Sequence record: PZ445535.1 | Direction: 5' to 3' (one strand) | From: a phage | Length of the DNA: 44,793 nt | In this document: positions 1 through 44,793 of the stretch, piece by piece | Numbering within the stretch: the first letter of the stretch is position 1 | Layout of the letters: every line of letters begins with the position of its first letter | The notes under the pieces: generated by a model | Database searches by the model: none | The model's input: the letters and a program-made list of their open reading frames with translations, nothing else | What the model was told of the DNA's origin: nothing | Made by a program: the position numbers and the translations under genes

Positions 1-1386
1 ATGCGTAACTATGCGGCAGAACACCGCGCACTGGATCGCAAGCTGGCAAAGCGCAACCGACCACCTAAACCAACCCGTGTAGCGCAAGCGGTGCGGCTAT
101 ACCAGCCGGATTGCCTGCCGCACCAGGTAGAGCTTCTACGCGACACTAAGACCAAAATCCTCGGCCTGTGTTCCGGCTTCGGTGGCGGTAAGTCATGGTC
201 AGCAGCCCGTAAAGTCGTCCAGCTTCTATGCCTGAATCCTGGCTATGACGGCATCGTGACAGAGCCGACAATTCCACTTCTGGTTAAAATCATGTACCCG
301 GAATTGGAGAAGTCTTTCGATGAGGCCGGTTTGCGCTGGAAGTTCAACAAGCAGGACAAGATTTATAACGTACTGGTGAAGGGCAAATGGACCCGCGTAA
401 TTTGCGAGTCAATGGAGAACTACACACGCTTGATCGGTATTAACGCCGCGTGGATTGTTGCCGATGAGTTCGACACCACGAAGCAAGACGTCGCGATGGC
501 GGCATATCACAAGCTACTCGGTCGTTTGCGTGCAGGTAATGTGCGTCAGTTTGTCATCGTATCCACGCCGGAAGGCTTCCGGGCGATGTATCAAATCTTC
601 GAAGTGGAGAAGGATAGCCAAAAACGTCTGATCCGGGCGAAGACTACCGACAACCACCACTTACCGCCGGACTTTATCGACACGCTGCGGAGCCAGTACC
701 CGGCAAACCTGATTGACGCGTATCTGGACGGGAAATTCGTCAACCTGACGTCTGGTGCTGTATACAAGATGTTTGACCGCGAGCAGAACGCCAGTACCGA
801 AGAAGTGCAGCCTGAAGACACGCTAATCATCGGCATGGACTTTAACGTCACGAAGATGGCGGCGGTGGTCTACGTTAGACGGCAGCGGGTAACGGAGGCG
901 AAAGAGTTCCGCGACGAGATCCACGCGGTCGATGAATTTGTGGACCTGTTCGACACGCCTGCAATGATTGACGAGATCGAGTCCCGTTATCCTGAACATT
1001 GTGCCGCCGGTAAGGTGGTGATTTACCCGGATAGCAGCGGCAAGTCCCGCAAGACGGTCAACGCGTCATCTTCGGATATTGCACAACTGGAAGACGCAGG
1101 CTTCGAGGTGGAATACGACAGCGTTAACCCGCCGGTAAAAGACCGCCTCATTGCCATGAATACGATGATGTGTAACTCGAAGGGAGTGCGCCAGTATTTT
1201 GTGAATATGGCTAAATGCCCTACACTGGCAAAATGTTTGGAACAGCAGGTTTACGACCTGAAGAAAGGCGAGCCGGATAAAACTGCCGGTGTGGACCACA
1301 TGAACGACGCCGCGGGTTATCCGATTGTGCACCTGTTCCCAGTGATTCGACCTATTGCCGTTGTTCCGACCGTCGATTTCTACTAA
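1..1386 (+). CDS. terL: terminase large subunit (ATPase + nuclease)
   Basis: 461-aa ORF; Walker-A-like GFGGGKS near the N-terminus; acidic nuclease-type motifs (IGMDFN, VDHMNDAAGY) in the C-terminal half; portal gene starts 12 nt downstream. Confidence 0.85.
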   Translation: MRNYAAEHRALDRKLAKRNRPPKPTRVAQAVRLYQPDCLPHQVELLRDTKTKILGLCSGFGGGKSWSAARKVVQLLCLNPGYDGIVTEPTIPLLVKIMYPELEKSFDEAGLRWKFNKQDKIYNVLVKGKWTRVICESMENYTRLIGINAAWIVADEFDTTKQDVAMAAYHKLLGRLRAGNVRQFVIVSTPEGFRAMYQIFEVEKDSQKRLIRAKTTDNHHLPPDFIDTLRSQYPANLIDAYLDGKFVNLTSGAVYKMFDREQNASTEEVQPEDTLIIGMDFNVTKMAAVVYVRRQRVTEAKEFRDEIHAVDEFVDLFDTPAMIDEIESRYPEHCAAGKVVIYPDSSGKSRKTVNASSSDIAQLEDAGFEVEYDSVNPPVKDRLIAMNTMMCNSKGVRQYFVNMAKCPTLAKCLEQQVYDLKKGEPDKTAGVDHMNDAAGYPIVHLFPVIRPIAVVPTVDFY

Positions 1387-1398
1387 GAGGAAAATTTA

Positions 1399-2919
1399 AT
1401 GTCTGTAAACGTAGACAACCAACATCCACTCTACGCGCGCATTGCGCCGGAGTGGAAGATGATTAGGGACTGCGTTGCGGGTGAAAGGGCCGTGAAAGCG
1501 TGCGGCCCGCTTTACTTGCCGTTTCCGTCCAGCGGCGATAATACCGACCCGAAGGCAAAGGCCCGATACAAGGCATATAAGCAACGTGCGGTATTCCTGA
1601 ACGCCACCGCCCGCACACTGAATGCGTTGCTGGGTATCGCCTTTGCGAAGCCAGTGTCCATGAATCTGACAGGTAAGATTGCCGAGCTTATAGACGACGT
1701 AGACGGAAGCGGAATGCCGCTGCCGCAGTTGCTGCGCGGTGCGATGTCAGAAGTGCTGCAATCCGGGCGCGCTGGTTTTATGGTGGACTATGACCGCCAG
1801 GCGCATTTTGACGAACTGGGTAACGTAGTGCCGCAGACAGCCGCCGAGATGGCGATGCACCGCCCACTCATCAAACTGTACTCGGCAGAACAGATCATCA
1901 ACTGGCGACAGACCCACGGCAAAGACACCTTGATCGTGCTAAAAGAGTGCGACGAAATCAGCACTGAAGATACGGACGATTTCGCAAACCACGAAGTCAC
2001 GATCTGGACCGAGCTACGCATGGTCAACGGCAAAGCGCACGCCCGCCGCTGGTTTTTCAACGCAGACACTTCTGAAGTGCAGATGGACCTGCCGCGCGGC
2101 TTTACCAAAACCGACCTGGTGCCGTTGGTGGATTCAGCCGGTCGTGCGCTGGATAGCCTGCCGTTTTGCTGGTGTGGTGCGGTCGATAACAACGCCACTC
2201 CCGATGCCGCGCCTTTGGCGGATATTGCGTCCATCAACATTAAGCACTACAACGCCGAAGCGGACGTTGCCGAGATTGCGCACATCGTAGGCCAGCCGAC
2301 GCTAATCACAACCGGTCTGACCCAATCATGGGCGGATAAAAACCTGAAGGGTGGCATCGCGCTTGGTGCGACAAAAGGCGTTATCCTGGGTCAGAACATG
2401 GACGCAAAACTGCTGCAGGCAGAAGAGCGCAACCTGTCAGTCTCCCTGTGCGAACGCCGCGAAAAGCAGATGGCTAAACTGGGCGCGGCGCTGGTGGAGA
2501 AGGGGAGCGCACCTAAAACGGCAACCGAAGCGGCTTACGACGCGCAGACTGATAACAGCATTCTGTCACTGATTGCCGGTAACGTTGAGAAGGCATTCAA
2601 CAAGGCGCTTCAGATCGTGCAGTTGTTCACTGGAGACACTGCGGAGCAGACTGTGACCCTGAACAAGTTCTACACCGAAATCACGGTTGACGCGCAGCTA
2701 ATGACCGCAATGATGTCCGGTGTGCAGACTGGTACGGTCCGTCTCTCCGATTTCATCAAGTGGATGATGGCACAGGGAGTTATCGACGATTCGCAGACTG
2801 TAGACCAGGTTGAAGACGACTTGCGCAATCAGAATCCGTTGCCGCAAATGTCCCCGGATGCGGTAGACTTGGACGATGATGAATCGGACAAGGTAGAAGA
2901 AGATGCCGCAGAAAATTAA
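1399..2919 (+). CDS. portal protein
   Basis: 506-aa ORF directly after terL; RBS AAGAGG 8 nt upstream; acidic C-terminus; size and position typical of portal. Confidence 0.8.
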   Translation: MSVNVDNQHPLYARIAPEWKMIRDCVAGERAVKACGPLYLPFPSSGDNTDPKAKARYKAYKQRAVFLNATARTLNALLGIAFAKPVSMNLTGKIAELIDDVDGSGMPLPQLLRGAMSEVLQSGRAGFMVDYDRQAHFDELGNVVPQTAAEMAMHRPLIKLYSAEQIINWRQTHGKDTLIVLKECDEISTEDTDDFANHEVTIWTELRMVNGKAHARRWFFNADTSEVQMDLPRGFTKTDLVPLVDSAGRALDSLPFCWCGAVDNNATPDAAPLADIASINIKHYNAEADVAEIAHIVGQPTLITTGLTQSWADKNLKGGIALGATKGVILGQNMDAKLLQAEERNLSVSLCERREKQMAKLGAALVEKGSAPKTATEAAYDAQTDNSILSLIAGNVEKAFNKALQIVQLFTGDTAEQTVTLNKFYTEITVDAQLMTAMMSGVQTGTVRLSDFIKWMMAQGVIDDSQTVDQVEDDLRNQNPLPQMSPDAVDLDDDESDKVEEDAAEN

Positions 2920-4006
2920 CCAACGACTGGCGGATCGCATGATTCGCCGTCACATCTTCACCCAGCGCCTGAGCAACGAGCAGGCGCGTAAGGTGCTGGA
3001 GATGTGGCAAAAATTCCGACCTGCGTTATTGGGTAAGCTGACCGAGTTACTGGATGGCAAGAAGTCAATGAGCAATAAGGCGCTTACCACACTGCTAACC
3101 CAAATCGACAAGACGGTTAAAACCGAACTGCGCAACGAGTTTAAGGTGCTGGCTGAAGGTCTGGCGGAGTTCTCTGATACCGAGGCTGAATATCTGACAG
3201 ACACATTAACGGCAGCACTTCAACCGGCGCTTTCGGTCCCTGCCGTGGAGGTTGTTGGCGTAGTGACTGGTGCGCAGATTGCAGCGACGGCGATGAAAAA
3301 TCCATTCCTGGGGAATACGCTTTTGCAGTGGCCTGATTCTCTGTCAGAATGGACCAGAACGCAGATTAGTAACCAGGTGCGCGCCGGATTTATCCAGGGC
3401 AAACCTACTATGCAAATTATCGCGGACGTCAAGCGCGCATTAGGCGGTCGTAGCGCGCAGGCCATTTCAAGCGTGGTCAAGTCTGCGGTAAACCACTATG
3501 CGGCTACCGCACGCGAATTAATGGTAAAAGCAAATGATGATATTCTCGACGGTCGCCAGTGGCTTTCTACACTGGATACTCACACCTCCACGCTCTGTCA
3601 GTTACGCGATCGCCTGTTTTATCCGGTTGATGTTACTCCCGAAACAAAAGGGAAACGGGACGGTAAAGTGGTGGCTGGATCACAGTATGGCGCTGGTCCG
3701 GGCAAGCTACATTATTGCTGCCGCTCGACTGAGACGTGGAAAGTCAAAGGTATGGAAGATTGGCCCAGTGGTAAGCGTCCGGCACTGAAGGCTGAGGCGG
3801 GTAAACTGCTAAGTGAGCAGGTCAGCGCTAAAACGGACTTCTTCTCCTGGGTGCAACGGCAGCCTCGGCATATCCTTGAGGAATTATACGGAGTGCAGCG
3901 CGCGGACCAGATCCTGCGGGGCGTGAAAGTGCCGACCATGTTTAACGACGCAGGCGAGCTAATGACGATTCAACAACTAAAAAATAAGGGGTTATGGCGT
4001 GATTAA
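2903..4006 (+). CDS. head morphogenesis protein (Mu F / SPP1 gp7-like)
   Basis: 367 aa; overlaps portal stop by 17 nt; conserved-looking DTHTSTLC ... HYCCRS segment; position after portal. Confidence 0.6.
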   Translation: MPQKINQRLADRMIRRHIFTQRLSNEQARKVLEMWQKFRPALLGKLTELLDGKKSMSNKALTTLLTQIDKTVKTELRNEFKVLAEGLAEFSDTEAEYLTDTLTAALQPALSVPAVEVVGVVTGAQIAATAMKNPFLGNTLLQWPDSLSEWTRTQISNQVRAGFIQGKPTMQIIADVKRALGGRSAQAISSVVKSAVNHYAATARELMVKANDDILDGRQWLSTLDTHTSTLCQLRDRLFYPVDVTPETKGKRDGKVVAGSQYGAGPGKLHYCCRSTETWKVKGMEDWPSGKRPALKAEAGKLLSEQVSAKTDFFSWVQRQPRHILEELYGVQRADQILRGVKVPTMFNDAGELMTIQQLKNKGLWRD

Positions 4007-4307
4007 ATACGCAGCTATCGGATTGATTCTCGGCCTTGTAATTGGATTCTGGCAAGGTGACAACTACCGTGCTGGCGTGGTGGCGGAGGCGGCGCAAGAA
4101 GCGCAAGCCCAAGCCCAACGGCAGCAAACTAAGGTCATTCATAAATCAGTGCAGAACGAGCAGGCCCGCGAAGTGGAGTTCCGCACCGTTGAGAAAGAGG
4201 TGATTAAATATGTCACGCGTCCTGATCGCGATAATTGTAAGTTTGATGCTGACCGCGTGCGGATCAAGCAACGTGCCGTTGATGCCGCTAACGGAATCGG
4301 CAATTAA
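3999..4307 (+). CDS. i-spanin (Rz-like)
   Basis: 102 aa; GTG start; N-terminal TM segment AAIGLILGLVIGFW then charged Q/A/E-rich coiled-coil-like region; contains an embedded lipoprotein ORF in another frame. Confidence 0.6.
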   Translation: MIKYAAIGLILGLVIGFWQGDNYRAGVVAEAAQEAQAQAQRQQTKVIHKSVQNEQAREVEFRTVEKEVIKYVTRPDRDNCKFDADRVRIKQRAVDAANGIGN

Positions 4308-4440
4308 GCCGCCGTGTAAGTTTGAGTCACCATCGGAAGATCCAGATGAGGATTTAGCGATTGATGTGCGAAATATGAAATGTGGGGCTGAGCTAAGGGC
4401 GCAAGTGCTGGATTTGCAGGAATTAATTAAGGGGCCGTGA
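4210..4440 (+). CDS. o-spanin (Rz1-like) outer-membrane lipoprotein
   Basis: 76 aa; signal peptide with lipobox LTAC; Pro-rich; starts inside Rz ORF in a different frame and extends beyond it; RBS AAGAGG 9 nt upstream. Confidence 0.6.
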   Translation: MSRVLIAIIVSLMLTACGSSNVPLMPLTESAIKPPCKFESPSEDPDEDLAIDVRNMKCGAELRAQVLDLQELIKGP

Positions 4441-4455
4441 TGGCCCCCTTTTCTG
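4429..4455. terminator. bidirectional intrinsic terminator between convergent Rz1 and moron gene
   Basis: GGGGCC-GTGAT-GGCCCC hairpin followed by CTTTTCT on plus strand and by TTAATTAATT on minus strand. Confidence 0.5.
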
Positions 4456-5217
4456 TTAGCGCGGAATACCGCAAATCTCGTTTAGTGTTTTCACGTCAAG
4501 CGCTACTGCCGTTGACTTTTTCTCTTCCTGCGGGATGAACTGTTTAACTTCGGGCCATGCCTTAATAAGTTTGGTGTCTGTGGTGTATTTATTCAATGTT
4601 CCCATAACCGACAATTTAAACTCATCATATTTTGCACGTAAAGCCCGGCGTGCTTTGTCGTTCTTATCCAGACGTTTGCAAAACTCATGATCTGCCGGGT
4701 AATCTGCACGACCCCGCGGCATGTAGATCGGCACTTGCTCGCCTTCCTCGTTGAGTTCCACCAGCGCCGCAAGTAGCGCCGTCGCAAACCCCGGTACGAT
4801 TTCGCCAATATCAGGGGCCATCATGTTATTGAATTTATCCTCCCAGTACCCGCGATGGCAACGCCAGCTATAGTTATCGCCACTCAATGACAGTGTGCGA
4901 ATATTCCCGCCCATGTTGACTTCGAACGTTGCGTCATATACAGACCCGATGCCGTGGGGCATGTCTTTGTTATGGCTGAAGGTAGCGCGGCTGGCGTACA
5001 CGCTTATGCTAAACATATTGTTGTATGCGTCTTGAAAGCTGCGCATCATTTTCTGCAAACCGACGAAATTGGTAACACCTTCCGGCATCTGATCCATGGT
5101 GATAGCCATAGCAAGGTCGCGCGATTCGGCCATTATCTTTTTGGCCTGCTTCGTGATTTCGTGGTCGGCCAGGATGTTAGCCAGAATCTGCTTTTTAATG
5201 TCTTTGGTCAGTCTCAT
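4456..5217 (-). CDS. hypothetical protein (reverse-oriented moron in head module)
   Basis: 253 aa (MRLTKD...); RBS GAGGAA 6 nt upstream of ATG at 5217; own sigma70-like promoter; convergent terminator shared with Rz1; no motif recognised. Confidence 0.6.
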   Translation of the reverse strand: MRLTKDIKKQILANILADHEITKQAKKIMAESRDLAMAITMDQMPEGVTNFVGLQKMMRSFQDAYNNMFSISVYASRATFSHNKDMPHGIGSVYDATFEVNMGGNIRTLSLSGDNYSWRCHRGYWEDKFNNMMAPDIGEIVPGFATALLAALVELNEEGEQVPIYMPRGRADYPADHEFCKRLDKNDKARRALRAKYDEFKLSVMGTLNKYTTDTKLIKAWPEVKQFIPQEEKKSTAVALDVKTLNEICGIPR

Positions 5218-5247
5218 CGTCATTTCCTCATTGGTTGGTGTGCAACC

Positions 5248-5276
5248 AATATATTGCAACCAACCCCCGTATGCAA
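5248..5276 (-). promoter_or_regulatory. sigma70-like promoter for moron gene (TTGCAT-N17-TATATT)
   Basis: Minus strand reads TTGCAT acgggggttggttgcaa TATATT ggttgcacacc...GAGGAA; contains ATTGGTTGCA motif. Confidence 0.45.
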
Positions 5277-5283
5277 GCAAATT

Positions 5284-5311
5284 TTGCGATTATTTTTATC
5301 ACTGATAATAT
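5284..5311 (+). promoter_or_regulatory. sigma70-like promoter for scaffold/capsid operon (TTGCGA-N16-TAATAT)
   Basis: TTGCGA at 5284-5289, TAATAT at 5306-5311, about 55 nt upstream of scaffold ATG. Confidence 0.4.
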
Positions 5312-5366
5312 TAGGGGCGTGAAGTCGAGCGGGTGGCCCGTTCTGCCACAATCCCTGGGGGATGTT

Positions 5367-6071
5367 ATGAAACTGACTAAAGCAGAATATGACGCGTTGC
5401 CAGAAGGCATGAAGGCTTTATTTGTTGCCGACGGTGACGGGTACAAGGCGACTTTTATGACCGCCGAAGAAGTACAGGCCGAGATCAAAGGTCTGAAGGA
5501 TAACAATGCAAAGCTGGTAGGTGAGAAGAAGGCAGAAGCCGAACGCCGTGCCGAAGCGGAGCGCATCGCTAAAGAGAAAGAGGAAGCCGCCGCGCGCAAA
5601 AATGGCGACCTCGAAGCGATCGACAAGTCATGGAAGGACAAATTCGCTAAATACGATGCGGATACGCAGGGCAAAATCGAAGCCTACCGTAAACAGATTC
5701 ACGATCTTACCATCGGCAGCGCAGCTAAAGACCTGGCATCAAAGCTGTTCGGTAAGAATGCTGGCATTATGCAACGCCACGTTATGGACCGCCTTGCATT
5801 GGAAGACGGCGAAGACGGCAGCCTGAAGGTGCGCGTATTGAAGGACGGCAAACCGTCCGCACTGACTATGGAAGAACTAGAAAAAGAGTTCCGTAGTAAC
5901 GAAGATTTCGCATCCGTCCTGGCTGGTACTCCTGCCGGTGGTGCGCCGAGTAAGCCGACCCACGTCATCGACGATCCGAAATCTAAGATCCAGATGGGCC
6001 ATAGCTTCGGCATTACTGACCTTACCAAACAGGCCAGCGATATTATCGCCAAACTGGGCGACGACGAGTAA
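5367..6071 (+). CDS. scaffolding protein (putative)
   Basis: 235 aa; highly charged with AEAERRAEAERIAKEKEEAAARK coiled-coil segment; immediately upstream of major capsid gene. Confidence 0.5.
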   Translation: MKLTKAEYDALPEGMKALFVADGDGYKATFMTAEEVQAEIKGLKDNNAKLVGEKKAEAERRAEAERIAKEKEEAAARKNGDLEAIDKSWKDKFAKYDADTQGKIEAYRKQIHDLTIGSAAKDLASKLFGKNAGIMQRHVMDRLALEDGEDGSLKVRVLKDGKPSALTMEELEKEFRSNEDFASVLAGTPAGGAPSKPTHVIDDPKSKIQMGHSFGITDLTKQASDIIAKLGDDE

Positions 6072-6076
6072 GCAGG

Positions 6077-6101
6077 TTGCCCGCGAAAGCGGGCAATTTT
6101 G
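6077..6101 (+). terminator. weak intrinsic terminator / attenuator between scaffold and capsid genes
   Basis: TTGCCCGC-GAAA-GCGGGCAA hairpin followed by TTTT. Confidence 0.4.
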
Positions 6102-6168
6102 CGAGCATGAAAAATTAGGGTAACATTAAAAGCACTGGGCGATTGCTCTCTACTCAAAGGATAAATTT

Positions 6169-7281
6169 ATGTCTTTAACAGTGTTCCAGCGTAAACTCGT
6201 CACCGCGGTTACGCAAATGATCCCCGACAACCTGAACGTTTTCAACGCTGCCGCTAACGGCGCAGTTGTTCTCGGTACTGGTGAAGTGCTGAAGGATGTT
6301 GTCGAGAAAATGTCCGTCGGTTTGATTGCCAACCTGGTAACTGACCGTAACGCCTATGCGCCGGTCGGTACTCCTGCCGATGCGAAAGTGCTGGCGCGTA
6401 TGCTGACCAACTCCGTCAACCTATCCGCGAAAGTGGGTCCGGTTGCAATCACCAAAGCTATGATGGCTAAAATCGAAACCAACGTTAACAGCGTTGCGGC
6501 GGAGATTGCGGCACAGGCTACTCAAGCGATCTTGCTGCACTACCTGAAAGCGGGTATCGGCGCGGGTAAAGCTGCGATCGACTCTAACGAGAAAGCGAAA
6601 TATACCCAACCGGAGCGCGTTGACGGGGTAGGCGGTCGTACCTTCCCGACCCTGGCAGACTTCCCGCTGGCGGCGGCTAAGTTCGGCGATCAGGCATCTT
6701 TGATTAAATCCTGGTTTATGGACGGCGTTACCTGGGCTAACTTCATCGCCTATCAGGCGCTTCCTTCCGCCGAGCAGGTCTTCGCGATTGGCGACCTTCA
6801 GGTAATGGGTGATGGCTTAGGACGCCGCTTTATCATCTCCGATGCTGCTGCCGATGCAATGGGTGCGGATAACAGGTGCATGTTGGGTCTTGTTCCGGGC
6901 GCGGTTGCCGTTACCACCAACGGTCTGGACATGCTGGCGCAAGAACGCGGTGGCAACGAGAACATCGAGCGCTGGTGGCAGGGTGAGTTCGACTTCAACG
7001 TGGCGGTTAAGGGCTATCGACTGAAAGCGTTAGCACGCGAAGGCGTCGAAGGCGTACGCTCTTTCACACTGGCAGATATTACCAATAACCGCAATTGGGA
7101 ACCGGATCAGGGCCAGGTTGATAACGCGCCGTACACCACCCACGACGTAGGGGGTACGGATACCGAAGAATCCTCATCTGCACCTCTGAAAGGTCGCCGC
7201 CGTAAGCAGGACGTACCTACCCGTCACATCAAGGAAACTGCCGGTGTGCTGGTAACTCTGACGGCAACTAAAGCATCTTAA
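6169..7281 (+). CDS. major capsid protein
   Basis: 370 aa; RBS AAAGGA; follows scaffold; strong intrinsic terminator directly downstream. Confidence 0.75.
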   Translation: MSLTVFQRKLVTAVTQMIPDNLNVFNAAANGAVVLGTGEVLKDVVEKMSVGLIANLVTDRNAYAPVGTPADAKVLARMLTNSVNLSAKVGPVAITKAMMAKIETNVNSVAAEIAAQATQAILLHYLKAGIGAGKAAIDSNEKAKYTQPERVDGVGGRTFPTLADFPLAAAKFGDQASLIKSWFMDGVTWANFIAYQALPSAEQVFAIGDLQVMGDGLGRRFIISDAAADAMGADNRCMLGLVPGAVAVTTNGLDMLAQERGGNENIERWWQGEFDFNVAVKGYRLKALAREGVEGVRSFTLADITNNRNWEPDQGQVDNAPYTTHDVGGTDTEESSSAPLKGRRRKQDVPTRHIKETAGVLVTLTATKAS

Positions 7282-7298
7282 TTGGTGCATACCCAAAC

Positions 7299-7325
7299 GG
7301 GGCGGGCTTAAGCCCGCCTTTTTTA
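7299..7325 (+). terminator. intrinsic terminator after major capsid gene
   Basis: GGCGGGCTTAAGCCCGCC perfect hairpin followed by TTTTTT. Confidence 0.75.
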
Positions 7326-7338
7326 TAGGAGCAATAAC

Positions 7339-7839
7339 ATGTATGGCGACCCGCAAACATTTGTAGACTATGCCAATGCGCGAGGCGTAGAAGTCACGCT
7401 GGGCGATGCGACGCAGCACTTGACAGTCGTTAACGACTTCCTGAACGGCCTCGACTGGATCGGCGACCCTGCGGACCACCTCGGGATCGATGCGTGGCCT
7501 CGTATAAATTTCCTCTCCGACGGTAAGCCGGTGCGAGACGCAGCTACTAAAGACGTACGCACTGTTCCGAAAGGCCAGAAGGTCGAGTTTTCGGCAATCC
7601 CCGTTGCCGTTGAGCAGGCTGTTTATCGTCTGGCCATGGCGGTGGCTGACGATATTGATATTTCCCCGATCGGCAGTGGGAAAGAGACAATCCGCGAAAC
7701 GGTAGGCCCAATCACGATGGAATACGACCCCGCCACCATTGGCGATTCCGTATCATTCCCGTGGTGGGACGGTATGCTTGGTTATTGGCTGAACACCGAA
7801 GGCAACGCCGCCGGTAACTTTGACGTATACAGAGGTTAA
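7339..7839 (+). CDS. head completion / head-tail adaptor protein (putative)
   Basis: 166 aa; RBS AGGAG; first gene after the capsid terminator; function inferred from position only. Confidence 0.4.
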   Translation: MYGDPQTFVDYANARGVEVTLGDATQHLTVVNDFLNGLDWIGDPADHLGIDAWPRINFLSDGKPVRDAATKDVRTVPKGQKVEFSAIPVAVEQAVYRLAMAVADDIDISPIGSGKETIRETVGPITMEYDPATIGDSVSFPWWDGMLGYWLNTEGNAAGNFDVYRG

Positions 7840-7841
7840 TT

Positions 7842-7961
7842 ATGAATCCCGCAATCATCGTAGCTATGCTGGCGGCATTGGCTACTAAAGAAGACGAGCC
7901 AGAAGTGGAACAACAGGATCCAGACCCGGAGGAAGGAGGCGAAGACGATGGCGGGCTTTGA
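7842..7961 (+). CDS. small acidic hypothetical protein
   Basis: 39-codon ORF MNPAIIVAMLAALATKEDEPE...; starts 3 nt after the previous stop; overlaps next start; not in the supplied ORF track (below size cut-off). Confidence 0.25.
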   Translation: MNPAIIVAMLAALATKEDEPEVEQQDPDPEEGGEDDGGL

Positions 7962-8301
7962 TTATCGGGCGCTGAAGCGGAAAGTTAATCCGCTGATTAA
8001 GAAATTTGGCATGAAGGTGATGGCATCACGTCCGGGCGGCGTGGTGCGCGTGGGCGGCGAGGAAGTGGTGACGCCGCCGTTATCGTTTGAAATCGTCGGC
8101 CTGCGTGAAGAATACAAGCCGCATGAGATCGACGGCACGCGTGTCCTTTCCGGCGACGTTAAATTCTTATGCCAGGCTACCGAGCAGTTGCAGGTTGGCG
8201 ACACGGTTAGGCTGAATAACATCGACTACCGCGTGGTGAATCCTAACCCCCTGCAACCTGCATCGACTACAATGCTGTTCCAGTTACAGCTAAGGGGCTA
8301 A
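7948..8301 (+). CDS. head-tail joining protein (putative)
   Basis: 117 aa; internal RBS GGAGGAAGGAGG upstream; position in connector cluster. Confidence 0.45.
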   Translation: MAGFDYRALKRKVNPLIKKFGMKVMASRPGGVVRVGGEEVVTPPLSFEIVGLREEYKPHEIDGTRVLSGDVKFLCQATEQLQVGDTVRLNNIDYRVVNPNPLQPASTTMLFQLQLRG

Positions 8302-8302
8302 C

Positions 8303-8893
8303 GTGGCAGAACAGTATTCTTTCGCGGCTACGATCGCAACGTGGGTAGAGAAGACGAAAGAGAACAACGATAAGGCAGTGCGGGCAGTGGGTATGCAAAT
8401 CCTCGGTCGCCTTATCGAGATCTCGCCGGTTGGCGACCCGAAGCGCTGGAAGATTAACCGTGCTTTCGCCCTTGCGCGGGAACACGCTAACCGGGTAAAC
8501 GCGGCGCAGCGCAAGAAGAACGGCGGCAAACTGAAGAGGGGGCAGAAGAAGCACGCCAGCGTACTGGTGAGCTTCAAAACTAAATCGGGCGCGGTGACTT
8601 TCCGCCAGCGTGGCTGGGCCGCTAAGAATTACACCGGCGGGCGATTCCGTGGAAACTGGCAGGTATCGTTTGACCGTCCGGCTACCGGCACAGTTGACCG
8701 CATCGACAAGGCAGGGACCGCCACACTTGCCGCAGGTCGTGAGATTCTTGTGCAATACGACTCGGACACTTACGGGTCGATCTGGTTTACTAACAATGTG
8801 CCGTATGCGCAACGGCTGGAATATGGCTGGAGTAAACAAGCGCCCGCTGGCATCGTCCGTGTTGTGGCGGCAGAAATTAATTCGAAGGTGTGA
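8303..8893 (+). CDS. neck / tail completion protein (putative)
   Basis: 196 aa; GTG start with RBS TAAGGGG; position in connector cluster. Confidence 0.45.
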   Translation: MAEQYSFAATIATWVEKTKENNDKAVRAVGMQILGRLIEISPVGDPKRWKINRAFALAREHANRVNAAQRKKNGGKLKRGQKKHASVLVSFKTKSGAVTFRQRGWAAKNYTGGRFRGNWQVSFDRPATGTVDRIDKAGTATLAAGREILVQYDSDTYGSIWFTNNVPYAQRLEYGWSKQAPAGIVRVVAAEINSKV

Positions 8894-8894
8894 T

Positions 8895-9317
8895 ATGAGC
8901 AATACGAAAATCAGGAAGGCGCTTAATAGCGTAGTGGAAGAGTTAGCCTCGGAATTGCAGACCGGCACGCGCATTATCCGGGTAAACTGGGAGAATATGG
9001 CAGGAAACCATGCAGACGGCAACGGCATCTACCTCGAACCGTACCTGCTACCGGCCCCGACCCAGTTTGTCGGCTTACAGCAGAAGGGACGGATCTATGC
9101 GGGTGTGTATCAGGTTGCCGTAGTATTCCCTGCGGACACGGGCACGCAGTATGCCAGCGAACTGGCGGACACCATTGCCGAGTCGCCGAAATGGCAGAAC
9201 GTGAAAATCGACGGCATGGCATTCCAGTTACAGGACGCGCCGTACACCAGCCCAGTGACTGAGGATATTGACGCGGCGCGCATTGTAGTCACAGTTATGT
9301 ATCACGGTTGCGCCTGA
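8895..9317 (+). CDS. tail terminator-like protein (putative)
   Basis: 140 aa (MSNTKIRK...); ATG 2 nt after previous stop; immediately upstream of tail tube gene. Confidence 0.45.
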   Translation: MSNTKIRKALNSVVEELASELQTGTRIIRVNWENMAGNHADGNGIYLEPYLLPAPTQFVGLQQKGRIYAGVYQVAVVFPADTGTQYASELADTIAESPKWQNVKIDGMAFQLQDAPYTSPVTEDIDAARIVVTVMYHGCA

Positions 9318-9378
9318 TTTGTCGAGATTAAGCGCGTGCGGTATCATTAATCGGAATAACTAAACAGGAGATTTCATT

Positions 9379-10104
9379 ATGGGTTATCAACTTCCTAACG
9401 GGTCCAGCGTCCAAATCGGGTCCGTACAGGGCGCGGGCATCGCCGTAACGGCAGCGTTGAACGAGAAGGCGTCTATCAGCAATCTGACGCAAGGCTGTGT
9501 AATCACTTGCGGTGCGTCGCATGGTCTGCAGGTTGGCGATGTTGTTATGTTCACTAAATCCCCGTGGGCACGTGCACTTAACCAGGCATTCATTGTTGGT
9601 AAAGTGGCGGCCAACAACGTGACGCTGGCGCGCTTCGATACGTCAGATAAGTCTAAGTATCCGACCGGGGCGTTCCGGGTTGGCACACCTGGCGAGATCG
9701 TGAAGATTTCGAGCTTTATCGACTTCCCGTTTATCACTAACGTAGCCGTGTCCGGTGGCGACCAGCAGACGACGACCTTCCAGCCGCTACAGGTGAATAC
9801 TGCGATCAGTCTGAACACCACGAAAAACCCGGTGGTCCAGACCTACACTTTCACCCACGACGAAGAAGACCCGATCCGTCCGATTCTGGAAGACCTGGAC
9901 GACACGCAGAAGACTACGGTAATTAAGTTCACTAACCCGGCAGCGTCCAGCGGTAAAGGTGAAATCCGTATCTATGCGGCTAAGGTGTCTTTCCAGAAGA
10001 TTCCGTCTGCGGAAGTGAATAACGTAGAAACGGTACAATCCACTCTTACCATGCAGTCAGAAATGGTTATTTACCGCAAAGACCTGGTAGAAGCCTTATC
10101 CTGA
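9379..10104 (+). CDS. major tail (tube) protein
   Basis: 241 aa; RBS AACAGGAG; strong intrinsic terminator downstream; position before chaperone pair and tape measure. Confidence 0.7.
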   Translation: MGYQLPNGSSVQIGSVQGAGIAVTAALNEKASISNLTQGCVITCGASHGLQVGDVVMFTKSPWARALNQAFIVGKVAANNVTLARFDTSDKSKYPTGAFRVGTPGEIVKISSFIDFPFITNVAVSGGDQQTTTFQPLQVNTAISLNTTKNPVVQTYTFTHDEEDPIRPILEDLDDTQKTTVIKFTNPAASSGKGEIRIYAAKVSFQKIPSAEVNNVETVQSTLTMQSEMVIYRKDLVEALS

Positions 10105-10132
10105 TTTGGTCGGGTAAATAGCGAGTGTTAAC

Positions 10133-10158
10133 ATGGGGGCGTAAGCCCCCTTTTTTAT
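10133..10158 (+). terminator. intrinsic terminator after tail tube gene
   Basis: GGGGGC-GTAA-GCCCCC hairpin followed by TTTTTT. Confidence 0.75.
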
Positions 10159-10171
10159 TGGAGAAAATATC

Positions 10172-10534
10172 ATGGCTAAACAATCCCTGTTCACCCTCGA
10201 CCCAAAACCGACCTTCAAGCTGCCGATTGAAATCCCGCGTCCGGGTGAGAAAGAGCCGGGTAAGCTGACTTTCACAGTCCGCCACCGCCCGATCGACGAG
10301 TTTTCGCAGACCATGCAGGAGACTGAGCGCAAGCTATCAGAATATGACCAGAATGACCCGGATGGCTTTAACGTTATGGTCGAGGCCATCATGCACGTCG
10401 CTGAAGGCTGGAATCTGCCGGATGAGTTCACCGAAGAGAACGTCCGCCGCCTGGTGGTGAACTACCCGCGTGCGTTCGGCGTGTTCCATACGTCGTACTA
10501 TCTAGAATTGATGGGCTTGCGTGAAAAAAACTAA
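10172..10534 (+). CDS. tail assembly chaperone (G-like, unshifted product)
   Basis: 120 aa ending ...LREKN; acidic; immediately upstream of tape measure region; slippery heptamer at its 3' end. Confidence 0.75.
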   Translation: MAKQSLFTLDPKPTFKLPIEIPRPGEKEPGKLTFTVRHRPIDEFSQTMQETERKLSEYDQNDPDGFNVMVEAIMHVAEGWNLPDEFTEENVRRLVVNYPRAFGVFHTSYYLELMGLREKN

Positions 10535-10848
10535 TTGCGGCGGCGCGACGATTTTATGGTCCGCCGCCACCGTCCGAAGACCTTGCCGCTAGTTTATGGG
10601 GTGCGGCCCCCGAAGATATTTGCCCGCCAGTTGCATTATGGCCTGATAACGTCCAGGTCGTTGCCGTTTTCACGGACTGCTCGACGCAGTGGCGCACCGG
10701 TTTTAATGGTGCATACGGCATCGACTATGGCGTACTGGAATGGTTGTTTAAAATGCACGGCATCGAAAACGAGAAGCGCGCTTTTAAAGATATTAAGCTA
10801 ATGGAGCGTATCGCACTCGACGAAATCGCAGCACAACAGGCCGGGTAA
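10172..10848 (+). CDS. tail assembly chaperone frameshift fusion (GT-like), programmed -1 frameshift at 10525-10531
   Basis: A_AAA_AAC heptamer in zero frame 5 codons before the stop; -1 frame stays open to TAA at 10846-10848 and encodes ...KKLIAAARRFYGPPPPSEDLAASLWGAAPEDICPPVALWPDNVQVVAVF...; intrinsic terminator follows. Confidence 0.7.
10525..10531 (+). other. -1 programmed ribosomal frameshift slippery heptamer A_AAA_AAC
   Basis: Heptamer in zero frame of chaperone gene; -1 frame open for 105 further codons. Confidence 0.7.
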
Positions 10849-10862
10849 TTCCGGCCTTTTTC
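10839..10862 (+). terminator. intrinsic terminator after chaperone frameshift ORF
   Basis: GGCCGG-GTAATT-CCGGCC hairpin followed by TTTTT; overlaps stop codon of -1 frame product. Confidence 0.6.
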
Positions 10863-11190
10863 GTATCGGGACAAGCGGGACGTCCCGTTTTTGTCCCACC
10901 CATCCCGCCACACCGAAAACTGCATACCTATTCAGAAATACTGCATAAAACCAAAACGGGACAAAAACGGGACAAGCGGGACGTCCCGCCTCAAAAGTGC
11001 ATACCTATGCAATTTTCGTGCATAAAACAAACGGGACAAAAACGGGACAGATTCCGCGCGGGACAAAGCGGGACGTCCCGCCGTCCCAGTCAGTGCTGCC
11101 GCGGGTTTCAGCCGTTCGGGACAAGCGGGACAAAGCCCAGTCTTTCAGACTAGACGGGGGTCAATGGCCCCCCTCGTCTGAGACTGAATA
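10863..11190. repeat. iteron-rich element A (about 11 CGGGACA heptamers, three GGGACGTCCC palindromes, two ~78-bp tandem units, terminal G/C-rich inverted repeat)
   Basis: Non-coding 400-bp gap inside tail operon; heptamer CGGGACA at 10867, 10957, 10968, 11032, 11043, 11059, 11117, 11126 etc.; inverted repeat CAGTCTTTCAGACTAGACGGGGG...CCCCCCTCGTCTGAGACTG at 11138-11186. Confidence 0.8.
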
Positions 11191-11256
11191 AGGTTGGTTG
11201 CAAAATGACTGATACAATACAAACGGCAACTTGCATAAAAAGGGGGGGACTGCATA

Positions 11257-13899
11257 ATGGCAGATCAAGCCGCAGGCATTACGCTAAAGGCGGACGTGTC
11301 GCAAATTAAATCGGCGAACAATGCGCTAGACCAAATGGCGCAAAAATCCGATAACACCGAAAAGAAAGTTAAGAAGCTAAACGACACCCTCGGCAACAAT
11401 AAGAAGGAGTCGTCCGGCGCTGCGGATGGAATGGGTAAGTTTGCACAGCAGACTGAACGAGCCGCAGATGGCATGACCAAACAGGAACGTTTGGCAAACC
11501 GGTTAGGCATGTCAACCAAAAACCTCGGCTTCGCATCACGCAACGCTGCATTCCAGCTTCAGGACATTGCCGTAACGCTTGAGATGGGTATGCCAGTGCA
11601 CCGTGTCATGCTTCAGCAGTTACCGCAGCTTACCGGTGCGTTTGGCGGTATGGCTAACACCTTGCGTTATGTTGCAGGCGTACTCGGTCCAGTAGGGATC
11701 GGCCTCGCGGCATTAACGGCAACGCTTGGCGTAGGTGTGGCTATGACCACGCGTGCCGATAACCAGGTTGCGGCGCTAAACAAGACGCTCACTCTTTCAG
11801 GTAACATTTCCGGCCTGACAGCTAACCGTATCCTGGAGCTTGCCGAGAACGCCGAGCGCATGGGAGGGACGTTCCGCAAGACTAAGGACACCATTCAGGC
11901 GCTGGCAGCGGCGGGTGTGCGCGCAGGGTCTGACTTCGGCGCACTTGCTAAGGTCGTTAATGATTTCGCCAGTGTATCAAGCGAGCCAATCGAAGACGTC
12001 GTTTCGGCGGTAGCCAAACTGTCAACGGACCCTGTAGGCGGCTTGCGCGCATTGGCGGACCAGTACCATGTCGTTACGGAAGCGCAGATCCAGCAGGTGC
12101 AATCGCTCATGGACGCGGGTAAAGAGACTGAAGCAGTTGCGGCGGCTAACAAGATCGCAACCGCATCATTCTCGGATATGACCACCGAGCTTAAAGCGAA
12201 CATGGGTACGCTTGAGCGCTCAATGAAAACGGTCACATCAGCAGCGAAGTCTATGTGGGATGCTATTCTGGATATTGGTCGGGCACAGTCGTCTAACGAA
12301 GCTGAGATGGAAGCCCGCGAGAAATTGCAGCGACTGACCACCGCCTACTACGTTGAGCAGAAAGCGGTTGCTGAGGCTGGCGGCAAGATGACCGAGGCAC
12401 AGAAGGCCCGGATCGATATGCTGTATAGCGAGATGGTAGCCCAGGAGAAGGTAGTTGCCTCCGCCACGCTGGCTAACCGCCAGAAGCGCGAAGAAGCACA
12501 GACCGCCGAGCAATCGGCTAAAGCACGGCAGCAGGAAAACCAGGCGGCCCGTGAACTGGCGGAGCTTGATGCTAAATACGCCACCAACGCCGAGAAGCGT
12601 GCGAAAGAACTGGCGAAGGTAGACCGCTTGCTGAAGTCCGGCACGATTTCGCAGGAGCGCCACGCCGAGCTTGTCGAGCAGATTAACAAGATGTACAAAG
12701 ACCCGGCACCGAAGAAGGCCGCTGCCGTTCGGGTAGACTCCGGCCTGAAAATGCTTGAGATCGCAAAGAGCGAACTGGCGCAACTTCGCGAGGCTGGAAA
12801 GTTAATCACCGCCAATGCTTCAAACCAGACACGCACACAGCGCGCACAAGCGGCCCTGAGCAAGCTAATTGCCGATAATGAGCAGTTAGTCGCTGCGAGC
12901 AAGTCCAGAGCGCTGACGGCAGCGGAGAAGCAGCAATTAGCCGAGTTTGAGAACGTACGCGCGGTGCGAGAGCAAATCGTCGCGGAAGCGAAGCGCCAGG
13001 ATGAGGTCGAGAAGTCCGTAAAAGCGCACGCGCAGATCGACGCCTACCTGAAGAATCAGGACGCCGAACTGAAAGCCATTACGGCAGGCTACGCCTTATC
13101 GACCCGCGAAGCGTCTAACCTGCGGGAAGAGATGCAGCTAATTGACAGACTGAAGCGCGTCGGTGCTTCCGACACAGATATTGACCGTGCTGTTTCAAAG
13201 CTGCGCGAAGTGCAGGAGGCGCAAACCGGCGCTAACGCGTCGTTGTGGGATGGCTTCAGCCGCGGCCTGAAAGATAGCGTGGATGACCTGGGTAACGGAT
13301 ATACGCAGATGGTATCCGCGACAAAATTCACGTTCGGCGCTATGATGGATACGATGAACGAGTTTTTCGAGACTGGTAAATTCAACGCGAGGGATATGAT
13401 TAAATCCATCCTGAGCGAATTTATCAAGCTGGCTACCTCGCAAGCGTTTAAGTCCGTTGTTACCGCGTTCGGCGGTGGTGGAAAAGACGGACTGTTTGGG
13501 GCGATCTTCTCCGGCCTCACTAAGAACGCCGACGGCGGAGCGTACTCCGGCGGCAACCTTTCCGCGTATTCCGGGCAAGTGGTGAGCCAGCCTACCTTTT
13601 TCAATTACGGCGTTAAGGCGTTCGCTAAGGGCGCAGGATTGATGGGCGAGGCCGGGCCAGAGGCCATCATGCCACTGAAGCGCGGGCCGGACGGTAAGCT
13701 GGGCGTTGCCGCAAGTGGCGCGGGCGGAGGCGGCATCGTTGTGACCACTAACGTCAACATGGGTACGGGGCAGGCCGACACCAGCGTTAAAGGTACCGAC
13801 CCACGAATGGGCCAGGTATTTGGCAAGCAGATCACGGAAGCGGTTAAAGCCGAAATCGTGAAAGCAACTAAACCAGGTGGTGTACTTTATAAACGATGA
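11257..13899 (+). CDS. tape measure protein
   Basis: 880 aa; long alpha-helical Ala/Gln/Lys-rich sequence; Gly-rich C-terminal region; RBS AGGGGGGG; followed by M/L/K/I/J-like genes. Confidence 0.9.
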   Translation: MADQAAGITLKADVSQIKSANNALDQMAQKSDNTEKKVKKLNDTLGNNKKESSGAADGMGKFAQQTERAADGMTKQERLANRLGMSTKNLGFASRNAAFQLQDIAVTLEMGMPVHRVMLQQLPQLTGAFGGMANTLRYVAGVLGPVGIGLAALTATLGVGVAMTTRADNQVAALNKTLTLSGNISGLTANRILELAENAERMGGTFRKTKDTIQALAAAGVRAGSDFGALAKVVNDFASVSSEPIEDVVSAVAKLSTDPVGGLRALADQYHVVTEAQIQQVQSLMDAGKETEAVAAANKIATASFSDMTTELKANMGTLERSMKTVTSAAKSMWDAILDIGRAQSSNEAEMEAREKLQRLTTAYYVEQKAVAEAGGKMTEAQKARIDMLYSEMVAQEKVVASATLANRQKREEAQTAEQSAKARQQENQAARELAELDAKYATNAEKRAKELAKVDRLLKSGTISQERHAELVEQINKMYKDPAPKKAAAVRVDSGLKMLEIAKSELAQLREAGKLITANASNQTRTQRAQAALSKLIADNEQLVAASKSRALTAAEKQQLAEFENVRAVREQIVAEAKRQDEVEKSVKAHAQIDAYLKNQDAELKAITAGYALSTREASNLREEMQLIDRLKRVGASDTDIDRAVSKLREVQEAQTGANASLWDGFSRGLKDSVDDLGNGYTQMVSATKFTFGAMMDTMNEFFETGKFNARDMIKSILSEFIKLATSQAFKSVVTAFGGGGKDGLFGAIFSGLTKNADGGAYSGGNLSAYSGQVVSQPTFFNYGVKAFAKGAGLMGEAGPEAIMPLKRGPDGKLGVAASGAGGGGIVVTTNVNMGTGQADTSVKGTDPRMGQVFGKQITEAVKAEIVKATKPGGVLYKR

Positions 13900-13904
13900 T
13901 AAAA

Positions 13905-13936
13905 TGGCCCTCACACACAACGTGAGGGCTTTTTTA
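13905..13936 (+). terminator. terminator-like hairpin abutting start codon of gene at 13936 (possible attenuator)
   Basis: GCCCTCACACACAACGTGAGGGC hairpin followed by TTTTTT then ATG. Confidence 0.5.
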
Positions 13937-14535
13937 TGGCACAAGGTACAATCACAGTAACGAAGGGTAGTAAGACCGTCACAGGAGCAGGGACAGCGTT
14001 TTTAGGGGCATTGGGTAAAGTGTTCTTGCTGGCTACCATCGACGGCAACGACTACGTTGCTAAAATTGCAGCGTTCAATTCAGCAACGTCTATCACACTG
14101 GTGGACAACTGGCCCGGACCGACTAAATCCGGCGCTGCGTACGAACTGATTGAGGCGCACGACCCGCGGGCTAATGAGTGGCCTTACTACTGGCATATGC
14201 AATTGCAAGGCGGTGGCGACGTGCAGCTATCCTTCCGATCCGAAGAATTGCAATTCGGCAACGGGTACGGGCAGAACATCGCCGACGGGCCGAACGCCGA
14301 GACGAAACAATTCCCGATCCAGTTTGTCGGCTTGACTAACGACAAGTGGAATAACCCGAAGCTGGTTTATAACTTCCTTCGTGCGCATTTTGTGCGACCG
14401 TTTATTGCCACAGCGCCGGACGGGGAGAAAGGGCTTTACGTTGTAGAGCGGTCTAGCTTGTCGTACACTGACAACGGACACTACACGGCAACCGTAGCCG
14501 CGACACTTAAAACAGCCATTGGATTCGTGCAATGA
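13936..14535 (+). CDS. minor tail protein (gpM-like C-terminal half with N-terminal fiber-like domain)
   Basis: 199 aa; C-terminal LQFGNGYGQN...FVGL pattern resembles lambda M; N-terminal ~70 aa is about 39% identical to the N-terminus of the tail fiber at 21416. Confidence 0.55.
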   Translation: MAQGTITVTKGSKTVTGAGTAFLGALGKVFLLATIDGNDYVAKIAAFNSATSITLVDNWPGPTKSGAAYELIEAHDPRANEWPYYWHMQLQGGGDVQLSFRSEELQFGNGYGQNIADGPNAETKQFPIQFVGLTNDKWNNPKLVYNFLRAHFVRPFIATAPDGEKGLYVVERSSLSYTDNGHYTATVAATLKTAIGFVQ

Positions 14536-15320
14536 ATAAACTTTACCGTGAGGCAACACGCTTTGACCCGTCGGGGCGCGTTCGCCTGATTCACATTGAT
14601 GCGCAGGACGTCGATCCTGGCGACGGCGCGATCGGGGCAGGCCACCACTACTTCCACTATTGCTTTATCCCGCACACTGCGGAAGATATTGCCGCTGCCG
14701 GTGGGGATGAGTCTAAGCTGAAGCCTAAATCACTGTTCTTTGACGGGCAGGAATATGAATTTTGGCCCTTTGAGCTAACCGGCCTTAATTTCTCCACCTC
14801 AACGGCAGCAGATCCGCAGCTAACAATCGTCGATATTGGCGGCGTTATCACTCGCTTGTCACTGAATCACGACCAGCTACTTGGAGCTAAGGTTGAGATT
14901 ATCGACACGTTTGCGAAGTTCCTGGACAATGGTGCAGATCCAGACCCAACGCAAAAACGCGTCCAGGAGTTTTACATTGATTCGCAGGTCGGACGCAATC
15001 CTGGGCGACAAATTACGTTTGCGCTATCCTCACCCGCGGATATGGAAGGGCAGGTTGTCCCGCGCCGTCAAATCATGAATATGTGCGAGTGGGCGCTTAA
15101 TGGCAAATACGCCAGCGGGGATGGGTGCACGTGGAATCTGGCGGCCCCCGGCATCAAGTATTACGACGAGCGTGGCAACGAAGTCATTGCCCCGAACATG
15201 GACCGCTGCGGAGGCTGTTTATCGGACTGCTATCTGCGATTCGGTCAAGGACTGGCAGACCCGAAATCGGCGGTGCTGGACTTCGGCGGCTTCCCCGGAT
15301 CTAAACTTATCAAGGGGTAA
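14532..15320 (+). CDS. minor tail protein L-like
   Basis: 262 aa; C-terminal Cys cluster (CTWN...CGGCLSDC) as in lambda gpL; ATGA overlap with upstream gene. Confidence 0.65.
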   Translation: MNKLYREATRFDPSGRVRLIHIDAQDVDPGDGAIGAGHHYFHYCFIPHTAEDIAAAGGDESKLKPKSLFFDGQEYEFWPFELTGLNFSTSTAADPQLTIVDIGGVITRLSLNHDQLLGAKVEIIDTFAKFLDNGADPDPTQKRVQEFYIDSQVGRNPGRQITFALSSPADMEGQVVPRRQIMNMCEWALNGKYASGDGCTWNLAAPGIKYYDERGNEVIAPNMDRCGGCLSDCYLRFGQGLADPKSAVLDFGGFPGSKLIKG

Positions 15321-15322
15321 AC

Positions 15323-16063
15323 ATGTTAACTAAGAAAGTGAGAAGTGAGATTGCCGCGCATGTCGCGGCTTGTCTGCCTGAAGAGGCTTGCGGGCTTGTC
15401 GTCATGGTTGGGCGTAAGCAGGTTTTCGTACCCTGCCTGAACGTGTTCGAAGACCCTACCGGCGAGCGCACCAGGAAAGACGCATTTACTATCAGTGATA
15501 TGGCCTGGATGGATGCCGAGGATATGGGCGAAGTCGTACGCGTAGTGCACTCCCACCCCGGACAGCGTGAGCTAACCCCATCGTTGGGTGACGTAAACGG
15601 ATGCAACGGCAGCGGCATTACCTGGACCATCGTTAATGAGTTTGGCGACCTTATCGAGATCGACCCGGAAGACCCGCCACTGGTAGGCCGCCGTTTTGTG
15701 CTGGGCATTACCGATTGCTACGGCCTCGTCATGGACTGGCACAAGAAGAATGGTGTAAACCTGCCAGACTTCCGCGTTCCGTATAACTGGTGGGAGACGG
15801 GGGAAAACCTGTATATGGACAACTGGCACAGCGCCGGTTTTCGTGAATGCCCTGAGAACACGCCAGGGGCGATGGTAATCATGCAAATCAGCGCATCAGT
15901 ACCAAACCACGCGGGGATCTACCTTCCGGGCGACCAACTCCTGCACCACATTTACGGCAGCTTGTCCAGTGTTATCCCGTTCCGGGCAGGCTTTTTCCGT
16001 GAAAATGTGGTTAAATGGGTCAGACACAAAGACCTACCGGAGAAAATTGCGATATGGCAATGA
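15323..16063 (+). CDS. tail assembly protein K-like (JAB/MPN + NlpC/P60 domains)
   Basis: 246 aa; JAMM-type motif VHSHPGQRELTPSLGD; Cys/His hydrolase-like region ITDCYG...H. Confidence 0.7.
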   Translation: MLTKKVRSEIAAHVAACLPEEACGLVVMVGRKQVFVPCLNVFEDPTGERTRKDAFTISDMAWMDAEDMGEVVRVVHSHPGQRELTPSLGDVNGCNGSGITWTIVNEFGDLIEIDPEDPPLVGRRFVLGITDCYGLVMDWHKKNGVNLPDFRVPYNWWETGENLYMDNWHSAGFRECPENTPGAMVIMQISASVPNHAGIYLPGDQLLHHIYGSLSSVIPFRAGFFRENVVKWVRHKDLPEKIAIWQ

Positions 16064-16671
16064 CCACTTTTAAATTATACGGCGTCTTAGGACGCCGTTT
16101 TGGTAAAGAGCATAAGCTGGACTGCTTCACGCCGGGCGAGGGTATCACCGGCCTATGTGTGAAGTTACCCGGCTTACAGGAATTTTTAATGTCTGCGCAC
16201 CTGGATAATATGATGTTCAAAGTGCGCAAGGGTAATCACACGATGAGCGGGACCGACGAGCTAGGCGAAGCCCACGGCAACCGCGTCATTACCATCGCGC
16301 CAGTAATGACCGGTGCGAAAAGCGGATTAGGCCAATTGCTGGCGGGCGTGGCTATTGTAGTGGCCTCGTTCTATACGGGCGGGCTTGCTGCTGCCGCTTT
16401 CGGTGCTTCCGCCGCTACCGCCGCCGCGATCGGGACTGCGACATTCTCGTTCGGGATGTCTATGGCGCTGGGCGGCGTTATGCAGCTACTGTCACCGCAG
16501 CCGAAAGGATTGCAGACCCGCCAGGACGTGGATAACAAGGCATCGTATGCGTTCGGAGGGCCGGTAAACACGACTGCGCAGGGGACAGCACTTGGTGTAT
16601 TATGGGGCGAGCGTGAGATCGGCGGCGCTATTATTTCTGCCGGTATCGTAACTGAGGATTTACACGAATGA
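16054..16671 (+). CDS. tail assembly protein I-like
   Basis: 206 aa from ATG 16054 (RBS GGAG 11 nt upstream); Gly/Ala-rich hydrophobic C-terminal half; overlaps K stop and J start. Confidence 0.55.
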   Translation: MAMTTFKLYGVLGRRFGKEHKLDCFTPGEGITGLCVKLPGLQEFLMSAHLDNMMFKVRKGNHTMSGTDELGEAHGNRVITIAPVMTGAKSGLGQLLAGVAIVVASFYTGGLAAAAFGASAATAAAIGTATFSFGMSMALGGVMQLLSPQPKGLQTRQDVDNKASYAFGGPVNTTAQGTALGVLWGEREIGGAIISAGIVTEDLHE

Positions 16672-19600
16672 CTATCGTCTACTCCGTAACGGGCCATAAG
16701 GGTGGAGGCGGGAAACAGCACACCCCGCAGGAGACGCCTGATAGCCTGCACTCGCTGGCTAAAATCCGCATTCTGCTCGCACTGGGTGAAGGGGAATTTG
16801 AAGGCATCCCTTCGACAGCCGAGCTACGCAAGCGCGTCTACCTGGACGGCACGCCGATCATGAACGAGGATAACTCGGAAAACTTCCCTGGCGCACGCGT
16901 TGAATTTCGCCCCGGAACACAGCACCAGGATGTGATTCACGGATTTTCAGCCGTGGAAAGCGAGTCATCCGTAAACGTCAAACTGGAACAGGGGACGCCG
17001 TGGGTCCGTCAAATCACCGACACCAGTCTTGACGCGGTGCGCATTCGCATCGGTATTCCTGCGTTGTACACCAACGAGGAAAACGGCGATCTGGTGGGTG
17101 GGCGCATCGACTATAAAATCGTGGTGTACACCGACAACGCTGATCCGCGGGAGTTTAACTTCGCTGCCGTTGGTAAAACAATGTCGCTGTATGAGCGCGA
17201 CCACCGCATTGAATTACCGCCGAACGTTAACACTAGCTGGCGCGTCGAAGTGCACCGCATTACGCCCGACTCCACCTCGGCGAAAGTGGTAAACGATATT
17301 CGCGTGCAGTCAATCACTGAGATTGTCGACGCCCGTTTGCGCTACCCGCTAACTGCGTTGCTATTCGTCGAGTTCGACGCGAAGGCTTTCCAGAATATCC
17401 CGCGCGTGTCTATCAAGTGCAAAGGCCGCAAAGTGCTGGTCCCTAACAACTACGACCCGATCGCGCATACCTATAGCGGCGACTGGGATGGTACCTTCAA
17501 GCGTGCATGGACGGATAACCCGGCGTGGCACTGGTACGATATTTGTATTACGGAACGTTTCGGACTCGGTCGTCGCATCAAGCCGCAAATGCTAAACCGC
17601 TATGCGCTTTACCAGATCGCCCAGCGCTGCGATCAGAAGGTTAGCGACGGCAACGGCGGACAGGAAATCCGGTTTAAGAACGACATGTACATCCAGTCGC
17701 AGACCGACGCATGGACCGTACTGAAAGACTTAGCCGCCATCTTCGCCGGTATGACCTGGTGGGGCAACCAAATGCTGAATATTGTCAGTGACCAGCCGGT
17801 CGCTGCGGTTTCGCACACCATTACTAATGCCTCCGTTATAGATGGGCGATTCGATTATGCGTCTGGCAGCCAGAAGACCCGCTATTCAACCTTTGCGGTG
17901 GCATACGGCAATCCGGCTAACCATTACGACGACGCAATCGCTACGGGCCAGCGTGTGGAACTGGTGCGCCGCCACAAGATTAACCGCCTTGATATTACGG
18001 CGATCGGCTGTACGCGTGAATCAGAAGCGCAACGCCGCGGGCACTGGGCGCTCATCTCAAACCAGCTTGATCAGCAGGTGAGCTTCAAAGTCGGCATGGA
18101 AGGTCTGTTCTTCATCCCCGGAAGCGTGGTAGCTATCGCAGACACCAATATTTCTGGCGGTTTCGAAATCCGCGGCGGGCGCTTACTGGAAGACCCCGGA
18201 ACGCGCACGGTGCTTAACACCGACGAGGAAATTACATTCCGACCAGGTGATAAATTCCTGGTACGCACTGCGAACGGTAGTGTCGAGACTCGCACAATCT
18301 CAAGCGTAAACGGCAACAAGGTTACGCTATCAAGCGCACTTGACGCGGACCCGATCCCGTTCCAGCCGTTTTGCGTTGACGGTGATGATATTCAGGTGCA
18401 GAAGTTCCGCATCACCGATCTGGAGTATGACGACGCGACCAGCACCTTCTCGGTGCGCGGGATTGAGTACAACGACAGCAAGTATGATGCCGTTGATAAT
18501 GGCGCTCGTCTTGACCCGGGCATCTTTACGCAAATGCCGGACGGCGTGCTGAAGGGGCCGGAATCCGTGACCATTACCCCGTCGCAGATTTCAAGCCAGG
18601 GCCAGTTAATCACCAACGTGGATATTGTTTTCCCGCCGGTGAAAGATGCCGTTGTCTATGAAATCCAGTGGCGAAGGACCAGCCTTCAGAATATGGCGGT
18701 GCAGTGGGGTAACGACTGGGTAAACCTGCCTCGCACGCCGTCAAACGGTGCGCACATCCCTAACGTGTTTTCCGGTAACTACCAGGCGCGCGTCCGGGCA
18801 ATCGGTATGGGTGAAATCTCATCCCCGTGGGTGGAATCTGTCATCACGCCGATTGAAGGTCGTCTCGGCGGTCTGAATGCGCCAATCATTACGGCAGCAG
18901 TGTCCGGTCTGCATCAGATCTTGTGGAAGTGGAATCACAACAACGCCGCTACGGATATTTCATACACGGAATTGCAGGTACGCAAGCCGGGTACTGAAGA
19001 ATGGCACTTCCTCACCAACGTGCCGTATCCGGGCGCGGACTATGCGCAGACGTCGCTTGAGTTCGGGGTCTATCAGCAGTTGCGCGCACGCGTGTCTGAT
19101 AAAATCGGCAACCTGTCAGACTGGTCAGCGCCGTTTGAAGGCCAGGTGAGCGATAAAGTCGACGACTACATGAAGGGACTCGACGACGAGTTTTTGACTT
19201 CGGAAGACGGTAAGCACTTCCAGGAGCAGATCGACACGTTCCCGCAAGGCATCTATGAGTCAATGCTCACTGACGCGCAGCAGTTGTTTAACGCCCGCGC
19301 CGAGTACAAAGGGATTTACGCCGAGATCAAGGTGGCTTATAACGTCGCTGCCGACGCACACCAGGCCGTCGCGCAACTGGAAACACTGGTAGGCACTCGT
19401 ATTGACGACGCGGAAGCGGCGATCCACACGCTACAGACTGCACAGAGCACGCACGAACAGGCGTTTGCCCAGTACCAGCAAACTGTGTCAGCGAAGTTTG
19501 GCGAGCAGGAATCGGCGATTCAGCAGGTTCAGACGGCAACGAGTGACGTAGCCAGCGCACTGGCGACCTATAAAACACAGGTAGCCGCGCAGTTCGGGCA

Positions 19601-20114
19601 GCAGTCAGCCGCGATCGAGCAGAAGATGACGTCCACGTTTAACCACTCCGGCGGTAGCGCAACGTACAGCCTGAAAGCTGGCGTGACGTACAACGGGACG
19701 TATTATGATGCGGGTATGCAGCTTTCGGTTGTTGCATCAGGCAACGCGGTTAAATCCCGCATCGCGTTCAAAGCGGACCAGTTCTACATTATGCACCCGT
19801 CGAACGGCACGCTATCCTCGGCGTTCATCGTAGATGGCGGGCAGGTGTACATCGACACGGCACGAATCAAGAATGCGTCCATTAACTTTGCGCAGATCAC
19901 GGACACATTACAGTCCAATAACTTCGCAGGAGGTAGCCGCGGGTGGCGAATCCTGAAGAACGGGCAGGCCGAGTTTAACGAGGTAACAGTCCGCGGCAAC
20001 CTGTTCGCTACCACCGGTAACTTCGGATTCTCGGGCGGGACCGTGACAATCGACAAGACGGGTGTTAACGTGCCGCTACCAGGCGGCGGGAGGGTGAAAG
20101 TCGGAACGTGGTAA
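16668..20114 (+). CDS. central tail fiber / host specificity protein J-like
   Basis: 1148 aa; N-terminus GHKGGGGKQHTPQETPDSL...EGEFEG...VYLDGTPI matches the lambda J pattern; intrinsic terminator downstream. Confidence 0.85.
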   Translation: MTIVYSVTGHKGGGGKQHTPQETPDSLHSLAKIRILLALGEGEFEGIPSTAELRKRVYLDGTPIMNEDNSENFPGARVEFRPGTQHQDVIHGFSAVESESSVNVKLEQGTPWVRQITDTSLDAVRIRIGIPALYTNEENGDLVGGRIDYKIVVYTDNADPREFNFAAVGKTMSLYERDHRIELPPNVNTSWRVEVHRITPDSTSAKVVNDIRVQSITEIVDARLRYPLTALLFVEFDAKAFQNIPRVSIKCKGRKVLVPNNYDPIAHTYSGDWDGTFKRAWTDNPAWHWYDICITERFGLGRRIKPQMLNRYALYQIAQRCDQKVSDGNGGQEIRFKNDMYIQSQTDAWTVLKDLAAIFAGMTWWGNQMLNIVSDQPVAAVSHTITNASVIDGRFDYASGSQKTRYSTFAVAYGNPANHYDDAIATGQRVELVRRHKINRLDITAIGCTRESEAQRRGHWALISNQLDQQVSFKVGMEGLFFIPGSVVAIADTNISGGFEIRGGRLLEDPGTRTVLNTDEEITFRPGDKFLVRTANGSVETRTISSVNGNKVTLSSALDADPIPFQPFCVDGDDIQVQKFRITDLEYDDATSTFSVRGIEYNDSKYDAVDNGARLDPGIFTQMPDGVLKGPESVTITPSQISSQGQLITNVDIVFPPVKDAVVYEIQWRRTSLQNMAVQWGNDWVNLPRTPSNGAHIPNVFSGNYQARVRAIGMGEISSPWVESVITPIEGRLGGLNAPIITAAVSGLHQILWKWNHNNAATDISYTELQVRKPGTEEWHFLTNVPYPGADYAQTSLEFGVYQQLRARVSDKIGNLSDWSAPFEGQVSDKVDDYMKGLDDEFLTSEDGKHFQEQIDTFPQGIYESMLTDAQQLFNARAEYKGIYAEIKVAYNVAADAHQAVAQLETLVGTRIDDAEAAIHTLQTAQSTHEQAFAQYQQTVSAKFGEQESAIQQVQTATSDVASALATYKTQVAAQFGQQSAAIEQKMTSTFNHSGGSATYSLKAGVTYNGTYYDAGMQLSVVASGNAVKSRIAFKADQFYIMHPSNGTLSSAFIVDGGQVYIDTARIKNASINFAQITDTLQSNNFAGGSRGWRILKNGQAEFNEVTVRGNLFATTGNFGFSGGTVTIDKTGVNVPLPGGGRVKVGTW

Positions 20115-20118
20115 ATGC

Positions 20119-20143
20119 GAAGGGGCCAAACGGCCCCTTTTTC
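20119..20143 (+). terminator. intrinsic terminator after J-like gene
   Basis: AAGGGGCC-AAAC-GGCCCCTT hairpin followed by TTTTT. Confidence 0.7.
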
Positions 20144-21107
20144 AATACATATTAGGAAGGACAATAAGCGGAGTAGGTACTGCTATGTTGCGGTTGGGTA
20201 TCAGGAATTGCCGCCGTGAGTAGTTACCGACGACGCGGCTTTTAGCGATACGCACTTTGTTACCCGCCATGCGTATACCGTTCATGCGTACGTGGTTGTA
20301 ACCGCCGTTATTCTCTATCAGCGTGCCGGTGTATGAAAGCTGGATCATACTGTTTCCAATATCCTGGTCCCCCGTGCCAATATTAATCACGCGATTAAAA
20401 ACGAATGGCTTCTTGACCGTGGAGAACGTGACCTGCCCCTGGTTGTTGGTCATCGTGATACCAGCCCCCGGCTGAGGCGGCGTATTGTTGAATATGGCGA
20501 GGTCTAAGTCAACGGCAGCCGCCACGTCGTCAATCCCGCCGTACGAGGCATTGCGGACAATGATATTGGTCCCGTCGAAGGCTACCGACACGTTGCCGTC
20601 GTCCCATCGCGCAAATGGGATGCCACCTACCGGTAATTTCATACTCCCGTTGACGCGAACGCGGCCCACATACTGGCAGGTCATCAGCTTTGCTACGTTA
20701 GATATGGCAGTGAAGTCGGTAGAGTTAGCTACCAGAAGCCCCGCATTGCGCGACCCCACCGGCAGCACTTCCATAATAGTCCCGGCCCATTGAGGCAGGC
20801 CGCTATACGCCCTGAACGCATCAGCGCCACGCAGCGTTACGCCGTTATTGCCGTTTCGCGACACAGACGTAACGTACATCGGATCAGGGATGACCAGAGT
20901 CTGGTCTAATACCTCCATCACTTCAACCGGTCGGGTAAGCACTACTACGACCTGCGATCCTGGCGTTAAGGGTGTATTGATTGTTAGCGTTTTGTCAGAC
21001 TGACAGCGCTGATTGAAGTTTGCACAAAAAGACGGGGCACGAAGCCCCGCGGTGATTTCCATTCTTGGCCTGCCATCGTTATATTCGATAAGAATGCCTG
21101 CACCCAT
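20142..21107 (-). CDS. putative receptor-binding / host-range protein
   Basis: 321 aa; Gly/Asn/Thr-rich, beta-type composition; RBS GGGAG 8 nt upstream; directly downstream of a lipoprotein gene on the same strand, inside the tail fiber region. Confidence 0.4.
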   Translation of the reverse strand: MGAGILIEYNDGRPRMEITAGLRAPSFCANFNQRCQSDKTLTINTPLTPGSQVVVVLTRPVEVMEVLDQTLVIPDPMYVTSVSRNGNNGVTLRGADAFRAYSGLPQWAGTIMEVLPVGSRNAGLLVANSTDFTAISNVAKLMTCQYVGRVRVNGSMKLPVGGIPFARWDDGNVSVAFDGTNIIVRNASYGGIDDVAAAVDLDLAIFNNTPPQPGAGITMTNNQGQVTFSTVKKPFVFNRVINIGTGDQDIGNSMIQLSYTGTLIENNGGYNHVRMNGIRMAGNKVRIAKSRVVGNYSRRQFLIPNRNIAVPTPLIVLPNMY

Positions 21108-21109
21108 AA

Positions 21110-21334
21110 TTACCACTCCCGTGATTTAACTGATACTGTACCTGAGAAGTTACCATCTGCATCGGCGGACAAGCCAGTGTAGCGCATGTCAATGTCTCCG
21201 GTCGCGACCTTTTGCCCATCTACATAACGCAACATGCAGCTTCCAGCGACGTAGGTTACGCAATCACCGTTATGGCGCTCAACCGCACAACCGGACAGCA
21301 TAGCAACGACTAAAATACTTAATAAAGTTTTCAT
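21110..21334 (-). CDS. lipoprotein, putative superinfection-exclusion (Llp/Cor-like)
   Basis: 74 aa; signal peptide MKTLLSILVVAMLSGC with lipobox; RBS AAGGAG 8 nt upstream; own promoter; next to putative RBP. Confidence 0.5.
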   Translation of the reverse strand: MKTLLSILVVAMLSGCAVERHNGDCVTYVAGSCMLRYVDGQKVATGDIDMRYTGLSADADGNFSGTVSVKSREW

Positions 21335-21363
21335 GGTATCATCTCCTTTGTTTTGACAACTTA

Positions 21364-21392
21364 AATATAGTGCAACCAATACGAGATTGCAA
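21364..21392 (-). promoter_or_regulatory. sigma70-like promoter for lipoprotein/RBP cassette (TTGCAA-N17-TATATT)
   Basis: Minus strand: attggTTGCAAtctcgtattggttgcacTATATT; tandem ATTGGTTGCA motifs. Confidence 0.45.
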
Positions 21393-21415
21393 CCAATTAA
21401 TAAGGAGTTTTCGCG

Positions 21416-23329
21416 ATGGCAGCGGGTATACTTAACGTAACAAACAATAGCAAGGCCGTAACGGGGTCGGGCACGACGTTTACGTCATTGAAAGCAGGCG
21501 ACTTTTTATCGCTGGTGGTGGGGCAAGTCCCATACACCGTAGCGATCGAATCAATCCAGAGTAACACGGCGCTTACGCTGGTGCTGCCGTTTGACGGTCC
21601 GACGTCTACCGGTCTGGCCTGGTCGTCGGTTGACCGCGATACTATGTCACTGGCTACTATGGGCGTAACCGTGCAGGCGCAGAAAGCGCTACGTCTTATG
21701 ATCGCGGACGAAAATAACTGGCGTGCAATCTTCGGTGACGCAGAGCAAATCAGCGTTACACTACCCAACGGCACCGTAATGCAAGGTATGTCGTGGGGCT
21801 ACTTGTCCAGTCTGCTTAATGACGTAGACCCCGTTGAAATGCGCAACCTGCAACAGCAGGCTGAGACTGCTAAAAACCAGGCGGTAACCGCGAAGGGGCA
21901 AGCAGAATCGGCACGCGATGCTGCTAACACCGCGAAGACTGGGGCGGAGAATGCCCGCAACCAGGCTAACAATGCTAAAACCGACGCGCAGACGGCAAAA
22001 AGGCAGGCCGAAGCCGCTCGCGATGCTGCTGTCACTGCGAAGACTGGGGCGGAGAATGCCCGCAACCAGGCGCAAGGCTACCGAGATGAGGCGGAAGGTT
22101 TTAAAAACCAGATTAACCCTGCACTATTCGTGCAGAAGTCGCAAAACCTTAATGACGTTGCCGATAAAGCAGAGGCGCGCGCTAACTTGCAAGTTTTCTT
22201 TGCATCAAACTCTAACCTGGGAACTACAGACCTCAATACGCTCGACAGCACGAAGGAAGGGCGTTATTACCAGACCACCTCGGTGAACGCGACACCCGAG
22301 CGTAACTACCCGTTTCAGGAAGCCGGTTGTCTTACCGTGTTTAAAACGGGAGGGGGTAGTGTGGAGGCTTGCATCCAGGAGTACACCACGTTTTCAAGCC
22401 TGCGTCGGTTCGTCCGTTCGCTCGCTGGGGCGGTATGGACGGCGTGGAAGGAGATCTACCTGCAAGGGTCGTCCCCGACATACGAAAATATCGACTCGAC
22501 AGGACGAGTTAGATCTGAAAAGGCATATCCAGCATTCGAGTGGGTGTCGACGAGAGTAGCCGACGATTTCATCGGTAAGCGAGTCAGCATTGAGAACGAC
22601 ACAGGCGTTAATATGAATATGTTCTTCATGCAGAAAGACACAACCGCAAACAGACGTGTCGTAGCGTTCGCAAGGCCAAACTCTACTGTTTTCCACTTCG
22701 TAGGGTATAACGGCGGGCTACCTACAGACGGCAACAGCGCCCCGTCGAATAACATTAACTTTAACACGCAACCGCAAGGATGGCGTATGGTGTCCGGCGG
22801 CTGGCAAAATGCACCGCTCGATGGGAACAACTACGGGACTTTATTCACGCAGTGTGTGCAAGGTGTGTCGCAGGGGGATTCGAAAGACAACGGTACATCT
22901 GGCTTGTGGTATTCACAGCGATATGTTAATACCGATTCTAGGGTGTTCATCCGAAATCAAACAAACAACGCAGCCTGGGGCAGGTGGTATGAATTTACTA
23001 AAACGGCAGTCTCGGATGAACGCCTGAAGAATGTAAAAGGGGATTTGAATGTTGAAGGTGCGCTCGATAACATCAACCGCATGGAATTTAAAATATTCTC
23101 GTTTAAGGATGAGAAGGCTGGGAAGGGGTATCGTCGCGGTGTTATCTCGCAGCAGATTCGCCAGATCGATAAAGAGTACACGAAGGAGATCGGCGGGTAC
23201 TATCACCTCGACCAGACACCAATGCTACTGGATGCCCTCGCGGCAATTAAGGCGTTGCGTGCGCGTGACGAGGCTAATAAAGCAGAGATTGCAGAACTGA
23301 AAGCAGCGATCGCTGAATTGAAGAAATAA
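21416..23329 (+). CDS. lateral tail fiber with C-terminal intramolecular chaperone (S74-like) domain
   Basis: 637 aa; Ala/Asn/Gln-rich coiled-coil repeats; C-terminal SDERLKN...coiled-coil tail typical of self-cleaving fiber chaperone domains; RBS AAGGAG; bidirectional terminator downstream. Confidence 0.75.
   Translation: MAAGILNVTNNSKAVTGSGTTFTSLKAGDFLSLVVGQVPYTVAIESIQSNTALTLVLPFDGPTSTGLAWSSVDRDTMSLATMGVTVQAQKALRLMIADENNWRAIFGDAEQISVTLPNGTVMQGMSWGYLSSLLNDVDPVEMRNLQQQAETAKNQAVTAKGQAESARDAANTAKTGAENARNQANNAKTDAQTAKRQAEAARDAAVTAKTGAENARNQAQGYRDEAEGFKNQINPALFVQKSQNLNDVADKAEARANLQVFFASNSNLGTTDLNTLDSTKEGRYYQTTSVNATPERNYPFQEAGCLTVFKTGGGSVEACIQEYTTFSSLRRFVRSLAGAVWTAWKEIYLQGSSPTYENIDSTGRVRSEKAYPAFEWVSTRVADDFIGKRVSIENDTGVNMNMFFMQKDTTANRRVVAFARPNSTVFHFVGYNGGLPTDGNSAPSNNINFNTQPQGWRMVSGGWQNAPLDGNNYGTLFTQCVQGVSQGDSKDNGTSGLWYSQRYVNTDSRVFIRNQTNNAAWGRWYEFTKTAVSDERLKNVKGDLNVEGALDNINRMEFKIFSFKDEKAGKGYRRGVISQQIRQIDKEYTKEIGGYYHLDQTPMLLDALAAIKALRARDEANKAEIAELKAAIAELKK
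21911..22071 (+). repeat. 105-bp in-frame tandem duplication inside tail fiber gene
   Basis: 56-nt blocks at 21911-21966 and 22016-22071 nearly identical (AGACTGGGGCGGAGAATGCCCGCAACCAGGC); encode repeated ARDAA-TAKTGAENARNQA. Confidence 0.7.
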
Positions 23330-23332
23330 AGA

Positions 23333-23356
23333 AAGGGGCCATTCGGCCCTTTTTTC
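23333..23356. terminator. bidirectional intrinsic terminator between tail fiber and minus-strand operon end
   Basis: GGGCC-ATTC-GGCCC hairpin followed by TTTTTT on plus strand and by TTTCTTTATTT on minus strand. Confidence 0.65.
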
Positions 23357-23930
23357 ATTGTGCAGATTCCCAGTCGAGTTTGCGTCGTATTGCCGGACTT
23401 TCGAAATACTCCTTGCCGTCTACTTCAACAATAGGCCAGTCATTCACAATGACGTACGGATCTGCGACCTCTTCGATTATGCCGGTGGCTTTATGTTGTC
23501 CAAACTCGACGAGCACCAGAATTACTCCGGCAACGCGGCGCTCCATGTACTCGTATGCGCAGCGCGCTTCAACCAGTCCGCGACGAATGCCGGTAGTGGC
23601 CTTCACCTCATACGACCAGACGGCATCGATAACCTGGTCTTTATAGTCTGGTCCTACTTTCACTTTGCGCTTACCCAGCATGACCACATCGCCGCGATTC
23701 ATGGTGTTACCGCTAAATAGTCCGGTGCGCTGGAGCAAGCCTTGCGGGATACAGCTACGACCTCCTGTTTGCCCTTCCAGATACATCCCTGCGAACATCT
23801 CGCCCAGTACGCCAACGAGACGGCTTTGCTTGCACGCGTCGGAACGGTTGCGCCAGTAGTCAAACTCAATGCTTGCAATCAACGATGCCAGATGAAATGC
23901 TTTGCCAGTTAATTCATATTCGCCGTACAT
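23355..23930 (-). CDS. hypothetical protein (possible PD-(D/E)xK-like)
   Basis: 191 aa; RBS AAGGAG; last gene of minus-strand operon; VIDAVWSYEVK resembles D...ExK but is unverified. Confidence 0.45.
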   Translation of the reverse strand: MYGEYELTGKAFHLASLIASIEFDYWRNRSDACKQSRLVGVLGEMFAGMYLEGQTGGRSCIPQGLLQRTGLFSGNTMNRGDVVMLGKRKVKVGPDYKDQVIDAVWSYEVKATTGIRRGLVEARCAYEYMERRVAGVILVLVEFGQHKATGIIEEVADPYVIVNDWPIVEVDGKEYFESPAIRRKLDWESAQ

Positions 23931-23974
23931 GATTAAACTCCTTCAGGTTGCGGGCCGAAGCCCGCTATTAATGA

Positions 23975-24508
23975 TTATTTAAGTGCGTTAGTCACCAGTG
24001 TTTTTTCCATCTTGCGGAAGTCGTCCAGGGTCATCCGGATTTTAGACCCATCTTCGCCGTGCAACGTAACCAGTGGTTTAGTTTTCACTAAAACACCCTC
24101 CGGCAGCTTCCACGCTTCGACAGTTTTCTTCACTGCATCCTGGAAAGCGGTTGCAGCGATCTTGCCATCCAGCTTAACCGCTACGCCCTTCAGGCTGTCA
24201 AACTGTGCTGCCGTTGTGTCGATCTGGACCTCGTCGTGCACGGTGGCGTATGACTCACCCAGTAGAGCGGCATACGCTACCAGGTCGACGATGTTGTCTT
24301 CCCGGTGCTTGCGGTGCTGGCGTACCAGCTTCAGGCAAATCAAGAAGGTCCAGGCTTCTTGCTCGGTAAGGTCGCGACCGGTAAGCGCGTTAAACACGGC
24401 GGCAATTTGTTTAGCGATGCGTTCTTCTTTCGCGTTGCCATAGCCGTTTTCTTTTCCGCGCTGTTCCATAGTGGTGGCGGCGTTTTTGCAGTATTCGAAT
24501 GCTTTCAT
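23975..24508 (-). CDS. hypothetical protein
   Basis: 177 aa from ATG 24508 (MKAFEYC...); RBS AGGAG 7 nt upstream; sigma70-like promoter and 5' stem-loop upstream. Confidence 0.5.
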   Translation of the reverse strand: MKAFEYCKNAATTMEQRGKENGYGNAKEERIAKQIAAVFNALTGRDLTEQEAWTFLICLKLVRQHRKHREDNIVDLVAYAALLGESYATVHDEVQIDTTAAQFDSLKGVAVKLDGKIAATAFQDAVKKTVEAWKLPEGVLVKTKPLVTLHGEDGSKIRMTLDDFRKMEKTLVTNALK

Positions 24509-24554
24509 GGTTTGTCTCCTTTGACGGGAGGCGGTATTGCCTCCCGATGTGGTT

Positions 24555-24583
24555 AATATAATTGGTTGCATTATTGGTTGCAA
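24555..24583 (-). promoter_or_regulatory. sigma70-like promoter (TTGCAA-N17-TATATT) with 5' stem-loop
   Basis: Minus strand: cacTTGCAAccaataatgcaaccaatTATATT; GC stem-loop CGGGAGG...CCTCCCG at 24525-24546 at predicted 5' end. Confidence 0.45.
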
Positions 24584-25041
24584 GTGAATTTTGCAAGATT
24601 CACTGAATAAATGTGCGGGACCAGTTCTTCGCACGCCCGTTTGATGGCGGCTATGTTCTTCGCGCAGTCGTCAATGATGACCAGTTCGTTAACTTCTGCG
24701 TAGCACACCAGGCCAAATACGGAACGAGCTTTATATTCCGGCGGCGGGGTGTCATCCAGCATGTGGCGCAAGAACAGACGGCCTTTCGGGAATCGGTCTA
24801 ATTGCTCTTTCGTTGTCTCCCAGCATTCAGACTGGCGGTTTGACAGGTACGCGATGTCGAAGCCCTGTTTAGCGTACATGCGCAATAACGGCAGCATGTC
24901 ATAATTAATGTCTTCGCGGACGTGGGCCTTATGCCACTTCGCCCAAAACGTTGATTTAGTCTTGATCCCCGGAACTAGGTCGTCGCGCACACTGCTTGAC
25001 CCGTTGATAACGCCATCTAAATCGCAAATCAGTAGTTTCAT
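24571..25041 (-). CDS. HAD-superfamily phosphatase-like protein
   Basis: 156 aa; HAD motif I DLDGV at residues 7-11, then YLSNR and K...IIDD motifs. Confidence 0.55.
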   Translation of the reverse strand: MKLLICDLDGVINGSSSVRDDLVPGIKTKSTFWAKWHKAHVREDINYDMLPLLRMYAKQGFDIAYLSNRQSECWETTKEQLDRFPKGRLFLRHMLDDTPPPEYKARSVFGLVCYAEVNELVIIDDCAKNIAAIKRACEELVPHIYSVNLAKFTCNQ

Positions 25042-25259
25042 TTTAATTCCGCCATTAAATTTTCACGTACAATACGGGCCGAGAATGCGTCGCACACAAG
25101 ATGGCAACGCGCCGTCATGACAAGCCAGCCAGTTAGGTCAAGGCCCAGCAATTGATGTGGTTGGCTTGCGCGCCTTACTTTATTTCCAGGGAAAACCTGG
25201 TAGCGTTTAATTATTTCATCCACGACGCGAGGACTTCGGTCGACGACTAAGATATTCAT
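25038..25259 (-). CDS. hypothetical protein
   Basis: 73 aa; RBS AAGGTG 7 nt upstream; ATGA overlap with downstream gene. Confidence 0.4.
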   Translation of the reverse strand: MNILVVDRSPRVVDEIIKRYQVFPGNKVRRASQPHQLLGLDLTGWLVMTARCHLVCDAFSARIVRENLMAELK

Positions 25260-25725
25260 TTAATTCACCTTCGCTCATTATTTCGATTTGTGCGCTGCCG
25301 TTTGGCGGCACTTCTTCAAAGATTATCAATTGCTGGCATTTGTTGTTACTCGGCCCGACCTTACCGGTGACGGCGTGTATAAACCGGATCCGCCAGTCCA
25401 GCAAAATAATCAGGTTGGCTGTTTGCCTTGCCAGTTTGGCCCACTTCGTGGTCGTATCCTGGTTGAGCAACATTACCGTTCTACGCCCCTGCGATGCGCA
25501 AGTCACCCACGGCAGCGGGTCGGAATACGGCGGATTGCACCACTTCCACCCGGTTAACTCTGACCAGTCAGCATCAAGTGCGCTGTGCTCTTTCGTGAAG
25601 TAGCGCGGTAATAGATGGTTGTGGTCGCTCGCCGCCATGTCGTAGCGGAATTTAAACGCCTTGCGCAGTGGCTTAAATAAAGCGGGCGGCGTTCGCCAGC
25701 TATCCTTCTGCTCATTCTCCGTCAT
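25216..25725 (-). CDS. DNA N6-adenine methyltransferase (phage Dam-like)
   Basis: 169 aa from ATG 25725; N-terminal WRTPPALF and catalytic NPPY motifs; start overlaps upstream gene by 14 nt (translational coupling). Confidence 0.6.
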   Translation of the reverse strand: MTENEQKDSWRTPPALFKPLRKAFKFRYDMAASDHNHLLPRYFTKEHSALDADWSELTGWKWCNPPYSDPLPWVTCASQGRRTVMLLNQDTTTKWAKLARQTANLIILLDWRIRFIHAVTGKVGPSNNKCQQLIIFEEVPPNGSAQIEIMSEGELNEYLSRRPKSSRRG

Positions 25726-26176
25726 GCTGCGGGTCCAGTGCGTAAAGTGGGATCTGTTTGGCGCTTTCCCACAGGCGTTTAATTCTTTCCTGCTCGCCTT
25801 TACCCATCTGGCGCATGTCCGTACTATAGTTGCCGTTGGTGGTGTCACGCCACGCGATCAGCACAAGGTCTTTACGGTCGATCTTCGTTGTGCGGCCTTT
25901 CGGACGGACGTATTCTTCAGCACGTTTGCAATGCTCGCGCAGGGCATCGGCGGTTAGCCGGGTGAGCGATACGGATGTTGTGTACCCGGTGCGCTGCATA
26001 ATGGTGATCAGTTCGCCCAGCAGTTCGAAGCGTTCCGCCAGTTCCTTGCGGGCCTTCTCTTCGGCTTCATAGCTTGCCAGGTAGGTATTTGCCAACGCGG
26101 TAGCGCCGTCCGCTTTCTCGCGGGCTTCAAGACACTGTGCTACCCAGTACGCTTTTTCTTCTTGTAAAATTTTCAT
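25712..26176 (-). CDS. hypothetical protein
   Basis: 154 aa; RBS GGAG 8 nt upstream; TAATG overlap with upstream gene. Confidence 0.5.
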   Translation of the reverse strand: MKILQEEKAYWVAQCLEAREKADGATALANTYLASYEAEEKARKELAERFELLGELITIMQRTGYTTSVSLTRLTADALREHCKRAEEYVRPKGRTTKIDRKDLVLIAWRDTTNGNYSTDMRQMGKGEQERIKRLWESAKQIPLYALDPQHDGE

Positions 26177-26418
26177 TATTTAGTCTCCGTCATGCGAATC
26201 TCATTTTGTGGGATAAATTTGCCGTTCATCTCTACCCAGCAGGATCCGTGCCGCCACTGGGTGTTACGACCGGTTTGCTCCGCATACACAGTCACGCATT
26301 CGTACTTCTCGAAGTGATACGTGCAGGAGGAAGGCATAATGATGCAAAAAACCACTATTAGCACCATCCACACCCATAACCGCAAATCACCGTCGTAATC
26401 TAAAAAGAATCGTTTCAT
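26176..26418 (-). CDS. small membrane protein
   Basis: 80 aa; hydrophobic segment WVWMVLIVVFCIIM; RBS GAGGA 7 nt upstream; first gene after promoter at 26465-26493. Confidence 0.45.
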   Translation of the reverse strand: MKRFFLDYDGDLRLWVWMVLIVVFCIIMPSSCTYHFEKYECVTVYAEQTGRNTQWRHGSCWVEMNGKFIPQNEIRMTETK

Positions 26419-26435
26419 CGTCAAATCCTCATATT

Positions 26436-26462
26436 AAAAAGGGCGTTCCCTTCGGAACACCC
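26436..26462 (-). terminator. intrinsic terminator overlapping transcription start of next promoter
   Basis: On minus strand GGGTGTTCC-GAAG-GGAACGCCC hairpin followed by TTTTT; lies between promoter -10 (26465-26470) and RBS of gene at 26418. Confidence 0.4.
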
Positions 26463-26464
26463 TC

Positions 26465-26493
26465 AATATAATGCAACCAATCTCGCAATGCAA
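26465..26493 (-). promoter_or_regulatory. sigma70-like promoter (TTGCAT-N17-TATATT)
   Basis: Minus strand: attggTTGCATtgcgagattggttgcatTATATT; tandem motif copies. Confidence 0.45.
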
Positions 26494-26498
26494 CCAAT

Positions 26499-26822
26499 TT
26501 ATGCAAAGAAATTTGGATCGCTCATCACATCCACAAGATAAAGGTTGTTAAGGCGGTTGCCGTAGTGGCCTGGCGTGCGCTGACGGCACACAACAGCGTA
26601 GCCCGGTGGGATGGTATTTCCGGTTGCCAGAATCCACGCCACGCGCGCGCCGTTTAGTGATTTACCGTTGTATTCGATGCGAGTGCCACCATCGGCAGTG
26701 TTAAGGCTGCCAATCTTCTTACCAGTGGAATTGAGGCGGATAACGCCGGTCTGGCTATCGTAATTAAACAGTTGTTTGGTCAGTGCTACCGAAAAATCAA
26801 TTGGTTCAAAGATAGTGTTCAT
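26499..26822 (-). CDS. HNH_3-like domain protein (possibly degenerate)
   Basis: 107 aa; FNYDSQTGVIR...GKSLNGARVAWILATG...GY pattern resembles HNH/AP2-type N-terminal domains but the usual His residues are not evident; RBS GAGGA. Confidence 0.35.
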   Translation of the reverse strand: MNTIFEPIDFSVALTKQLFNYDSQTGVIRLNSTGKKIGSLNTADGGTRIEYNGKSLNGARVAWILATGNTIPPGYAVVCRQRTPGHYGNRLNNLYLVDVMSDPNFFA

Positions 26823-27535
26823 TTTAAATTTTCCTCATTGACTGCAATCGCGAAGCCGCGCGGTGTGAGCGACCTGATTAATTTAGTGCGGGCGGACTTG
26901 CCGCCGAGCAGACTATACTGCTTGGAGTACCCTTTTTCAACGAAAACAGGTCTCTTCTCCGGCATCCTGAAGCCGTTTCCAGTCCATAAGCAAGTCAGCT
27001 TCGGGTAGGAATCACGCGCGTTGATGTATTCCGGGAATAATGGGTGCACATCGTCTTCCGGCAGGTAGCCTCCATACTCCCACGGGTTAAATGAGTGGTC
27101 TGGCTTACGCCACTGGGTGGATAGCACACTGCGCGGATTCTCTATCATGTACGGCACCTCGAAGAAGTCACCGAGAAATGCCGCAATCTTCGCTGTGCGC
27201 ACTGCCTTAAGCTGAAAGGCCGGATCTTTCGCACGCTTGCGAGGGAAGGCAGGCGCACCGCTAACCGCAAGGTCCGTACACGGCGGAAAGGCGTAAATAA
27301 TATCGGGCGTGCCAAACCCACCCGCCATAGCGCGGTCAACGAAGTCCAGATCGATAAACACGTTCTTATAGCGAATGCCGCGCCCGTAAAGCCGGTAGTG
27401 ATTGTAGGAGCCGTGGTCGGCCCCGTCGAAGTTAAAGCAGGTGCACTTATGCCCCATCTCGGCAGCACGCTCGATCATAAGGCCGCTGCCGTCGAATAAT
27501 GACCAGATGTTTAGTATCCTAACTCGCTTATTCAC
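26819..27535 (-). CDS. compact DNA (cytosine-5)-methyltransferase-like protein
   Basis: 238 aa; motif I-like LFDGSG, PC motif AFPPCTDLAVSG, ENV-like MIENPRSV; GTG start overlapping helicase stop with RBS GAGG 6 nt upstream. Confidence 0.55.
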   Translation of the reverse strand: MNKRVRILNIWSLFDGSGLMIERAAEMGHKCTCFNFDGADHGSYNHYRLYGRGIRYKNVFIDLDFVDRAMAGGFGTPDIIYAFPPCTDLAVSGAPAFPRKRAKDPAFQLKAVRTAKIAAFLGDFFEVPYMIENPRSVLSTQWRKPDHSFNPWEYGGYLPEDDVHPLFPEYINARDSYPKLTCLWTGNGFRMPEKRPVFVEKGYSKQYSLLGGKSARTKLIRSLTPRGFAIAVNEENLK

Positions 27536-28992
27536 TTACGGCCTCGCTTCTTATCTTTCATGTAGTCCATCAATTCATCCTGGATGTTGCGCTTACCATC
27601 GCGACGGCTTGCCACTAATTCGTCGAGCGTGCCGCGGGCCTGGATAATGTAGACGAATACCGGGCGAGGGTGTCCGGCCTGCATCTGGCGCACCGGTCCG
27701 ATACGTTCGACGATCTGCGCGAAGTGCTCAAAGTTCCACGTATCCGAGAAGATAGCGAGGTGGTGTCCGCCGTCCTGTAAGTTAAGACCGTGGCCTGCCG
27801 ATGCCGGGTGTGCAAACATGATCGGAATCTCGCCCCGGTTCCACGCTTCCATATCCTTAACGCCTTGCTTGCCCTTACCCATTGCGACACCCTGCGGGAA
27901 TTTCTTCTTAAGGCGGGCCAGGTCGTGCTTGTACTGGTAGGCCACAAGCAGCGGTGCGCCGTTAAGTTCTTCTACGATACTTTCCAGGGCGTCTAGTTTG
28001 GCGTCGTGGATTTTCTCCCACTCGTCGGTACGCTCTCCGTCATCATCAACCTTATATACCGCGCCAGATGCAAGCTGGAGGCATTTAATAGTCTTAGCGG
28101 CAGCGTTGGCGGCTTCTACTGTTCCGCTCTCCAGTTCTGCAAATAGCTCGCTTTCAAACTGGTCATAGATCTTGCGGGCTTTCTTAGGCAGGTCAACCAG
28201 TACCGGCGTATAGATCGGCTTGTCGCAACCGAAGTATTCAGCCGCGTCAACGGTTAGCGAAATGTCAGCCAGCTTTGCGTGAATCTCTTTTTCGGAGTTT
28301 TTCAGCGGGGCGTGCTGCATAGTGAAGCTGCCAGGTGCAACCGGCTTACTGATAAACCAGCGGTCGGTGAATGCCTTATAGCTACTGCCGAGGCGTTCGC
28401 CACCGTCAACAAACCAGTTTTGCCCCCACACGTCCTTAAGCCCGTTTGGTGCTGGCGTGCCTGTCAGGTTAATCCAGCGCTTGACGTGCTTATGTGCGAT
28501 CGCCGCCAGGGCGCGGGCGCGTTTGCTACCCTGCTTGCTGCGGTAGCCTTTCAGCTTAGTCGATTCATCGGCAACTACGACCGTAAAAGGCCACTCATCG
28601 CCGCAATAGTTCACAAGCCACTCAACTACATCATAATTGACACACACGACGTTAGCGCCGCTCTCAAGCGCTGTAATGCGGTCCTTCTCTGGTCCAGTGC
28701 CGTCTACTACCTGAAGCGATGAGAAGCCCCATTTATCCTGTTCCGGGGGCCACGTACCGGACGCAACGCGCAGCGGGGCAAGCACCAGCACGCGGTCTTC
28801 TCCGTGATTCAGGATGCCGGTCTGGAACATCTTGTTTAGCGCCCACATGGTAGCGCCGGTCTTTCCCGATCCCATAGTCGCCCAAATATTACAGCGGGCG
28901 TGTTTAATGATGAAAGACGTGATTAACTTCTGGTACTCGCGCCTGCGAAAACGTGCCATCTTGTTACGCCTTTTTCCAGACTTCTGTTTCAT
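27532..28992 (-). CDS. SNF2-family ATP-dependent helicase
   Basis: 486 aa from ATG 28992 (RBS GAGGAA); Walker A MGSGKTG, motif II VVADEST, SNF2-type LTGTPAPN. Confidence 0.75.
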   Translation of the reverse strand: MKQKSGKRRNKMARFRRREYQKLITSFIIKHARCNIWATMGSGKTGATMWALNKMFQTGILNHGEDRVLVLAPLRVASGTWPPEQDKWGFSSLQVVDGTGPEKDRITALESGANVVCVNYDVVEWLVNYCGDEWPFTVVVADESTKLKGYRSKQGSKRARALAAIAHKHVKRWINLTGTPAPNGLKDVWGQNWFVDGGERLGSSYKAFTDRWFISKPVAPGSFTMQHAPLKNSEKEIHAKLADISLTVDAAEYFGCDKPIYTPVLVDLPKKARKIYDQFESELFAELESGTVEAANAAAKTIKCLQLASGAVYKVDDDGERTDEWEKIHDAKLDALESIVEELNGAPLLVAYQYKHDLARLKKKFPQGVAMGKGKQGVKDMEAWNRGEIPIMFAHPASAGHGLNLQDGGHHLAIFSDTWNFEHFAQIVERIGPVRQMQAGHPRPVFVYIIQARGTLDELVASRRDGKRNIQDELMDYMKDKKRGRK

Positions 28993-29179
28993 GGTGCCAA
29001 TTCCTCGTCGTAGCGGTCCAGTTAAACTCATGCCCTACATGCACACCGGTCGCCCGGAATCCTTTAAACTTCTGCCAGCACACGGTCAACGGCAGCGGTT
29101 CGCGCATTGCTGCGATATACCATACGCGATCGCCTGGTTTGCAGTCGCCCAGTGTGGTAAGGCGGTAATGTTCTTTCAT
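28964..29179 (-). CDS. hypothetical protein
   Basis: 71 aa from ATG 29179 (MKEHYRL...); RBS GGAGA 8 nt upstream; follows an intrinsic terminator; overlaps helicase start. Confidence 0.4.
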   Translation of the reverse strand: MKEHYRLTTLGDCKPGDRVWYIAAMREPLPLTVCWQKFKGFRATGVHVGHEFNWTATTRNWHHETEVWKKA

Positions 29180-29189
29180 CGTCATGTCT

Positions 29190-29215
29190 CCAAAAAAGGC
29201 GGGACTAGCCCGCCA
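29190..29215 (-). terminator. intrinsic terminator after zinc-ribbon gene
   Basis: On minus strand GGCGGG-CTAGT-CCCGCC hairpin followed by TTTTTT. Confidence 0.65.
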
Positions 29216-29221
29216 TGTTGA

Positions 29222-29395
29222 TCATTCGCGTTCTTCACGATAGCGGCGCTGCCGTTCTCGTTCGGCCTTGTTCCGGCACGATTTACACTGCGCGCGATAC
29301 CCATCCGGGCTACGTGCTGTTTTGCCAGTGTACTTATGAAATTGCGATAGCGGTTTAACACAGCCGCATTGGCTGCAACGTTTTTCTTCAATCAT
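29222..29395 (-). CDS. zinc-ribbon protein
   Basis: 57 aa from ATG 29395; CSQCGC...CKSC two CxxC pairs; basic C-terminus; RBS GAGG 8 nt upstream. Confidence 0.45.
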   Translation of the reverse strand: MIEEKRCSQCGCVKPLSQFHKYTGKTARSPDGYRAQCKSCRNKAERERQRRYREERE

Positions 29396-29425
29396 TTTAT
29401 ATGCCTCGTTAGTCCTAACCTGCAC

Positions 29426-29454
29426 ACTATAACTTTATGCGACCAATTCCGCAA
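29426..29454 (-). promoter_or_regulatory. candidate promoter (TTGCGG-N17-TATAGT)
   Basis: Minus strand: attggTTGCGGaattggtcgcataaagtTATAGT; overlaps last codons of VRR-NUC gene. Confidence 0.3.
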
Positions 29455-29713
29455 CCAATAAATCCGCGTCGTGGATGTTGTCAATTACCCGAACATCAGC
29501 CCCGCGCTTAGCCATGCGCTCATGTTCCCGTACCTGGTGCGGCTTCGGCTTGCCTCCGGGGCGCTTCACTTCGACGAATACAATCTTGCCGTTGATGATG
29601 ATAATCAGGTCGGGAGCGCCTGCGCGCCCCTCCCATGCCATCTTGCGGCAGAATCCGCCGACCGCTTTTACCTTTTTCATCAGGTGACTTTGCACCTTGC
29701 CTTCAGGAGTCAT
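29435..29713 (-). CDS. VRR-NUC domain nuclease
   Basis: 92 aa; PDLIIIINGKIVFVEVKRPGG...Q..EH pattern typical of VRR-NUC PD-(D/E)xK; ATGA coupling with upstream ORF. Confidence 0.6.
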   Translation of the reverse strand: MTPEGKVQSHLMKKVKAVGGFCRKMAWEGRAGAPDLIIIINGKIVFVEVKRPGGKPKPHQVREHERMAKRGADVRVIDNIHDADLLVAELVA

Positions 29714-29901
29714 TTGGTCTGCAATTCCACGTTACGCAGACGAAGGTCTACCGGTATATCCGACCGCCCGGTTAGCGCCAGCGCCAGGTTTTCAGGCGTG
29801 ACAAGTGCCGTAATGGTCTTGCCACGTTCCAGTCTAATGACGATTCGAATCTCGTCATTGTCCGTCGCGCCAGCGCGCATAATGCTCATTTCTGCTTTCA
29901 T
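29710..29901 (-). CDS. hypothetical protein
   Basis: 63 aa from ATG 29901 (MKAEMSIM...); RBS AGGAAG 7 nt upstream. Confidence 0.4.
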   Translation of the reverse strand: MKAEMSIMRAGATDNDEIRIVIRLERGKTITALVTPENLALALTGRSDIPVDLRLRNVELQTK

Positions 29902-29905
29902 AATC

Positions 29906-32197
29906 TTACTTCCTGTATCTGTACATAATGTCGCCTTCGGCGGCAAGTGGGAAGCCTTTCGCCCAAATAGGTAGGTCGCACATCAGCGCGCAAAGCTCCT
30001 CGGTCGTGTAGTCGTCGGTGTCCGGCACTTCTGTGATCAATTCGTCGTGTACTGACAGGACTATTTCATAGCCCGCAGCTTCAACGCCAGGCATGGACCA
30101 TGCGAGAATATCACGGCATAACGCCTGTACGATGTTTTCCGTCAGTTTGCCGCCGTAGGTATACTGGAAGCCCCACTGGCGCGTCGTCTGATTCTCGCCC
30201 TGGTATTTGATGCGTGTGCTAGTGCGCTTCTTGCCGGTGTCTTCGTCAATCTCGGTCGTGACAGACAGAGCGATGCCGGGGTAGCTCATGATGCGCCCCG
30301 ACGGCAACTCAATTTTCAGCCACCAGCCCGGCGCATCCGGGTCGTCCCGTTCATCATCAAACGTTGGGTCGTGCTTCGCCTTCGTGCGCATGATTTTAAG
30401 CGCTTGTTTGCCGTCTGGACGCACGTTAGCACCTGCCCAGTATGATTTACCCGGATTGCGGATTGCGCACAGCACAGCGTCTTCCAGTTCGGCCCAAAAT
30501 GCGACCGTTTCCGGGTGAGACTCACGCCACATACGCTTGATTGCATCACAGGTCAGCCACACGTTCTTCGGCAGGATGTAAGTCGGTCGCTCGTCCTTCT
30601 TGCCAGGCTTCGGCGGGCGCTTCGCTTCGTTAATCTTCGCGTACTCGTAACCGCGTTTAGCCGCGGCCCAAATATGATCCGGGAACGTACCCTTCATTAC
30701 GTCAGCCATCGTGTACAGGTCCAGACCCAGGTTTTTGGCAAACTGCAAGAACGCCGCAACGCCGCCGCCGTAGCCGAGGCCCAATTCACACGCCTTACCG
30801 ATCTGGCGGAGGTCTTTGCGGTTGGCCTTGATATAATCCGGGTCGAGGCCGAACATCTTACCGGCAGTTTCGCAATAAATATCGCGTCCCGCCTTAAAGA
30901 CCATCAACGCAGTTTTCTCGCCCGCAATCCAGGCAAGGCCGCGTCCTTCCACGTTGGAGTAGTCCGCTACAACAAACTTCTTACCCTTAGCCGGGATAAT
31001 GCAGCCGCGTACGGTCGATGCTGTCAGCTTAGATATGTCGTACGCCCAGTGTGCGGTCCCGCGTAATAGGGAATTGATGCCGTTGGTGAGCATGTGCGAC
31101 CGGACCCAAAAAGCGACGTCGCTCTCGCCTTCGCGGCGCTTAATCTTCCCTTCGTGATCGTCGCTATACTCGCCACGCGCCAGGTTTTGAGGCTGGAAGC
31201 CCTTACCGGCCCAACGCAATGTACGCTTAGCCCCGCCATACTGCAGACAACCACGGCGGCGACCATCGGAAGACAGCCCATTGACGAGCGGATTATATTT
31301 GGTCGATGCCGTTGATGACGCACCGAGGCGCATTTCAATCAGCACTTTGCCCTCGTCCGGGAAGTCAGGATCCGCAAGAAGGTCGTGCAGCGTGGATTTC
31401 TGCGCATTATGGATAGTGAAAGCCGGAGCAATATCGCGCAGCAATGGCAGGAAGTCGTTGCCGGTTAGCTTACCGCCAAACTTCTCCATAGCCTCTTCTT
31501 TCAGTTCTTCTTTGTGCGCTTCCACGGCTTTAATCGCGGCGTAGGCCAGTTTGGTGTCCACGTTAAAACCGCGGTCGTTGATCAACTGGTCAATTGCCAG
31601 TATCTGGTCTTCCTTCGGAGTATTACCCCAATCCGGGATCCGCCAGTACACCTCACGCATTGCGATGATGTCGTATTTCGCATACTTGAGGAATTTGGCC
31701 CACTCTTCAGGGTGAGTCTCGCGAGTGTAGCGGCGGACTTTGTAAGTCTTCGGCGTTGGCTTACAGAATCGCTTAATCAGCGCCTTGCCTGCTTTATCTT
31801 TCGCATGTTCGGCATCAACGCCCAGTACCTGGCACTGCATATCGAGGCTGCCAGGTAATGCGTGGCGAAAGGCCATAATCATGGTGTCTTCGATCTGGCT
31901 AACCGGCAGGTCAATACCCCACTTCTCGCGGATAACCAGGCGGTCAAACAGGAGGCCGTTAGCCATGACGATTTTTGCTTTCTTGCGGACTACCGCACGC
32001 AATGCCTTACGCAGTTCACTCGGCATCTTCGGCGATTCGGTAGCGTCCCACGTCTGCACGCGGCCCTCGTCTATGGCGTAGGTGCAAATCATAATCTCGG
32101 TGGTTGGGTGCTCCGCGTAGGCGTACGCCCCTACTTTCTTCAGGTCCACCCCGCTAAATGTCTCGGTATCGAGAAACAGGCGTTCGAAGTCTTTCAT
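29906..32197 (-). CDS. DNA polymerase I family (family A) with 3'-5' exonuclease domain
   Basis: 763 aa; N-terminal exo motif LFLDTETFS; polymerase motifs including LSVHDELITEV near C-terminus; RBS GAGGA 7 nt upstream. Confidence 0.9.
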   Translation of the reverse strand: MKDFERLFLDTETFSGVDLKKVGAYAYAEHPTTEIMICTYAIDEGRVQTWDATESPKMPSELRKALRAVVRKKAKIVMANGLLFDRLVIREKWGIDLPVSQIEDTMIMAFRHALPGSLDMQCQVLGVDAEHAKDKAGKALIKRFCKPTPKTYKVRRYTRETHPEEWAKFLKYAKYDIIAMREVYWRIPDWGNTPKEDQILAIDQLINDRGFNVDTKLAYAAIKAVEAHKEELKEEAMEKFGGKLTGNDFLPLLRDIAPAFTIHNAQKSTLHDLLADPDFPDEGKVLIEMRLGASSTASTKYNPLVNGLSSDGRRRGCLQYGGAKRTLRWAGKGFQPQNLARGEYSDDHEGKIKRREGESDVAFWVRSHMLTNGINSLLRGTAHWAYDISKLTASTVRGCIIPAKGKKFVVADYSNVEGRGLAWIAGEKTALMVFKAGRDIYCETAGKMFGLDPDYIKANRKDLRQIGKACELGLGYGGGVAAFLQFAKNLGLDLYTMADVMKGTFPDHIWAAAKRGYEYAKINEAKRPPKPGKKDERPTYILPKNVWLTCDAIKRMWRESHPETVAFWAELEDAVLCAIRNPGKSYWAGANVRPDGKQALKIMRTKAKHDPTFDDERDDPDAPGWWLKIELPSGRIMSYPGIALSVTTEIDEDTGKKRTSTRIKYQGENQTTRQWGFQYTYGGKLTENIVQALCRDILAWSMPGVEAAGYEIVLSVHDELITEVPDTDDYTTEELCALMCDLPIWAKGFPLAAEGDIMYRYRK

Positions 32198-32364
32198 TGC
32201 TTAATCCTCACTACGGCGTCAGCGCTGCCGATCATGGAGAAGATGCCGTCGGACATGGCGATCTCTTCACCGTTGTTGCGAATCTCGGCAACTGTGAAAT
32301 ATTCCCCCAGTAGCTTAGACCATACTTTCATTCCGACTTTTACTTCGCTGGCTTTAATCCGCAT
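32194..32364 (-). CDS. small hypothetical protein
   Basis: 56-aa ORF MRIKASEVKVGMKVWSKLLGEYF...; stop overlaps polymerase ATG (ATGA); weak RBS; not in supplied ORF track. Confidence 0.3.
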   Translation of the reverse strand: MRIKASEVKVGMKVWSKLLGEYFTVAEIRNNGEEIAMSDGIFSMIGSADAVVRIKQ

Positions 32365-32378
32365 TTTTCATTGTCCTA

Positions 32379-32404
32379 TTAAAAAGCCCGCATTAAGCGG
32401 GCTT
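32379..32404 (-). terminator. intrinsic terminator after SSB-like gene
   Basis: On minus strand AGCCCGC-TTAAT-GCGGGCT hairpin followed by TTTTT. Confidence 0.65.
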
Positions 32405-32422
32405 GAATAGTGGGCTTTGCCC

Positions 32423-33193
32423 TTAACGGCGGCGACGTTTACGTGGCGCTTCGTCGTCGTCCTCATCTTCGTCATCGCGTGGTTTACGACGTTTGCGAGG
32501 TTTTTCGTCTTCGTCTTCGTCGTCGTCATCGCGGCGCTTGGACTTTTTGGACTTACGCGGCTTGTCGTCATCGTCATCACGACGTTTTGACTTTTTGGAC
32601 TTACGCGGGCTTTCATCTTCGTCATCGTCGCCCAGGTCTTCGTCGGAACATGAAGACCCGCCACCGCCGAAGGCTTCGCCGTCATCACGGAAGCGCATAC
32701 CCAGCAGACCACAGCCTAAGCCTTTGCCGTTGGTATTGTTCCAGGCCCAAATATCTAAGGAAACGTTGCAATAGCAACCGGAATAGATTTCCTTCCCTTC
32801 GATTTCGTCGCCGTCGATGGTCAGACCCTGCTCCGTCTGCTTCTCGCCTTCGGAAGTCTGGATGATCGGCTGTTTGAATGATTTGGCATTGATGTACAGC
32901 TTTCCTTCAAACTCTTCCGTCACTTCTTCACGCTCGTCACCATCACGAACTGCACATTCTTTCGAATCCTGTGCGTAGTGGCGGTCCATCCACTTATCGG
33001 CGTTCTTTTCAGACTTCAGCTTTTCGGTGAGCACTGCGCGTGCCGCCGCTTCCACTTTGTCCACCTGCGGATCTTCTTTATCAAGAATAATCACCGCACG
33101 AAATGCCGGTTTTTGTCCATCCTGTTTAGGGGTATCACGCTCCCAAATTTTCAGGAAGCATACACGTACATTTTTCAGGTTGACTTTAGCCAT
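32423..33193 (-). CDS. ssDNA-binding-like protein with charged repeat tail
   Basis: 256 aa from ATG 33193 (MAKVNLKNVRVCF...); RBS GAGGAA 7 nt upstream; C-terminus built from 16-aa DDDDDKPRKSKKSKRR repeats; SSB assignment is from N-terminal pattern and context only. Confidence 0.45.
   Translation of the reverse strand: MAKVNLKNVRVCFLKIWERDTPKQDGQKPAFRAVIILDKEDPQVDKVEAAARAVLTEKLKSEKNADKWMDRHYAQDSKECAVRDGDEREEVTEEFEGKLYINAKSFKQPIIQTSEGEKQTEQGLTIDGDEIEGKEIYSGCYCNVSLDIWAWNNTNGKGLGCGLLGMRFRDDGEAFGGGGSSCSDEDLGDDDEDESPRKSKKSKRRDDDDDKPRKSKKSKRRDDDDEDEDEKPRKRRKPRDDEDEDDDEAPRKRRRR
32537..32609 (-). repeat. 48-bp tandem repeat in SSB-like gene tail
   Basis: GACTTTTTGGACTTACGCGG at 32541-32560 and 32589-32608 (forward strand); encodes two DDDDDKPRKSKKSKRR units. 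Confidence 0.7.
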
Positions 33194-33257
33194 TTTCCAA
33201 TTCCTCAATTTGCATGTATCGGGGTTATTAGAAGCCACCCCGTCCGGCTTGGTTGCT

Positions 33258-33286
33258 AATTTACTTGGTTGCGTTTCCGCGGTCAA
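33258..33286 (-). promoter_or_regulatory. candidate promoter for SSB-like gene (TTGACC-N17-TAAATT)
   Basis: Minus strand: TTGACCgcggaaacgcaaccaagTAAATT; motif copies CGCAACCAAG / AGCAACCAAG. Confidence 0.35.
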
Positions 33287-33289
33287 GCA

Positions 33290-33523
33290 TTATTTATCAA
33301 AAAGTTTTAAAATCAGGTCGAGATATTTGTGCAGCCACACCAGCGGCGGGCGGTGCACGTTGTTCTCCATCCAGTTCAAACAGGCTTCGTTGTAGCCGTC
33401 GTCCCATAGGCGGGATGGGTGGCGAATCATCCAGGCCAGCGCCGGCAGACCGCCGCAGGTATGTACTACGAATCCCAGTACCGCCAACGGCAGCACCATA
33501 ATCATTGCCAGAATCTTATTCAT
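33290..33523 (-). CDS. small membrane protein
   Basis: 77 aa; hydrophobic N-terminus MNKILAMIMVLPLAVLGFVV; RBS GAGGA 8 nt upstream. Confidence 0.4.
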   Translation of the reverse strand: MNKILAMIMVLPLAVLGFVVHTCGGLPALAWMIRHPSRLWDDGYNEACLNWMENNVHRPPLVWLHKYLDLILKLFDK

Positions 33524-34946
33524 CGTTTAAATCCTCGTCGCTTGCTTCTTGCCATTCCGGGCGCGGGTCGTCAACTGGTGCCAGGACTGGTTTCGCAGGT
33601 GCACGCGTGATTTTATCTTGCAGCTTCGCCCACACTTTCGGTTTCTCATCCTTCAGCACCTTCTCCGCGTCGGTCGGACTGATTAATGATTCCTTGTACA
33701 TCAGGTCGCGCTTGATCCGGGCCGTGGAGAATACGGCGATGACCTCGCTTTCATCCTTCCACTTACGCGCACCTTCACGACCAGCTACCAGCTTCAGGCC
33801 CAGCGCTTCGCCATCACCGGCTAACACAGCTTTGAATACGGCAGCCTCGATCGCTTTGATGTGCTGGCGCATGGTTTCCAGACCGTCGTAAGCCTTTTTC
33901 AATTCTTCCGTGGTCATTGCACCGGCCGGCGCTTCTTTCTCGCCACGCTTCGCACGTCGGGCCGCTTTCCGGGCTTCGCGGGCCATGTTCCGGTCGTGGT
34001 TTTTGCATTCTTCCTCGGTGGCAATGCTTACATCGTCGCCCAGGTCTTCGTCGGTTGCCGTTGGTGGCGTCATTGTGTCGATGGCGGCTTTAGCGCGGGC
34101 GCTACATTGATCCGCAAATCGACACCACTGACACGCATCGGCGCTCGGACGGAAGTCTGCACGGGTGAGATTCTTCTTACCCTTAGCGAAGGCATCCAGG
34201 GCGGCTACTGCGCGTTTTGCTGCGTACTTGGCGAAGATTTCCAGTGCTTCCACCGAAATATCCCACTCCGACGCCCCGCCGCAATACGGCTGGAATATGA
34301 CCAGGCGCACGGTTGTTATGTCGTACATCTTTTGCAGCTTGCGCAGCAGTCCGAGCGCATACAGCATAAGCTGTTTGTTCTCTTTCGCCTCGACCTTATG
34401 GCGTCCGGTCTTCAGGTCGCCAACAATCAGCATGTACGTGCCGTCGGTCTTCTTCATGACCATAACCATATCGGCAGTACCGAAGGTTTTAATCACCTCG
34501 CCGTCAATCTCGTAGCCTTTGTGCAGGACGCGTGTCAGATCCGCGCGCATCTCAAGCTGCACAAACTCGGCAACTTCAAGCAGCGGTCGCCAGTGGTCGA
34601 TGTACGCGTCGCACTGTTTCACCATGTCGTCAGTTACCAGGATGGCGTCCTTAGGTGCTTTCGCTGCTGCTTTAACTGGGCCTTTACCCTGATTTTCGAC
34701 GTAACACCCTTTATAGGTCTTCGCCGTTATATGGTCTTCACCCGCGATAATGCGGTTTAGCACCACTTCAGATACGGTGTGCATACTCGTACCATTGATC
34801 GCGGCTTGCCCGGATTCGTTCGGAATACCTTTCTCCACCACCAGGGCGGCAGGACACCCCATCCATTTTTTAGCGCCGGATGGGCCGAGTAATGAGTGTT
34901 CTGTGTTACTGCCGGATTGCGTCTTGCGCTTCGCTTTGATAGCCAT
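33516..34946 (-). CDS. PD-(D/E)xK exonuclease, Cas4/RecB-like, with Cys cluster
   Basis: 476 aa; nuclease motifs ADMVMV...LIVGDLKTGRHK and QLMLYALG; four-Cys cluster C...CQWCRFADQC (Fe-S type); RBS GAGGG. Confidence 0.7.
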   Translation of the reverse strand: MAIKAKRKTQSGSNTEHSLLGPSGAKKWMGCPAALVVEKGIPNESGQAAINGTSMHTVSEVVLNRIIAGEDHITAKTYKGCYVENQGKGPVKAAAKAPKDAILVTDDMVKQCDAYIDHWRPLLEVAEFVQLEMRADLTRVLHKGYEIDGEVIKTFGTADMVMVMKKTDGTYMLIVGDLKTGRHKVEAKENKQLMLYALGLLRKLQKMYDITTVRLVIFQPYCGGASEWDISVEALEIFAKYAAKRAVAALDAFAKGKKNLTRADFRPSADACQWCRFADQCSARAKAAIDTMTPPTATDEDLGDDVSIATEEECKNHDRNMAREARKAARRAKRGEKEAPAGAMTTEELKKAYDGLETMRQHIKAIEAAVFKAVLAGDGEALGLKLVAGREGARKWKDESEVIAVFSTARIKRDLMYKESLISPTDAEKVLKDEKPKVWAKLQDKITRAPAKPVLAPVDDPRPEWQEASDEDLNDE

Positions 34947-35128
34947 TATTCGACCCTCGTAAACTGTACAATTACATATTTTCGAAAACTCTGAACGCCT
35001 GCCTTCTCAATGCGGCGCTTTAATTCTTGTTGTGCGTCGTGCCAGCATTTGGCGGCGTCGGTATTATCGACAATAAAGGATGTATGGTCGTTTGCTTCGT
35101 GGCATGTTGCCAGGACGAAAAATTTCAT
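34946..35128 (-). CDS. hypothetical protein
   Basis: 60 aa from ATG 35128 (MKFFVLATCHE...); RBS GGGAG 9 nt upstream; TAATG overlaps with neighbours. Confidence 0.4.
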   Translation of the reverse strand: MKFFVLATCHEANDHTSFIVDNTDAAKCWHDAQQELKRRIEKAGVQSFRKYVIVQFTRVE

Positions 35129-35379
35129 TATGGTGTCTCCCAACGGTCAATAGTTTTTGCTTCAGACCCCACTGCAAAGCGAACATATTCATGATTCGAG
35201 TCCGCCCATAAATAAAAGTCTGGATTAGCGAAGGTCGTGCGCTTAATTTGTGCCGGTGTTTCTCGCTTCTTACTAATTACGGCAACGCGGGATTGAAAGG
35301 GGCCGGTGCGCTCGAATAGCCAGTAGTACGGGCGCTGGTCGCGCGAGTCTACCGCTTCAATTAACGTGAATCGTGCCAT
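35128..35379 (-). CDS. hypothetical protein
   Basis: 83 aa (MARFTLIEAVD...); follows an intrinsic terminator; weak RBS. Confidence 0.4.
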   Translation of the reverse strand: MARFTLIEAVDSRDQRPYYWLFERTGPFQSRVAVISKKRETPAQIKRTTFANPDFYLWADSNHEYVRFAVGSEAKTIDRWETP

Positions 35380-35391
35380 TGTCTCGTCTCT

Positions 35392-35420
35392 TAAAAAGAG
35401 GCCCGCTATTCTGCGGGCCT
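35392..35420 (-). terminator. intrinsic terminator after small acidic ORF
   Basis: On minus strand AGGCCCGC-AGAATA-GCGGGCCT hairpin followed by CTTTTT. Confidence 0.6.
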
Positions 35421-35426
35421 GGATTA

Positions 35427-35552
35427 TTAGTCTTCGCCGCCCAGGTTTTCGTAGATCTCGTCCGGGTCGTCTCCGCGTTCTTCGCAGAATTTTTCAAATA
35501 GCGCCCAGTTTTCAGCTATGAAATCAAGCGCCATTCTCATATCGTAATCCAT
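35427..35552 (-). CDS. small acidic hypothetical protein
   Basis: 41-aa ORF MDYDMRMALDFIAENWALFEKFCEERGDDPDEIYENLGGED; RBS GGAAG 6 nt upstream; intrinsic terminator downstream; not in supplied track. Confidence 0.3.
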   Translation of the reverse strand: MDYDMRMALDFIAENWALFEKFCEERGDDPDEIYENLGGED

Positions 35553-35553
35553 A

Positions 35554-36060
35554 TTAGTCTTCCAGTTCGAAATAGGTTTCGACAATTTCTTTCAGTTCGG
35601 TGTGGAAGTCTTCAACGTCGTCATCTTCCAGCTTAGCCACAGTCTTGATTTCGAACGATTCCAGCAGGTCGTCAAATTCGTCGTTCGCGTCGTCATCGTC
35701 GCCGCCTGCAATGATCGCCGCGTATTGTGCAATTTCATCGCGCATTTCTTTCAGCGGGTCGGCGTCTTTCTTAGCCTTGCCTTTGCCCTTGCCTTTGGCT
35801 GGCTTTTCTTCCGGTTCGTCTTCGTCGTCGTCATCTTCTACGACTTCTTTTTTCGCCTTGCCCTTAGCCGTGGACTTCTTAGCAGGCTTCTTATCTTCCT
35901 GCTCTTCATCTTCGTCTTTGGCTTCTTCTTCTTTCTTAGCCTTAGACGGTTTCTTATCTTCCTGCTTACCAACGGCAGCGCCATGAGTTTCGTAATGTTT
36001 AGCGATGGTTTCCAGTGCTACTACGCCGCGAGTAATCAGATTCAGGATTTGCTCAAACAT
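35554..36060 (-). CDS. highly acidic / Lys-rich low-complexity protein (first early gene)
   Basis: 168 aa from ATG 36060; RBS GGAGA 6 nt upstream; about 45% D/E plus K-rich blocks; first ORF downstream of TTGACA...TATTAT promoter. Confidence 0.55.
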   Translation of the reverse strand: MFEQILNLITRGVVALETIAKHYETHGAAVGKQEDKKPSKAKKEEEAKDEDEEQEDKKPAKKSTAKGKAKKEVVEDDDDEDEPEEKPAKGKGKGKAKKDADPLKEMRDEIAQYAAIIAGGDDDDANDEFDDLLESFEIKTVAKLEDDDVEDFHTELKEIVETYFELED

Positions 36061-36107
36061 GGTATGTCTCCGTTTAGTTAAAAGTGAATGTCGTTTCGAC
36101 GAGGTGA

Positions 36108-36137
36108 ATAATAGATTGGTTGCAGTATGGGTGTCAA
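36108..36137 (-). promoter_or_regulatory. sigma70-like early promoter for minus-strand operon (TTGACA-N18-TATTAT)
   Basis: Minus strand: TTGACAcccatactgcaaccaatcTATTAT; about 40 nt upstream of acidic-protein RBS. Confidence 0.5.
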
Positions 36138-36147
36138 CAACTAATTT

Positions 36148-36184
36148 AAAAAAAAAAATCCCCGAAGCAAAACGCAACGGGGAT
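36148..36184 (-). terminator. intrinsic terminator in divergent promoter region
   Basis: On minus strand TCCCCG-13 nt loop-CGGGGA hairpin followed by a run of 11 T. Confidence 0.6.
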
Positions 36185-36206
36185 AACCATAAGAGACAAT
36201 GAGACT
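36148..36206 (-). ncRNA. candidate short terminated transcript (sRNA-like) between divergent early promoters
   Basis: Predicted start about 7 nt downstream of extended -10 at 36213-36221; canonical hairpin + U11 terminator at 36148-36184; no convincing ORF. Confidence 0.2.
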
Positions 36207-36212
36207 GTTTTT

Positions 36213-36241
36213 ATTATTACACGCGCGCGCGCCCGTTTCAA
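36213..36241 (-). promoter_or_regulatory. candidate promoter with extended -10 (TTGAAA-N17-TGtAATAAT) feeding the terminator at 36148-36184
   Basis: Minus strand: TTGAAAcgggcgcgcgcgcgTGtAATAAT; spacer includes a (CG)5 tract. Confidence 0.3.
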
Positions 36242-36253
36242 TATACAAAACAG

Positions 36254-36282
36254 TTGACACCGGTTTAATTTGGGTGTAGTTT
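36254..36282 (+). promoter_or_regulatory. sigma70-like promoter for HTH/primase operon (TTGACA-N17-TAGTTT)
   Basis: TTGACA at 36254-36259, TAGTTT at 36277-36282; spacer holds inverted repeat ACACC...GGTGT. Confidence 0.45.
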
Positions 36283-36313
36283 CTTTGGTCATTAACCAAC
36301 AGGAGGCTGAATT

Positions 36314-36643
36314 ATGAATATCAACGAAGCAATTGAAGTGTTATCTAATGCAATCCGCGGCGAGTCTGGTAAATCCTGGTATTACACAAATGCGGTGGAT
36401 ACTCTGTTATTTGAAGTGTCCAGATTATCGCGTGCCGAGAAAGAGCTTACCGCCAAACTTGAATTGCTGAACGGTACGGCAGCGAGCAAGCTGCAAAAGC
36501 ATAACGAAGAAATGGAAGAATACAAAAAGCAGGTTATCAGACTGCGCGAAGAGGGTAAGTCCTGGGCGATGATTGCCGAGTTAACAGGCATTAACCAGAG
36601 CACGGTGCGATCCTGGGTACGCAATACTAAAACCGCTAAGTAA
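36314..36643 (+). CDS. helix-turn-helix DNA-binding protein (putative regulator)
   Basis: 109 aa; C-terminal HTH-like SWAMIAELTGINQSTVRSWV; RBS AGGAGG; first gene of divergent plus-strand operon. Confidence 0.55.
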   Translation: MNINEAIEVLSNAIRGESGKSWYYTNAVDTLLFEVSRLSRAEKELTAKLELLNGTAASKLQKHNEEMEEYKKQVIRLREEGKSWAMIAELTGINQSTVRSWVRNTKTAK

Positions 36644-36652
36644 GGGATTGAG

Positions 36653-38920
36653 ATGATGAGAAATATAGAATTTGCGATCACACCTCCCGCAAAGAAAGGT
36701 GAATCAGCGGTAGCCCATAACCAATCCATGACTACCGCCGAGTTTTTCGAGTTTATGCTGGATGCGCCGGTGGTGTCGTCAGTTTGCATTAACGGCACTG
36801 AAGATAAGAAAGAATACGCCCGTCGTAAGCGTAAAGGCGACGGTATTGTGGCGACCACCGCCGACGGTACGCGTAAGAAGACCGGCGTTGTTGACCGTTC
36901 GATCCTGTTCTTTGACCTGGACCGCGCCGACAACCGCACACTTACCCGCTGCCGTAGGGCTTTTCGCAAGTCCGGGCTGGAGTATGTCTATCACACCACC
37001 ACCGGCGACCGCCACCCGTTGAAAGACGGCAAACGTTGCGCCCGTTTCCTTGTGCTGACAAACAAACCAGTTCCGGCTGAAGACCTGGGCCGCGCGCAGG
37101 CTGCACTGCTCGAACAACTGGGCCTTACAGACGCGGGCTTTGATGACTGTTCGAAAGACACAAACCGTCTTATGTACTTGCCACACCAGCAGGCTAAGGT
37201 CGAATGCCATGAAGGTAAACGCGCTAACGTGCGTCGTCTGCTTCGCCGGGCTGACCGGATGGGTATTGAGCAGGAGACGTTTCGCCGTGAACTGGCGCAG
37301 GGCGACGACGAGCAGATGAACGGAATCCTCGACTGGTGTTTCCAGGCTGGCTTTGAGCCGTTGCCATCCGGGCGCGGTTATGAAGTGCCGTGCCCGAACG
37401 AACATCTGCACTCTGGCGAAGGGTCAACCGCTATCATGCTTAAGGATGGCGAGATCCGTTTCAAATGTATGCACACCGGCAACGGTTGCTGTTCGGAACT
37501 GAACAAACACCAGCACCTGGCGCTACGCATGATTGGCATCCCGGATATTTATAACGTGGAACCGCACAACATGTCACGCAAACAGATCTCGGCTATCCTG
37601 CCAGGTCTGGACGATGAAGAAGTGGACGCGCAGTATGAGCACATGGTCGATCTGGTAGGTGAGGGTGAGGATTATGCTTCCTGTACCGACGCAGACCTGG
37701 AAGACGAACCGACGGCGCTGTTCTCTAAGCACGACCCGATCATCGAAGGTCTGATTAACTTCAAATCGACCTGGTACGCAGCGGGCGAGTCGAACATTGG
37801 TAAGTCCTTCTTTGTCCTGGGTCAGATGGCTGCCGTTGCCGCTGGCATTCCGTTCGGCGGCGCGAAGGTCGTCCAGTCACATTGCTTCTATTTCGATGCG
37901 GAAGGTGGCGAGGCGTCACACCAGCGTAAAGAGGCACTGCAGATTAAATATGAGCACGACCTGGATAAGCTGCACATTATCGACCTTCAGGCCCGCGGCT
38001 GGGATATTACGAGCAAATCCGGCCTGCGTGAAGTCATCAGCTTTATCAACCGCACCGCGGATGGTGAACCGGTCGGCCTGGTGGCATTCGACTCCCTTAA
38101 CCAGACAGTGGCCCTGCGATCTGCTGACGCCAAACCGTTCGATGAGAACAACGCAAGCGATATGGGTGAGATTGTCAAAGCGCTGAAGGCCATTGCGGAA
38201 AACACAGGCGGCAGTGCGGGCGTCATCCACCACCCGGCTAAGGGTGCAAACGGCAGCAGATCCCCGCGGGGGTCCGGTGCGCTACATGGCGCGGTGGATT
38301 CTGCATTCTTCCTGGAACAGCCAGACGAGAATCAGCCGGGCCAGCTAAACCTGTACCACGAAAAAGCACGTAACGGCGTCAAACAGGGTCCGCGCGGCTT
38401 CGTGCTACTGAAGTGCAAAGTATCCATTAACGAGCGCAAGTCTGACTCGTTCGAAGCGCACCAGTCCACTAACCCCGGACCGGACTTCGGCGATGTAGTT
38501 GCCGGATGGGACGTCAAGCCAATCCAGGCCACGCCGCGCGACGAGACTCTGTACCTCGTACCGGTAGCGCTGACCCCGTTCGCTATTGAACAGGCTAAGG
38601 CGGCAGGCAAGCAGGCTGTTAAGGATGAGAACACCGCAGGCCCGCGCAATGAAAAAGAGAAAGTGCTGTACGCAGCGCTCGAAGCGTTGATGGAAGAGAA
38701 TCCGGGCCACCACGGCTTCAGCAAATCGGCAATCGTCCGCAAAGCTGGGCTGGCGAAAGGCGGCACTTCGACGAAGCCAATCGACGATATGCGCGAGCGC
38801 GGAATCATCGGCTTTTACAAAGACCCGGACACCGGGGCCATTTACGGGTCGTCGAATCTGGTTATCAATTCACAAATATCTATGCAATTGACGGCGACGG
38901 ACGACGACCTTAAAGATTAA
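36653..38920 (+). CDS. DNA primase-helicase (AEP-like N-terminal domain, zinc motif, RecA-fold ATPase)
   Basis: 755 aa; N-terminal FFDLDRAD / HTTTGDRHPL acidic motifs; Cys/His cluster CPNEHLH...CMHTGNGCC; Walker A AGESNIGKS and Walker B LVAFDSL. Confidence 0.65.
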   Translation: MMRNIEFAITPPAKKGESAVAHNQSMTTAEFFEFMLDAPVVSSVCINGTEDKKEYARRKRKGDGIVATTADGTRKKTGVVDRSILFFDLDRADNRTLTRCRRAFRKSGLEYVYHTTTGDRHPLKDGKRCARFLVLTNKPVPAEDLGRAQAALLEQLGLTDAGFDDCSKDTNRLMYLPHQQAKVECHEGKRANVRRLLRRADRMGIEQETFRRELAQGDDEQMNGILDWCFQAGFEPLPSGRGYEVPCPNEHLHSGEGSTAIMLKDGEIRFKCMHTGNGCCSELNKHQHLALRMIGIPDIYNVEPHNMSRKQISAILPGLDDEEVDAQYEHMVDLVGEGEDYASCTDADLEDEPTALFSKHDPIIEGLINFKSTWYAAGESNIGKSFFVLGQMAAVAAGIPFGGAKVVQSHCFYFDAEGGEASHQRKEALQIKYEHDLDKLHIIDLQARGWDITSKSGLREVISFINRTADGEPVGLVAFDSLNQTVALRSADAKPFDENNASDMGEIVKALKAIAENTGGSAGVIHHPAKGANGSRSPRGSGALHGAVDSAFFLEQPDENQPGQLNLYHEKARNGVKQGPRGFVLLKCKVSINERKSDSFEAHQSTNPGPDFGDVVAGWDVKPIQATPRDETLYLVPVALTPFAIEQAKAAGKQAVKDENTAGPRNEKEKVLYAALEALMEENPGHHGFSKSAIVRKAGLAKGGTSTKPIDDMRERGIIGFYKDPDTGAIYGSSNLVINSQISMQLTATDDDLKD

Positions 38921-39030
38921 AATTTGCGCGCATTGGTTGCCGATATGGGAATTCCCATATCGCTAAAAGATTAAATTCTGCGCGCATTGGTTGCCAGATT
39001 GAGCATTAAATCTATATCGCATTGGTTGCC
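38912..39030. repeat. three direct repeats containing GCGCATTGGTTGCC plus perfect 22-bp palindrome
   Basis: 30-bp repeats at 38912-38941 and 38966-38995 (54-bp period), partial third at 39018-39030; palindrome CGATATGGGAATTCCCATATCG at 38941-38962. Confidence 0.75.
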
Positions 39031-39068
39031 GTGTAGTGCTAAATAAGTGAATAGTTATGCAAAATAAG

Positions 39069-39240
39069 TGCATAAAACAAACGGGACAAAAACGGGACAA
39101 ACTACAAGCGGGACAAAACGGGACGTCCCGCCGTCCCCGTCAGGCGTGGTGCGGATTTGAGGCGAACGGGACAAGCGGGACAGACCACAGTCTTTCAGAC
39201 TAGACGGGGGGTATTGTCCCCCCTCCGTCTGAGACTGCAT
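39069..39240. repeat. iteron-rich element B (second copy of element A core)
   Basis: 32-mer GTGCATAAAACAAACGGGACAAAAACGGGACA identical to 11018-11049; GGGACGTCCCGCCGTCCC; CGGGACAAGCGGGACA; G6/C6 inverted repeat at 39188-39237. Confidence 0.8.
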
Positions 39241-39396
39241 AAAATCTCTGGTTGCATAATCAACGGCAGCATAGTGAAAATTGCGGCGGGGGTAGATCTC
39301 GGCAACCAATGCATGTTGGATAATGGAGAGTGAAAAATGCAGTTTGCAATTGCAACTCATAGCGATCAGCATTTCCATGCGCGTGATTGATATTGG

Positions 39397-39425
39397 TTGC
39401 ATTCAGCCTGGCACCTTGCTATATT
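39397..39425 (+). promoter_or_regulatory. sigma70-like promoter (TTGCAT-N17-TATATT) for early genes at 39454+
   Basis: attggTTGCATtcagcctggcaccttgcTATATTggttgcacaccaac; shares a 20-nt block with the promoter at 5248-5276. Confidence 0.5.
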
Positions 39426-39453
39426 GGTTGCACACCAACATGAGGACTGAACG

Positions 39454-39759
39454 ATGAGAGCATTAATCTGGAGTTACACATCAGCGGTCGCAGCGCTCTA
39501 TGAAGCGAAGCACACAAACGGCAACGCCGACCACGCACGCCAGGCTGTCATGTTCGCGCAGCAGGCAATCTTTGCAGCGTTCGACAACATGGACGCCAGC
39601 CTGGATGAACTGGAACCATTGCGTGTGGCAATCTGCGAGTATGCGATGAAATTCGCCCGTGAGCGTCTTGCTTACCGGTTTGGCATCGGCGAAACGGCGA
39701 CGGCTAACATCGCCCGCATTCAGGCCCAGCGTGAGCTACACGCCTTACTTGCGAAATAA
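39454..39759 (+). CDS. hypothetical early protein
   Basis: 101 aa; RBS GAGGA; first gene after promoter TTGCAT-N17-TATATT. Confidence 0.5.
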   Translation: MRALIWSYTSAVAALYEAKHTNGNADHARQAVMFAQQAIFAAFDNMDASLDELEPLRVAICEYAMKFARERLAYRFGIGETATANIARIQAQRELHALLAK

Positions 39760-39768
39760 GGGGCTAAA

Positions 39769-40044
39769 ATGGCATGTAGACGCGCTAAATGGCTATCCTG
39801 GTATATCCCCCTGCATTGCATACGAATATGGGCACAGAATGCGATTGATGGCGATTCTGTGTTCTGGAGCTATCGGGATGACGTCAAGCCGCTGACGCAG
39901 ACCAAAATGCTGCACCAGTTCATGAACGAACACGGGCTACCGGTGAAAACATCATTGCAACCAATGGGGATTCGTATTACATTACGCCGGAAGCCCGCCG
40001 TTGAGCGGGTAGGCAAACACTGGAGACTGCGCAAATGTTCTTAG
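39769..40044 (+). CDS. hypothetical early protein
   Basis: 91 aa; RBS AAGGGG 5 nt upstream. Confidence 0.5.
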   Translation: MACRRAKWLSWYIPLHCIRIWAQNAIDGDSVFWSYRDDVKPLTQTKMLHQFMNEHGLPVKTSLQPMGIRITLRRKPAVERVGKHWRLRKCS

Positions 40045-40169
40045 ACGGAATATCGCAGGCGTTTATCGACCTGCATATGTGCGTACTTGACTACGAACAA
40101 AACGGCATCGCTACGGTATGCGATGGCGACACAAAATCAATTGACGAGATCGAGGAGACAGAACAATGA
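40035..40169 (+). CDS. small hypothetical protein
   Basis: 44-aa ORF with RBS GGAG 9 nt upstream; overlaps neighbours at both ends (ATGA at 3' end); not in supplied track. Confidence 0.3.
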   Translation: MFLDGISQAFIDLHMCVLDYEQNGIATVCDGDTKSIDEIEETEQ

Positions 40170-40723
40170 AATTACTATTCCGCCGTAAGCATGACGGTCG
40201 CATCTTGAAGCTGATCCAGACCCTGGATTCCTACGTCCACTTGCGCCACGCGGCAAGCGATAGAGTATTCCGCGCGCAGAAGACCACGTTGCCGCAGTTC
40301 TTCGAAGTCCTCTCTCATGATATTGAGCGCGGCGATGTGCTGCGGGATATTCGCGATGGGCAATTGTGGGTCGTGGAGTGTGCGGGATTTAATAACCTTC
40401 GTATACAGACACGCATGGGTGGCGTATCGGGCAACATGATTAGGGGAATGACGTACTTCGGGCTAATCCACTACGAGCGCGTGGGGCGTAACTATAAACT
40501 TAAGCGCCCTGGTGTAGTGGCGAAAGAGATCACCCGTACGGAACACCCATATACCAAATACGACGAGCGCAAGGTGCGCGAGCATATCGACAACGCCAGA
40601 GCACAGGCTGCCGCTATGATTCGGGCTGGCAACGATGCCAAACGATTTGGGATTGGTGTTCTTCTGGTCTACCCCGACGGCAGCATGAAGTCTACCGATC
40701 CGCGCGGGGTCATTCTGAAATGA
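40166..40723 (+). CDS. hypothetical early protein
   Basis: 185 aa; RBS GAGGAG 8 nt upstream. Confidence 0.5.
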   Translation: MKLLFRRKHDGRILKLIQTLDSYVHLRHAASDRVFRAQKTTLPQFFEVLSHDIERGDVLRDIRDGQLWVVECAGFNNLRIQTRMGGVSGNMIRGMTYFGLIHYERVGRNYKLKRPGVVAKEITRTEHPYTKYDERKVREHIDNARAQAAAMIRAGNDAKRFGIGVLLVYPDGSMKSTDPRGVILK

Positions 40724-40860
40724 GCGCCGTGATTCGTGATGTGCTAATGCATAACCGCTTTGAGATTGGCGGTCGTGTATTCCGTAACTACTTCGTTGCG
40801 CGCGCCTGGGCGCGCCATATTGGAAAACCGGAGAGTGAAATAAAATGCTATACGATGTGA
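40720..40860 (+). CDS. small hypothetical protein
   Basis: 46-aa ORF with ATGA overlap to upstream gene; no clear RBS; overlaps start of next gene. Confidence 0.2.
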   Translation: MSAVIRDVLMHNRFEIGGRVFRNYFVARAWARHIGKPESEIKCYTM

Positions 40861-41132
40861 TATTTTGGTTTGGTTTATTCTGCGCAATCTTGCTGGTTGG
40901 CGCTGTTACTCTGGTGATTGCAGTCTGGTTTATATGGCCTGCCGTCGAGGCTGTGAGCATTACGCGCATGACCTTTGCCTACTATAAAAAACAAGGAATC
41001 ACGGAACACTCCAGTCGGCTTAAGGTGTGGTGGCTGTGGTATCGAGATATGCTAGGAGGAAGGCGATTTGAAGCAATGCGGTCGCACGGCTGGGAGTGGA
41101 AAGGCGTAGGACGCTGGTCAATTTCAGAATAA
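40845..41132 (+). CDS. membrane protein
   Basis: 95 aa; two hydrophobic segments (FWFGLFCAILLVGAVTLVIAVWFIW); RBS GGAGAG 9 nt upstream; intrinsic terminator follows. Confidence 0.5.
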   Translation: MLYDVIFWFGLFCAILLVGAVTLVIAVWFIWPAVEAVSITRMTFAYYKKQGITEHSSRLKVWWLWYRDMLGGRRFEAMRSHGWEWKGVGRWSISE

Positions 41133-41151
41133 TTATGCAGTCGTGATATAG

Positions 41152-41186
41152 TCCCCAGTGAGGTTTAATCTTACTGGGGCTTTTTT
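41152..41186 (+). terminator. intrinsic terminator before holin gene
   Basis: CCCCAGTGAGG-TTTAAT-CTTACTGGGG hairpin followed by TTTTTT, then ATG of holin. Confidence 0.6.
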
Positions 41187-41489
41187 ATGGAAGTTTTCCA
41201 CAAATTAGATGAATGGGTAATTATCGCCGCTGCCGGTGTGGCGGGTGGCTTCGTAGGTGCGCGTATGCACCCGGAAGCTGCACAAGGACCGGTAAACTTT
41301 GTGCTGTTCGTCGTCGTTGGCTTCCTGTGTGCGGTATTTGGCGCACCAGCCATCGCCGAACTGACCGGCTTGACCAGTCGGCGCATGATCGCAGGTCTTG
41401 GGTTCGTAACGGCAATCTTCTGGATGCCGATTGCGGCACGGATCCGCGAGCTAATCGCTAATGCCCGCTTTCCGGGAGGTGCCAAATGA
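41187..41489 (+). CDS. holin-like membrane protein
   Basis: 100 aa with three predicted TM segments; directly upstream of second membrane protein and endolysin. Confidence 0.5.
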   Translation: MEVFHKLDEWVIIAAAGVAGGFVGARMHPEAAQGPVNFVLFVVVGFLCAVFGAPAIAELTGLTSRRMIAGLGFVTAIFWMPIAARIRELIANARFPGGAK

Positions 41490-41752
41490 TTTTCGGCGTC
41501 GATGTTTGTGCGTGGTTTGGCGTTCTGTTCTTCCTCATCGTCGGCGTGTCGTCGCTGTACAACGTCTACGCCGCATCCGTGAATGACGGCCTTGTTGGTC
41601 GTGTGCTCTATCTCTTAACGGCGGTCTTCTGCGTGGTCGGCTTGATGCAAACCGGGCACGTGGAGAACGCCACTATCAACGCCATTTGCTGGCTGTTTGC
41701 GTTGCGCACACTGCGTAACGCTGTTCTGAAAGGTGTAAAACATGCAATTTAG
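41486..41752 (+). CDS. holin / antiholin-like membrane protein
   Basis: 88 aa with three hydrophobic segments; ATGA overlap with upstream gene; overlaps endolysin start. Confidence 0.45.
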   Translation: MIFGVDVCAWFGVLFFLIVGVSSLYNVYAASVNDGLVGRVLYLLTAVFCVVGLMQTGHVENATINAICWLFALRTLRNAVLKGVKHAI

Positions 41753-42227
41753 CGAGAATGGTCTGCGGTTTACTGCCGCATGGGAAACGTTTAGTCCAGT
41801 GCCCTACTTCGCCACGAAGAAGGAGCAGGAGCAGGGTCTGTATACCTGGGGCTTCGGTCACACGGGAACTAATCCGCCGCGCAGCATTACCCGCACTGAG
41901 GCAATGGAACTACTGCGCAAGGATATTGCCATTGCCGAGAAGTTTGTGCAGCGCGCAATGCCGATCGGGGCGTTCAACCAGGCCCAGTACGACGCGCTTG
42001 TGGATCTGGTCTTCAACGTAGGGCCGCGTGCCATCGGTGCTAATACCGGAACTGGTCGTGCAGTTCGTGCCGGTGATATTCAGACGATCCGTGCTAAACT
42101 GCCACAATTCCGTATGCAAGCCGGGGTTGTTGTCAAGGGTCTGGTGCGTCGCGCTAATGGGCGCCTGGCACTGTTCGATGGTAAGCAGTGGGACGTTGCC
42201 GAGCGTATCGGTCGCAATTCAGCTTAA
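41742..42227 (+). CDS. endolysin (phage lysozyme, T4-lysozyme/GH24-like)
   Basis: 161 aa; N-terminal ENGLRFTAAWE...GLYTWGFGHT and central QAQYDALVDLVFNVG align with the T4 lysozyme catalytic region; RBS AAGGTG. Confidence 0.8.
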   Translation: MQFSENGLRFTAAWETFSPVPYFATKKEQEQGLYTWGFGHTGTNPPRSITRTEAMELLRKDIAIAEKFVQRAMPIGAFNQAQYDALVDLVFNVGPRAIGANTGTGRAVRAGDIQTIRAKLPQFRMQAGVVVKGLVRRANGRLALFDGKQWDVAERIGRNSA

Positions 42228-42236
42228 GGGGGAGAT

Positions 42237-42644
42237 ATGTTAAAAAGTATTCTTGATCATAATGCGGACGCGCTCGATGCGTTGTCTAAAACGGAAGACG
42301 CTGGCGCGCGTCGAATCATTGCAGACACCATCAGCCATGCCGGAGTGTTTGGTGCAAGCCTTCCGGGACCGAAGCCGGATGTGAAGGTGACAAGCGCCAC
42401 AGTAACGGTAACACCAGAGGCAGTTACAATCGGCACCCAGTCTAAGGCTATGGTGGCGGTGCAACCGGCAGGGGCGACCGATAAATCCGGCGTGTGGATT
42501 AGTGGGTCGCCAACCATCGCCACCGTTGACGCTTCGGGTAATATCGACGGCAAAACGCCCGGTTCTGTCGATATTATTTGGGTGGCTAAGGATGGAAGCG
42601 GGGTGTCGGGCCGAAAAACGGTAACTGTGGCAAACGCCGAGTAA
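42237..42644 (+). CDS. bacterial Ig-like (Big_2-type) domain protein
   Basis: 135 aa; C-terminal VTVTPEAVTIGTQSKA...GSVDIIWVAKDGSGVSGRKTVTV beta-sandwich-like pattern; RBS AAGGGGGAG; terminator downstream. Confidence 0.45.
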   Translation: MLKSILDHNADALDALSKTEDAGARRIIADTISHAGVFGASLPGPKPDVKVTSATVTVTPEAVTIGTQSKAMVAVQPAGATDKSGVWISGSPTIATVDASGNIDGKTPGSVDIIWVAKDGSGVSGRKTVTVANAE

Positions 42645-42649
42645 AGAGC

Positions 42650-42677
42650 AAGCCCGCAACTATGGCGGGCTTTTTAT
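42650..42677 (+). terminator. intrinsic terminator after lysis cassette / Ig-like gene
   Basis: GCCCGC-AACTATG-GCGGGC hairpin followed by TTTTT. Confidence 0.7.
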
Positions 42678-42680
42678 TGC

Positions 42681-42710
42681 TTGACTTGCAACCAATTAAT
42701 ATCTCATACT
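42681..42710 (+). promoter_or_regulatory. candidate promoter (TTGACT-N18-CATACT) with TGCAACCAAT motif
   Basis: TTGACTtgcaaccaattaatatctCATACT directly after terminator; upstream of HTH-phosphoesterase gene. Confidence 0.3.
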
Positions 42711-42762
42711 TCTGTCGCCGTGGTATATTGATCGCGGTCAAACTGAATCAGGAAAATATACG

Positions 42763-43905
42763 ATGCACCCTCAAACCAAAATTACAGACGAGCAGTTGAT
42801 CGCCGAAATCCAGGCGGGAACGACCGCGAAAGATATTGCTAAGAAATACGGGATTGCACTGCGCAATGTTTATATGCGCAAAGCACGCTTATCTAAAAAG
42901 GGAATCGGTCACGGTAATGATGCCGTAATTCGTAAGCGGGTTGCCGATGGCTTCGGCGTGAAGCGTGTCTCCGCCCTGGTGCGTGGCAATGGCGAAGAGG
43001 TCATGTCATGGGTTATCACAGAACAGGACAAAGAGCGACAGCTTGAGGCGATGCGCGCAGTGCTGGACGGCATGAACAGCGAAATCACACCGGCAGCACC
43101 AGTAAGCGCCCCGCCAGTACCGATCCAGGCGCTTGACCTGCTCAACCTGTACACCGTGTCTGACTTCCACCTGGGAATGCTGGCATGGGGCGAGGAGACT
43201 GGCGAAGACTGGGATATGGCGATTGCCGAAGACCTGTTCTACCGCTGGTTTGTCGAAGCCTTCGCACGCGCACCGGACGCAGGCACTGCCGTAATTAATA
43301 TCCTCGGTGATATGGCGCACTTTGACAGTCTCGATGCCGTTACTCCCGCCAGTGGTCACATCCTTGACGCCGACACCCGCTACCAGAAGCTGGTCCGCTA
43401 CATGATTCGCATGGTGCGCAATGTGGTGGAACTGGCACTACAGAAGCACCACAAAGTCAAACTGCTAATTGTGCAGGGCAACCATGACGAAAGCGGAATG
43501 ATCTGGCTGGCGGAGATGTTCGCTACGCTGTACGAGAACGAGCCGCGCGTTGAGGTAGACACGTCGCCAGATGTCTATAAGATGGTCCAGCACGGTAAGA
43601 CTACGCTGTTCTTCCACCACGGGCACAAGGCTAAATTTGACGCTATCGAGCCGGTCATGATTTCGAAATTTCGTGAGGCGTTCGGGTCCAGCCAGTACAG
43701 CTATGCGCACGTAGGCCACCTGCACCACCAGAAGATTGTCGAATCGCGCAACATGATTGTTGAACAGCACCGAACGCTTGCCGCGAAGGACGCCTACGCC
43801 AGCCGAGGCGGTTGGATGAGCGGACGCAGTGCAAACGTGATAACCTATAGCGCGAACTACGGTGAAGTAGCACGCTTAACCATTAGCCCGGAAATGTTGA
43901 AATGA
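42763..43905 (+). CDS. HTH domain - metallophosphoesterase fusion protein
   Basis: 380 aa; N-terminal HTH-like TAKDIAKKYGIALRNVYMRKARL; calcineurin-like motifs SDFHLG (DxH), ILGDMAHFD (GDxxD), QGNHDE (GNHD/E), HHGH, GHLHH. Confidence 0.6.
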   Translation: MHPQTKITDEQLIAEIQAGTTAKDIAKKYGIALRNVYMRKARLSKKGIGHGNDAVIRKRVADGFGVKRVSALVRGNGEEVMSWVITEQDKERQLEAMRAVLDGMNSEITPAAPVSAPPVPIQALDLLNLYTVSDFHLGMLAWGEETGEDWDMAIAEDLFYRWFVEAFARAPDAGTAVINILGDMAHFDSLDAVTPASGHILDADTRYQKLVRYMIRMVRNVVELALQKHHKVKLLIVQGNHDESGMIWLAEMFATLYENEPRVEVDTSPDVYKMVQHGKTTLFFHHGHKAKFDAIEPVMISKFREAFGSSQYSYAHVGHLHHQKIVESRNMIVEQHRTLAAKDAYASRGGWMSGRSANVITYSANYGEVARLTISPEMLK

Positions 43906-44114
43906 TTAGACAAGTATTCATGAGCACGCAGGCCGCACGCCTGGCTGAATTACGCAAACAACTGGAAGGATTGCGCCGATTCGAGCGCACAGCGGCAGCG
44001 GTAGGAATGAGTATGTCGGAACGGATCGAGATACTCACTCAAATTCGCCACACAGAGGGCGCTATCGAGGCAGTTACCGGTATGCTGACAAGATACTACG
44101 GTAGACCCGTTTAA
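43902..44114 (+). CDS. hypothetical protein
   Basis: 70 aa; ATGA overlap with upstream gene; intrinsic terminator downstream. Confidence 0.45.
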   Translation: MIRQVFMSTQAARLAELRKQLEGLRRFERTAAAVGMSMSERIEILTQIRHTEGAIEAVTGMLTRYYGRPV

Positions 44115-44123
44115 CCGCACTAC

Positions 44124-44148
44124 AGGCCCGCTTATGCGGGCTTTTTTG
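44124..44148 (+). terminator. intrinsic terminator upstream of terS promoter
   Basis: GCCCGC-TTAT-GCGGGC hairpin followed by TTTTTT. Confidence 0.7.
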
Positions 44149-44173
44149 TGTCTGCAATTCTCCCTGATATAAT
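44145..44173 (+). promoter_or_regulatory. extended -10 promoter (TGaTATAAT) for terS-terL operon
   Basis: Perfect TATAAT at 44168-44173 preceded by TG at 44165-44166; weak -35 TTTGTG; 6-bp stem-loop in leader at 44180-44196. Confidence 0.5.
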
Positions 44174-44242
44174 CAAGACAGGTGGTTGGGCCACCTCCTA
44201 TGTTGCCGATGGTCGGCGCATATGTATAAAGGGGTTATTATC

Positions 44243-44793
44243 ATGGCAGAAATCAAAGTAAAAGGCCGTCGTGCGAAGTTAGACGGGCGAGTCGCAGTCA
44301 CTCCACGCCGCAAACCGGGCGAGCAAACCGAACATACCAATCTCGGACCTGAAATCGAATACGGCAAGCGCCGGAAAGGGGGCAAGTGTGGTCGTCCTAC
44401 TGATTATCGGTCTGTTTATTGTCGCCAGTTGCGAGATTATTTCGCTTCAGCCGACGCATGGCAAGTCAACTACTCGGACAAGGGCGCGGCGCAAGTCATC
44501 CCACGTAACAAGATGCCAACATTTGGGCGCTTTGCGGCGGAAATCGGGGTCGGCGTAGCATGTCTGTATCGCTGGGCGCGTAAGCATGAAGAATTCGCCG
44601 AGGCGATGGCTGACGCTATGGAACTGCAAAAGACCTTCCTCATGGAAGCTGGCGGCGTGACTATCGCAGCAGGCTTCGCTGCATTCCTGCTTAAAGCAAA
44701 CCACGGCGTCCGCGACGATGCACCGCTGGAAGATGACGACGATGATAACGGCGACGTAACCGTTGAGCCGGTCGGTAAAGGGCAGGGCGAGTG
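44243..44793 (+). CDS. terS: terminase small subunit-like protein (3'-partial in window; stop overlaps position 1 if circular)
   Basis: Open frame from ATG 44243 (RBS AAAGGGG) to window end with no stop; HTH-like FGRFAAEIGVGVACLYRWARKHEEF; codon 184 would be T-G + A(1) = TGA overlapping terL ATG; strong extended -10 promoter upstream. Confidence 0.5.
   Translation, partial: MAEIKVKGRRAKLDGRVAVTPRRKPGEQTEHTNLGPEIEYGKRRKGGKCGRPTDYRSVYCRQLRDYFASADAWQVNYSDKGAAQVIPRNKMPTFGRFAAEIGVGVACLYRWARKHEEFAEAMADAMELQKTFLMEAGGVTIAAGFAAFLLKANHGVRDDAPLEDDDDDNGDVTVEPVGKGQGE

Follow-up and report, generated by a model that had tools for sequence, protein, structure and literature searches.

The region between the two early operons of the phage studied here contains a promoter that is followed within a few dozen nucleotides by a terminator, which raises the question of what such a unit produces and what purpose it serves. 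The window, by which the whole analysed stretch of 44,793 nt is meant, belongs to Dhillonvirus (HK578-like virulent siphoviruses of E. coli); the region matches 138-155 Dhillonvirus records, the nearest phage being Ioannina, with 95% identity. The control region between the operons comprises 254 bp and holds the promoter in question (P1), the predicted small RNA with its terminator, the promoter P2 and a rightward promoter. P2 (36108..36137, minus strand; TTGACA-N18-TATTAT with TGCAACCAA in the spacer, 11/12 consensus matches) serves the leftward early operon, which begins with the gene of an acidic 168-aa protein (ATG at 36060). The rightward promoter (36254..36282, plus strand; TTGACA at 36254-36259, N17, TAGTTT at 36277-36282) serves the operon encoding an HTH protein (36314-36643, 109 aa; Sigma70_r4_2 / HTH_23) and the replicative primase-helicase (36653-38920, 755 aa; AAA_25, PF13481, phrog_3228). 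All three promoters, including the homologue of P1, have already been annotated in the HK578 record (JQ086375). Many relatives carry a 160-nt insertion downstream of P2, the predicted structure of which is unremarkable (z -0.5).

An earlier note on this DNA had described an extended -10 promoter on the minus strand with a CG tract in its spacer, and such a promoter was indeed found at 36213..36241. The -35 element of P1 is TTGAAA (36241-36236) and its extended -10 element is TGtAATAAT (36221-36213); the 17-nt spacer (36235-36219), with an alternating CG tract, holds GCGCGCGCGCG. In the consensus scan P1 reached 10/12 matches plus the upstream TG. Sites with 10/12 matches, or with 9/12 plus TG, are rare, as only 7 occur on both strands of the whole 44.8-kb window, and 2 of these fall in this intergenic region. 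The hexamers, their spacing and the TG are those of a predicted sigma70 promoter with an extended -10, and the RNA start is predicted at A36206, the canonical position, seven nucleotides after the -10. The dispersed motif TTGGTTGCA marks P2 and many other promoters of the phage, according to a motif count, and is present in 0 copies in P1, which suggests that P1 is a plain host-polymerase promoter active from entry, and the same would apply to its divergent partner. The -35 elements of these two promoters are 12 bp apart. The position given in the earlier note, between the divergent early promoters, thus needs partial correction: P1 lies upstream of P2 on the same strand, as was stated, but it is not merely located between the promoters, since it stands back to back with the rightward one.

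Transcription from P1 is predicted to yield a small RNA (36148..36206, minus strand) of about 57-59 nt, counted from the canonical start to the last U of the run, which agrees with the 55-60 nt estimated previously. Its start and the hairpin are separated by 22 nt of unstructured sequence. The intrinsic terminator (36148..36184, minus strand), which had also been noted as canonical and as having 11 U, consists of a hairpin at 36184-36158 with the stem AUCCCCG/CGGGGAU (36184-36178 paired with 36164-36158; 7 bp, five of them G-C) and a 13-nt loop containing an inner 2-bp GC/GC helix, followed by U11, which ends at 36148. The corresponding T11 (36158-36148) is the longest T run in the window. A GC-rich hairpin leading directly into a U tract is the layout of a predicted intrinsic terminator, and the consensus scan skipped it solely because the loop is longer than the 8 nt that the scan allows. 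The records of WF5505 and CS16 (MK373790, LR999870) already annotate it, by prediction, as a putative terminator. For the 59-nt RNA the folding energy is -16.0 kcal/mol (z = -4.5; 0/200 shuffled sequences were as good), and both the minimum-energy and the centroid fold contain the terminator only.

The statement that no credible ORF is present was borne out as well. An ATG inside the RNA would open a 14-codon frame encoding MVIPVAFCFGDFFF followed by a stop, but this frame is confined to the window clade, the relatives reading UAUUGG, and no conserved ORF was found on either strand of the RNA locus across relatives and lineages. A peptide encoded by the RNA was therefore rejected, as was a 26-codon frame on the opposite strand, because it overlaps the promoters and is not kept as a protein sequence from one lineage to another. 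The -10-like TATGGT of the transcript is TATTGG in relatives, and sigma-dependent pausing or Q-type antitermination was rejected for this reason. The search of Rfam 15 with the RNA returned no family at the gathering threshold (the best scores were PyrR 20.5 with a threshold of 54, anti-hemB 18 with 49.5 and AgvB 16.2 with 56), the RNAs of the relatives gave no family either, and a search of 5,426 E. coli genomes found no copy of the RNA. On the strand opposite the RNA (36206-36148) there is no gene, and the predicted start of the rightward transcript is near 36290, so that the RNA does not belong to the cis-antisense RNAs of the OOP or CopA type.

P2 lies outside the RNA, directly downstream of its terminator, with 10 nt between the T run and the P2 -35. 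The RNA shares strand and direction with the leftward operon, which is compatible with the regulatory leader suggested earlier, that is, with an attenuator at which, in some situation, transcription from P1 would pass the terminator and supplement the transcription of this operon from P2. This suggestion found no support, however: neither a leader peptide nor an alternative antiterminator fold is present, the U tracts of the terminators comprise 8-14 nt, and the operon has a strong promoter of its own in P2 (11/12), which follows within 11 nt. Among the explanations weighed here, this one is given the least credence.

The promoter-terminator unit is present in all 155 related phage records, in which the intergenic region shows 80-99% identity. 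A closer comparison was made with 18 aligned relatives, which were gathered via the neighbouring HTH protein and not via the element itself. P1 is invariant among them, and together with P1 the transcribed block GTCTCATTGTCTCTTAT(T)GGTTA (also given as GTCTCATTGTCTC), the T run and P2 form an almost invariant set, with the flanking HTH protein only about 75% identical in the same relatives. The bases between the -10 and the conserved block vary freely (AAAAACA, AATTCCC, ACTCCC). The terminator stem of the main genus occurs in two forms, TCCCCG/CGGGGA and GCGCCG/CGGCGC, which differ by two compensatory pairs.

Contigs encoding a partly similar HTH protein extended the comparison beyond the main clade A (A1, A2) to the divergent lineages B (L018, L031, L039), C (L029, L030, L037, L038, L114-116), D (L032, L035) and E (L033, L034). 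The hexamers of P1 are replaced there, at the same place, by other valid pairs of the form TTGnnn-17/18-TAnnAT, namely TTGCGC-17-TATTAT, TTGTAC-17-TAAGAT, TTGCGC-18-TATAAT and TTGTGC-18-TATTAT. The conserved block (G)UCUCAUUGUC, which in lineages B-E has the form (G/C/U)(U)CUCAUUG(U/C)(C/U), follows the -10 at a distance of exactly 7 nt in all six lineages. From one lineage to the next, the RNA bodies are unrelated; they often contain a small hairpin with compensatory changes (GCC/GGC versus ACC/GGU), followed by CUCCUGAA. Six unrelated GC-rich terminator stems were found across the lineages, each followed by U8-14. The order of promoter, 7 nt, block, body, terminator and P2 is kept throughout lineages B-E. 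This architecture survives while hexamers, body and stem change, which indicates that selection keeps a promoter, a specific 5' end and efficient termination, and not the DNA sequence as such. The element is therefore very probably a real small-RNA gene, independently transcribed and terminated. Further lineages were sought in metagenome and IMG/VR scans with the HTH alignment, which returned only the main genus and lineage B, and with a degenerate Nmad5 DNA pattern, which returned unrelated contigs only.

The maintenance of a promoter and a terminator could also reflect a structural device of transcription without any trans-acting RNA, in which P1 loads polymerase and drives supercoiling next to the rightward promoter and the terminator insulates P2 from read-through, with the T tract serving as the UP element of P2. 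P1 stands back to back with the rightward promoter, the two promoters even overlap in lineages B-E, and the terminator is always found directly upstream of P2. In the window, T11 plus AAATTAG lie at about -57 to -40 of P2, which we take to be the position of an UP element. The distance from the T run to the P2 -35 is, however, about 10 nt in the window and up to about 35 nt in other lineages, so that a role as UP element is not conserved. Coupling of terminators to downstream promoters is reportedly common in bacteria (bioRxiv 10.64898/2026.08.19.745784). In the promoter-coupled terminator described there (Fletcher et al., 2026, preprint), the stem and T tract form part of the downstream -35 and spacer and the -10 comes directly after the T tract; here the T run ends 10 nt upstream of the P2 -35 in the window and 12-35 nt upstream of it in other lineages, which is a different arrangement. 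Moreover, a device of this kind leaves unexplained why conservation is highest in the first 10-14 bases of the transcript, why the 7-nt register is kept and why these bases covary with start codons. As a sole explanation it appears rather unlikely, and it may well coexist with a function of the RNA. Of the options listed in the earlier note, the insulating promoter-terminator pair thus stands as a possible second function that does not account for the conserved, co-varying 5' block, while the small RNA is favoured by the kept promoter, the 7-nt register, the terminator, the lack of an ORF and the covariation of the 5' block.

The conserved block occupies the predicted 5' end of the RNA and is predicted to be unpaired, and complementary sites were therefore sought. 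The seed GUCUCAUUGUCUCU (36192..36205, minus strand) is predicted to be single-stranded, with mean unpaired probabilities of 0.69-0.94. The locus thus has the predicted features of a base-pairing sRNA gene, namely a promoter and terminator of its own, a non-coding transcript and a conserved accessible seed. The seed is complementary to the start-codon regions of phage early genes, those of the primase-helicase, of an 83-aa protein and of Nmad5, and its CAU (36201-36199) pairs with the AUG of the target. Chance complementarity has to be considered here, since a U/C-rich seed containing CAU pairs readily with purine-rich initiation regions. In a test that anchored CAU on AUG and shuffled the flanks, genes with helices of 8 bp or more were not clearly more numerous than by chance (P 0.03-0.3), and the enrichment of a regulon by this approach was rejected as not significant. 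Pairing of the second half of the RNA with the ribosome-binding site of the HTH gene (UAACCAACAGGAG) was also rejected, because the top-ranking initiation regions do not include this site and other lineages do not conserve it.

The proposed main target is the start of the primase-helicase gene, and the seed of each lineage was compared with this start, about 450 nt away in the same locus. In the window, the site GAGAUGAUGAGA (36650..36661, plus strand) spans the primase-helicase start codon(s) and pairs with nt 3-14 of the RNA in a helix of 12 bp, two of them G-U. The other A1 forms are GAGACAAUGAGA, which in Ioannina gives 12 perfect pairs, and GAGACGAUGAGA; all A1 variants form 12 pairs and differ only by G-U. 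Most A2 phages have the target GGCAAUGAG (9 pairs), lineage B has GACAAUGAGCA (10-11 pairs), lineage C GACAAUGGG (9 pairs) and lineage E AGGCAAUGAG (10 pairs). In lineage D, the target AGCAAUGAAC forms 10 pairs with the seed GUUCAUUGCU in L032, and AAGCAAUGAGA forms 11 pairs with UCUCAUUGCUU in L035. The site pairs over only 5+3 bp in the L007-like phages, which are part of the main clade. The changes between lineages are matched on both sides of the helix. Between the two D phages, nt 1-2 of the seed change from GU to UC and the target changes accordingly from AUGAAC to AUGAGA, which turns codon 2 of the primase-helicase from Asn into Arg. Lineage D is distinguished from all other lineages by UUGCU with AGCAA in place of UUGUC with GACAA, that is, by two further matched positions.

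Counted over 20 distinct combinations of seed and target, 93% of the cells of the 10-bp core are paired, and registers slid by 1-3 nt are only 30-55% paired. Four pairs show compensatory double changes, in nine cells of the same set. The covariation score was 0.195 versus 0.144 in shuffles, and 0/500 shuffles reached it; by the more robust measure, the number of pairs with a double change, 4 were observed versus 2.1 in shuffles and 6/500 reached this value, a borderline result, and both figures refer to a helix that was chosen after inspection of the data, in few lineages that are related by descent. In local scans of 2-3.8 kb on both strands, no non-self site scored better than the primase-helicase start in A1, B and D, and in C and E it came second. 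As a rule, this site is outside the top local matches in the main clade and the 83-aa gene matches better there, and the cross-lineage energy matrix is diagonal only for D and A1. Taken together, the covariation gives moderate support to the complementarity between seed and targets, and the primase-helicase appears to be the most consistent target of the small RNA.

The same matches could arise if the conserved block were a double-stranded DNA site, an operator or origin repeat bound by a phage protein such as the HTH protein or the primase-helicase, because complementarity on DNA equals repeat identity. The block is indeed a short tandem repeat, GTCTCATT-GTCTC, with 2.6 copies in lineage E, and the phage uses dispersed DNA motifs such as TTGGTTGCA. 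The other copies are, however, centred on ATG with CAU in register, which suits occlusion of the ribosome and not DNA binding. A repeat of 10-12 bp is also too short to be homogenised by recombination. Differences between the copies mostly keep G-U pairs: in the nine inner pairs, 12 wobble cells were counted versus 4 unpaired ones. Variation that is mostly compatible with G-U fits RNA pairing better than a repeated DNA site, and the latter explanation is considered very unlikely. Even less probability is assigned to the transcript being a primer, or an R-loop, that opens or primes a replication origin. The unit adjoins the replication genes, an A/T tract follows the hairpin, and the cumulative GC skew is lowest at 34.5-36.5 kb of the window; promoters are used for priming or opening at the origins of T4 and T7. 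The skew minimum is nevertheless uninformative, as it coincides with the switch of gene orientation, an efficient terminator would release the RNA, and the covariation with start codons would be left unexplained.

Apart from the primase-helicase, the start of the 83-aa early gene (35128-35379, phrog_4965) is a proposed target of the seed. This gene sits after the first leftward terminator. Its site CGAGACAAUGGCACG (35372..35386, minus strand) forms a helix of 9-10 bp with the seed in all six complete genomes and is the best or second-best local match in the main clade. A compensatory change is found here as well, GAGACAAUG with CAUUGUCUC in all A genomes corresponding to CGACAAUG with CAUUGUCG in C. 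The third proposed target is the initiation region of Nmad5 (5210..5237, minus strand; gene 4456-5217, PF18757), in which GACGAUGAGACU covers the AUG and AACCAAUGAGG the Shine-Dalgarno sequence. It is the best of the 66 predicted initiation regions in the window (-25.7 kcal/mol versus -18.5 for the next), 0/500 shuffled seeds reached this value on any initiation region, and the 7-mer ATGAGAC occurs in the window only at the Nmad5 start and at the RNA locus itself. In main-clade relatives this site is reduced to an 8-bp match, AAUGAGAC. A genome-wide duplex scan with the 23-nt 5' region was rejected as a means of ranking: the Nmad5 start was the best non-self site in the window, but in five complete relatives it fell outside the best genome-wide matches when G-U-rich duplexes were allowed. 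G-U-rich coding sites score equally in these relatives, so that a whole-genome energy ranking is uninformative for a U/C-rich seed. The Nmad5 site alone would thus not convince, and the decisive comparison was provided by the divergent lineages. For the seed of lineage B, GCUCAUUGUCU, the three best non-self sites in the available 5 kb are all start codons: that of the primase-helicase (GACAAUGAGC, 10 perfect pairs), that of the first gene of the Nmad5 operon (AGACAAUGAGU, 11 pairs) and that of Nmad5, where AAUGAGC pairs with GCUCAUU of the seed. A possible minor target is ACGAUGAGA (39451..39459, plus strand) at the start of a 101-aa gene (39454-39759, phrog_9839), with a 9-bp helix in 4/6 genomes, which is weak when taken alone. 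The set of targets evidently differs between lineages, as judged from the predicted helices.

A real small RNA could also act on host mRNAs or host sRNAs, or titrate Hfq, with the complementarity to phage start codons being incidental. Hfq-dependent sRNAs are characterised by a long U tail and by a U-rich stretch that precedes the hairpin, and the RNA described here has a U8-14 tail and UCUUAUGGUUA before the hairpin, features that are not specific to this class. Together with the 5' seed they form an enterobacterial Hfq-type layout. Moreover, the CAU-anchored enrichment on phage genes was weak, and the known phage sRNAs lambda PreS and VP882 VpdS act on host genes (PMC12197685; bioRxiv 10.1101/2024.10.31.621285). 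The changes of the seed between lineages are, however, matched in the phage targets, and a host target could not follow them. This covariation on the phage side argues that phage targets matter, and host targets may exist in addition; a purely host-directed RNA is considered unlikely.

The reading towards which we lean, with slightly more confidence than doubt, is that of a trans-acting antisense sRNA that would repress the translation of phage early and replication genes. According to this proposal, host sigma70 RNA polymerase would start at P1 once the DNA enters the cell, and the intrinsic terminator would end transcription, leaving an RNA of about 57 nt whose first ~14 nt (GUCUCAUUGUCUC) would be unpaired. 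This RNA would accumulate together with the mRNA of the HTH protein and primase-helicase, and its 5' seed would pair in trans with the initiation regions of phage early mRNAs. CAU would lie on the AUG, UUGUCUC would pair with bases just upstream and GUCU with codon 2, so that the pairing would cover about 6 nt upstream and 3-5 nt downstream of the start codon, well within the 30S footprint. The paired seed would block the 30S binding site and thereby reduce translation, foremost of the primase-helicase and further of the 83-aa early protein and the Nmad5 operon. When an enterobacterial sRNA pairs across a start codon, the expected outcome is that translation is repressed, often with decay of the mRNA as a second step. 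A literature search returned no Dhillonvirus transcriptome, and we infer the production of the RNA, its pairing in the cell, repression rather than activation or mRNA decay, and any role of Hfq.

Among known phage RNAs, lambda PreS/LPR1 and VpdS of VP882, the latter of about 50 nt, are short base-pairing transcripts that support the phage cycle (PMC12197685; bioRxiv 10.1101/2024.10.31.621285). The Dhillonvirus RNA resembles them in being a short phage transcript with, in its case predicted, base pairing. PreS/LPR1 and VpdS, however, come from temperate phages, their binding to Hfq has been shown experimentally and they act mainly on host genes (dnaN, host sRNAs), whereas the RNA described here comes from a virulent phage, has no sequence similarity to them, is predicted from its sequence and has the phage's own early genes as proposed targets. 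With respect to its proposed function, the analogy seems to be closer to the antisense throttles of plasmid replication initiators than to the host-directed sRNAs of lambda and VP882. CopA/CopT of R1 and the RNAI type of IncI-alpha and ColE2 are small, constitutive, terminated RNAs that lower the translation of the adjacent replication protein. These plasmid RNAs are cis-encoded, fully complementary to their targets and pair by loop-loop kissing; the Dhillonvirus RNA, in contrast, is encoded about 450 nt from its target, on the other strand and without overlap, and has a linear 5' seed of 9-12 nt. The c4 RNA of P1/P7 is a phage antisense RNA in which short segments pair with a ribosome-binding region and in which RNA and target covary between related phages. 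It is, however, processed from the transcript of the target's own operon and serves lysogenic immunity, unlike the RNA of a virulent phage that has its own promoter and terminator. The enterobacterial sRNAs RybB and OmrA/B carry their unpaired seed at the very 5' end, terminate intrinsically with a long U tail and act on several targets at or near the start codon; the Dhillonvirus RNA shares the 5'-terminal seed, the long U tail and, by prediction, several start-codon targets, but it is not homologous to them, is shorter and lacks an internal hairpin in the main clade. Lambda OOP and 6S (pR'-tR') are short terminated phage transcripts from constitutive promoters as well (PMC12197685), of which OOP is cis-antisense to cII and 6S is the unmodified product of the late promoter awaiting Q antitermination, and neither trait is found in the Dhillonvirus RNA.

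Base-pairing sRNAs of phages are known as a kind (PMC12197685), and what is new is this RNA family, its occurrence in a genus of virulent coliphages and the proposal that it acts on a replication gene of the phage itself. No sequence record, Rfam entry or publication was found that treats the promoter and the terminator as one RNA gene. To our knowledge, regulatory sRNAs of phages have come almost only from temperate phages and prophages and are mostly host-directed. More tentatively, and with greater doubt than confidence, an antisense circuit similar to that of plasmids can be imagined, in which the immediate-early sRNA of ~57 nt would set a translation threshold for the primase-helicase and other early genes; the seed and target types A-E would co-evolve and could act between co-infecting relatives as an RNA-based determinant of exclusion or incompatibility. 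The 250-bp control region is frequently regarded as intergenic DNA without content, or spurious ORF calls are placed over it, which is of relevance for phage engineering. If the proposed function is true, Dhillonvirus would provide a clear case of an sRNA in a common and easily grown genus of virulent coliphages, members of which are in the BASEL collection and one of which, SECphi18, is widely used. This case would offer a defined seed, named phage targets including the primase-helicase, and natural variants of seed and target that suggest compensatory-mutation experiments, and the early programme of virulent siphoviruses would gain a post-transcriptional layer.

An alternating CG or purine-pyrimidine tract lies within or beside the spacer of P1, the promoter of the predicted small RNA, and is kept in every lineage despite differing hexamers. 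In the window it falls in the spacer at 36219-36235 on the minus strand, with homologous sites in the divergent lineages B (L018), C (L030), D (L032) and E (L033), and judging by its sequence it would be prone to form Z-DNA. The operon of the HTH protein and primase-helicase has, in lineages B-E, a rightward promoter (TTGCAC-N17-TATATT) that overlaps P1 on the opposite strand, and therefore the two promoters would be mutually exclusive.

Many relatives carry an additional 150-190 bp between P2, the leftward early-operon promoter, and the acidic-protein gene, flanked by CGTCGAC(A) repeats (1838-2059 in Bas84 and 480-700 in L032, among many others). This segment is absent from the window, where the corresponding site is at about 36085-36100; it had no Rfam match, and its predicted structure was not unusual (z −0.5). 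The control region is also covered by doubtful ORFs in public annotations, namely an acidic-protein gene with an over-extended start in Ioannina (OQ589852, 1155-1889) and a 52-aa hypothetical-protein ORF annotated within the additional segment of Bas84 (PQ850611, 1887-2045). These ORFs hide the promoters and the predicted small RNA.

Inside the leftward operon, a strong intrinsic terminator (AGGCCCGC..GCGGGCCT followed by a T run; 35399-35420, minus strand), annotated in WF5505 at −17.2, separates the acidic-protein gene from the 83-aa gene, the start of which is complementary to the predicted small RNA. A second promoter-like site was observed at 41123-41186 on the plus strand (TTCAGA-N18-TATAGT with an upstream TG). 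It runs directly into a 12-bp hairpin with T6 behind it, and since this hairpin starts at the end of the −10 element, a transcript from that promoter would not contain the complete stem. The cumulative GC skew of the window is lowest at 34500-36500 and highest near 23-24 kb. Each of these extremes coincides with a gene-orientation switch, and thus the skew alone does not place an origin.

The Nmad5 (nucleotide-modification-associated) gene (4456-5217, minus strand) is the sole minus-strand gene within the plus-strand structural block and has its own promoter. Its operon and that of a 101-aa gene of unknown function have in common a near-identical promoter-leader cassette (5210-5252, minus strand, and 39418-39462, plus strand, respectively), which reads TATATTGGTTGCACACCAAC(C)A(A)UGAGGA....ACGATGAGA and extends into the start codon. 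In every Dhillonvirus examined, codon 2 of Nmad5 is the rare AGA, and all four synonymous bases are used among them at codon 4.

The 9-mer TTGGTTGCA occurs in 15 exact copies in the window (about 0.3 expected) and in 29 copies when up to one mismatch is allowed, compared with 12.4 in shuffles. Copies are found on the minus strand at 5241-5263, 21371-21396, 26472-26497, 39956 and 42687, and on the plus strand at 11194, 24562-24582, 36116-36124 and 39393-39432. Tandem pairs spaced 12-17 nt apart are frequent, lying directly 5′ of a TATATT −10-like hexamer ahead of operons. The spacer of P2 holds one inverted copy; neither P1 nor the rightward promoter contains any. These sites resemble a family of promoters or operators specific to the phage, and the 9-mer is possibly the binding site of the HTH protein.

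Follow-up and report, generated by a model that had tools for sequence, protein, structure and literature searches.

Repeats downstream of the primase-helicase gene of a Dhillonvirus: candidate sites for a genome-wide early-gene regulator

The primase-helicase gene of the phage studied here runs into a group of repeats and a long palindrome, beyond which lies a module of iterons. Is this group of repeats a replication origin, a cluster of operators, or neither? The window, which is the whole 44,793-nt stretch of DNA analysed (PZ445535.1), is a near-complete genome of a Dhillonvirus (HK578-like) infecting E. coli. Dhillonviruses are common E. coli phages, are included in the BASEL collection and have been used for studies of defence systems. 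No description of an origin, of promoter motifs or of regulation was found in the literature on Dhillonvirus, HK578 and SO-1, and searching with the motif string retrieved primer matches only. We propose, with a probability of about one half, that the repeats R1 to R4 are clustered non-promoter sites for a factor, likely gp48, that would act through the 8-bp motif TTGGTTGC across the genome and control the surroundings of the origin.

Organization of the hub

The direct-repeat family D1 comprises three copies of 33 nt, R1, R2 and R3, with spacings of 54 and 35 nt (Table 1). The initial annotation had recognized direct repeats here but had placed their beginning past the end of the primase gene; R1 in fact overlaps the last three codons and the stop TAA (38918-38920). 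To these three copies is now added a fourth, inverted one of the 12-mer GCATTGGTTGCC, named R4. R1, R2 and R3 are oriented with transcription. GCATTGGTTGCC is exact at the four sites, which are its only copies in the window, where by our arithmetic about 0.005 copies of any given 12-mer are expected. R3 and R4 compose a 13-nt perfect inverted repeat, 268 nt apart. R2 to R4 bracket the neighbouring iteron module, and the two TTGGTTGC sites of the next promoter are found beyond it, on the R4 side. A MITE with R3 and R4 as 13-bp TIRs around the 268 nt was considered and rejected: the internal module recurs at 10995-11210 as a copy that lies wholly within the interval whose ends would correspond to R3 and R4, and that contains neither these repeats nor GCATTGGTTGCC.

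The hub, from 38921 to 39453, is non-coding, as had been claimed. Indels of 54, 22, 16 and 1 nt separate relatives in this region, and a 44-aa ORF (39323-39457) varies equally at its three codon positions (20/17/19); in several relatives it is interrupted. The ORFs that public annotations give for the hub are in conflict and on opposite strands. Assigning the hub as non-coding thus removes spurious ORFs from the annotation of many deposited genomes.

The features resembling an origin belong to the iteron module at 39045-39262, which is a better origin candidate than the repeats preceding it. The GAATAGTTATGCA box is retained even in relatives whose primase is only 38-45% identical. Iterons have different sequences depending on the lineage, such as GGGATAA, TCCGACA, GGGGATRA and GGTGCCA, and no primase region or neighbouring protein was found to segregate with iteron type. 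The left arm of the hairpin has 29 exact matches in 16 IMG/VR contigs, mostly two per genome. A KilA-N gene remnant was discarded, the similarity ending at a 24-nt palindrome. GC skew tracks gene orientation and transcription direction, with a minimum near 36 kb, and is uninformative on the hub. None of the PLSDB plasmids matched the hub, giving no evidence for autonomous replicons that carry it.

Table 1. Coordinates of the features discussed, in window positions
Feature	Position	Strand	Remarks
gp48-like protein, 109 aa	36314-36643	+	Long helix and C-terminal helix-turn-helix (HTH); Pfam Sigma70_r4_2, HTH_23
Primase-helicase gene, 755 aa	36653-38920	+	Pfam AAA_25; helicase-primase in annotations of relatives
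R1 repeat unit, 33 nt	38909-38941	+	Core TTGGTTGC at 38933-38940; 12-mer GCATTGGTTGCC at 38930-38941
Perfect 22-bp palindrome CGATATGGGAATTCCCATATCG	38941-38962		Forms one 54-bp unit with R1
R2 repeat unit	38963-38995	+	91% identical; 12-mer at 38984-38995
R3 repeat unit	38998-39030	+	70% identical; 12-mer at 39019-39030
A+T-rich boxes GAATAGTTATGCA and TGCATAAAAC	39047-39079	+	71% A+T; left edge of iteron module
Iteron block	39080-39182	+	Five direct CGGGACA and an inverted copy (palindrome CGGGACGTCCCG)
Long imperfect hairpin CAGTCTTTCAGACTAGACGGGGGG...CCCCCCTCCGTCTGAGACTG	39183-39240		Conserved, 76% of columns invariant; duplicated in second module
R4, inverted GCATTGGTTGCC copy	39301-39312	-	Far side of iteron module
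Promoter TTGCAT-N17-TATATT of the next gene (ATG 39454)	39390-39432	+	TTGGTTGC at 39393 and 39424
Region A, second, expanded iteron and hairpin module	10860-11210	+	Between tail-chaperone and tape-measure genes

Conservation among relatives

The perfect palindrome reported between copies 1 and 2 is confirmed. It is the longest of the window (p ~0.01; in 200 shuffles the longest palindrome had a mean of 15.5 nt and a maximum of 22) and is unique there, even with up to 3 mismatches allowed. The unit that it forms with R1 is present in 8 of the 17 genomes aligned and absent in the other 9, and about half of 159 database records lack it, which makes it dispensable. The window and IMGVR_UViG_3300045988_003101 form a natural pair that differs by this unit. 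The phages without it include SO-1 and one relative with a 99% identical primase, and in L001 an internal 22-bp deletion destroys the palindrome. The 54-bp unit could be an accessory element gained and lost through recombination between the R1 and R2 repeats. For phage engineering, this unit is removable.

The palindrome could also act as RNA. It is predicted to fold into a hairpin with a 9-bp stem and a 4-nt loop (-13.9 kcal/mol, z = -3.2) that begins 21 nt past the primase stop codon. Together with the self-complementary TGCGCGCA of R1 and R2 it might provide a stem-loop ending or stabilising the primase mRNA; a longer R1-R2 composite stem is predicted and the central changes found in relatives map to the predicted loop. 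However, there is no U-tract or T-run by the stem on either strand, so that it does not qualify as an intrinsic terminator, and Rfam has no match at E <= 1 for either strand of 38700-39600. The 131-nt region folds marginally better than shuffles (z = -1.9 and -2.3), the outer-stem changes in relatives are uncompensated, and about half of the genus does without the unit. An RNA role of this kind thus appears very unlikely. A terminator scan gave no terminator-like site on the + strand after the primase gene.

Conservation was proposed as a check on the repeats, and its outcome is divided: R1 and the palindrome are optional whereas R2, R3 and R4 are near-invariant in the 17 genomes. R4 has 12 of 12 columns invariant in all of them, R3 11 of 12, and R2 9 of 12, with a mean major-allele frequency of 0.98 and a deletion in L010 only. 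Invariant columns amount to 75-100% in R2, R3 and R4 vs 18-27% in the adjoining spacers. The spacer between R2 and R3 is 27% invariant, yet its length is constant. From sequence comparison, R2, R3 and R4 appear conserved in the manner of footprints, and in engineered phages they should probably be kept.

This pattern bears on the idea that the cluster has no function of its own and arose neutrally, promoter fragments having been duplicated in tandem and then decayed. The presence/absence polymorphism of the 54-bp unit would fit such an origin, as would the duplicated 3' end of the gene contained in the repeats (AAAGATTAAA; copy 1 has TTGGTCGC in three relatives). Neutral decay does not account for R2 to R4 being far better conserved than their flanks, nor for the persistence of a site pair at the same place in phages whose primases share only 65-68% identity, and we give it little credit.

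The lineages whose primases are 65-68% identical still have a pair of TTGGTTGC sites 3' of the primase stop codon. The repeat phasing, which the initial annotation proposed to examine in relatives, is not kept: the 54 and 35 nt found here are replaced in these lineages by site-pair spacings of 17 nt (direct), 47 nt (direct) and 16 nt (inverted). The pair of L037 is inverted. The iterons are CGGGACA in one of these lineages and GGTGCCA in two (GGTGCCA iterons are represented by Logan SRR14739172 and SRR32488950); the TTGGTTGC sites remain unchanged where this switch occurs, and the HTH of gp48 likewise persists. In three other genomes (L023, L025 and L027) the segment 38912-39030 is wholly absent while the module is kept. 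At the distant relative L026, the core itself forms an iteron array, with eight copies of GTTGGTTGC and no other repeats 3' of the primase gene. No gp48 homologue was found within the 8 kb of L026 examined, so that the motif may be there by coincidence.

The localization of an origin at 38912-39030 is not supported by these data. R1 and the palindrome are dispensed with even by a phage of 99% primase identity, distant relatives sharing the primase-plus-iteron layout have no counterpart of the segment, and region A has no R-type site. The repeats themselves are irregularly spaced, include an optional R1 and do not co-vary with the iterons. A more elaborate possibility is that the R sites are origin boxes. 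An initiator or loader would occupy them as well as sites at promoters, as DnaA does, and the primase-helicase would be loaded at the A+T boxes and iterons by nucleation from these boxes. The R sites are directly 3' of the primase-helicase gene and abut the A+T-rich boxes and iterons, the near-invariant R2, R3 and R4 bracket the module, the site pair is retained in phages of 65-68% primase identity, and the array of L026 is composed of the core. The gene pair formed by gp48 and the primase-helicase is conserved too, and HK578 mutants escaping the OLD defence map to the gp48-primase operon, which their authors interpret in terms of replication initiation. On the other hand, neither the second module nor the distant relatives bearing the module have R sites, R1 is optional, the spacing and orientation of the pair change between lineages, and the L026 array could be fortuitous. 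We consider origin boxes unlikely, though worth keeping in mind.

The motif at promoters and gp48

The core of the R sites is a motif of the whole genome. The window contains 22 copies of TTGGTTGC, StarDew 18, HK578 19 and SO-1 21, for about 1.3 copies expected in each, and those of the three relatives occupy syntenic places. In the window, 16 of the 22 sites overlap, in either orientation, 10 of the 25 best sigma70-like promoters, while 0.61 would be expected for random positions; for all TTGCA 5-mers the promoter overlap is only 17%. One of the motif-bearing promoters of the window lies at 26460-26500. The HK578 depositors' promoter annotation covers one TTGGTTGC site. Promoters were scored with a PWM, since the default consensus scan rejects -35 hexamers of the TTGCAT type and for this reason detected none in the hub. 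A leftward promoter-like match at 39061-39089 was dismissed since it is not conserved in relatives. R1 to R4 overlap no promoter, none of them being among the top 40 PWM-scored matches, and account for four of the six non-promoter TTGGTTGC sites.

Could the motif simply be an extended -35-type element for the host RNA polymerase, possibly remodelled by a phage factor, with R1 to R3 as weak promoters whose transcript would enter the origin and activate it? In 6 of the 10 promoters it does supply the -35 hexamer TTGCAx, 17 nt from a TATATT -10, and TATAAT or TATAGT is found downstream of R3 in many relatives. But it also sits in promoter spacers and over the -10 or +1, pointing either with or against the promoter, and the best -35/-10 combination at R1 to R4 (TTGGTT-N15-TATAAT in some relatives, with ATAAGT instead in the window) is no acceptable pair. 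We therefore see scant probability in this explanation.

The R sites differ slightly from those at promoters: their core is followed by a C (TTGGTTGCC) and prefixed with GCA, while promoter sites mostly read wwATTGGTTGCA. The R sites could accordingly form a class of their own that a different protein recognizes. The CytR operator, GTTGCATT, shares GTTGCA with many promoter sites; it was set aside as the conserved part is here TTGG plus TTGC, GTTGCC takes the place of GTTGCA in the R sites, and CRP sites were not seen.

Which protein might read the motif? When 29 ORFs, mostly early genes, were scanned with Pfam, an HTH was detected in gp48 only, which is encoded just upstream of the primase-helicase; distant relatives have an XRE-type HTH encoded 5' of their primase gene, with no equivalent in the window. 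Across 19 homologues gp48 is near-invariant over its last 60 residues, which contain the recognition helix STVRSWVRN, and hypervariable at the N-terminus. The AF2 model (pLDDT 86.8) shows a generic three-helix HTH fold, for which Foldseek returned generic HTH matches only (E > 0.7). A protein that has to recognize about 20 dispersed sites would be expected to keep its HTH near-invariant, and the sequence data make gp48 the most likely candidate for binding TTGGTTGC. Autoregulation of gp48 would be possible in L035, L037 and L039, where the gp48-primase operon has a copy of the motif immediately 3' of its promoter; in the window this promoter carries only a degenerate copy. The association between gp48 and the motif is correlative, both being conserved in all genomes compared.

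The repeats after the primase gene are thus extra copies of a motif of early promoters and are therefore most likely sites of a putative phage regulator; since they flank the iteron module, a role in origin control is plausible. The operator part of the initial proposal is the one that gains support, with a core found genus-wide, most of its copies on sigma70-like promoters and R2 to R4 conserved. We infer that a factor recognizes TTGGTTGC across the genome, being placed like a repressor on about ten early/middle promoters of the sigma70 type, and that the R sites would submit the surroundings of the origin to this global regulator of early genes. Because no intrinsic terminator follows the primase gene, occupancy of the R sites could block or modulate read-through from the primase operon into the origin; alternatively, it could tie origin use to the transcription programme. 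The motif is over-represented at conserved positions and its sites overlap core promoter elements, as in an operator regulon. A temperate immunity system does not fit, no integrase or CI-type repressor being annotated in StarDew, HK578 and SO-1, and the action of such a regulon, if any, lies within the lytic programme. The repressor-like reading comes from the position of the sites; the genus offers no precedent of a lysogenic repressor, given these three annotations.

A bolder variant makes gp48 the dual-function, DnaA-like protein of a virulent siphophage, for which the TTGGTTGC boxes would be promoter operators and origin boxes at once. Its accumulation would silence early promoters and license loading of the primase-helicase at the iteron module between the R sites, L026 would represent a simpler ancestral form, and the R1-palindrome unit would tune origin strength. 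We find this variant rather improbable. Under the regulator-site proposal that we prefer, one 8-bp motif present on about ten early promoters and in a conserved group of sites near the probable origin provides a testable map of early transcription and a link to replication.

Comparison with known systems

The closest annotated counterpart is the same locus of the congeneric Sodalis phage SO-1 (NC_013600.1), whose region B (40178-40657) extends from the primase stop codon to the next gene, and whose region A (11214-11597), ahead of the tape-measure gene, matches the second module of the window. The entries for these two regions describe mutually similar 'direct, inverted and palindromic repeat sequences'; in their text, as far as the word 'possible', R sites are not separated from iterons, and neither the genome-wide motif nor a function is given.

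The ori of lambda with its O protein and the ori and crr of satellite phage P4 with its alpha primase-helicase are iteron origins beside an initiator gene. It is the neighbouring module that resembles them, not the R sites, by its short direct and inverted iterons, its A+T-rich stretch and its adjacency to a primase-helicase gene. The second iteron cluster elsewhere in the genome recalls P4 crr, with iteron sequences that are here lineage-specific. The R repeats differ in being irregular (54 and 35 nt), partly optional, constant when iterons change and sharing their core with promoter sites, and no primase region segregates with iteron type. 

DnaA boxes are asymmetric 8-9-mers found near origins and at promoters, and DnaA is also a transcription factor. 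The present sites are similar in length, asymmetry, occurrence in both orientations and distribution between an origin-near cluster and promoters. However, TTGGTTGC has no similarity to TTATCCACA, and gp48, with its 109 aa, has neither AAA+ nor DnaA domain IV.

C1 of phage P1 has dispersed asymmetric 17-bp operators, and KorA and KorB of RK2 have global operators alongside the oriV iterons. Motif, protein and lifestyle are different, and nothing seen here points to looping, spreading or partner proteins. The proposed likeness resides in one regulator with many dispersed sites, some at replication functions, and a separate initiator that binds the iterons.

The operators and 'stoperators' of gp71 in mycobacteriophage L5 were reportedly described by Brown and colleagues (Brown et al. 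1997). In L5, a temperate phage with gp71 as immunity repressor, the short asymmetric motif has tens of copies, including non-promoter sites, in fixed orientation to transcription, where the bound repressor blocks elongation. Dhillonviruses differ in that no integrase or CI is annotated and that the putative sites occur in both orientations. They resemble L5 in having a short asymmetric motif in many copies, some overlapping promoters and others in intergenic positions away from them.

Repeats, palindrome and gene setting

The 650 bases around the repeats match 159 phage records, nearly all of them Escherichia/Shigella phages of the genus Dhillonvirus (HK578-like siphoviruses), with Ioannina and LM40P1 as closest matches (~91%). 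From the large terminase gene through the small terminase gene the window aligns collinearly with Shigella phage StarDew, indicating that it is a near-complete genome. Three direct repeats follow the primase gene as stated in the initial annotation. The first, R1, runs over the last three primase codons and the stop codon (38918-38920), a detail absent from that annotation, as is R4, a fourth and inverted copy of their 12-mer. The four exact 12-mer copies of the genome all lie inside the hub, the interval 38921-39453 before the next gene.

Features of the repeat cluster and of related regions (coordinates of the window unless a comparison locus is named)
Feature	Coordinates	Description
Nmad5- and DUF6378-related ORFs	4459-5232, 23978-24634	minus strands
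Region A	10860-11210	second, expanded module copy between tail-chaperone and tape-measure genes
gp48 gene (name after StarDew)	36314-36643	109-aa helix-turn-helix protein; directly upstream of helicase-primase ORF
Helicase-primase ORF of these phages	36653-38920	Pfam AAA_25
R1	38909-38941	33-nt direct repeat
Palindrome CGATATGGGAATTCCCATATCG	38941-38962	perfect, 22 bp
R2	38963-38995	33-nt direct repeat, 91% identity
R3	38998-39030	33-nt direct repeat, 70% identity
Origin-like module	39045-39262	two A+T-rich boxes (GAATAGTTATGCA, TGCATAAAAC), iterons, long conserved hairpin
R4	39301-39312	inverted copy of 12-mer GCATTGGTTGCC
KilA-N gene matches to 24 nt	L029 2501-2524; L030 2501-2523; L031 2501-2523	comparison loci

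The description of the hub as non-coding is borne out by indels of 54, 22, 16 and 1 nt among relatives. Public records carry conflicting ORF annotations across it, on opposite strands (StarDew gp50/gp51, HK578 gp47/gp48 and Ioannina WFD55469.1, over 39323-39457 and 39055-39402). These ORFs are probably spurious, since substitutions show no codon-position bias and relatives have lost start codons, an in-frame stop and frameshifts; in the 44-aa ORF 39323-39457 variation is spread evenly over the three codon positions, and several relatives have a disrupted version of it. The GenBank record of SO-1 lists the same stretch as 'repeat region B' and notes its resemblance to a 'region A' that precedes the tape-measure gene.

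The palindrome is also present as described, unique and the longest in the window, its length appearing only as the extreme value across 200 shuffles; no palindrome-like site occurs elsewhere in the genome. It is predicted to fold into a 9-bp stem with a 4-nt loop (-13.9 kcal/mol). Action of the cluster as an RNA hairpin is less likely: no U-tract follows the palindrome on either strand, its region has no match in Rfam, and the 131-nt region is just marginally more stable than its shuffles. The palindrome centre (38949-38954) is an EcoRI site, GAATTC, whose only other genome copy lies at 44591-44596. Two copies in 44.8 kb compare with 12.4 +/- 3.6 expected, and relatives often alter the centre to GAATCC or GGATTC, suggesting restriction-site avoidance. 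A separate observation is that 38940-38963, palindrome included, is identical at 24 of 24 nt to a stretch of coding sequence (peptide DMGIPIS) in KilA-N-domain genes carried by unrelated phages (E. coli phage 666R9, PPompW prophages and a Proteus phage). No similarity between the palindrome locus and the KilA-N genes extends past these 24 nt, which may reflect short-patch transfer or convergence.

Conservation of the cluster and the adjacent iteron module

Alignment of the window's hub with that of 16 Dhillonvirus genomes reveals that R1 and the palindrome form a single 54-bp unit, present or absent as a whole (8 genomes with, 9 without). HK578 and SO-1 lack it, as does IMGVR_UViG_3300045988_003101 despite a primase 99% identical to that of the window, and the phage database has the unit in 81 records and the hub in 159. 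Loss of 54 bp is the exact product expected if R1 and R2 recombined with each other. The palindromes that do occur differ at their centre (GGGAATCCCC, GGGGATTCCC), left-arm changes find no compensation in the right arm, and one of the eight unit-bearing genomes has lost half of the palindrome to an internal 22-bp deletion. The palindrome is the least important part of the cluster. Invariant columns amount to 75% in R2, 92% in R3 and 100% in R4, with 18-27% in the neighbouring spacers; the R2-R3 spacer is constant in length and split into two sequence haplotypes. That the cluster is a neutral remnant, as its optional unit might suggest, is less likely in view of this conservation.

The module between R3 and R4 has five direct and one inverted CGGGACA iterons. 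Its hairpin arm gives 29 exact matches in 16 IMG/VR contigs, mostly two per genome. The second copy is the counterpart of region A in the SO-1 record; it is 85-90% identical to the first over ~215 nt (an estimate from pairwise alignment), contains 8 CGGGACA copies and two GCGGGACGTCCCGC palindromes, and could act as a second origin, or as a replication region working in cis, midway through the late operon. A terminator-like hairpin (~10838-10862) precedes it. Relatives with 38-45% identical primases pass from the primase stop directly to GAATAGTTATGCA, their own iterons (GGGATAA, TCCGACA, GGGGATRA) and a similar hairpin, with no counterpart of 38912-39030. As these distant relatives keep the module, the origin-like architecture is old and adjoins the repeats, the R cluster being a genus-level addition. 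By sequence, the module is a better origin candidate than the repeats.

The repeat core at promoters

The window has 22 copies of the core TTGGTTGC, and StarDew, HK578 and SO-1 have 18, 19 and 21, at syntenic positions, with ~1.3 copies expected in each. Most copies are paired 12-31 nt apart in intergenic DNA upstream of non-structural operons. A PWM scan of both strands for sigma70-type promoters places 16 of the 22 sites on 10 of the 25 top matches, random positions giving 0.61. TTGCA pentamers overall overlap top matches in just 17% of cases, so likeness to a -35 element does not explain the overlap. In the HK578 record, the depositors had independently placed a promoter over one site. The motif forms the -35 hexamer of six promoters (TTGCAx, 17 nt from TATATT), a placement that would favour reading the R sites as weak promoters. 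This is less likely, as elsewhere the motif lies in the spacer beside the -10 or over the -10 and +1, or runs antiparallel to the promoter (e.g. 36108-36137, 33258-33286, 24555-24583). Such varying position and orientation is typical of operators and not of a polymerase recognition element. Six sites are outside promoters, R1-R4 being four of them.

Several individual sites deserve mention. The minus-strand promoter TTGCAT-N17-TATATT at ~26430-26493 carries two TTGGTTGC sites and is itself followed immediately by a terminator-like hairpin (gggtgttccgaagggaacgccc + ttttt) whose stem would contain the predicted start site, possibly an overlapping terminator/promoter arrangement. Two sites lie on the promoter of an Nmad5 (nucleotide-modification-associated) domain protein in a leftward gene set among the head genes. 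Another early ORF encodes DUF6378 and relatives have annotated Dam- and Dcm-like methyltransferases, which hints at DNA modification functions. The R-like TTGGTTGCC within a minor-tail gene (17764-17771, minus strand) is the only intragenic copy retained in the window, StarDew, HK578 and SO-1, probably through mere coding conservation.

gp48 and the proposed role of the R sites

Homologues of gp48 gave access to three further divergent lineages with primases 65-68% identical. All three retain TTGGTTGC at promoters and as a pair directly after the primase stop (17 nt direct, 47 nt direct or 16 nt inverted). In loci L035 (8570-8900) and L039 (8590-8861), GGTGCCA iterons replace CGGGACA while the rest of the scaffold is conserved, hairpin and TTGGTTGC sites included, a clean specificity switch; no protein or primase region in the 12-kb loci segregates with iteron type. 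Across all 19 homologues, gp48 hardly varies in its 60 carboxyl-terminal residues, where the recognition helix STVRSWVRN lies; this fits a protein constrained by ~20 dispersed sites. The 45 amino-terminal residues are hypervariable. Its model (pLDDT 86.8) has one 58-residue helix, then a compact HTH, with only generic HTH neighbours in the PDB. Among 29 ORFs scanned, mostly early genes, gp48 has the sole Pfam-detectable helix-turn-helix, and we infer that it binds TTGGTTGC. A motif copy just 3' of the gp48-primase operon promoter in the divergent lineages, degenerate in the window, would allow autoregulation.

Our preferred hypothesis, with a probability of about one half, is that a global regulator of the phage, probably gp48, recognises TTGGTTGC and binds R1-R4 as sites outside promoters that flank the origin-like module on both sides. 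The terminator scan found no terminator after the primase gene, making it plausible that the bound regulator would halt or modulate transcription continuing past the primase operon; alternatively it could tie the use of the origin to early transcription. The leading alternative, which we consider unlikely, treats the R sites as genuine origin boxes of an initiator with a second role in promoter regulation. In its favour, in the distant locus L026 (primase 43% identical, XRE-type HTH gene upstream), eight GTTGGTTGC copies (5260-5560) are the only repeats 3' of the primase gene and share the core of the Dhillonvirus promoter/R motif. However, the 8 kb of that locus examined have no gp48 homologue, and a 12-mer search of the window finds no R-type site in region A. 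The repeats in 38912-39030 differ from iteron origins in being irregularly spaced, not conserved along with the module and not co-varying with specificity. Their motif resembles an operator regulon at the sequence level, in its over-representation and its overlap with core promoters, except for membership in a temperate immunity system. Of the 'origin and/or operator cluster' initially proposed, the operator-type site cluster stands, with TTGGTTGC on promoters and R2-R4 conserved; the origin itself is not supported for this segment, R1 and the palindrome being optional and the segment absent from distant relatives.

Neither the genus-wide motif nor its proposed connection with an invariant HTH protein seems to have been described before, although both are of a familiar kind. 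The neighbouring module resembles iteron origins of lambda and P4 type, and a second distant iteron cluster like region A is found in P4 as crr. For the R sites, the closest functional analogues would be the dispersed asymmetric operator systems of mycobacteriophage L5 (gp71 and its stoperators), P1 (C1) and RK2, whose KorA/KorB sites lie beside the oriV iterons.

Follow-up and report, generated by a model that had tools for sequence, protein, structure and literature searches.

In SaPI and N15 the origin is found at the 3′ end of rep or within it, and the satellite phage P4 carries octamer iterons in two cis regions, ori and crr, both of which are bound by its alpha protein. P4 alpha unites primase and helicase activities with a C-terminal winged-helix domain that binds the origin repeats (PMC2777425, PMC4234260). 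In phage SPP1, oriL resides in the initiator gene and oriR splits the late genes, in a non-coding segment with transcription signals on either side (PMC6316719, PMC5737612); it has been proposed that this second site, once bound by protein, forms a fork barrier and sets off the switch from theta to sigma replication (PMC6316719, PMC5737612, PMC3485210). The oriV of the IncQ plasmid RSF1010 contains iterons and is unwound by RepA, after which priming takes place at the ssiA and ssiB hairpins (PMC4234260, PMC8567376). A stem-loop origin located 3′ of the rep gene, which encodes a primase-helicase-winged-helix protein, is found in pRN1 (ORF904) and in the Bordetella phage BIP-1 (PMC4234260, PMC2777425, PMC8567376), and pRN1 cannot replicate without this conserved stem-loop (PMC4234260).

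The window analyzed here, a stretch of 44,793 nt, is the complete genome of a Dhillonvirus (HK578/SO-1-like), an E. coli phage. It contains a non-coding module of about 200 bp that, judging from sequence comparison, is most likely the phage replication origin, present twice. Whole-genome self-BLAST aligns copy A (10995–11206, plus strand) with copy B (39045–39260, plus strand) at 81.9% identity over 216 columns with two gaps (E=3e-54); the ungapped match spans 181 nt (10995–11175 and 39045–39225) at 83%. The pair is the longest dispersed repeat of the genome, and the single comparable self-BLAST match is a tandem repeat within the tail-fibre gene. The two are direct repeats and are built alike: an AT-rich segment comes first, followed by an array of six CGGGAC(A) sites on one strand, to which one inverted partner belongs, and then by a hairpin with an invariant 18-bp stem.

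A sequence-only reading of the window had pointed out this duplication, and the repeat is real, as all the strings it quoted were located: an identical 32-mer, GTGCATAAAACAAACGGGACAAAAACGGGACA, at 11018–11049 and 39068–39099 (the start it gave is off by one), the block GGGACGTCCCGCCGTCCC at 11070–11087 and 39120–39137, the string CGGGACAAGCGGGACA at 11117–11132 and 39167–39182, and a G/C-clamped inverted repeat in each copy, at 11138–11186 and 39188–39237. It had counted at least 100 matching positions, where our alignment gives ~177, well beyond short chance matches, and the match continues past the ~170 bp to which it had been confined. We also confirmed the 28-kb separation of the duplicates, the iteron-like array adjoining the primase-helicase gene and the long plus-strand gene blocks downstream of both copies.

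Copy B starts 125 nt past the stop codon of the gene encoding a 755-aa primase-helicase (36653–38920, plus strand). Repeat analysis detected three 33-nt repeats (AAAGATTAAAnTnTGCGCGCATTGGTTGCC) at 38909–39030 (plus strand), which carry the separate ATTGGTTGC motif; the three repeats occur upstream of copy B only and are conserved in other Dhillonviruses. The AT-rich segment of copy B (GTGAATAGTTATGCAAAATAAGTGCATAAAAC, 39039–39081), a candidate DNA-unwinding element, abuts the B iterons and ranks among the 4–6 least stable 30–40-bp duplex windows of the genome by predicted stability (top 0.02–0.05%). The iteron array (39082–39182) consists of six CGGGAC sites starting at 39082, 39093, 39109, 39119, 39167 and 39176, all on the plus strand, with an inverted partner at 39125 that forms the palindrome GGGACGTCCC and a GTCCC at 39133. 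Beyond the array lies a predicted hairpin or cruciform, CAGTCTTTCAGACTAGACGGGGGG-TATTGT-CCCCCCTCCGTCTGAGACTG (39188–39237), with a DNA folding energy of −14.7 kcal/mol (z=−4.6), a stability reached in 0 of 200 shuffles, and with CATAAAA directly 3′ of it.

Copy A sits in the 408 bp that separate the frame of the tail assembly chaperone, which ends at 10848, from the tape-measure gene, which starts at 11257. This gap, region A (10849–11256), holds ~2.5 copies of the module and 11 CGGGAC sites, compared with six in copy B. It is bracketed upstream by an intrinsic terminator (stem and T-run; 10838–10862, plus strand) that a terminator scan places at the end of the tail-chaperone frame and that is annotated at the equivalent position in WFI and HK578. 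Extra iteron groups recognized by repeat analysis and self-BLAST occupy 10867–10990 (plus strand): an upstream group with CGGGACAAGCGGGACGTCCCGTTTTTGTCCC at 10867–10897, and the first full sub-module (10916–10990), made of an AT-rich TGCATA unit, three iterons and the palindrome, of which 10916–10974 matches both 10993–11049 and 39045–39100. The iteron array of copy A itself (11032–11132, plus strand) has six CGGGAC sites starting at 11032, 11043, 11059, 11069, 11117 and 11126, an inverted partner at 11075 and a GTCCC at 11083, and the predicted hairpin or cruciform (11138–11186; −13.4 kcal/mol, z=−4.1) is directly followed by AATAAGG. In copy A the AT-rich segments stand out less, falling within the top 0.7–2.7% least stable by prediction. 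Downstream, region A is bracketed by TGATACAAT (11210–11218, plus strand), an extended −10-like promoter element read from the sequence and missed by a simple promoter scan, which lies 39 nt before the tape-measure ATG and is kept as CTGATACAAT in all seven genomes compared. The consensus of extended −10 elements is TGnTATAAT.

Neighboring iterons are spaced by 9, 10, 11 or 16 bp, mostly by 9–11 bp or about one helical turn, and the groups are set apart by the 16-bp gap and a 48-bp spacer. All 13 plus-strand occurrences of CGGGACA in the 44.8-kb genome, where ~3.5 would be expected, fall within the two loci, as do all five occurrences of TGCATAAAA; one minus-strand CGGGACA is found outside them. 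The number, order and orientation of the iterons are kept in seven Dhillonvirus genomes (six sites in B and 8–11 in A) and the spacers diverge. Of 227 alignment columns, 107 are invariant, and these cluster in the iterons and in the stems of the hairpin. Among the resulting 14 copies the hairpin loop is variable and the stems are invariant; since the stems never vary, they yield no covariation evidence for the hairpin structure. Two open reading frames that cross the module, 39055–39402 on the minus strand and 10997–11191 on the plus strand, were rejected as protein-coding, as both are devoid of Pfam or PHROG matches and lie in regions with 1-nt indels between genomes. Some records annotate the minus-strand frame as a hypothetical protein. 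A reading of GTGAATAGTTATGCA as a DnaA box or IHF site was likewise discarded because it is too weak, with 7–8 of 9 matches at best by eye. The cumulative minimum of the GC/AT skew falls at ~36 kb, and not at 39.1 or 11.0 kb; this skew tracks gene orientation and thus cannot locate an origin.

The duplicated element, which the sequence-only reading had considered unusual for such a phage, turned out to be shared by its relatives, with both copies present in 159 of 159 Dhillonvirus records. The record of Sodalis phage SO-1 (GQ502199, 2009) labels the orthologous loci as repeat_region features, 'region A' (11214–11597) and 'region B' (40178–40657). In the accessible part of the SO-1 source, both are said to consist of direct, inverted and palindromic repeats and to resemble each other, and no motif analysis, cross-genus comparison or functional test of these regions was found beyond the annotation. 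Nor did the literature searched yield a functional study of a Dhillonvirus origin, the SO-1 regions, the CGGGACA motif or the phage 16-3 origin. Comparing the clade of this phage with other clades, we observed that 8–14 columns co-vary between A and B and 1–2 anti-vary. The co-varying columns trace to few events, namely a spacing of 11 or 12 between iterons 1 and 2 and the alternation of GGGACGTCCC with GGGACAGCACCCCTGTCCC, and the hairpin loops of A and B are identical within JL1 and within EP23. These derived changes common to A and B indicate that the copies undergo concerted evolution or gene conversion. Of the inversion or deletion for which the copies had been suggested to serve as recombination substrates, only deletion is conceivable, because homologous exchange between direct repeats would yield 28-kb and 16.7-kb circles or gene conversion, not inversion.

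The primase-helicase matches phrog_3228 ('replicative helicase-primase', E=0) and Pfam AAA_25 (4.5e-21), the RepA-like AAA_25 helicase core corresponding to residues 356–532. Its N-terminal 340 and C-terminal 126 residues match no Pfam or NCBIfam family, and a sequence search of the PDB returned RSF1010 RepA (1G8Y) as the sole match, a weak one (E=0.5). The C-terminal domain (approximately residues 665–735) may be winged-helix-like, an assignment of low confidence that stems from a structure model (pLDDT 58.6) with an H-b-H-H-b-b topology, for which all top Foldseek matches are winged-helix domains (E 0.02–0.2). For the C-terminal 166 residues, a word-indexed protein search retrieved one fragment and an exhaustive search 10 homologues, which makes for a shallow alignment and a weak model. 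The polypeptide ends with an acidic tail, DDDLKD. No other part of the protein differs as much between genera as its C-terminus (15–30%, versus 45–82% in the helicase core), which is 80–85% conserved within Dhillonvirus, paralleling the iterons. This C-terminal domain is the most likely candidate for the iteron binder. The alternative candidate is a 109-aa helix-turn-helix protein (Pfam Sigma70_r4_2 4e-7 and HTH_23 1e-6; phrog_9366) encoded directly upstream of the primase-helicase gene (36314–36643, plus strand), for which a PDB sequence search was uninformative. No similarity was detected between this protein and the small proteins that eiAU and SenTO17 encode at the corresponding position; it therefore also differs between genera and co-varies with the iterons equally well.

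The same layout recurs in other genera with other iterons. In eiAU-183, the primase-helicase of which is 43% identical, the same two non-coding gaps share a 40–52-nt element at 88–90% identity and carry the iteron CGCCCCG at both sites. Two dispersed, similarly organized regions with the same repeat are found throughout Dhillonvirus and, with a different repeat, in Eiauvirus. SenTO17 (primase-helicase 44% identical) has GAATAGTTATGCA, which is part of the copy B AT-rich segment and is conserved at the equivalent place, then direct and inverted GGGGGAGA iterons and then a hairpin; its GGGGGAGA array is found after the helicase gene only. Rhizobium phage 16-3 displays the same layout with the iteron CGTGACA, and an IMG/VR relative at 68% identity retains CGGGAC and the hairpin. 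According to annotation, Kagunavirus and Jerseyvirus loci have no comparable non-coding gap after the helicase gene. We further inspected 120 IMG/VR loci found with CGGGACAN{2,5}CGGGACA, a sample thus preselected for CGGGACA. Among the 19 loci with an AAA_25 homologue, 16 have the CGGGAC cluster at the 3′ end of the AAA_25 helicase gene (−224 to +108 nt), and the genes downstream of these clusters differ between loci. Thirteen of the 16 helicases are 25–30% identical to the Dhillonvirus protein or undetectable by BLAST, and several are Prim-Pol and AAA_25 fusions. The C-terminal domain of the distant CGGGAC-linked helicases also models as winged-helix-like, and profile–profile comparison (hhalign) found it unrelated to the Dhillonvirus one (probability 1.6%). 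One IMG/VR cluster (L022) is located near a terminase gene.

The anatomy of the module, the exclusivity of its motif, its linkage to helicase genes and their co-variation are direct observations. They correspond to what characterizes iteron origins: multiple short same-orientation repeats at approximately helical-turn spacing, an adjacent AT-rich element (by predicted stability), and a cognate initiator gene that is genetically linked and co-varies with the repeats. We consider that copy B is probably an iteron-type origin beside the initiator-helicase gene and copy A a second origin or initiator-binding site. The sequence-only reading had suggested a shared regulatory or replication function; comparative data best back replication, and a purely transcriptional role fits worse because phages that are not related, and in which other genes lie downstream, repeatedly have the same iterons at the 3′ end of a helicase gene. 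Protein binding, unwinding, priming and the contribution of copy A are inferred from this organization. In the mechanism we propose, copy B would be the ancestral, gene-linked origin and copy A, lying between terminator and promoter, the second origin or second initiator-binding site. A lineage-specific phage DNA-binding protein would oligomerize on the iterons, upon which the neighboring AT-rich DNA would melt and the RepA-like helicase would load, and the hairpin, extruded in single-stranded DNA, would provide a priming or assembly signal. Binding of the same protein to both sites, the sequences of which would have to stay matched, could account for the concerted evolution of A and B.

An alternative, which we regard as unlikely, is that the CGGGAC arrays are operator or activator sites of a phage regulator, such as the 109-aa helix-turn-helix protein, that switch on or insulate the downstream units (the tape-measure and tail genes, and the block of small, lysis and terminase genes), the hairpin being an atypical terminator or RNA-processing site. 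The shared orientation of the two copies directly before long plus-strand gene blocks agrees with this, as do the transcription signals that adjoin both copies, the intrinsic terminator and conserved extended −10-like TGATACAAT flanking region A, and the sigma region 4 similarity of the nearby encoded helix-turn-helix protein. In other phages, however, the iterons go with the helicase gene that precedes them, at its 3′ end and often overlapping the end of its coding sequence, whatever lies downstream, and 6–11 sites in both orientations over 100–270 bp would make an atypical promoter operator. Moreover, a simple promoter scan called a sigma-70-type promoter in neither region, and promoter-like sequences are bracketed genome-wide by another motif, ATTGGTTGCA. 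The hairpins are not canonical rho-independent terminators, since a T-run follows neither of them and the terminator scan listed neither. A structured RNA or mRNA element, be it nut/put-like antitermination, a GGA/GGGAC protein sponge or a stabilizing or processing hairpin, appears highly improbable to us, even though both copies are on the same strand within long transcription units, with a strong hairpin and with core iterons all on one strand; nutL/nutR and putL/putR are the parallel for such twice-present same-strand elements. The presence of inverted copies and perfect palindromes, and the occurrence in relatives of arrays that face either way or lie within the 3′ ends of coding sequences, form a pattern typical of duplex DNA sites. 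The hairpins are equally stable on either strand (DNA fold), the stems display no compensatory changes, the simple scan found a promoter in front of neither copy, and Rfam 15 covariance models produced 0 matches at the gathering score across the whole genome.

Phased arrays of short repeats also typify centromere-like sites and the sites bound by terminases, and the copies could thus be terminase (pac or cos-accessory) or partition/condensation sites, or else selfish or neutral repeats kept by gene conversion and mattering mainly as recombination substrates. The direct repeats A and B do exchange sequence, and the L022 cluster lies near a terminase gene; nevertheless, we judge these roles very unlikely. 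TerL is encoded at 1–1386 and TerS at the end of the genome record, both distant from the two copies, and the repeated strong linkage, at 16 of 19 loci, is to helicase genes. That iteron number and position are strictly conserved across 159 genomes, and that a second genus has the two-site layout with an iteron of its own, points to selection and not to neutrality.

Extending the preferred reading of the module as a twice-present origin, one may speculate that copy A is more than a spare origin, namely a programmed fork barrier, a recombination site or a replication–transcription coupling element within the tail operon, and that the CGnGACA replicon class is widespread, a joint proposition that we hold to be quite unlikely. 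If it were true, copy A, bound by the same initiator as copy B, would bring about the change from theta to concatemeric replication, a role that has been put forward for oriR of SPP1, or would instead loop to B or govern dosage and timing for the tape-measure and tail-tip genes. CGnGACA iterons and a hairpin 3′ of AAA_25 helicase–winged-helix genes would then define an undescribed replicon class extending from coliphages to 16-3.

Dhillonviruses are common E. coli phages that are represented in the BASEL collection, considered as therapy candidates and used in defence-system studies. A probable origin location offers a target for replication assays and marker-frequency analysis, and provides hints on minimal replicons and safe insertion sites for engineering. 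It would also explain the conserved 400-bp gap in the tail operon, where annotation pipelines place spurious ORFs. The recurrence of the same architecture with the iterons CGGGACA, CGTGACA, CGCCCCG and GGGGGAGA makes a natural system for studying initiator–iteron specificity, and the sequence signature could serve to predict origins beside AAA_25/Prim-Pol helicase genes in metagenomic phages.

The organization described here resembles that of SPP1, a lytic Bacillus siphophage of ~44 kb, in having two dispersed, similarly organized direct-repeat sites and an AT-rich unwinding element, with one site in or next to the initiator gene and the other interrupting late structural genes. It differs in that the proteins are unrelated, SPP1 dividing the work among an initiator (gp38), a loader (gp39) and a DnaB-type helicase (gp40), whereas the primase-helicase is fused here; in that the SPP1 repeats are AB boxes devoid of a conserved G/C-clamped hairpin, whereas this phage has CGGGAC and the hairpin; and in that oriL is inside the gene, whereas copy B is 3′ of it. 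Initiator binding and origin function have been demonstrated in SPP1, whereas here both are putative. As in P4, a single polypeptide comprises a primase, a helicase and a winged-helix-like C-terminus, the latter being a low-confidence model here. In P4 alpha, however, the primase is of the DnaG/Toprim type and the helicase belongs to SF3, as opposed to an AAA_25 core and an N-terminal domain unrecognized by Pfam; the iteron sequence differs as well, and a few kb separate ori from crr, compared with 28 kb here. Searches of the PDB and Pfam returned no similarity between the primase-helicase and the P4 alpha origin-binding domain, SF3 helicases or gp38, so the resemblance to these systems is one of function and not of family membership. 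RSF1010 likewise combines iterons, an AT-rich region, a conserved hairpin and a RepA-family helicase. It relies on separate RepC, RepA and RepB′ proteins, two opposed ssi hairpins and 20-bp iterons, unlike the single fused protein and the one near-palindromic hairpin per module of this phage, at which priming would take place. Finally, the position of the cis site directly downstream of a multifunctional replication gene, or overlapping its end, is shared with pRN1 and BIP-1, and with SaPI and N15; pRN1 has an SF3 helicase and no iterons, whereas the Dhillonvirus locus combines iterons with a stem-loop and has a second copy.

The duplication of about 170 bp, 28 kb apart, proposed in the sequence-only reading (39069-39240 against 11018-11187) is borne out: every string quoted there is found in the sequence, and the two copies, in direct orientation, align at 83% identity over 181 nt without gaps (10995-11175 versus 39045-39225) and at 81.9% over 216 columns with gaps (10995-11206 versus 39045-39260; E=3e-54). 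This match is the longest dispersed repeat of the genome. The duplication has been annotated before, in SO-1, as repeat_region features named 'region A' and 'region B'; we found no functional or comparative analysis of it in the literature searched.

The window is an entire genome of ~44.8 kb with the large terminase gene at its start. Head, tail, lysis and terminase genes occupy the plus strand and a replication block the minus strand (23.3-36.2 kb), followed by a plus-strand pair encoding a 109-residue HTH protein (36314-36643) and a 755-residue primase-helicase (36653-38920), whose stop codon lies 125 nt before the start of copy B. Copy A sits in a non-coding gap of 408 bp that separates the tail assembly chaperone frame (Phage_TAC_4; 10172-10534, extended to 10848) from the tape-measure gene, which starts at 11257. 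Region A is flanked upstream by a true intrinsic terminator detected by a terminator scan (10838-10862) and downstream by a conserved extended -10-like sequence, TGATACAAT, read from the sequence (11210-11218).

On the plus strand, each module comprises, 5' to 3', an AT-rich unit in which TGCATA recurs (GTGAATAGTTATGCAAAATAAGTGCATAAAAC in copy B), four CGGGAC(A) iterons, the fourth of which makes an inverted pair (GGGACGTCCC...GTCCC), a spacer of ~29 nt, two further CGGGACA sites and a hairpin (CAGTCTTTCAGACTAGACGGGGG-loop-CCCCCCTCGTCTGAGACTG). Neighboring iterons are 9, 10, 11 or 16 bp apart. Region A holds 11 CGGGAC sites versus 6 in B, and has ~1.5 extra sub-modules upstream. The motifs are exclusive to the two loci, which contain all 13 plus-strand genome copies of CGGGACA (~3.5 expected per strand) and all five of TGCATAAAA. 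The AT-rich unit of copy B (39039-39081) is predicted to be among the 4-6 least stable 30-40-bp duplex windows genome-wide, and those of A fall in the top 0.7-2.7% of the genome for predicted low duplex stability. As single-stranded DNA of either strand, the hairpins reach -13.4 to -14.8 kcal/mol (z -4.1 to -4.6), a stability equaled by none of 200 shuffles; neither is followed by a T-run, which rules them out as canonical terminators. The ORFs covering the repeats (39055-39402, minus strand, labeled 'hypothetical protein' in records such as those of Ioannina, EP23 and JL1; 10997-11191, plus strand) match no family and have unconserved frames; they are likely to be artefacts of annotation.

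Searched by BLAST against a phage collection, the two loci matched 159 records, nearly all named Escherichia or Shigella Dhillonvirus, a group of siphophages like HK578 and SO-1, with Ioannina and LM40P1 closest (90-94% identity). Both copies are present throughout these records, a single copy occurring only in two partial ones. Both elements are also found, at ~80% identity, in MG065648 (Campylobacter phage A144), OQ291023 (Salmonella phage Kenya-K19) and an Acinetobacter record, where the host names suggest possible mis-assignment or contamination. Across seven complete genomes, iteron number, order and orientation are kept while spacers have diverged, and in the hairpin only the loop varies, the stems and their bulges being the same throughout; the alignment of the 14 copies has 107 invariant columns out of 227. 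Iterons 4 and 5 are separated by a spacer (11088-11116; CAGTGCTGCCGCGGGTTTCAGCCGAT) that is conserved in all A copies and freely variable in B copies, an A-specific element.

A copies cluster together (82-98% identity), as do B copies (72-97%); despite this grouping, derived states are common to A and B inside a lineage. Iterons 1 and 2 have a spacing of 11 in the window/Ioannina clade and of 12 elsewhere, in A and B alike; the inverted pair matches between A and B (both GGGACGTCCC or both GGGACAGCACCCCTGTCCC); and the hairpin loop of A equals that of B in JL1 and EP23. Between clades, 8-14 columns co-vary against 1-2 that anti-vary, reflecting only a few underlying events. These shared states and co-varying columns argue that the two sites evolve in concert, through conversion, co-selection or both.

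Other repeats adjoin copy B or are scattered through the window. Upstream of copy B only, three 33-nt repeats (AAAGATTAAAnTnTGCGCGCATTGGTTGCC; 38909-39030) begin within the last codons of the primase-helicase gene, each holding a TGCGCGCA palindrome and a ATTGGTTGC motif. A second motif separate from the iterons, ATTGGTTGCA (22 occurrences as TTGGTTGC), is found mainly as pairs, in regions that are intergenic or divergent: 5242/5256(-), 21372/21389(-), 24562/24574(+), 26473/26490(-), 33249/33265(+), 38933/38987/39022(+), 39393/39424(+), 39957(-) and 42688(-). Its pair at 39393-39432 flanks a sigma-70-like promoter just before gene 39454 (TTGCAT, 39397-39402; 17 nt; TATATT, 39420-39425), and the motif is abundant in eiAU-183 as TGCAACCAAC; it probably marks early promoters or operators in this group of phages. 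The tail-fibre gene (21416-23329) contains a 105-bp tandem duplication (21857-22066, 80% identity), and plus-strand GTC/ATC-rich runs at 32433-32638 and 35596-35931 correspond to Asp/Glu-rich tracts of minus-strand replication-region proteins.

The core of the primase-helicase is of the AAA_25 (RepA-like) type. The final ~90 residues of the protein are modeled as H-b-H-H-b-b at low confidence (pLDDT 58.6), and its best Foldseek matches are all to winged-helix domains that bind DNA (MarR, Fur, ORC2 WH; E 0.02-0.2), making this winged-helix-like C-terminus a candidate iteron binder. It is the most diverged part of the protein between genera (15-30% identity versus 45-82% in the core), yet inside Dhillonvirus its conservation parallels that of the iterons; a search of 1.84 billion representatives detected only 10 homologues. 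The upstream HTH protein, an alternative candidate binder, differs between genera too. In one metagenomic protein (P0007, 1346 aa), eight repeated stretches match residues 102-146 of the 166-residue C-terminal query (38420-38917); these residues cover the wing of the putative winged helix. An acidic tail (38900-38917; DDDLKD, DLED or DDLEN) is conserved in all genera (eiAU, L011; SenTO17, L012; P0004-P0010), following a domain that diverges between them. It is reminiscent of the acidic tails by which T7 gp4 and gp2.5 bind polymerase; a gp2.5-like SSB and a Pol I-type polymerase are encoded by the phage as well.

Edwardsiella phage eiAU-183 (Eiauvirus), whose primase-helicase is 43% identical, shows the same synteny and large non-coding gaps at exactly the two Dhillonvirus positions. 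The gaps have in common a 40-52-nt element (88-90% identity) and hold, in <5% of the genome, half of the plus-strand copies of a different repeat, CGCCCCG; the site upstream of the tape-measure gene includes a recognizably related hairpin (GAGGAGACGGGGG..CCCCTCGTCCTC). In Salmonella phage SenTO17 (44% identical primase-helicase), GAATAGTTATGCA AT-rich DNA precedes direct and inverted GGGGGAGA iterons, all five genome copies of which are at this site, and a hairpin. SenTO17 has such a site after the helicase gene only, with none before the tape-measure gene; on this evidence the ancestral site would be the gene-linked one, and copy A a later duplication.

Scanning IMG/VR for CGGGACAN{2,5}CGGGACA returned 120 loci, including 53 clusters of at least 4 sites. 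Of the 120 loci, 19 carry a helicase-core homologue, and 16 of the 19 have the cluster between -224 and +108 nt from the 3' end of the helicase gene, against a chance expectation of ~4% per locus. Of these 16 helicases, 13 have an identity of only 25-30% or escape detection by BLAST. Several are fusions of Prim-Pol and AAA_25, and the genes downstream differ among loci. Many of the loci contain an iteron, G+C hairpin and inverted iteron unit. The distant helicases likewise carry a C-terminal domain that is winged-helix-like in the model (pLDDT 74), with no profile similarity to the Dhillonvirus one. The cultured Rhizobium phage 16-3 (L135, NC_011103 56250-56600) shares this origin-like layout, with the same unit and a CGTGACA iteron one base off CGGGACA, downstream of p101 (DNA polymerase/primase), which is 59% identical to one of the CGGGAC-associated IMG/VR helicases; we found no published origin for this phage in the literature searched. 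Very dense CGGGAC arrays occur in the IMG/VR contigs L019 (6124-6365; 24 sites, 22-bp period) and L075 (4563-4858 and 5707-6063; 21 and 13 sites), with no helicase homologue detected adjoining them.

The anatomy, motif exclusivity, recurrent tight helicase linkage and lineage-specific iterons are as expected of an origin and its initiator, and we favor the interpretation that the duplicated module is an iteron-type replication origin. A transcriptional operator is a distinctly less probable explanation, some other DNA-level role is improbable and an RNA element slightly more so: all three fit less well with the linkage to helicase genes across phages, with the mixed orientations of the sites and with the absence of promoters and of any Rfam match. 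If the module is an origin, the case for copy B as the primary one is stronger than that for any particular function of copy A.

The module is best filed as an iteron-type phage origin, a kind already known, present twice; origins with CGnGACA iterons linked to AAA_25 helicase genes may form a wider family, so far undescribed. There is no protein-level homology to the SPP1, P4, RSF1010 or pRN1/BIP-1 systems, so the likeness to them is one of working and not of family membership. The P4 alpha protein joins primase, helicase and winged helix and binds origin repeats (PMC2777425, PMC4234260). RSF1010 proceeds from iterons to unwinding by RepA and then to priming by RepB' at hairpin ssi sites (PMC4234260, PMC8567376), and in pRN1 and BIP-1 a stem-loop origin lies 3' of the rep gene (PMC4234260). 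SPP1 has two like sites, oriL and oriR, one inside the initiator gene and the second in a transcriptionally bracketed non-coding segment among late genes, where it is a proposed fork barrier (PMC6316719, PMC5737612, PMC3485210).

Follow-up and report, generated by a model that had tools for sequence, protein, structure and literature searches.

How should one read a phage protein that joins a helix-turn-helix (HTH) segment to a metallophosphoesterase (MPE), and whose gene lies ahead of terS? The window, that is, the whole stretch of 44,793 nt that was analysed, is a nearly complete, permuted genome of a Dhillonvirus (an HK578-like coliphage), as follows from terL starting at window position 1 and terS running off the window end. 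The BASEL phages Bas15 and Bas17 are members of the same genus. The open reading frame at 42763..43905 could be confirmed as real, with an ATG start preceded by AGGAAA. The features of this locus are the following.

42650..42672, plus strand: intrinsic-terminator-like hairpin AAGCCCGC-7 nt-GCGGGCTT, then a T-run; ends the upstream lysis/Ig-like unit
42681..42729, plus strand: promoter-like region, from consensus matches only
42763..43905, plus strand: HTH-metallophosphoesterase gene, 380 aa; phrog_704 member, homologue of T1 gp16
42784..42897, plus strand: residues 8-45, predicted three-helix LuxR/GerE-like HTH (AlphaFold2, Foldseek, family-wide HTH matches in Pfam and PDB)
42955..43083, plus strand: residues 65-107, conserved beta-hairpin and long helix (alignment, AlphaFold2), with no known fold match
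43138..43902, plus strand: residues 126-380, MPE core with five motifs and a family-specific insert
43902..44114, plus strand: 70-aa ORF, phrog_20931; its ATG overlaps the phosphoesterase stop codon (ATGA)
44124..44143, plus strand: intrinsic-terminator-like hairpin AGGCCCGC-TTAT-GCGGGCTT, then TTTTTGTG; closes the two-gene unit
44165..44173, plus strand: extended -10 TGATATAAT, putative separate terS promoter
44243..44793, plus strand: terS, phrog_3064, continuing past the window end

The phosphoesterase gene and the 70-aa ORF are bracketed by their own predicted terminator and promoter signals. On the upstream side, the predicted promoter corresponds to two consensus matches, TTGACT-18 nt-CATACT at 42681-42710 and an extended -10-like TGGTATATT at 42721-42729. 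The 3' half of the upstream hairpin and the TTGACT that follows it lie inside a 30-nt stretch which is 100% identical in phage HH3, the genes flanking this stretch being only ~70-86% identical. On the downstream side, the initial annotation had placed the gene just upstream of terS. It does lie upstream, but 338 nt away from the terS start at 44243, with the 70-aa ORF, the hairpin at 44124-44143 and the extended -10 at 44165-44173 in between. The 70-aa ORF was found beside the phosphoesterase gene in Dhillonvirus only, and in none of the compared non-Dhillonvirus loci. Scanning the window for tRNAs and Rfam families gave no hit.

The C-terminal core has the beta-sandwich fold of the calcineurin-like MPE superfamily together with its five signature motifs, which had been announced at residues ~135-330. 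Direct reading gives D134-F-H136 for motif I, G182-D183-M-A-H186-F-D188 for motif II, G239-N240-H241-D242 for motif III, H285/H286/H288 for motif IV and G318-H319-L-H321 for motif V. All five are thus present, except that motif II reads GDxxH or GDx4D and not, literally, the expected GDxxD. The motif II of Mre11 is also GDxxH. Conservation was assessed over 141 representatives, each 32-46% identical to the query: D134, H136, G182, D183, N240, H241 and H286 are invariant, and H186, D188, D242, H285, H288, H319 and H321 are at least 90% conserved. Judging from these residues, the two-metal active site is complete and intact. Because its catalytic and metal ligands are invariant in the representatives, the MPE domain is predicted to be an enzyme and not a degenerate scaffold, unlike the B-subunits of Pol alpha, delta and epsilon or Vps29. 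Eukaryotic polymerase B-subunits have lost their catalytic residues, whereas this protein keeps all of them. An insert specific to the family (residues 186-205, with a conserved T194-P195...D202) is followed by a basic helix carrying R206, K209, R212, R216 and R219.

This core is a divergent member of the superfamily, scoring below the Pfam gathering thresholds (Metallophos 19.2 versus 21.5 bits, Metallophos_2 22.6 versus 27), which accounts for the empty precomputed Pfam field of the close homologues. The motifs missed by the Pfam cut-off had been seen by eye in the initial annotation. No relative with a solved structure could be detected at the sequence level, and profile searches gave sub-significant matches only. 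The only MPE chains surfacing in PDB profile searches were the Mre11/SbcD of Thermotoga maritima and a Pseudomonas putida 'Nuclease MPE', at non-significant E-values of 0.7-3. Matches by phmmer to designed armadillo-repeat proteins were rejected as repeat artefacts.

In the N-terminal half, an HTH-like segment had been noticed within residues ~1-130, and it is borne out as a three-helix HTH at about residues 8-45. The AlphaFold2 helices span residues 9-17, 22-29 and 33-44/45, with pLDDT values of 83-88 when the whole protein is modelled and of 93-95 when the N-terminal region is. The query's own Pfam HTH matches are sub-threshold (GerE, 17 bits versus a cut-off of 23.5). Family-wide, the N-terminal fragments give scattered matches across many HTH Pfam families and also match solved DNA-binding domains, for example those of GerE, RhlR, NarL and LrpA. 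Among local matches, Foldseek ranks EvgA and LiaR highest (0.7-0.8 Å over 35 residues, probability 0.95-0.96), followed by DosR and RcsB, the global E-values being non-significant. On the basis of these models, the domain is best described as a generic HTH, the LuxR type being merely the nearest one, and DNA binding is predicted. It occupies the same N-terminal position throughout the family. It is followed by a beta-hairpin (strands 66-73 and 79-86, with near-invariant G77 and W83), a long helix (87-107) and a Pro-rich linker extending to residue ~125. A fold search with the N-terminal region gave no significant global match, and the hairpin-helix is without a known fold.

The whole protein belongs to a catalogued family. 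Residues 5-380 match positions 2-390 of the 390 in the phrog_704 profile ('DNA repair exonuclease') at E=2.5e-161, which excludes chance, and the N-terminal half alone matches it at E=1.6e-25. Domain searches with both halves support a real HTH and a real MPE, below the Pfam thresholds but end to end in phrog_704. Phage T1 encodes a full-length homologue, gp16 (YP_003929.1), 45% identical over residues 4-379 (E=2e-108), which itself matches the phrog_704 profile at E=7.2e-155. It has the same architecture (HTH, hairpin-helix, MPE), and the gene is a core gene in both groups of phages, differing in its position relative to the lysis cassette. Full-length relatives amount to ~1,700 phage records, which fall into over 1,000 clusters when grouped at 50% identity, and GenBank and IMG/VR contain entries 97-99% identical to the protein. 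The HTH-MPE combination, which the initial annotation did not recognise from well-studied phages, is thus an already known architecture, both domains being named in GenBank. The records are called 'winged helix-turn-helix domain-containing protein', 'metallophosphoesterase', 'HTH luxR-type domain-containing protein' or 'DNA repair exonuclease', and in some cases 'transcriptional regulator' or 'sigma70_r4_2 domain-containing protein'; the names in use, of which there are eight or more, contradict one another and derive from fold similarity only. A literature search for any phrog_704 member yielded no biochemical or genetic datum, only annotations of the genome-announcement style. The profile searches place the protein in a family that is catalogued, uncharacterised and equipped with an HTH, and not in a well-characterised single-function family devoid of a DNA-binding domain.

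The gene is also well conserved. The protein is found at ≥80% identity in 163 records, compared with 157 records for terL at ≥90% identity, which makes it a core gene of Dhillonvirus; in the Drexlerviridae, it is persistent in 508 of 522 genomes (PMC13164509). Between this phage and HH3, amino-acid identity is 94.7% for the protein and 92.8% for its N-terminal 125 residues, and nucleotide identity is 86%, versus 68% for the lysozyme and 64-68% for the holins. The gene is better conserved than its neighbours and its changes are mostly synonymous, and both domains are under strong purifying selection.

A DNA-targeted nuclease, one of the functions suggested from the start, is the best-supported reading in view of the HTH, the intact active site, the nuclease-type fold neighbours and the precedents of T5 A1 and mycobacteriophage Gp48. 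More precisely, the preferred though still tentative proposal is that of an HTH-tethered DNase for host-DNA degradation, by analogy with T5 A1 (together with A2) and Gp48. The LuxR/GerE-like HTH and the conserved hairpin-helix would hold the protein on double-stranded DNA, and the binuclear metal core would cleave phosphodiester bonds, acting as a DNase without a Rad50/SbcC partner. Its most likely role would be to degrade the host chromosome during takeover, shutting off both the host and its defences. What we infer is that DNA is the substrate and that the host chromosome is targeted, as well as when the gene is expressed. Both T1 and TLS degrade the host chromosome by an enzyme that is not yet assigned (PMC11447400), and the membership of T1 gp16 in phrog_704 was counted in favour of this reading. 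T1 mutants in which this degradation is defective are known from classical work (Roberts & Drexler 1981). The TLS protein Gp66, called 'proof-reading exonuclease', is probably another phrog_704 member, given its position just before the holin gene.

The T5 precedent is instructive. A1, a predicted metallo-phosphatase, is necessary and sufficient for host-DNA degradation and cooperates with A2, a DNA-binding protein; it is a pre-early, essential protein, also needed for second-step DNA transfer, whose nuclease activity in vitro is not yet shown (bioRxiv 10.64898/2026.04.02.716235). Its fold neighbours, reported to be DSB-repair nucleases and polymerase proofreading subunits (bioRxiv 10.64898/2026.04.02.716235), are of the same kind as those of the present MPE core. 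The protein studied here could then be the fused counterpart of A1 (MPE-like) and A2 (a separate DNA-binding protein). Like phrog_704, the A1 family (phrog_1745) conserves the five MPE motifs; both share an extended motif III, (V/I)xxE(G/S)NHDxxxSxWL, and a ~530-aa branch of the A1 family has an N-terminal HTH fused at residues ~8-45. However, T5 A1 matches phrog_1745 and not phrog_704, and proteins of its family exceed the present one by ~150-180 residues, a large additional region preceding their MPE core. A specific homology was looked for with a 42-member A1 profile in hhalign and rejected, the alignment covering 20-22 columns around motif III at a probability of 19-23%.

The other precedent, Gp48 of phage A10ZJ24, is a stand-alone MPE with five motifs and no Rad50 partner, which cleaves linear, circular and genomic DNA in vitro, degrades host DNA and counteracts defence, although as an accessory protein dispensable on Mycobacterium smegmatis (PMC12287305). 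MPEs of this type include those of cluster A mycobacteriophages, for example Bxb1. Unlike phrog_704, Gp48 lacks an N-terminal HTH, as shown by its catalytic D10, which places motif I at the extreme N-terminus. No mycobacteriophage is found among the 2,055 tblastn-positive records, and no sequence relation to Gp48 could be detected. With a match to A1 limited to motif III and none to Gp48, the analogy rests on fold, architecture and biology, and not on orthology. Genomic position weighs against the proposal: A1 and Gp48 are (pre-)early genes, whereas the present gene lies beside lysis and packaging genes. A search of the literature for a report of host-DNA degradation by Dhillonvirus found none, in contrast to T1 and TLS. 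An HTH-tethered DNase would also need some means to spare the phage DNA, and none is evident.

Several other readings have to be weighed, two of which bear on the position of the gene. Proximity to the packaging genes had been taken as a functional clue, in the sense of a nuclease or regulator aiding the terminase in recognising or cutting concatemers, or controlling late transcription. The gene does precede terS by 338 nt in Dhillonvirus, and in T1, Jerseyvirus and Vibrio phages HNH endonuclease genes come after it. HNH proteins help cos cleavage in HK97-like phages. Among the lineages compared (Webervirus, Jerseyvirus, Rhizobium, Vibrio and Ruegeria phages, and T1), however, adjacency to terS is seen in Dhillonvirus only: the gene lies ~15 kb from terS on the circular T1 map (32 kb on the linear one), adjoining lysis genes; Jerseyvirus and Kagunavirus-type loci have tail genes on either side of it, and in Ruegeria phage DSS3-P1 its neighbour is a DNA methylase gene. 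ORFs were also called in 85 loci, dereplicated to 35, and neighbours within four gene positions were clustered. No conserved partner gene emerged, the largest neighbour cluster comprising 4 loci, and no terminase gene was found among the recurrent neighbours of these 35 loci. In addition, the interval up to terS contains a predicted terminator and a predicted extended -10 promoter separate from that of the gene. Synteny and transcription signals together thus largely refute the packaging link, which is very improbable. A selfish, free-standing homing-endonuclease-like gene is the least credible of all. The modular layout (HTH, flexible linker, nuclease domain) recalls I-TevI and I-HmuI-type enzymes, NUMOD-type Pfam matches occur in 2-3 of 71 N-terminal fragments, and the gene has its own promoter and terminators, is often beside HNH genes and changes position between genera. 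The Drexlerviridae have it upstream of the lysis cassette and Dhillonvirus downstream, a terminator following it in both Dhillonvirus and T1. Yet its position within a genus is fixed, essentially every Dhillonvirus and nearly all Drexlerviridae carry it, and it is better conserved than the genes around it, its changes being mostly synonymous. This distribution and conservation, the opposite of those of sporadic homing endonuclease genes, led to its rejection.

The remaining alternatives concern the substrate. It is unlikely, but less so than the others, that the protein processes ends for recombination or replication, as an Mre11/SbcD-like exo/endonuclease acting without Rad50, which would trim phage DNA at its ends, hairpins or stalled intermediates and feed the phage annealase/exonuclease pathway; this is the meaning behind the label 'DNA repair exonuclease'. 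SbcD, Mre11 and PolD DP1 are among the best fold matches, the HTH would provide the DNA affinity otherwise given by the capping domain and Rad50, and a phrog_69 exonuclease together with a Gp2.5-like SSB/annealase gives the phage a recombination module. In T1 and Webervirus, moreover, the gene follows those of a helicase, a VRR-NUC protein and a DNA methyltransferase. On the other hand, the Dhillonvirus recombination genes lie on the opposite strand, ~8-10 kb away. The protein ends with the MPE core, which leaves no room for the capping domain of Mre11/SbcD, and no Rad50/SbcC-like gene was found in the window (its large ORFs all being assigned otherwise), or beside the gene in the 35 loci and in T1. 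The identity to Mre11/SbcD is 14-17%, their similarity is no greater than to non-nuclease MPEs, and no significant profile match was obtained (T. maritima chains at E=0.67-3). Compared with PolD DP1 and the eukaryotic polymerase B-subunits, both an OB-fold domain and a PolD large subunit are missing, the polymerase of this phage having its match in phrog_17, a PolA-type phage family. The P. putida MPE/PdeM, a ligase-associated DNA-damage-response endonuclease, illustrates how a stand-alone MPE can cut DNA without Rad50, but it lacks an HTH and is linked to Lhr helicase and ligase genes, absent here. Its motif III matches are weak, PdeM (TIGR04123) being the only NCBIfam hit (E=0.041, 13 bits versus a cut-off of 150) and PDB 6nvo giving E=1.7. 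Rather less probable is a small-molecule phosphodiesterase acting on cyclic (oligo)nucleotide immune signals, 2',3'-cyclic nucleotides, Ap4A or cAMP, with the HTH as an autoregulator or nucleoid localiser. An operator palindrome sought at the gene promoter turned out to be only the terminator stem, and neither PADLOC nor any known anti-defence similarity pointed to the protein. The gene is no variable accessory: several large phage groups have it in their core, where purifying selection on it is strong. Enzymes for polynucleotide ends and dNMPs recur among its neighbours, and the conserved hairpin-helix and basic helix would have no obvious role for a small substrate. A transcription factor carrying a protein (Ser/Thr/Tyr) phosphatase domain like that of lambda phosphatase, which would reprogramme host or phage transcription, is quite improbable. 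The HTH comes nearest to the LuxR/sigma-70 region 4 type, some records bear regulator names, and T5 A1 is reported to interact with RNA polymerase (bioRxiv 10.64898/2026.04.02.716235). Comparison with PPP-type protein phosphatases (lambda phosphatase, PP1, calcineurin) revealed neither GDxVDRG and GNHE motifs nor a closest fold of this type.

The HTH-tethered DNase remains the preferred reading, and some lineages suggest what could become of its products. A DNA 3'-phosphatase (HAD_PNKP) gene adjoins the phosphoesterase gene in 4 of the 35 dereplicated loci, and a dNMP kinase gene is nearby in 4 of the 35 and in an Agrobacterium prophage. In Drexlerviridae without the SH3 gene, these two are the most frequent genes following it (PMC13164509). 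Where both adjoin, degradation products may feed nucleotide salvage; both genes are absent from the window, which counts against the proposal. It is conceivable, if on balance doubtful, that phrog_704, with T1 gp16 and the Dhillonvirus protein, is the host-chromosome-destroying nuclease of T1-type and related siphoviruses, a single-chain equivalent of A1 plus A2. HTH plus MPE would then be a general module for dismantling host genomes, invented repeatedly or very anciently across tailed phages, whose HTH would target host DNA or double as a factor shutting off host transcription. As a sequence feature the gene brings nothing new, and its value is that of a pointer to function. T1-like, Dhillon-, Kaguna- and Jersey-type phages are heavily used in therapy and biocontrol, and among their non-structural genes it is one of the most widespread and best conserved. 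If true, this assignment would settle a question standing for T1 since 1981, and would provide, beside T5 A1, a second and simpler model for nuclease-driven host takeover.

The ORF at 42763–43905 (+) encodes a 380-residue protein in which an HTH is fused to a metallophosphoesterase (MPE), as stated in the initial annotation, and this fusion is present far beyond chance. All five MPE motifs described there are found, although the second reads GDxxH/GDx4D and not literally GDxxD.

MPE motif I: D134xH136
MPE motif II: G182D183MAH186FD188
MPE motif III: G239NHD242
MPE histidine motif: H285/H286/H288
MPE motif V: G318HLH321

Among 141 cluster representatives, just 32–46% identical to the query, D134, H136, G182, D183, N240, H241 and H286 are invariant, and the other MPE ligands are at least 90% conserved. 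The invariance of the two-metal site shows, at the sequence level, that the protein should be an enzyme. Its N-terminus is modelled as a three-helix HTH (helices 9–17, 22–29 and 33–45; pLDDT 93–95 when alone), with the LuxR/NarL-type DNA-binding domains of EvgA and LiaR as best local structural matches (0.7–0.8 Å, 35 residues) and DosR and RcsB as the next ones. The N-terminal fragments of 71 diverse members match a range of HTH Pfam families, and their profile matches GerE, RhlR, NarL, LrpA and LysR-type DNA-binding domains in the PDB. The linker to the core consists of a conserved beta-hairpin (G77 and W83 near-invariant) and a long helix, an element for which no recognisable fold relative was found. 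Fusion of a conserved HTH through a conserved linker indicates that the putative enzyme works on or at DNA.

The combination had not been recognised from well-studied phages, but it is not new: it corresponds to phrog_704, 'DNA repair exonuclease', which is matched by the whole protein including its N-terminus (E=2.5e-161, profile positions 2–390 of 390); coliphage T1 carries a full-length homologue, gp16 (YP_003929.1), 45% identical over residues 4–379. Homologues were detected by tblastn in 2,065 phage records (1,681 over at least 80% of the length), including Dhillonvirus, Kagunavirus, Jerseyvirus and Drexlerviridae as well as Vibrio, Rhizobium, Ruegeria and Campylobacter phages. An exhaustive HMMER scan gave 4,688 clusters at 50% identity, 1,139 of them at E≤1e-30. 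Since nearly all of the best 150 of these 4,688 clusters are 370–420 residues long, an N-terminal extension plus MPE is, judged by length, the standard family architecture. The same layout was retrieved by structure search at 11–20% identity in Bacillus, Lactobacillus, Streptomyces, Microbacterium and Cellulophaga phages, and prophage-like regions of large Agrobacterium and Rhizobium contigs also harbour family members. The gene itself is already catalogued and nearly identical to public sequences, an IMG/VR contig (locus L008) encoding a 100% identical protein. The phosphoesterase occurs at ≥80% identity in 163 phage records, and TerL at ≥90% identity in 157. Its protein identity to the phage HH3 counterpart is 94.7% (92.8% over the N-terminal 125 residues) and its DNA identity 86%, while the neighbouring lysozyme and holins are 64–68% identical. 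By these sequence comparisons it is a strongly constrained core gene, which lowers the likelihood of a dispensable accessory (anti-defence) role.

The 44.8-kb window begins at terL and ends inside terS, and is therefore the nearly complete, permuted genome of a Dhillonvirus (HK578-like siphovirus); its last 3.8 kb are ~95% identical to Escherichia phage Ioannina and Dhillonvirus LM40P1. Every large ORF was given an assignment. Structural ORFs encode the portal, head morphogenesis protein, major capsid protein, tape measure, central tail fibre J and a tail fibre. The minus strand carries a PolA-type polymerase, a helicase, a phrog_69 exonuclease, a Gp2.5-like SSB/annealase and two DNA methyltransferases (phrog_111 and phrog_757, at 25216–25848 and 26819–27535), and the plus strand, before the phosphoesterase gene, a primase-helicase, small ORFs, two holins, a lysozyme and an Ig-like ORF. 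Between the genes for central tail fibre J and the tail fibre, on the opposite strand, a 324-residue membrane protein (20142–21116 (−); phrog_1265, category 'moron/host takeover') holds the place of the Cor superinfection-exclusion gene of T1. A 219-residue ORF (23975–24634 (−), phrog_9871) has a weaker match to PHROGs labelled 'phosphofructokinase' (E=3.7e-19), an odd label for a siphovirus early-region gene. On the plus strand, the window ends with the phosphoesterase gene, a 70-residue ORF (ORF70) and terS.

1–1386: terL, at the window start
42650–42672: terminator-like hairpin closing the lysis/Ig-like unit upstream of the phosphoesterase gene
downstream of this hairpin: promoter-like TTGACT-18-CATACT, then TGGTATATT
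43902–44114 (+): ORF70 (phrog_20931), in ATGA overlap with the phosphoesterase stop codon
44124–44143: strong terminator-like hairpin after ORF70
44165–44173 (+): putative extended −10, TGATATAAT, before terS
from 44243: terS, with no stop codon before the window end

With a hairpin and promoter-like signals on either side, the phosphoesterase gene and ORF70 look like a private two-gene unit. The 30 nt over the upstream junction are 100% identical in phage HH3, against 70–86% for the surrounding genes. At 42721–42729 and 44165–44173 (+), ahead of the phosphoesterase gene and terS, extended −10 elements (TGnTATAAT-like) with no good −35 boxes lie directly 3' of terminator hairpins; together with a few others, at 11210, 30829 and 39417, these might define a class of promoters in this phage. 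ORF70 is predicted to be all-helical and shares 84% identity with its phage HH3 counterpart; neither Pfam nor PADLOC gave a match, and it was not found beside the phosphoesterase gene in any non-Dhillonvirus locus compared. It belongs to the phosphoesterase's terminator-bounded unit and might, speculatively, modulate or inhibit the phosphoesterase in a lineage-specific way. Directly 3' of the lysozyme, and within the lysis transcription unit, the ORF at 42237–42644 (+) joins a short conserved N-terminal segment (phrog_11068) to a Big_2 Ig-like domain (Pfam E=5e-11), whereas the HH3 counterpart has only 55 residues and no such domain. Lysis cassettes do not usually end with an Ig-like protein; this one recalls the stand-alone SH3 protein reported in Drexlerviridae lysis modules (PMC13164509).

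In T1 and Webervirus, the phosphoesterase gene follows a helicase, a VRR-NUC protein, a Dam methylase and small ORFs, and precedes an HNH gene or 'PNK' and dNMP kinase genes, then lysis genes. T1 (39024–39737) and Webervirus have a DNA methyltransferase gene three to four positions upstream of the phosphoesterase gene; further coordinates are 2376–3107 (locus L003) and 5100–5903 (locus L007). Jerseyvirus and Kagunavirus-type loci have the gene in a small island flanked by tail genes, Vibrio phages an HNH gene after it, and Ruegeria phage DSS3-P1 a DNA methylase immediately downstream. When genes up to four positions away were clustered over 35 dereplicated loci, the largest neighbour family occurred in 4, and neither terminase nor Rad50/SbcC was among these neighbours.

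'PNK' and dNMP kinase are the commonest genes directly after the 'exonuclease' in Drexlerviridae without the SH3 gene (PMC13164509), and each lies near the phosphoesterase gene in 4 of the 35 loci.

4948–5478: 'PNK' gene of phage T1 (locus L088)
5160–5648: 'PNK' gene of Klebsiella phage Sweeny (locus L003)
6122–6610: 'PNK' gene of locus L014

The 'polynucleotide kinase' of T1 (gp64) and Webervirus, often beside the phosphoesterase, contains just a PNKP 3'-phosphatase HAD domain (PF25109, E about 1e-17, DxDGT motif) and lacks a P-loop kinase domain; a role as a DNA/RNA 3'-phosphatase is more likely than one as a kinase. One kinase-type locus encodes a phosphoesterase 75% identical to that of the window, and an Agrobacterium prophage has a dNMP-kinase-like gene five genes downstream of its homologue. 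Such neighbours fit a polynucleotide-to-nucleotide route; 3'-phosphatase and dNMP kinase genes are both absent from this Dhillonvirus genome.

Two phage MPE-fold proteins, T5 A1 and mycobacteriophage A10ZJ24 Gp48, are experimentally supported as host-DNA destroyers (bioRxiv 10.64898/2026.04.02.716235; PMC12287305). Gp48, a stand-alone MPE, acts in vitro as a DNase on linear, circular and genomic DNA, and it silences host defences (PMC12287305). A1 has a DNA-binding protein, A2, as essential partner, and its fold neighbours reportedly comprise DSB-repair nucleases and polymerase proofreading subunits (bioRxiv 10.64898/2026.04.02.716235), the same pattern as for the window phosphoesterase. As in phrog_704, all five MPE motifs are conserved in the A1 family. 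A ~530-residue branch of this family (P0462, P0464, P0465, P0492 and P0504; 45–48% identity to A1 across 87% of its length) has, in place of A1's N-terminus, a clear HTH (HTH_23, HTH_38, HTH_7 or CENP-B_N) at residues ~8–45, the same place as in the window protein. This fused HTH, and the separate A2 of T5, suggest that A1-type degradation generally needs a DNA-binding module. In profile-profile comparison only the extended motif III, (V/I)xxE(G/S)NHDxxxSxWL, aligns (probability 19–23%). From this alignment, the shared motifs and the HTH position, the two families are best described as analogues that belong to one superfamily; orthology between them is not demonstrable. Breakdown of the host chromosome and reuse of its nucleotides are known for T1 and TLS, and the gene products behind this are unidentified according to the authors of the 2024 TLS re-annotation (PMC11447400). 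T1 gp16 belongs to phrog_704, as does the window protein. We found no Dhillonvirus for which host-DNA degradation is reported in the literature, and the window gene adjoins late-looking genes, unlike A1 and Gp48, which are early. A DNase of this kind would also need a way to spare phage DNA.

The invariant site, the HTH, the A1 and Gp48 precedents, T1/TLS biology and the nucleotide-route neighbours together lead us to favour, tentatively, an HTH-tethered DNase whose main role would be host-chromosome degradation. Whatever the role, DNA is probably the substrate, and the DNA-targeted nuclease initially proposed stands as plausible. A recombination or repair nuclease is an unlikely alternative and would have to act independently of Rad50. 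By fold similarity, nucleases cannot be told apart from small-molecule phosphodiesterases; a phosphodiesterase of that kind is slightly less likely still.

A transcription factor with protein phosphatase activity would account for the LuxR/NarL-type matches, yet appears improbable. The suggested packaging link is very improbable: the gene does precede terS, but ORF70, a hairpin and an extended −10 intervene, the unit is bracketed by its own signals and the neighbourhood differs across lineages. A selfish homing-endonuclease-like element had been suggested by the HTH-linker-nuclease layout, by the gene's own promoter and terminator signals and by its variable position; core-gene status and strong constraint rule this reading out, and it is the least probable of all.

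The link to the old T1 question is what raises this phosphoesterase gene above routine: a ubiquitous, inconsistently named core gene is now tied to a cheaply testable hypothesis on how T1 may degrade its host chromosome.

Follow-up and report, generated by a model that had tools for sequence, protein, structure and literature searches.

Completion of the terS gene across the ends of a Dhillonvirus-type phage record that begins at terL

Phages P22 and Sf6 are headful packagers, and their small terminase subunits (P22 gp3 and Sf6 gp1) belong to a TerS family related to the protein described here, the gene lying directly upstream of terL in the same manner. Within the genus Dhillonvirus, PhageTerm analyses have indicated headful packaging for Opt-212 (PMC9022532), headful packaging with a pac site for UDS3lw (PMC13348001), and headful (pac) packaging of a permuted genome for BF9 (PMC10059673); another of these three phages is described as terminally redundant (PMC9022532, PMC13348001, PMC10059673). 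The nearest TerL proteins outside the genus are those of Jerseyvirus and Kagunavirus, with a moderate similarity of ~40-41% amino acid identity over 88% of the length, and Jerseyvirus is reported to package by the headful route with pac initiation (PMC10783031). Dozens of GenBank records already carry the arrangement of terS and terL discussed below in their annotation, and Dhillonvirus relatives share with the present genome the 1-base overlap between the two genes, the upstream terminator, the leader hairpin, and the 26-nt leader element. However, the records of these relatives begin at terS or elsewhere, whereas the record analyzed here (PZ445535.1; the whole stretch of 44,793 bp is referred to as the window) begins at terL. 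As a result of this layout, the packaging operon (terminator, promoter, leader, terS, and terL) straddles the record ends, with the following features:

44124..44150, plus strand: intrinsic terminator found by a terminator scan, with an 8-bp GC-rich stem (AGGCCCGC/GCGGGCTT) and a T-run
44145..44173, plus strand: candidate extended -10 sigma-70 promoter for terS-terL, with TG at 44165-44166 and TATAAT at 44168-44173
44180..44196, plus strand: leader hairpin, AGGTGG(T)-loop-(G)CCACCT, kept in a distant clade as AGATGG...CCGTCT
44199..44224, plus strand: invariant 26-nt untranslated element, TATGTTGCCGATGGTCGGCGCATATG, with a small hairpin (GCCGA/TCGGC) inside it and the ATG at 44222 as its last three bases
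44228..44234, plus strand: Shine-Dalgarno-like run, AAAGGGG (AAAAGGG in the distant clade), separated by 8 nt from the ATG at 44243
44243..44793, with the third base of its TGA at position 1, plus strand: terS (small terminase subunit), 183 codons
1..1386, plus strand: terL (large terminase subunit), 461 aa, the A of its ATG also belonging to the terS stop

Translation from 44243 yields 183 sense codons without a stop and leaves a T and a G over at the end of the record, in agreement with the first-pass annotation, which had described a reading frame that stays open to the final base. That annotation had also proposed that the T-G at 44792-44793 forms a TGA with the A at position 1, overlapping the terL start (TGATG). 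The proposal is exact: the product is 183 aa long, the junction reads ...GGCGAGTG|ATGCGTAAC, and the terS stop and the terL ATG have a single base in common. The identical 183-aa TerS, ending at the same stop, has been called on at least 24 public contigs, and the exact protein is indexed in 33 blocks of the contig collection; these are independent metagenome and SRA contigs that have the junction in their interior. At all six of the loci listed, the final base of the stop is also the first base of the following gene, which in five of the six is a 461-aa terL. At the nucleotide level, a contig from run DRR848672 (L004) matches the junction at 99.94% identity over 6243 nt with 0 gaps, and gapless matches are also seen with L007 (98.0%), L003 (97.5%), and an IMG/VR contig (97.7%). 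A longer stretch is covered by L025, also a DRR848672 contig, all 16,629 nt of which align at 99.65% identity to the circularized window, running from 39070 through the 44793->1 join to 10896; L026 is 99.76% identical to the circularized window. An identical TerL is on record for just two contigs, of 16.6 and 8.2 kb, and an identical tail-fibre protein (21416-23326) for none. An exact 42-mer spanning the junction is contained in a 43,953-bp IMG/VR contig, and a 1200-nt junction query is recovered as one contiguous BLAST piece in 156 of the 157 matching phage records. The junction has no missing or duplicated base, and the join of 44793 to 1 is real, uninterrupted sequence.

The relatives of the window demonstrate the same continuity on the scale of the whole genome. 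The first 20 kb match 159 records at 80-90% identity, the closest being Escherichia phage Ioannina (OQ589852) and Dhillonvirus LM40P1 (OZ035746), each at ~90% over this interval. Whole-genome BLAST against Ioannina (45,270 bp, with a record marked circular) places 42,023 of the 44,793 bases of the window in one collinear series that wraps the record ends, window positions 44222-44792 corresponding to Ioannina 1-571 and window positions 1-21987 to Ioannina 573-22563. Gene order and genome size are alike in the window and in both relatives; the aligned blocks are 76-95% identical to Ioannina at the nucleotide level (mostly 89-95%) and 81-95% identical to LM40P1, whose TerL shares 99.3% amino acid identity with that of the window. 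Compared with the nucleotide identity of at least ~70% over the genome that defines membership in Dhillonvirus, blocks of 76-95% identity to Ioannina and LM40P1 cover 94% of the window, and its length of 44,793 bp is inside the genus range of 43.7-45.9 kb. The gapless junction matches in independent assemblies, together with collinearity with complete genomes, uphold the earlier suggestion that the window is a full genome linearised at terL. The window is one complete genome, that of a virulent siphophage of the Dhillonvirus (HK578/SO-1-like) type, with E. coli and related enterobacteria as its hosts. High confidence attaches to the explanation as a whole, in which this 44,793-bp genome has been rotated to terL; it would be packaged by the headful route, with a likely promoter of its own for terS-terL and probable translational coupling of the two genes. 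Species are usually delimited at 95% nucleotide identity. Given ~90% identity over the first 20 kb and 42,023 of 44,793 bases aligned, the identity of the window to its closest relatives is probably below this level, and the genome probably represents a distinct species-level lineage at ~90% to the nearest record (August 2025 collection).

Two regions are the only large ones that are unmatched or weakly matched in the closest relatives. The first, 21988-23330, encodes the C-terminal portion of the tail fibre and is replaced or divergent; the second, 24188-26188, carries minus-strand genes and aligns at 76% to Ioannina genes for a methyltransferase and an acid phosphatase. Both are likely variable modules for host range and anti-restriction. 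No hits were obtained when the whole window was scanned with Rfam and for tRNAs.

The appearance of terS running off the end of the record is only apparent and is a product of the linearisation of a circularly permuted map. The two ends of the window share no direct repeat of 10-400 nt, so the record is a trimmed circle rather than a contig with repeated ends. The assembly would have been closed to a circle and then rotated to make base 1 the A of the terL ATG, and this rotation would have severed terS one base before the end of its stop and moved the gene to the far end of the record. Since the terL coding sequence begins precisely at base 1, the re-orientation was most probably done by software. 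Starting phage genomes at terL is a standard option of Pharokka (terminase mode) and Dnaapler (bioRxiv 10.64898/2026.08.09.738482), and the convention of these programs, with base 1 at the start of the terL coding sequence, is likewise followed in the window. Annotation of the record needs circular treatment, without which terS is lost or called partial. The finding is an ordinary layout effect in a heavily sampled genus and contains nothing novel.

Upstream of terS, the terminator at 44124-44150 closes a unit that holds the genes at 42763-43905 and 43902-44114, and its stem-loop and T-run are kept in 18 of 18 aligned relatives. Directly 3' of this terminator, a perfect TGnTATAAT (TGATATAAT) occupies intergenic positions 44165-44173. 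An extended -10 promoter at 44145-44173 had been proposed to drive the terS-terL operon; the -10 portion of that proposal rests on a perfect and conserved motif, whereas its -35 portion fares less well. The best -35 is TTGTGT at 44146-44151, which has 3 of 6 matches, stands at a 16-nt spacer, and falls inside the T-run of the terminator, and the site at 44145-44173 went uncalled in a scan for the sigma-70 consensus (weak -35). Amongst the aligned relatives, a perfect extended -10 (either TGATATAAT or TGTTATAAT) is kept between the terminator and terS in 18 of 18. In the distant clade (~80% identical), a perfect TGTTATAAT is found ~11 nt upstream and the position of the window's TGATATAAT is deleted; in the window's own clade, the motif at this upstream, ancestral position has degenerated to TGCAATTCT. 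Support for the promoter comes from conservation only: that each clade keeps the motif, at a shifted position, argues for function, and terS-terL likely has its own promoter, with the packaging operon predicted to start at this extended -10 just past the terminator. A turnover of the promoter is also visible in the alignment, as TGATATAAT is located on a ~12-nt insertion in the window's clade and the loci L012-L024 are without the insertion and keep TGTTATAAT.

Alternatively, terS-terL may have no promoter of its own and may depend on transcription that continues into it from the lysis and phosphoesterase genes (read-through), TGATATAAT being incidental. Such a reading is compatible with the weak -35 and the failure of the consensus scan to call the site, as well as with the orientation of the genes, all of which are on the same strand from ~39454 to terL. 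The number of similar motifs in the genome also agrees with it, in that TGNTATAAT occurs twice in the window against 0.86 expected, and 21 of 100 shuffles reach 2, so that two matches per genome are at chance level. Transcripts arriving from upstream would nevertheless have to pass the strong conserved terminator (44124-44150) that lies directly before the operon, and both clades hold a perfect TGnTATAAT at positions ~11 nt apart despite differing spacers, which is the pattern expected under selection. Read-through as the explanation is unlikely.

The start of terS itself allows a second reading, since the ATG at 44222, 21 nt upstream of 44243, is in frame. A gene beginning there would encode 190 aa. 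The upstream ATG is open and invariant in 18 of 18 aligned relatives, and the GenBank record of Ioannina annotates terS as bases 1-573 (190 aa), i.e., from the equivalent of 44222. However, this ATG is without a Shine-Dalgarno sequence, and the AAAGGGG sits instead 8 nt before 44243. The seven intervening codons vary non-synonymously between clades (MYKGVII, MHKGVII, MTKGVII, and MNKRAYI), while the remaining TerS is 91-95% identical. Gene callers picked the 183-aa form on all contigs, and the PHROG profile starts at residue 4 of this form. The longer product is accordingly thought rather unlikely, and the start at 44243 is favored with good confidence.

The leader between the candidate promoter and terS contains two conserved elements. 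In the hairpin at 44180-44196, two differences separate the clades: a G-C pair replaced by A-T, which is compensatory, and an A to G change giving a wobble pair. The element TATGTTGCCGATGGTCGGCGCATATG is invariant in all aligned relatives, across both Dhillonvirus clades, and no invariant run is longer in a 14-genome alignment of ~3.7 kb covering the two terminase genes; it is present as an exact match in 14 IMG/VR contigs and is single-copy in the window. The RNA fold predicted for the terS leader is no stabler than that of shuffled sequence (z = -0.18). In SPP1, pac is located upstream of terS in the promoter-leader region, and in P22 and Sf6 it is located inside terS; the placement in SPP1, unlike that in P22 and Sf6, would fit a reading of 44199-44224 as a packaging site. 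The idea that the 26-nt element and the covarying hairpin form the Dhillonvirus pac site or a TerS autoregulatory operator is speculative and more probably wrong than right by a wide measure, and a plain role in mRNA stability or translation is just as possible for the element. A TerS-binding site and a translational operator are further candidates for its role. If true, the pac reading of 44199-44224 would define a packaging origin for the genus.

The protein encoded by terS matches PHROG 3064 ('terminase') with E = 2.1e-71 and over its full length up to residue 183. Against Pfam, the match to PF16677 (GP3_package) covers profile positions 1-102 of 105 with E = 1.7e-5, and its 25.4 bits are below the cut-off of 29.4, which places the window's TerS outside GP3_package at the gathering threshold. 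A HMMER search with a seven-sequence TerS profile against 1.84 billion representative proteins recovered 1813 relatives at E <= 0.001. The resulting alignment of 96 sequences (95 homologues and the window's TerS) contains 82 matches to GP3_package (best 5.7e-14; the count includes the sub-threshold match of the window) and 31 to Sf6_terminase, all at E <= 0.001. The family profile reaches the structures of Sf6 gp1 with E = 6.9e-5 through a GRPxxY motif and a helix with W..H.eF; a search of PDB sequences with the single TerS returned only noise, and Sf6 gp1 was reached by the broad family profile alone. The AlphaFold model of TerS is poor (mean pLDDT 59), with core residues 51-137 at 70-86. A small terminase of the P22 gp3 type would have a DNA-binding helix-turn-helix at its N terminus, followed by long helices for oligomerization. 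The modeled order is a helix at 58-68, a beta hairpin, helices at 94-100 and 105-114, and a long helix at 116-153. The top five PDB matches of this model are all to chains of the P22 gp3 nonamer (3P9A), with non-significant values (E = 0.03-0.09, TM ~0.3), and the predicted likeness to the P22 gp3 fold is only suggestive. Compared with P22 gp3 and Sf6 gp1, the window's TerS is extended at its N terminus by a basic segment of ~50 residues and also carries an acidic tail. Its gene has the position of a small terminase gene, being directly upstream of terL and co-oriented with it, with a stop that overlaps the terL ATG. The product is classed here with the P22 gp3/Sf6 gp1 small terminases, as a divergent protein that does not pass the threshold for membership in a Pfam family.

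The identity of terL is more directly established. Both domains of the product score above threshold in Pfam (Terminase_6N, 53.6 bits with a cut-off of 22; Terminase_6C, 30.2 bits with a cut-off of 22.6), and the protein matches PHROG large-terminase families; a search of PDB sequences gave no match at E <= 1. The terL frame has a stop at 44776, and its only start candidates are the GTG at 44791 and the ATG at 1. Among the relatives, the GTG is not a conserved codon (24 loci). In 24 of 24 loci of related phages, the overlap T[G/A]A|TG is kept, the stop being either TGA or TAA. Variation in the second base of the stop thus leaves both the stop and the overlap intact, which is the pattern expected under selection. 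Termination-reinitiation is an established behavior for stop/start overlaps of this type. Ribosomes ending at the terS stop could restart on the overlapping terL ATG, and judging from the arrangement of the codons, terL is probably translated by termination-reinitiation coupled to terS. In one metagenome contig (L006; ENA BEDA17-1 scaffold_2039, 3552-4905), terL is called as two genes of 194 and 274 aa, and at ~3790-3834 of the junction query its alignment with the window is interrupted, which suggests an indel, a frameshift, or an assembly error.

Circularity, as described above, is a property of the genetic map and not of the virion molecule, and the record ends are not the physical ends of the DNA. 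For Dhillonviruses, the virion DNA is reported to be linear (PMC9022532, PMC13348001, PMC10059673). Headful packaging from a pac site would cut concatemers into virion DNA that is linear, terminally redundant, and circularly permuted. The kinship of the TerS to those of P22 and Sf6, together with the nearest outside TerL (Jerseyvirus, ~41%), fits this mode of packaging. By analogy with the relatives from which the end type is borrowed, the virion DNA of the present phage is most likely linear, terminally redundant, and permuted. A virion genome with fixed cos ends, whose circular map would result from end-joining, cos ligation, or concatemers, is a very unlikely alternative in light of the available comparisons. 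It draws on Dhillonvirus EE09, for which PhageTerm predicted a 10-nt 5' cos end, ATCTTAAGGG (PMC10673088). Against this single prediction, the three other Dhillonviruses gave headful or pac results, the EE09 assembly is described as ~97% complete, and the TerS family groups with those of the headful packagers (P22 gp3 and Sf6 gp1). Moreover, ATCTTAAGGG has no exact match in the window, and its one match with a single mismatch is at chance level. Headful packaging is retained here as the preferred reading, with ends as proposed above.

Two Dhillonvirus records from different laboratories, UDS3lw (PQ658967) and PTXU06 (MK373789), have as base 1 the same homologous base, corresponding to window position 39353, which is 101 nt before the gene at 39454; the HH3 record starts ~107 nt further upstream. 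The shared start was considered as evidence for a pac site and rejected, as the PTXU06 paper used no end-mapping software; the two records probably follow a convention taken over from one to another, and the position is probably not a mapped end.

The remaining possibility, that the window is a mere fragment of a longer contig in which the TG|A join is coincidental and terS continues otherwise, is effectively refuted by the exact 183-aa TerS ending at the same stop on at least 24 contigs, the gapless alignments through 44793->1, the whole-circle collinearity and equal size with complete Dhillonvirus genomes, and the PHROG 3064 alignment (profile 1-173 of 175), which reaches the final TerS residue, 183.

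Elsewhere in the window, several repeats and dispersed motifs were observed. A non-coding direct repeat of ~180-215 nt with 83% identity is present at 10995-11206 and 39045-39260, one copy preceding the tape-measure gene and the other following the primase/helicase gene. Each copy contains a GGGACGTCCC palindrome and a long terminal hairpin. Both copies are kept in Ioannina and LM40P1, and the DRR848672 contig breaks there. In each copy, the motif CGGGACA forms same-strand clusters, with 13 of its 14 occurrences in the window located in 10867-11132 and 39082-39182 (5.9 expected window-wide). Tandem repeats were found within two coding regions, namely a 105-nt duplication with 80% identity at 21857-22066, within the tail-fibre gene (21416-23329), and repeats of 48-54 nt rich in GTC/GAC at 32433-32612, within a minus-strand ORF (32423-33286). 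The 10-mer TGCAACCAAT occurs 21 times in the window with <=1 mismatch, against 3.3 expected. Its occurrences are usually paired, 12-31 nt apart, at gene boundaries (e.g., 5241/5255, 21371/21388, 24561/24573, 26472/26489, 29438/29450, and 39392/39423), and none is near the terS promoter; from this distribution, TGCAACCAAT is probably an operator or a promoter-associated motif.
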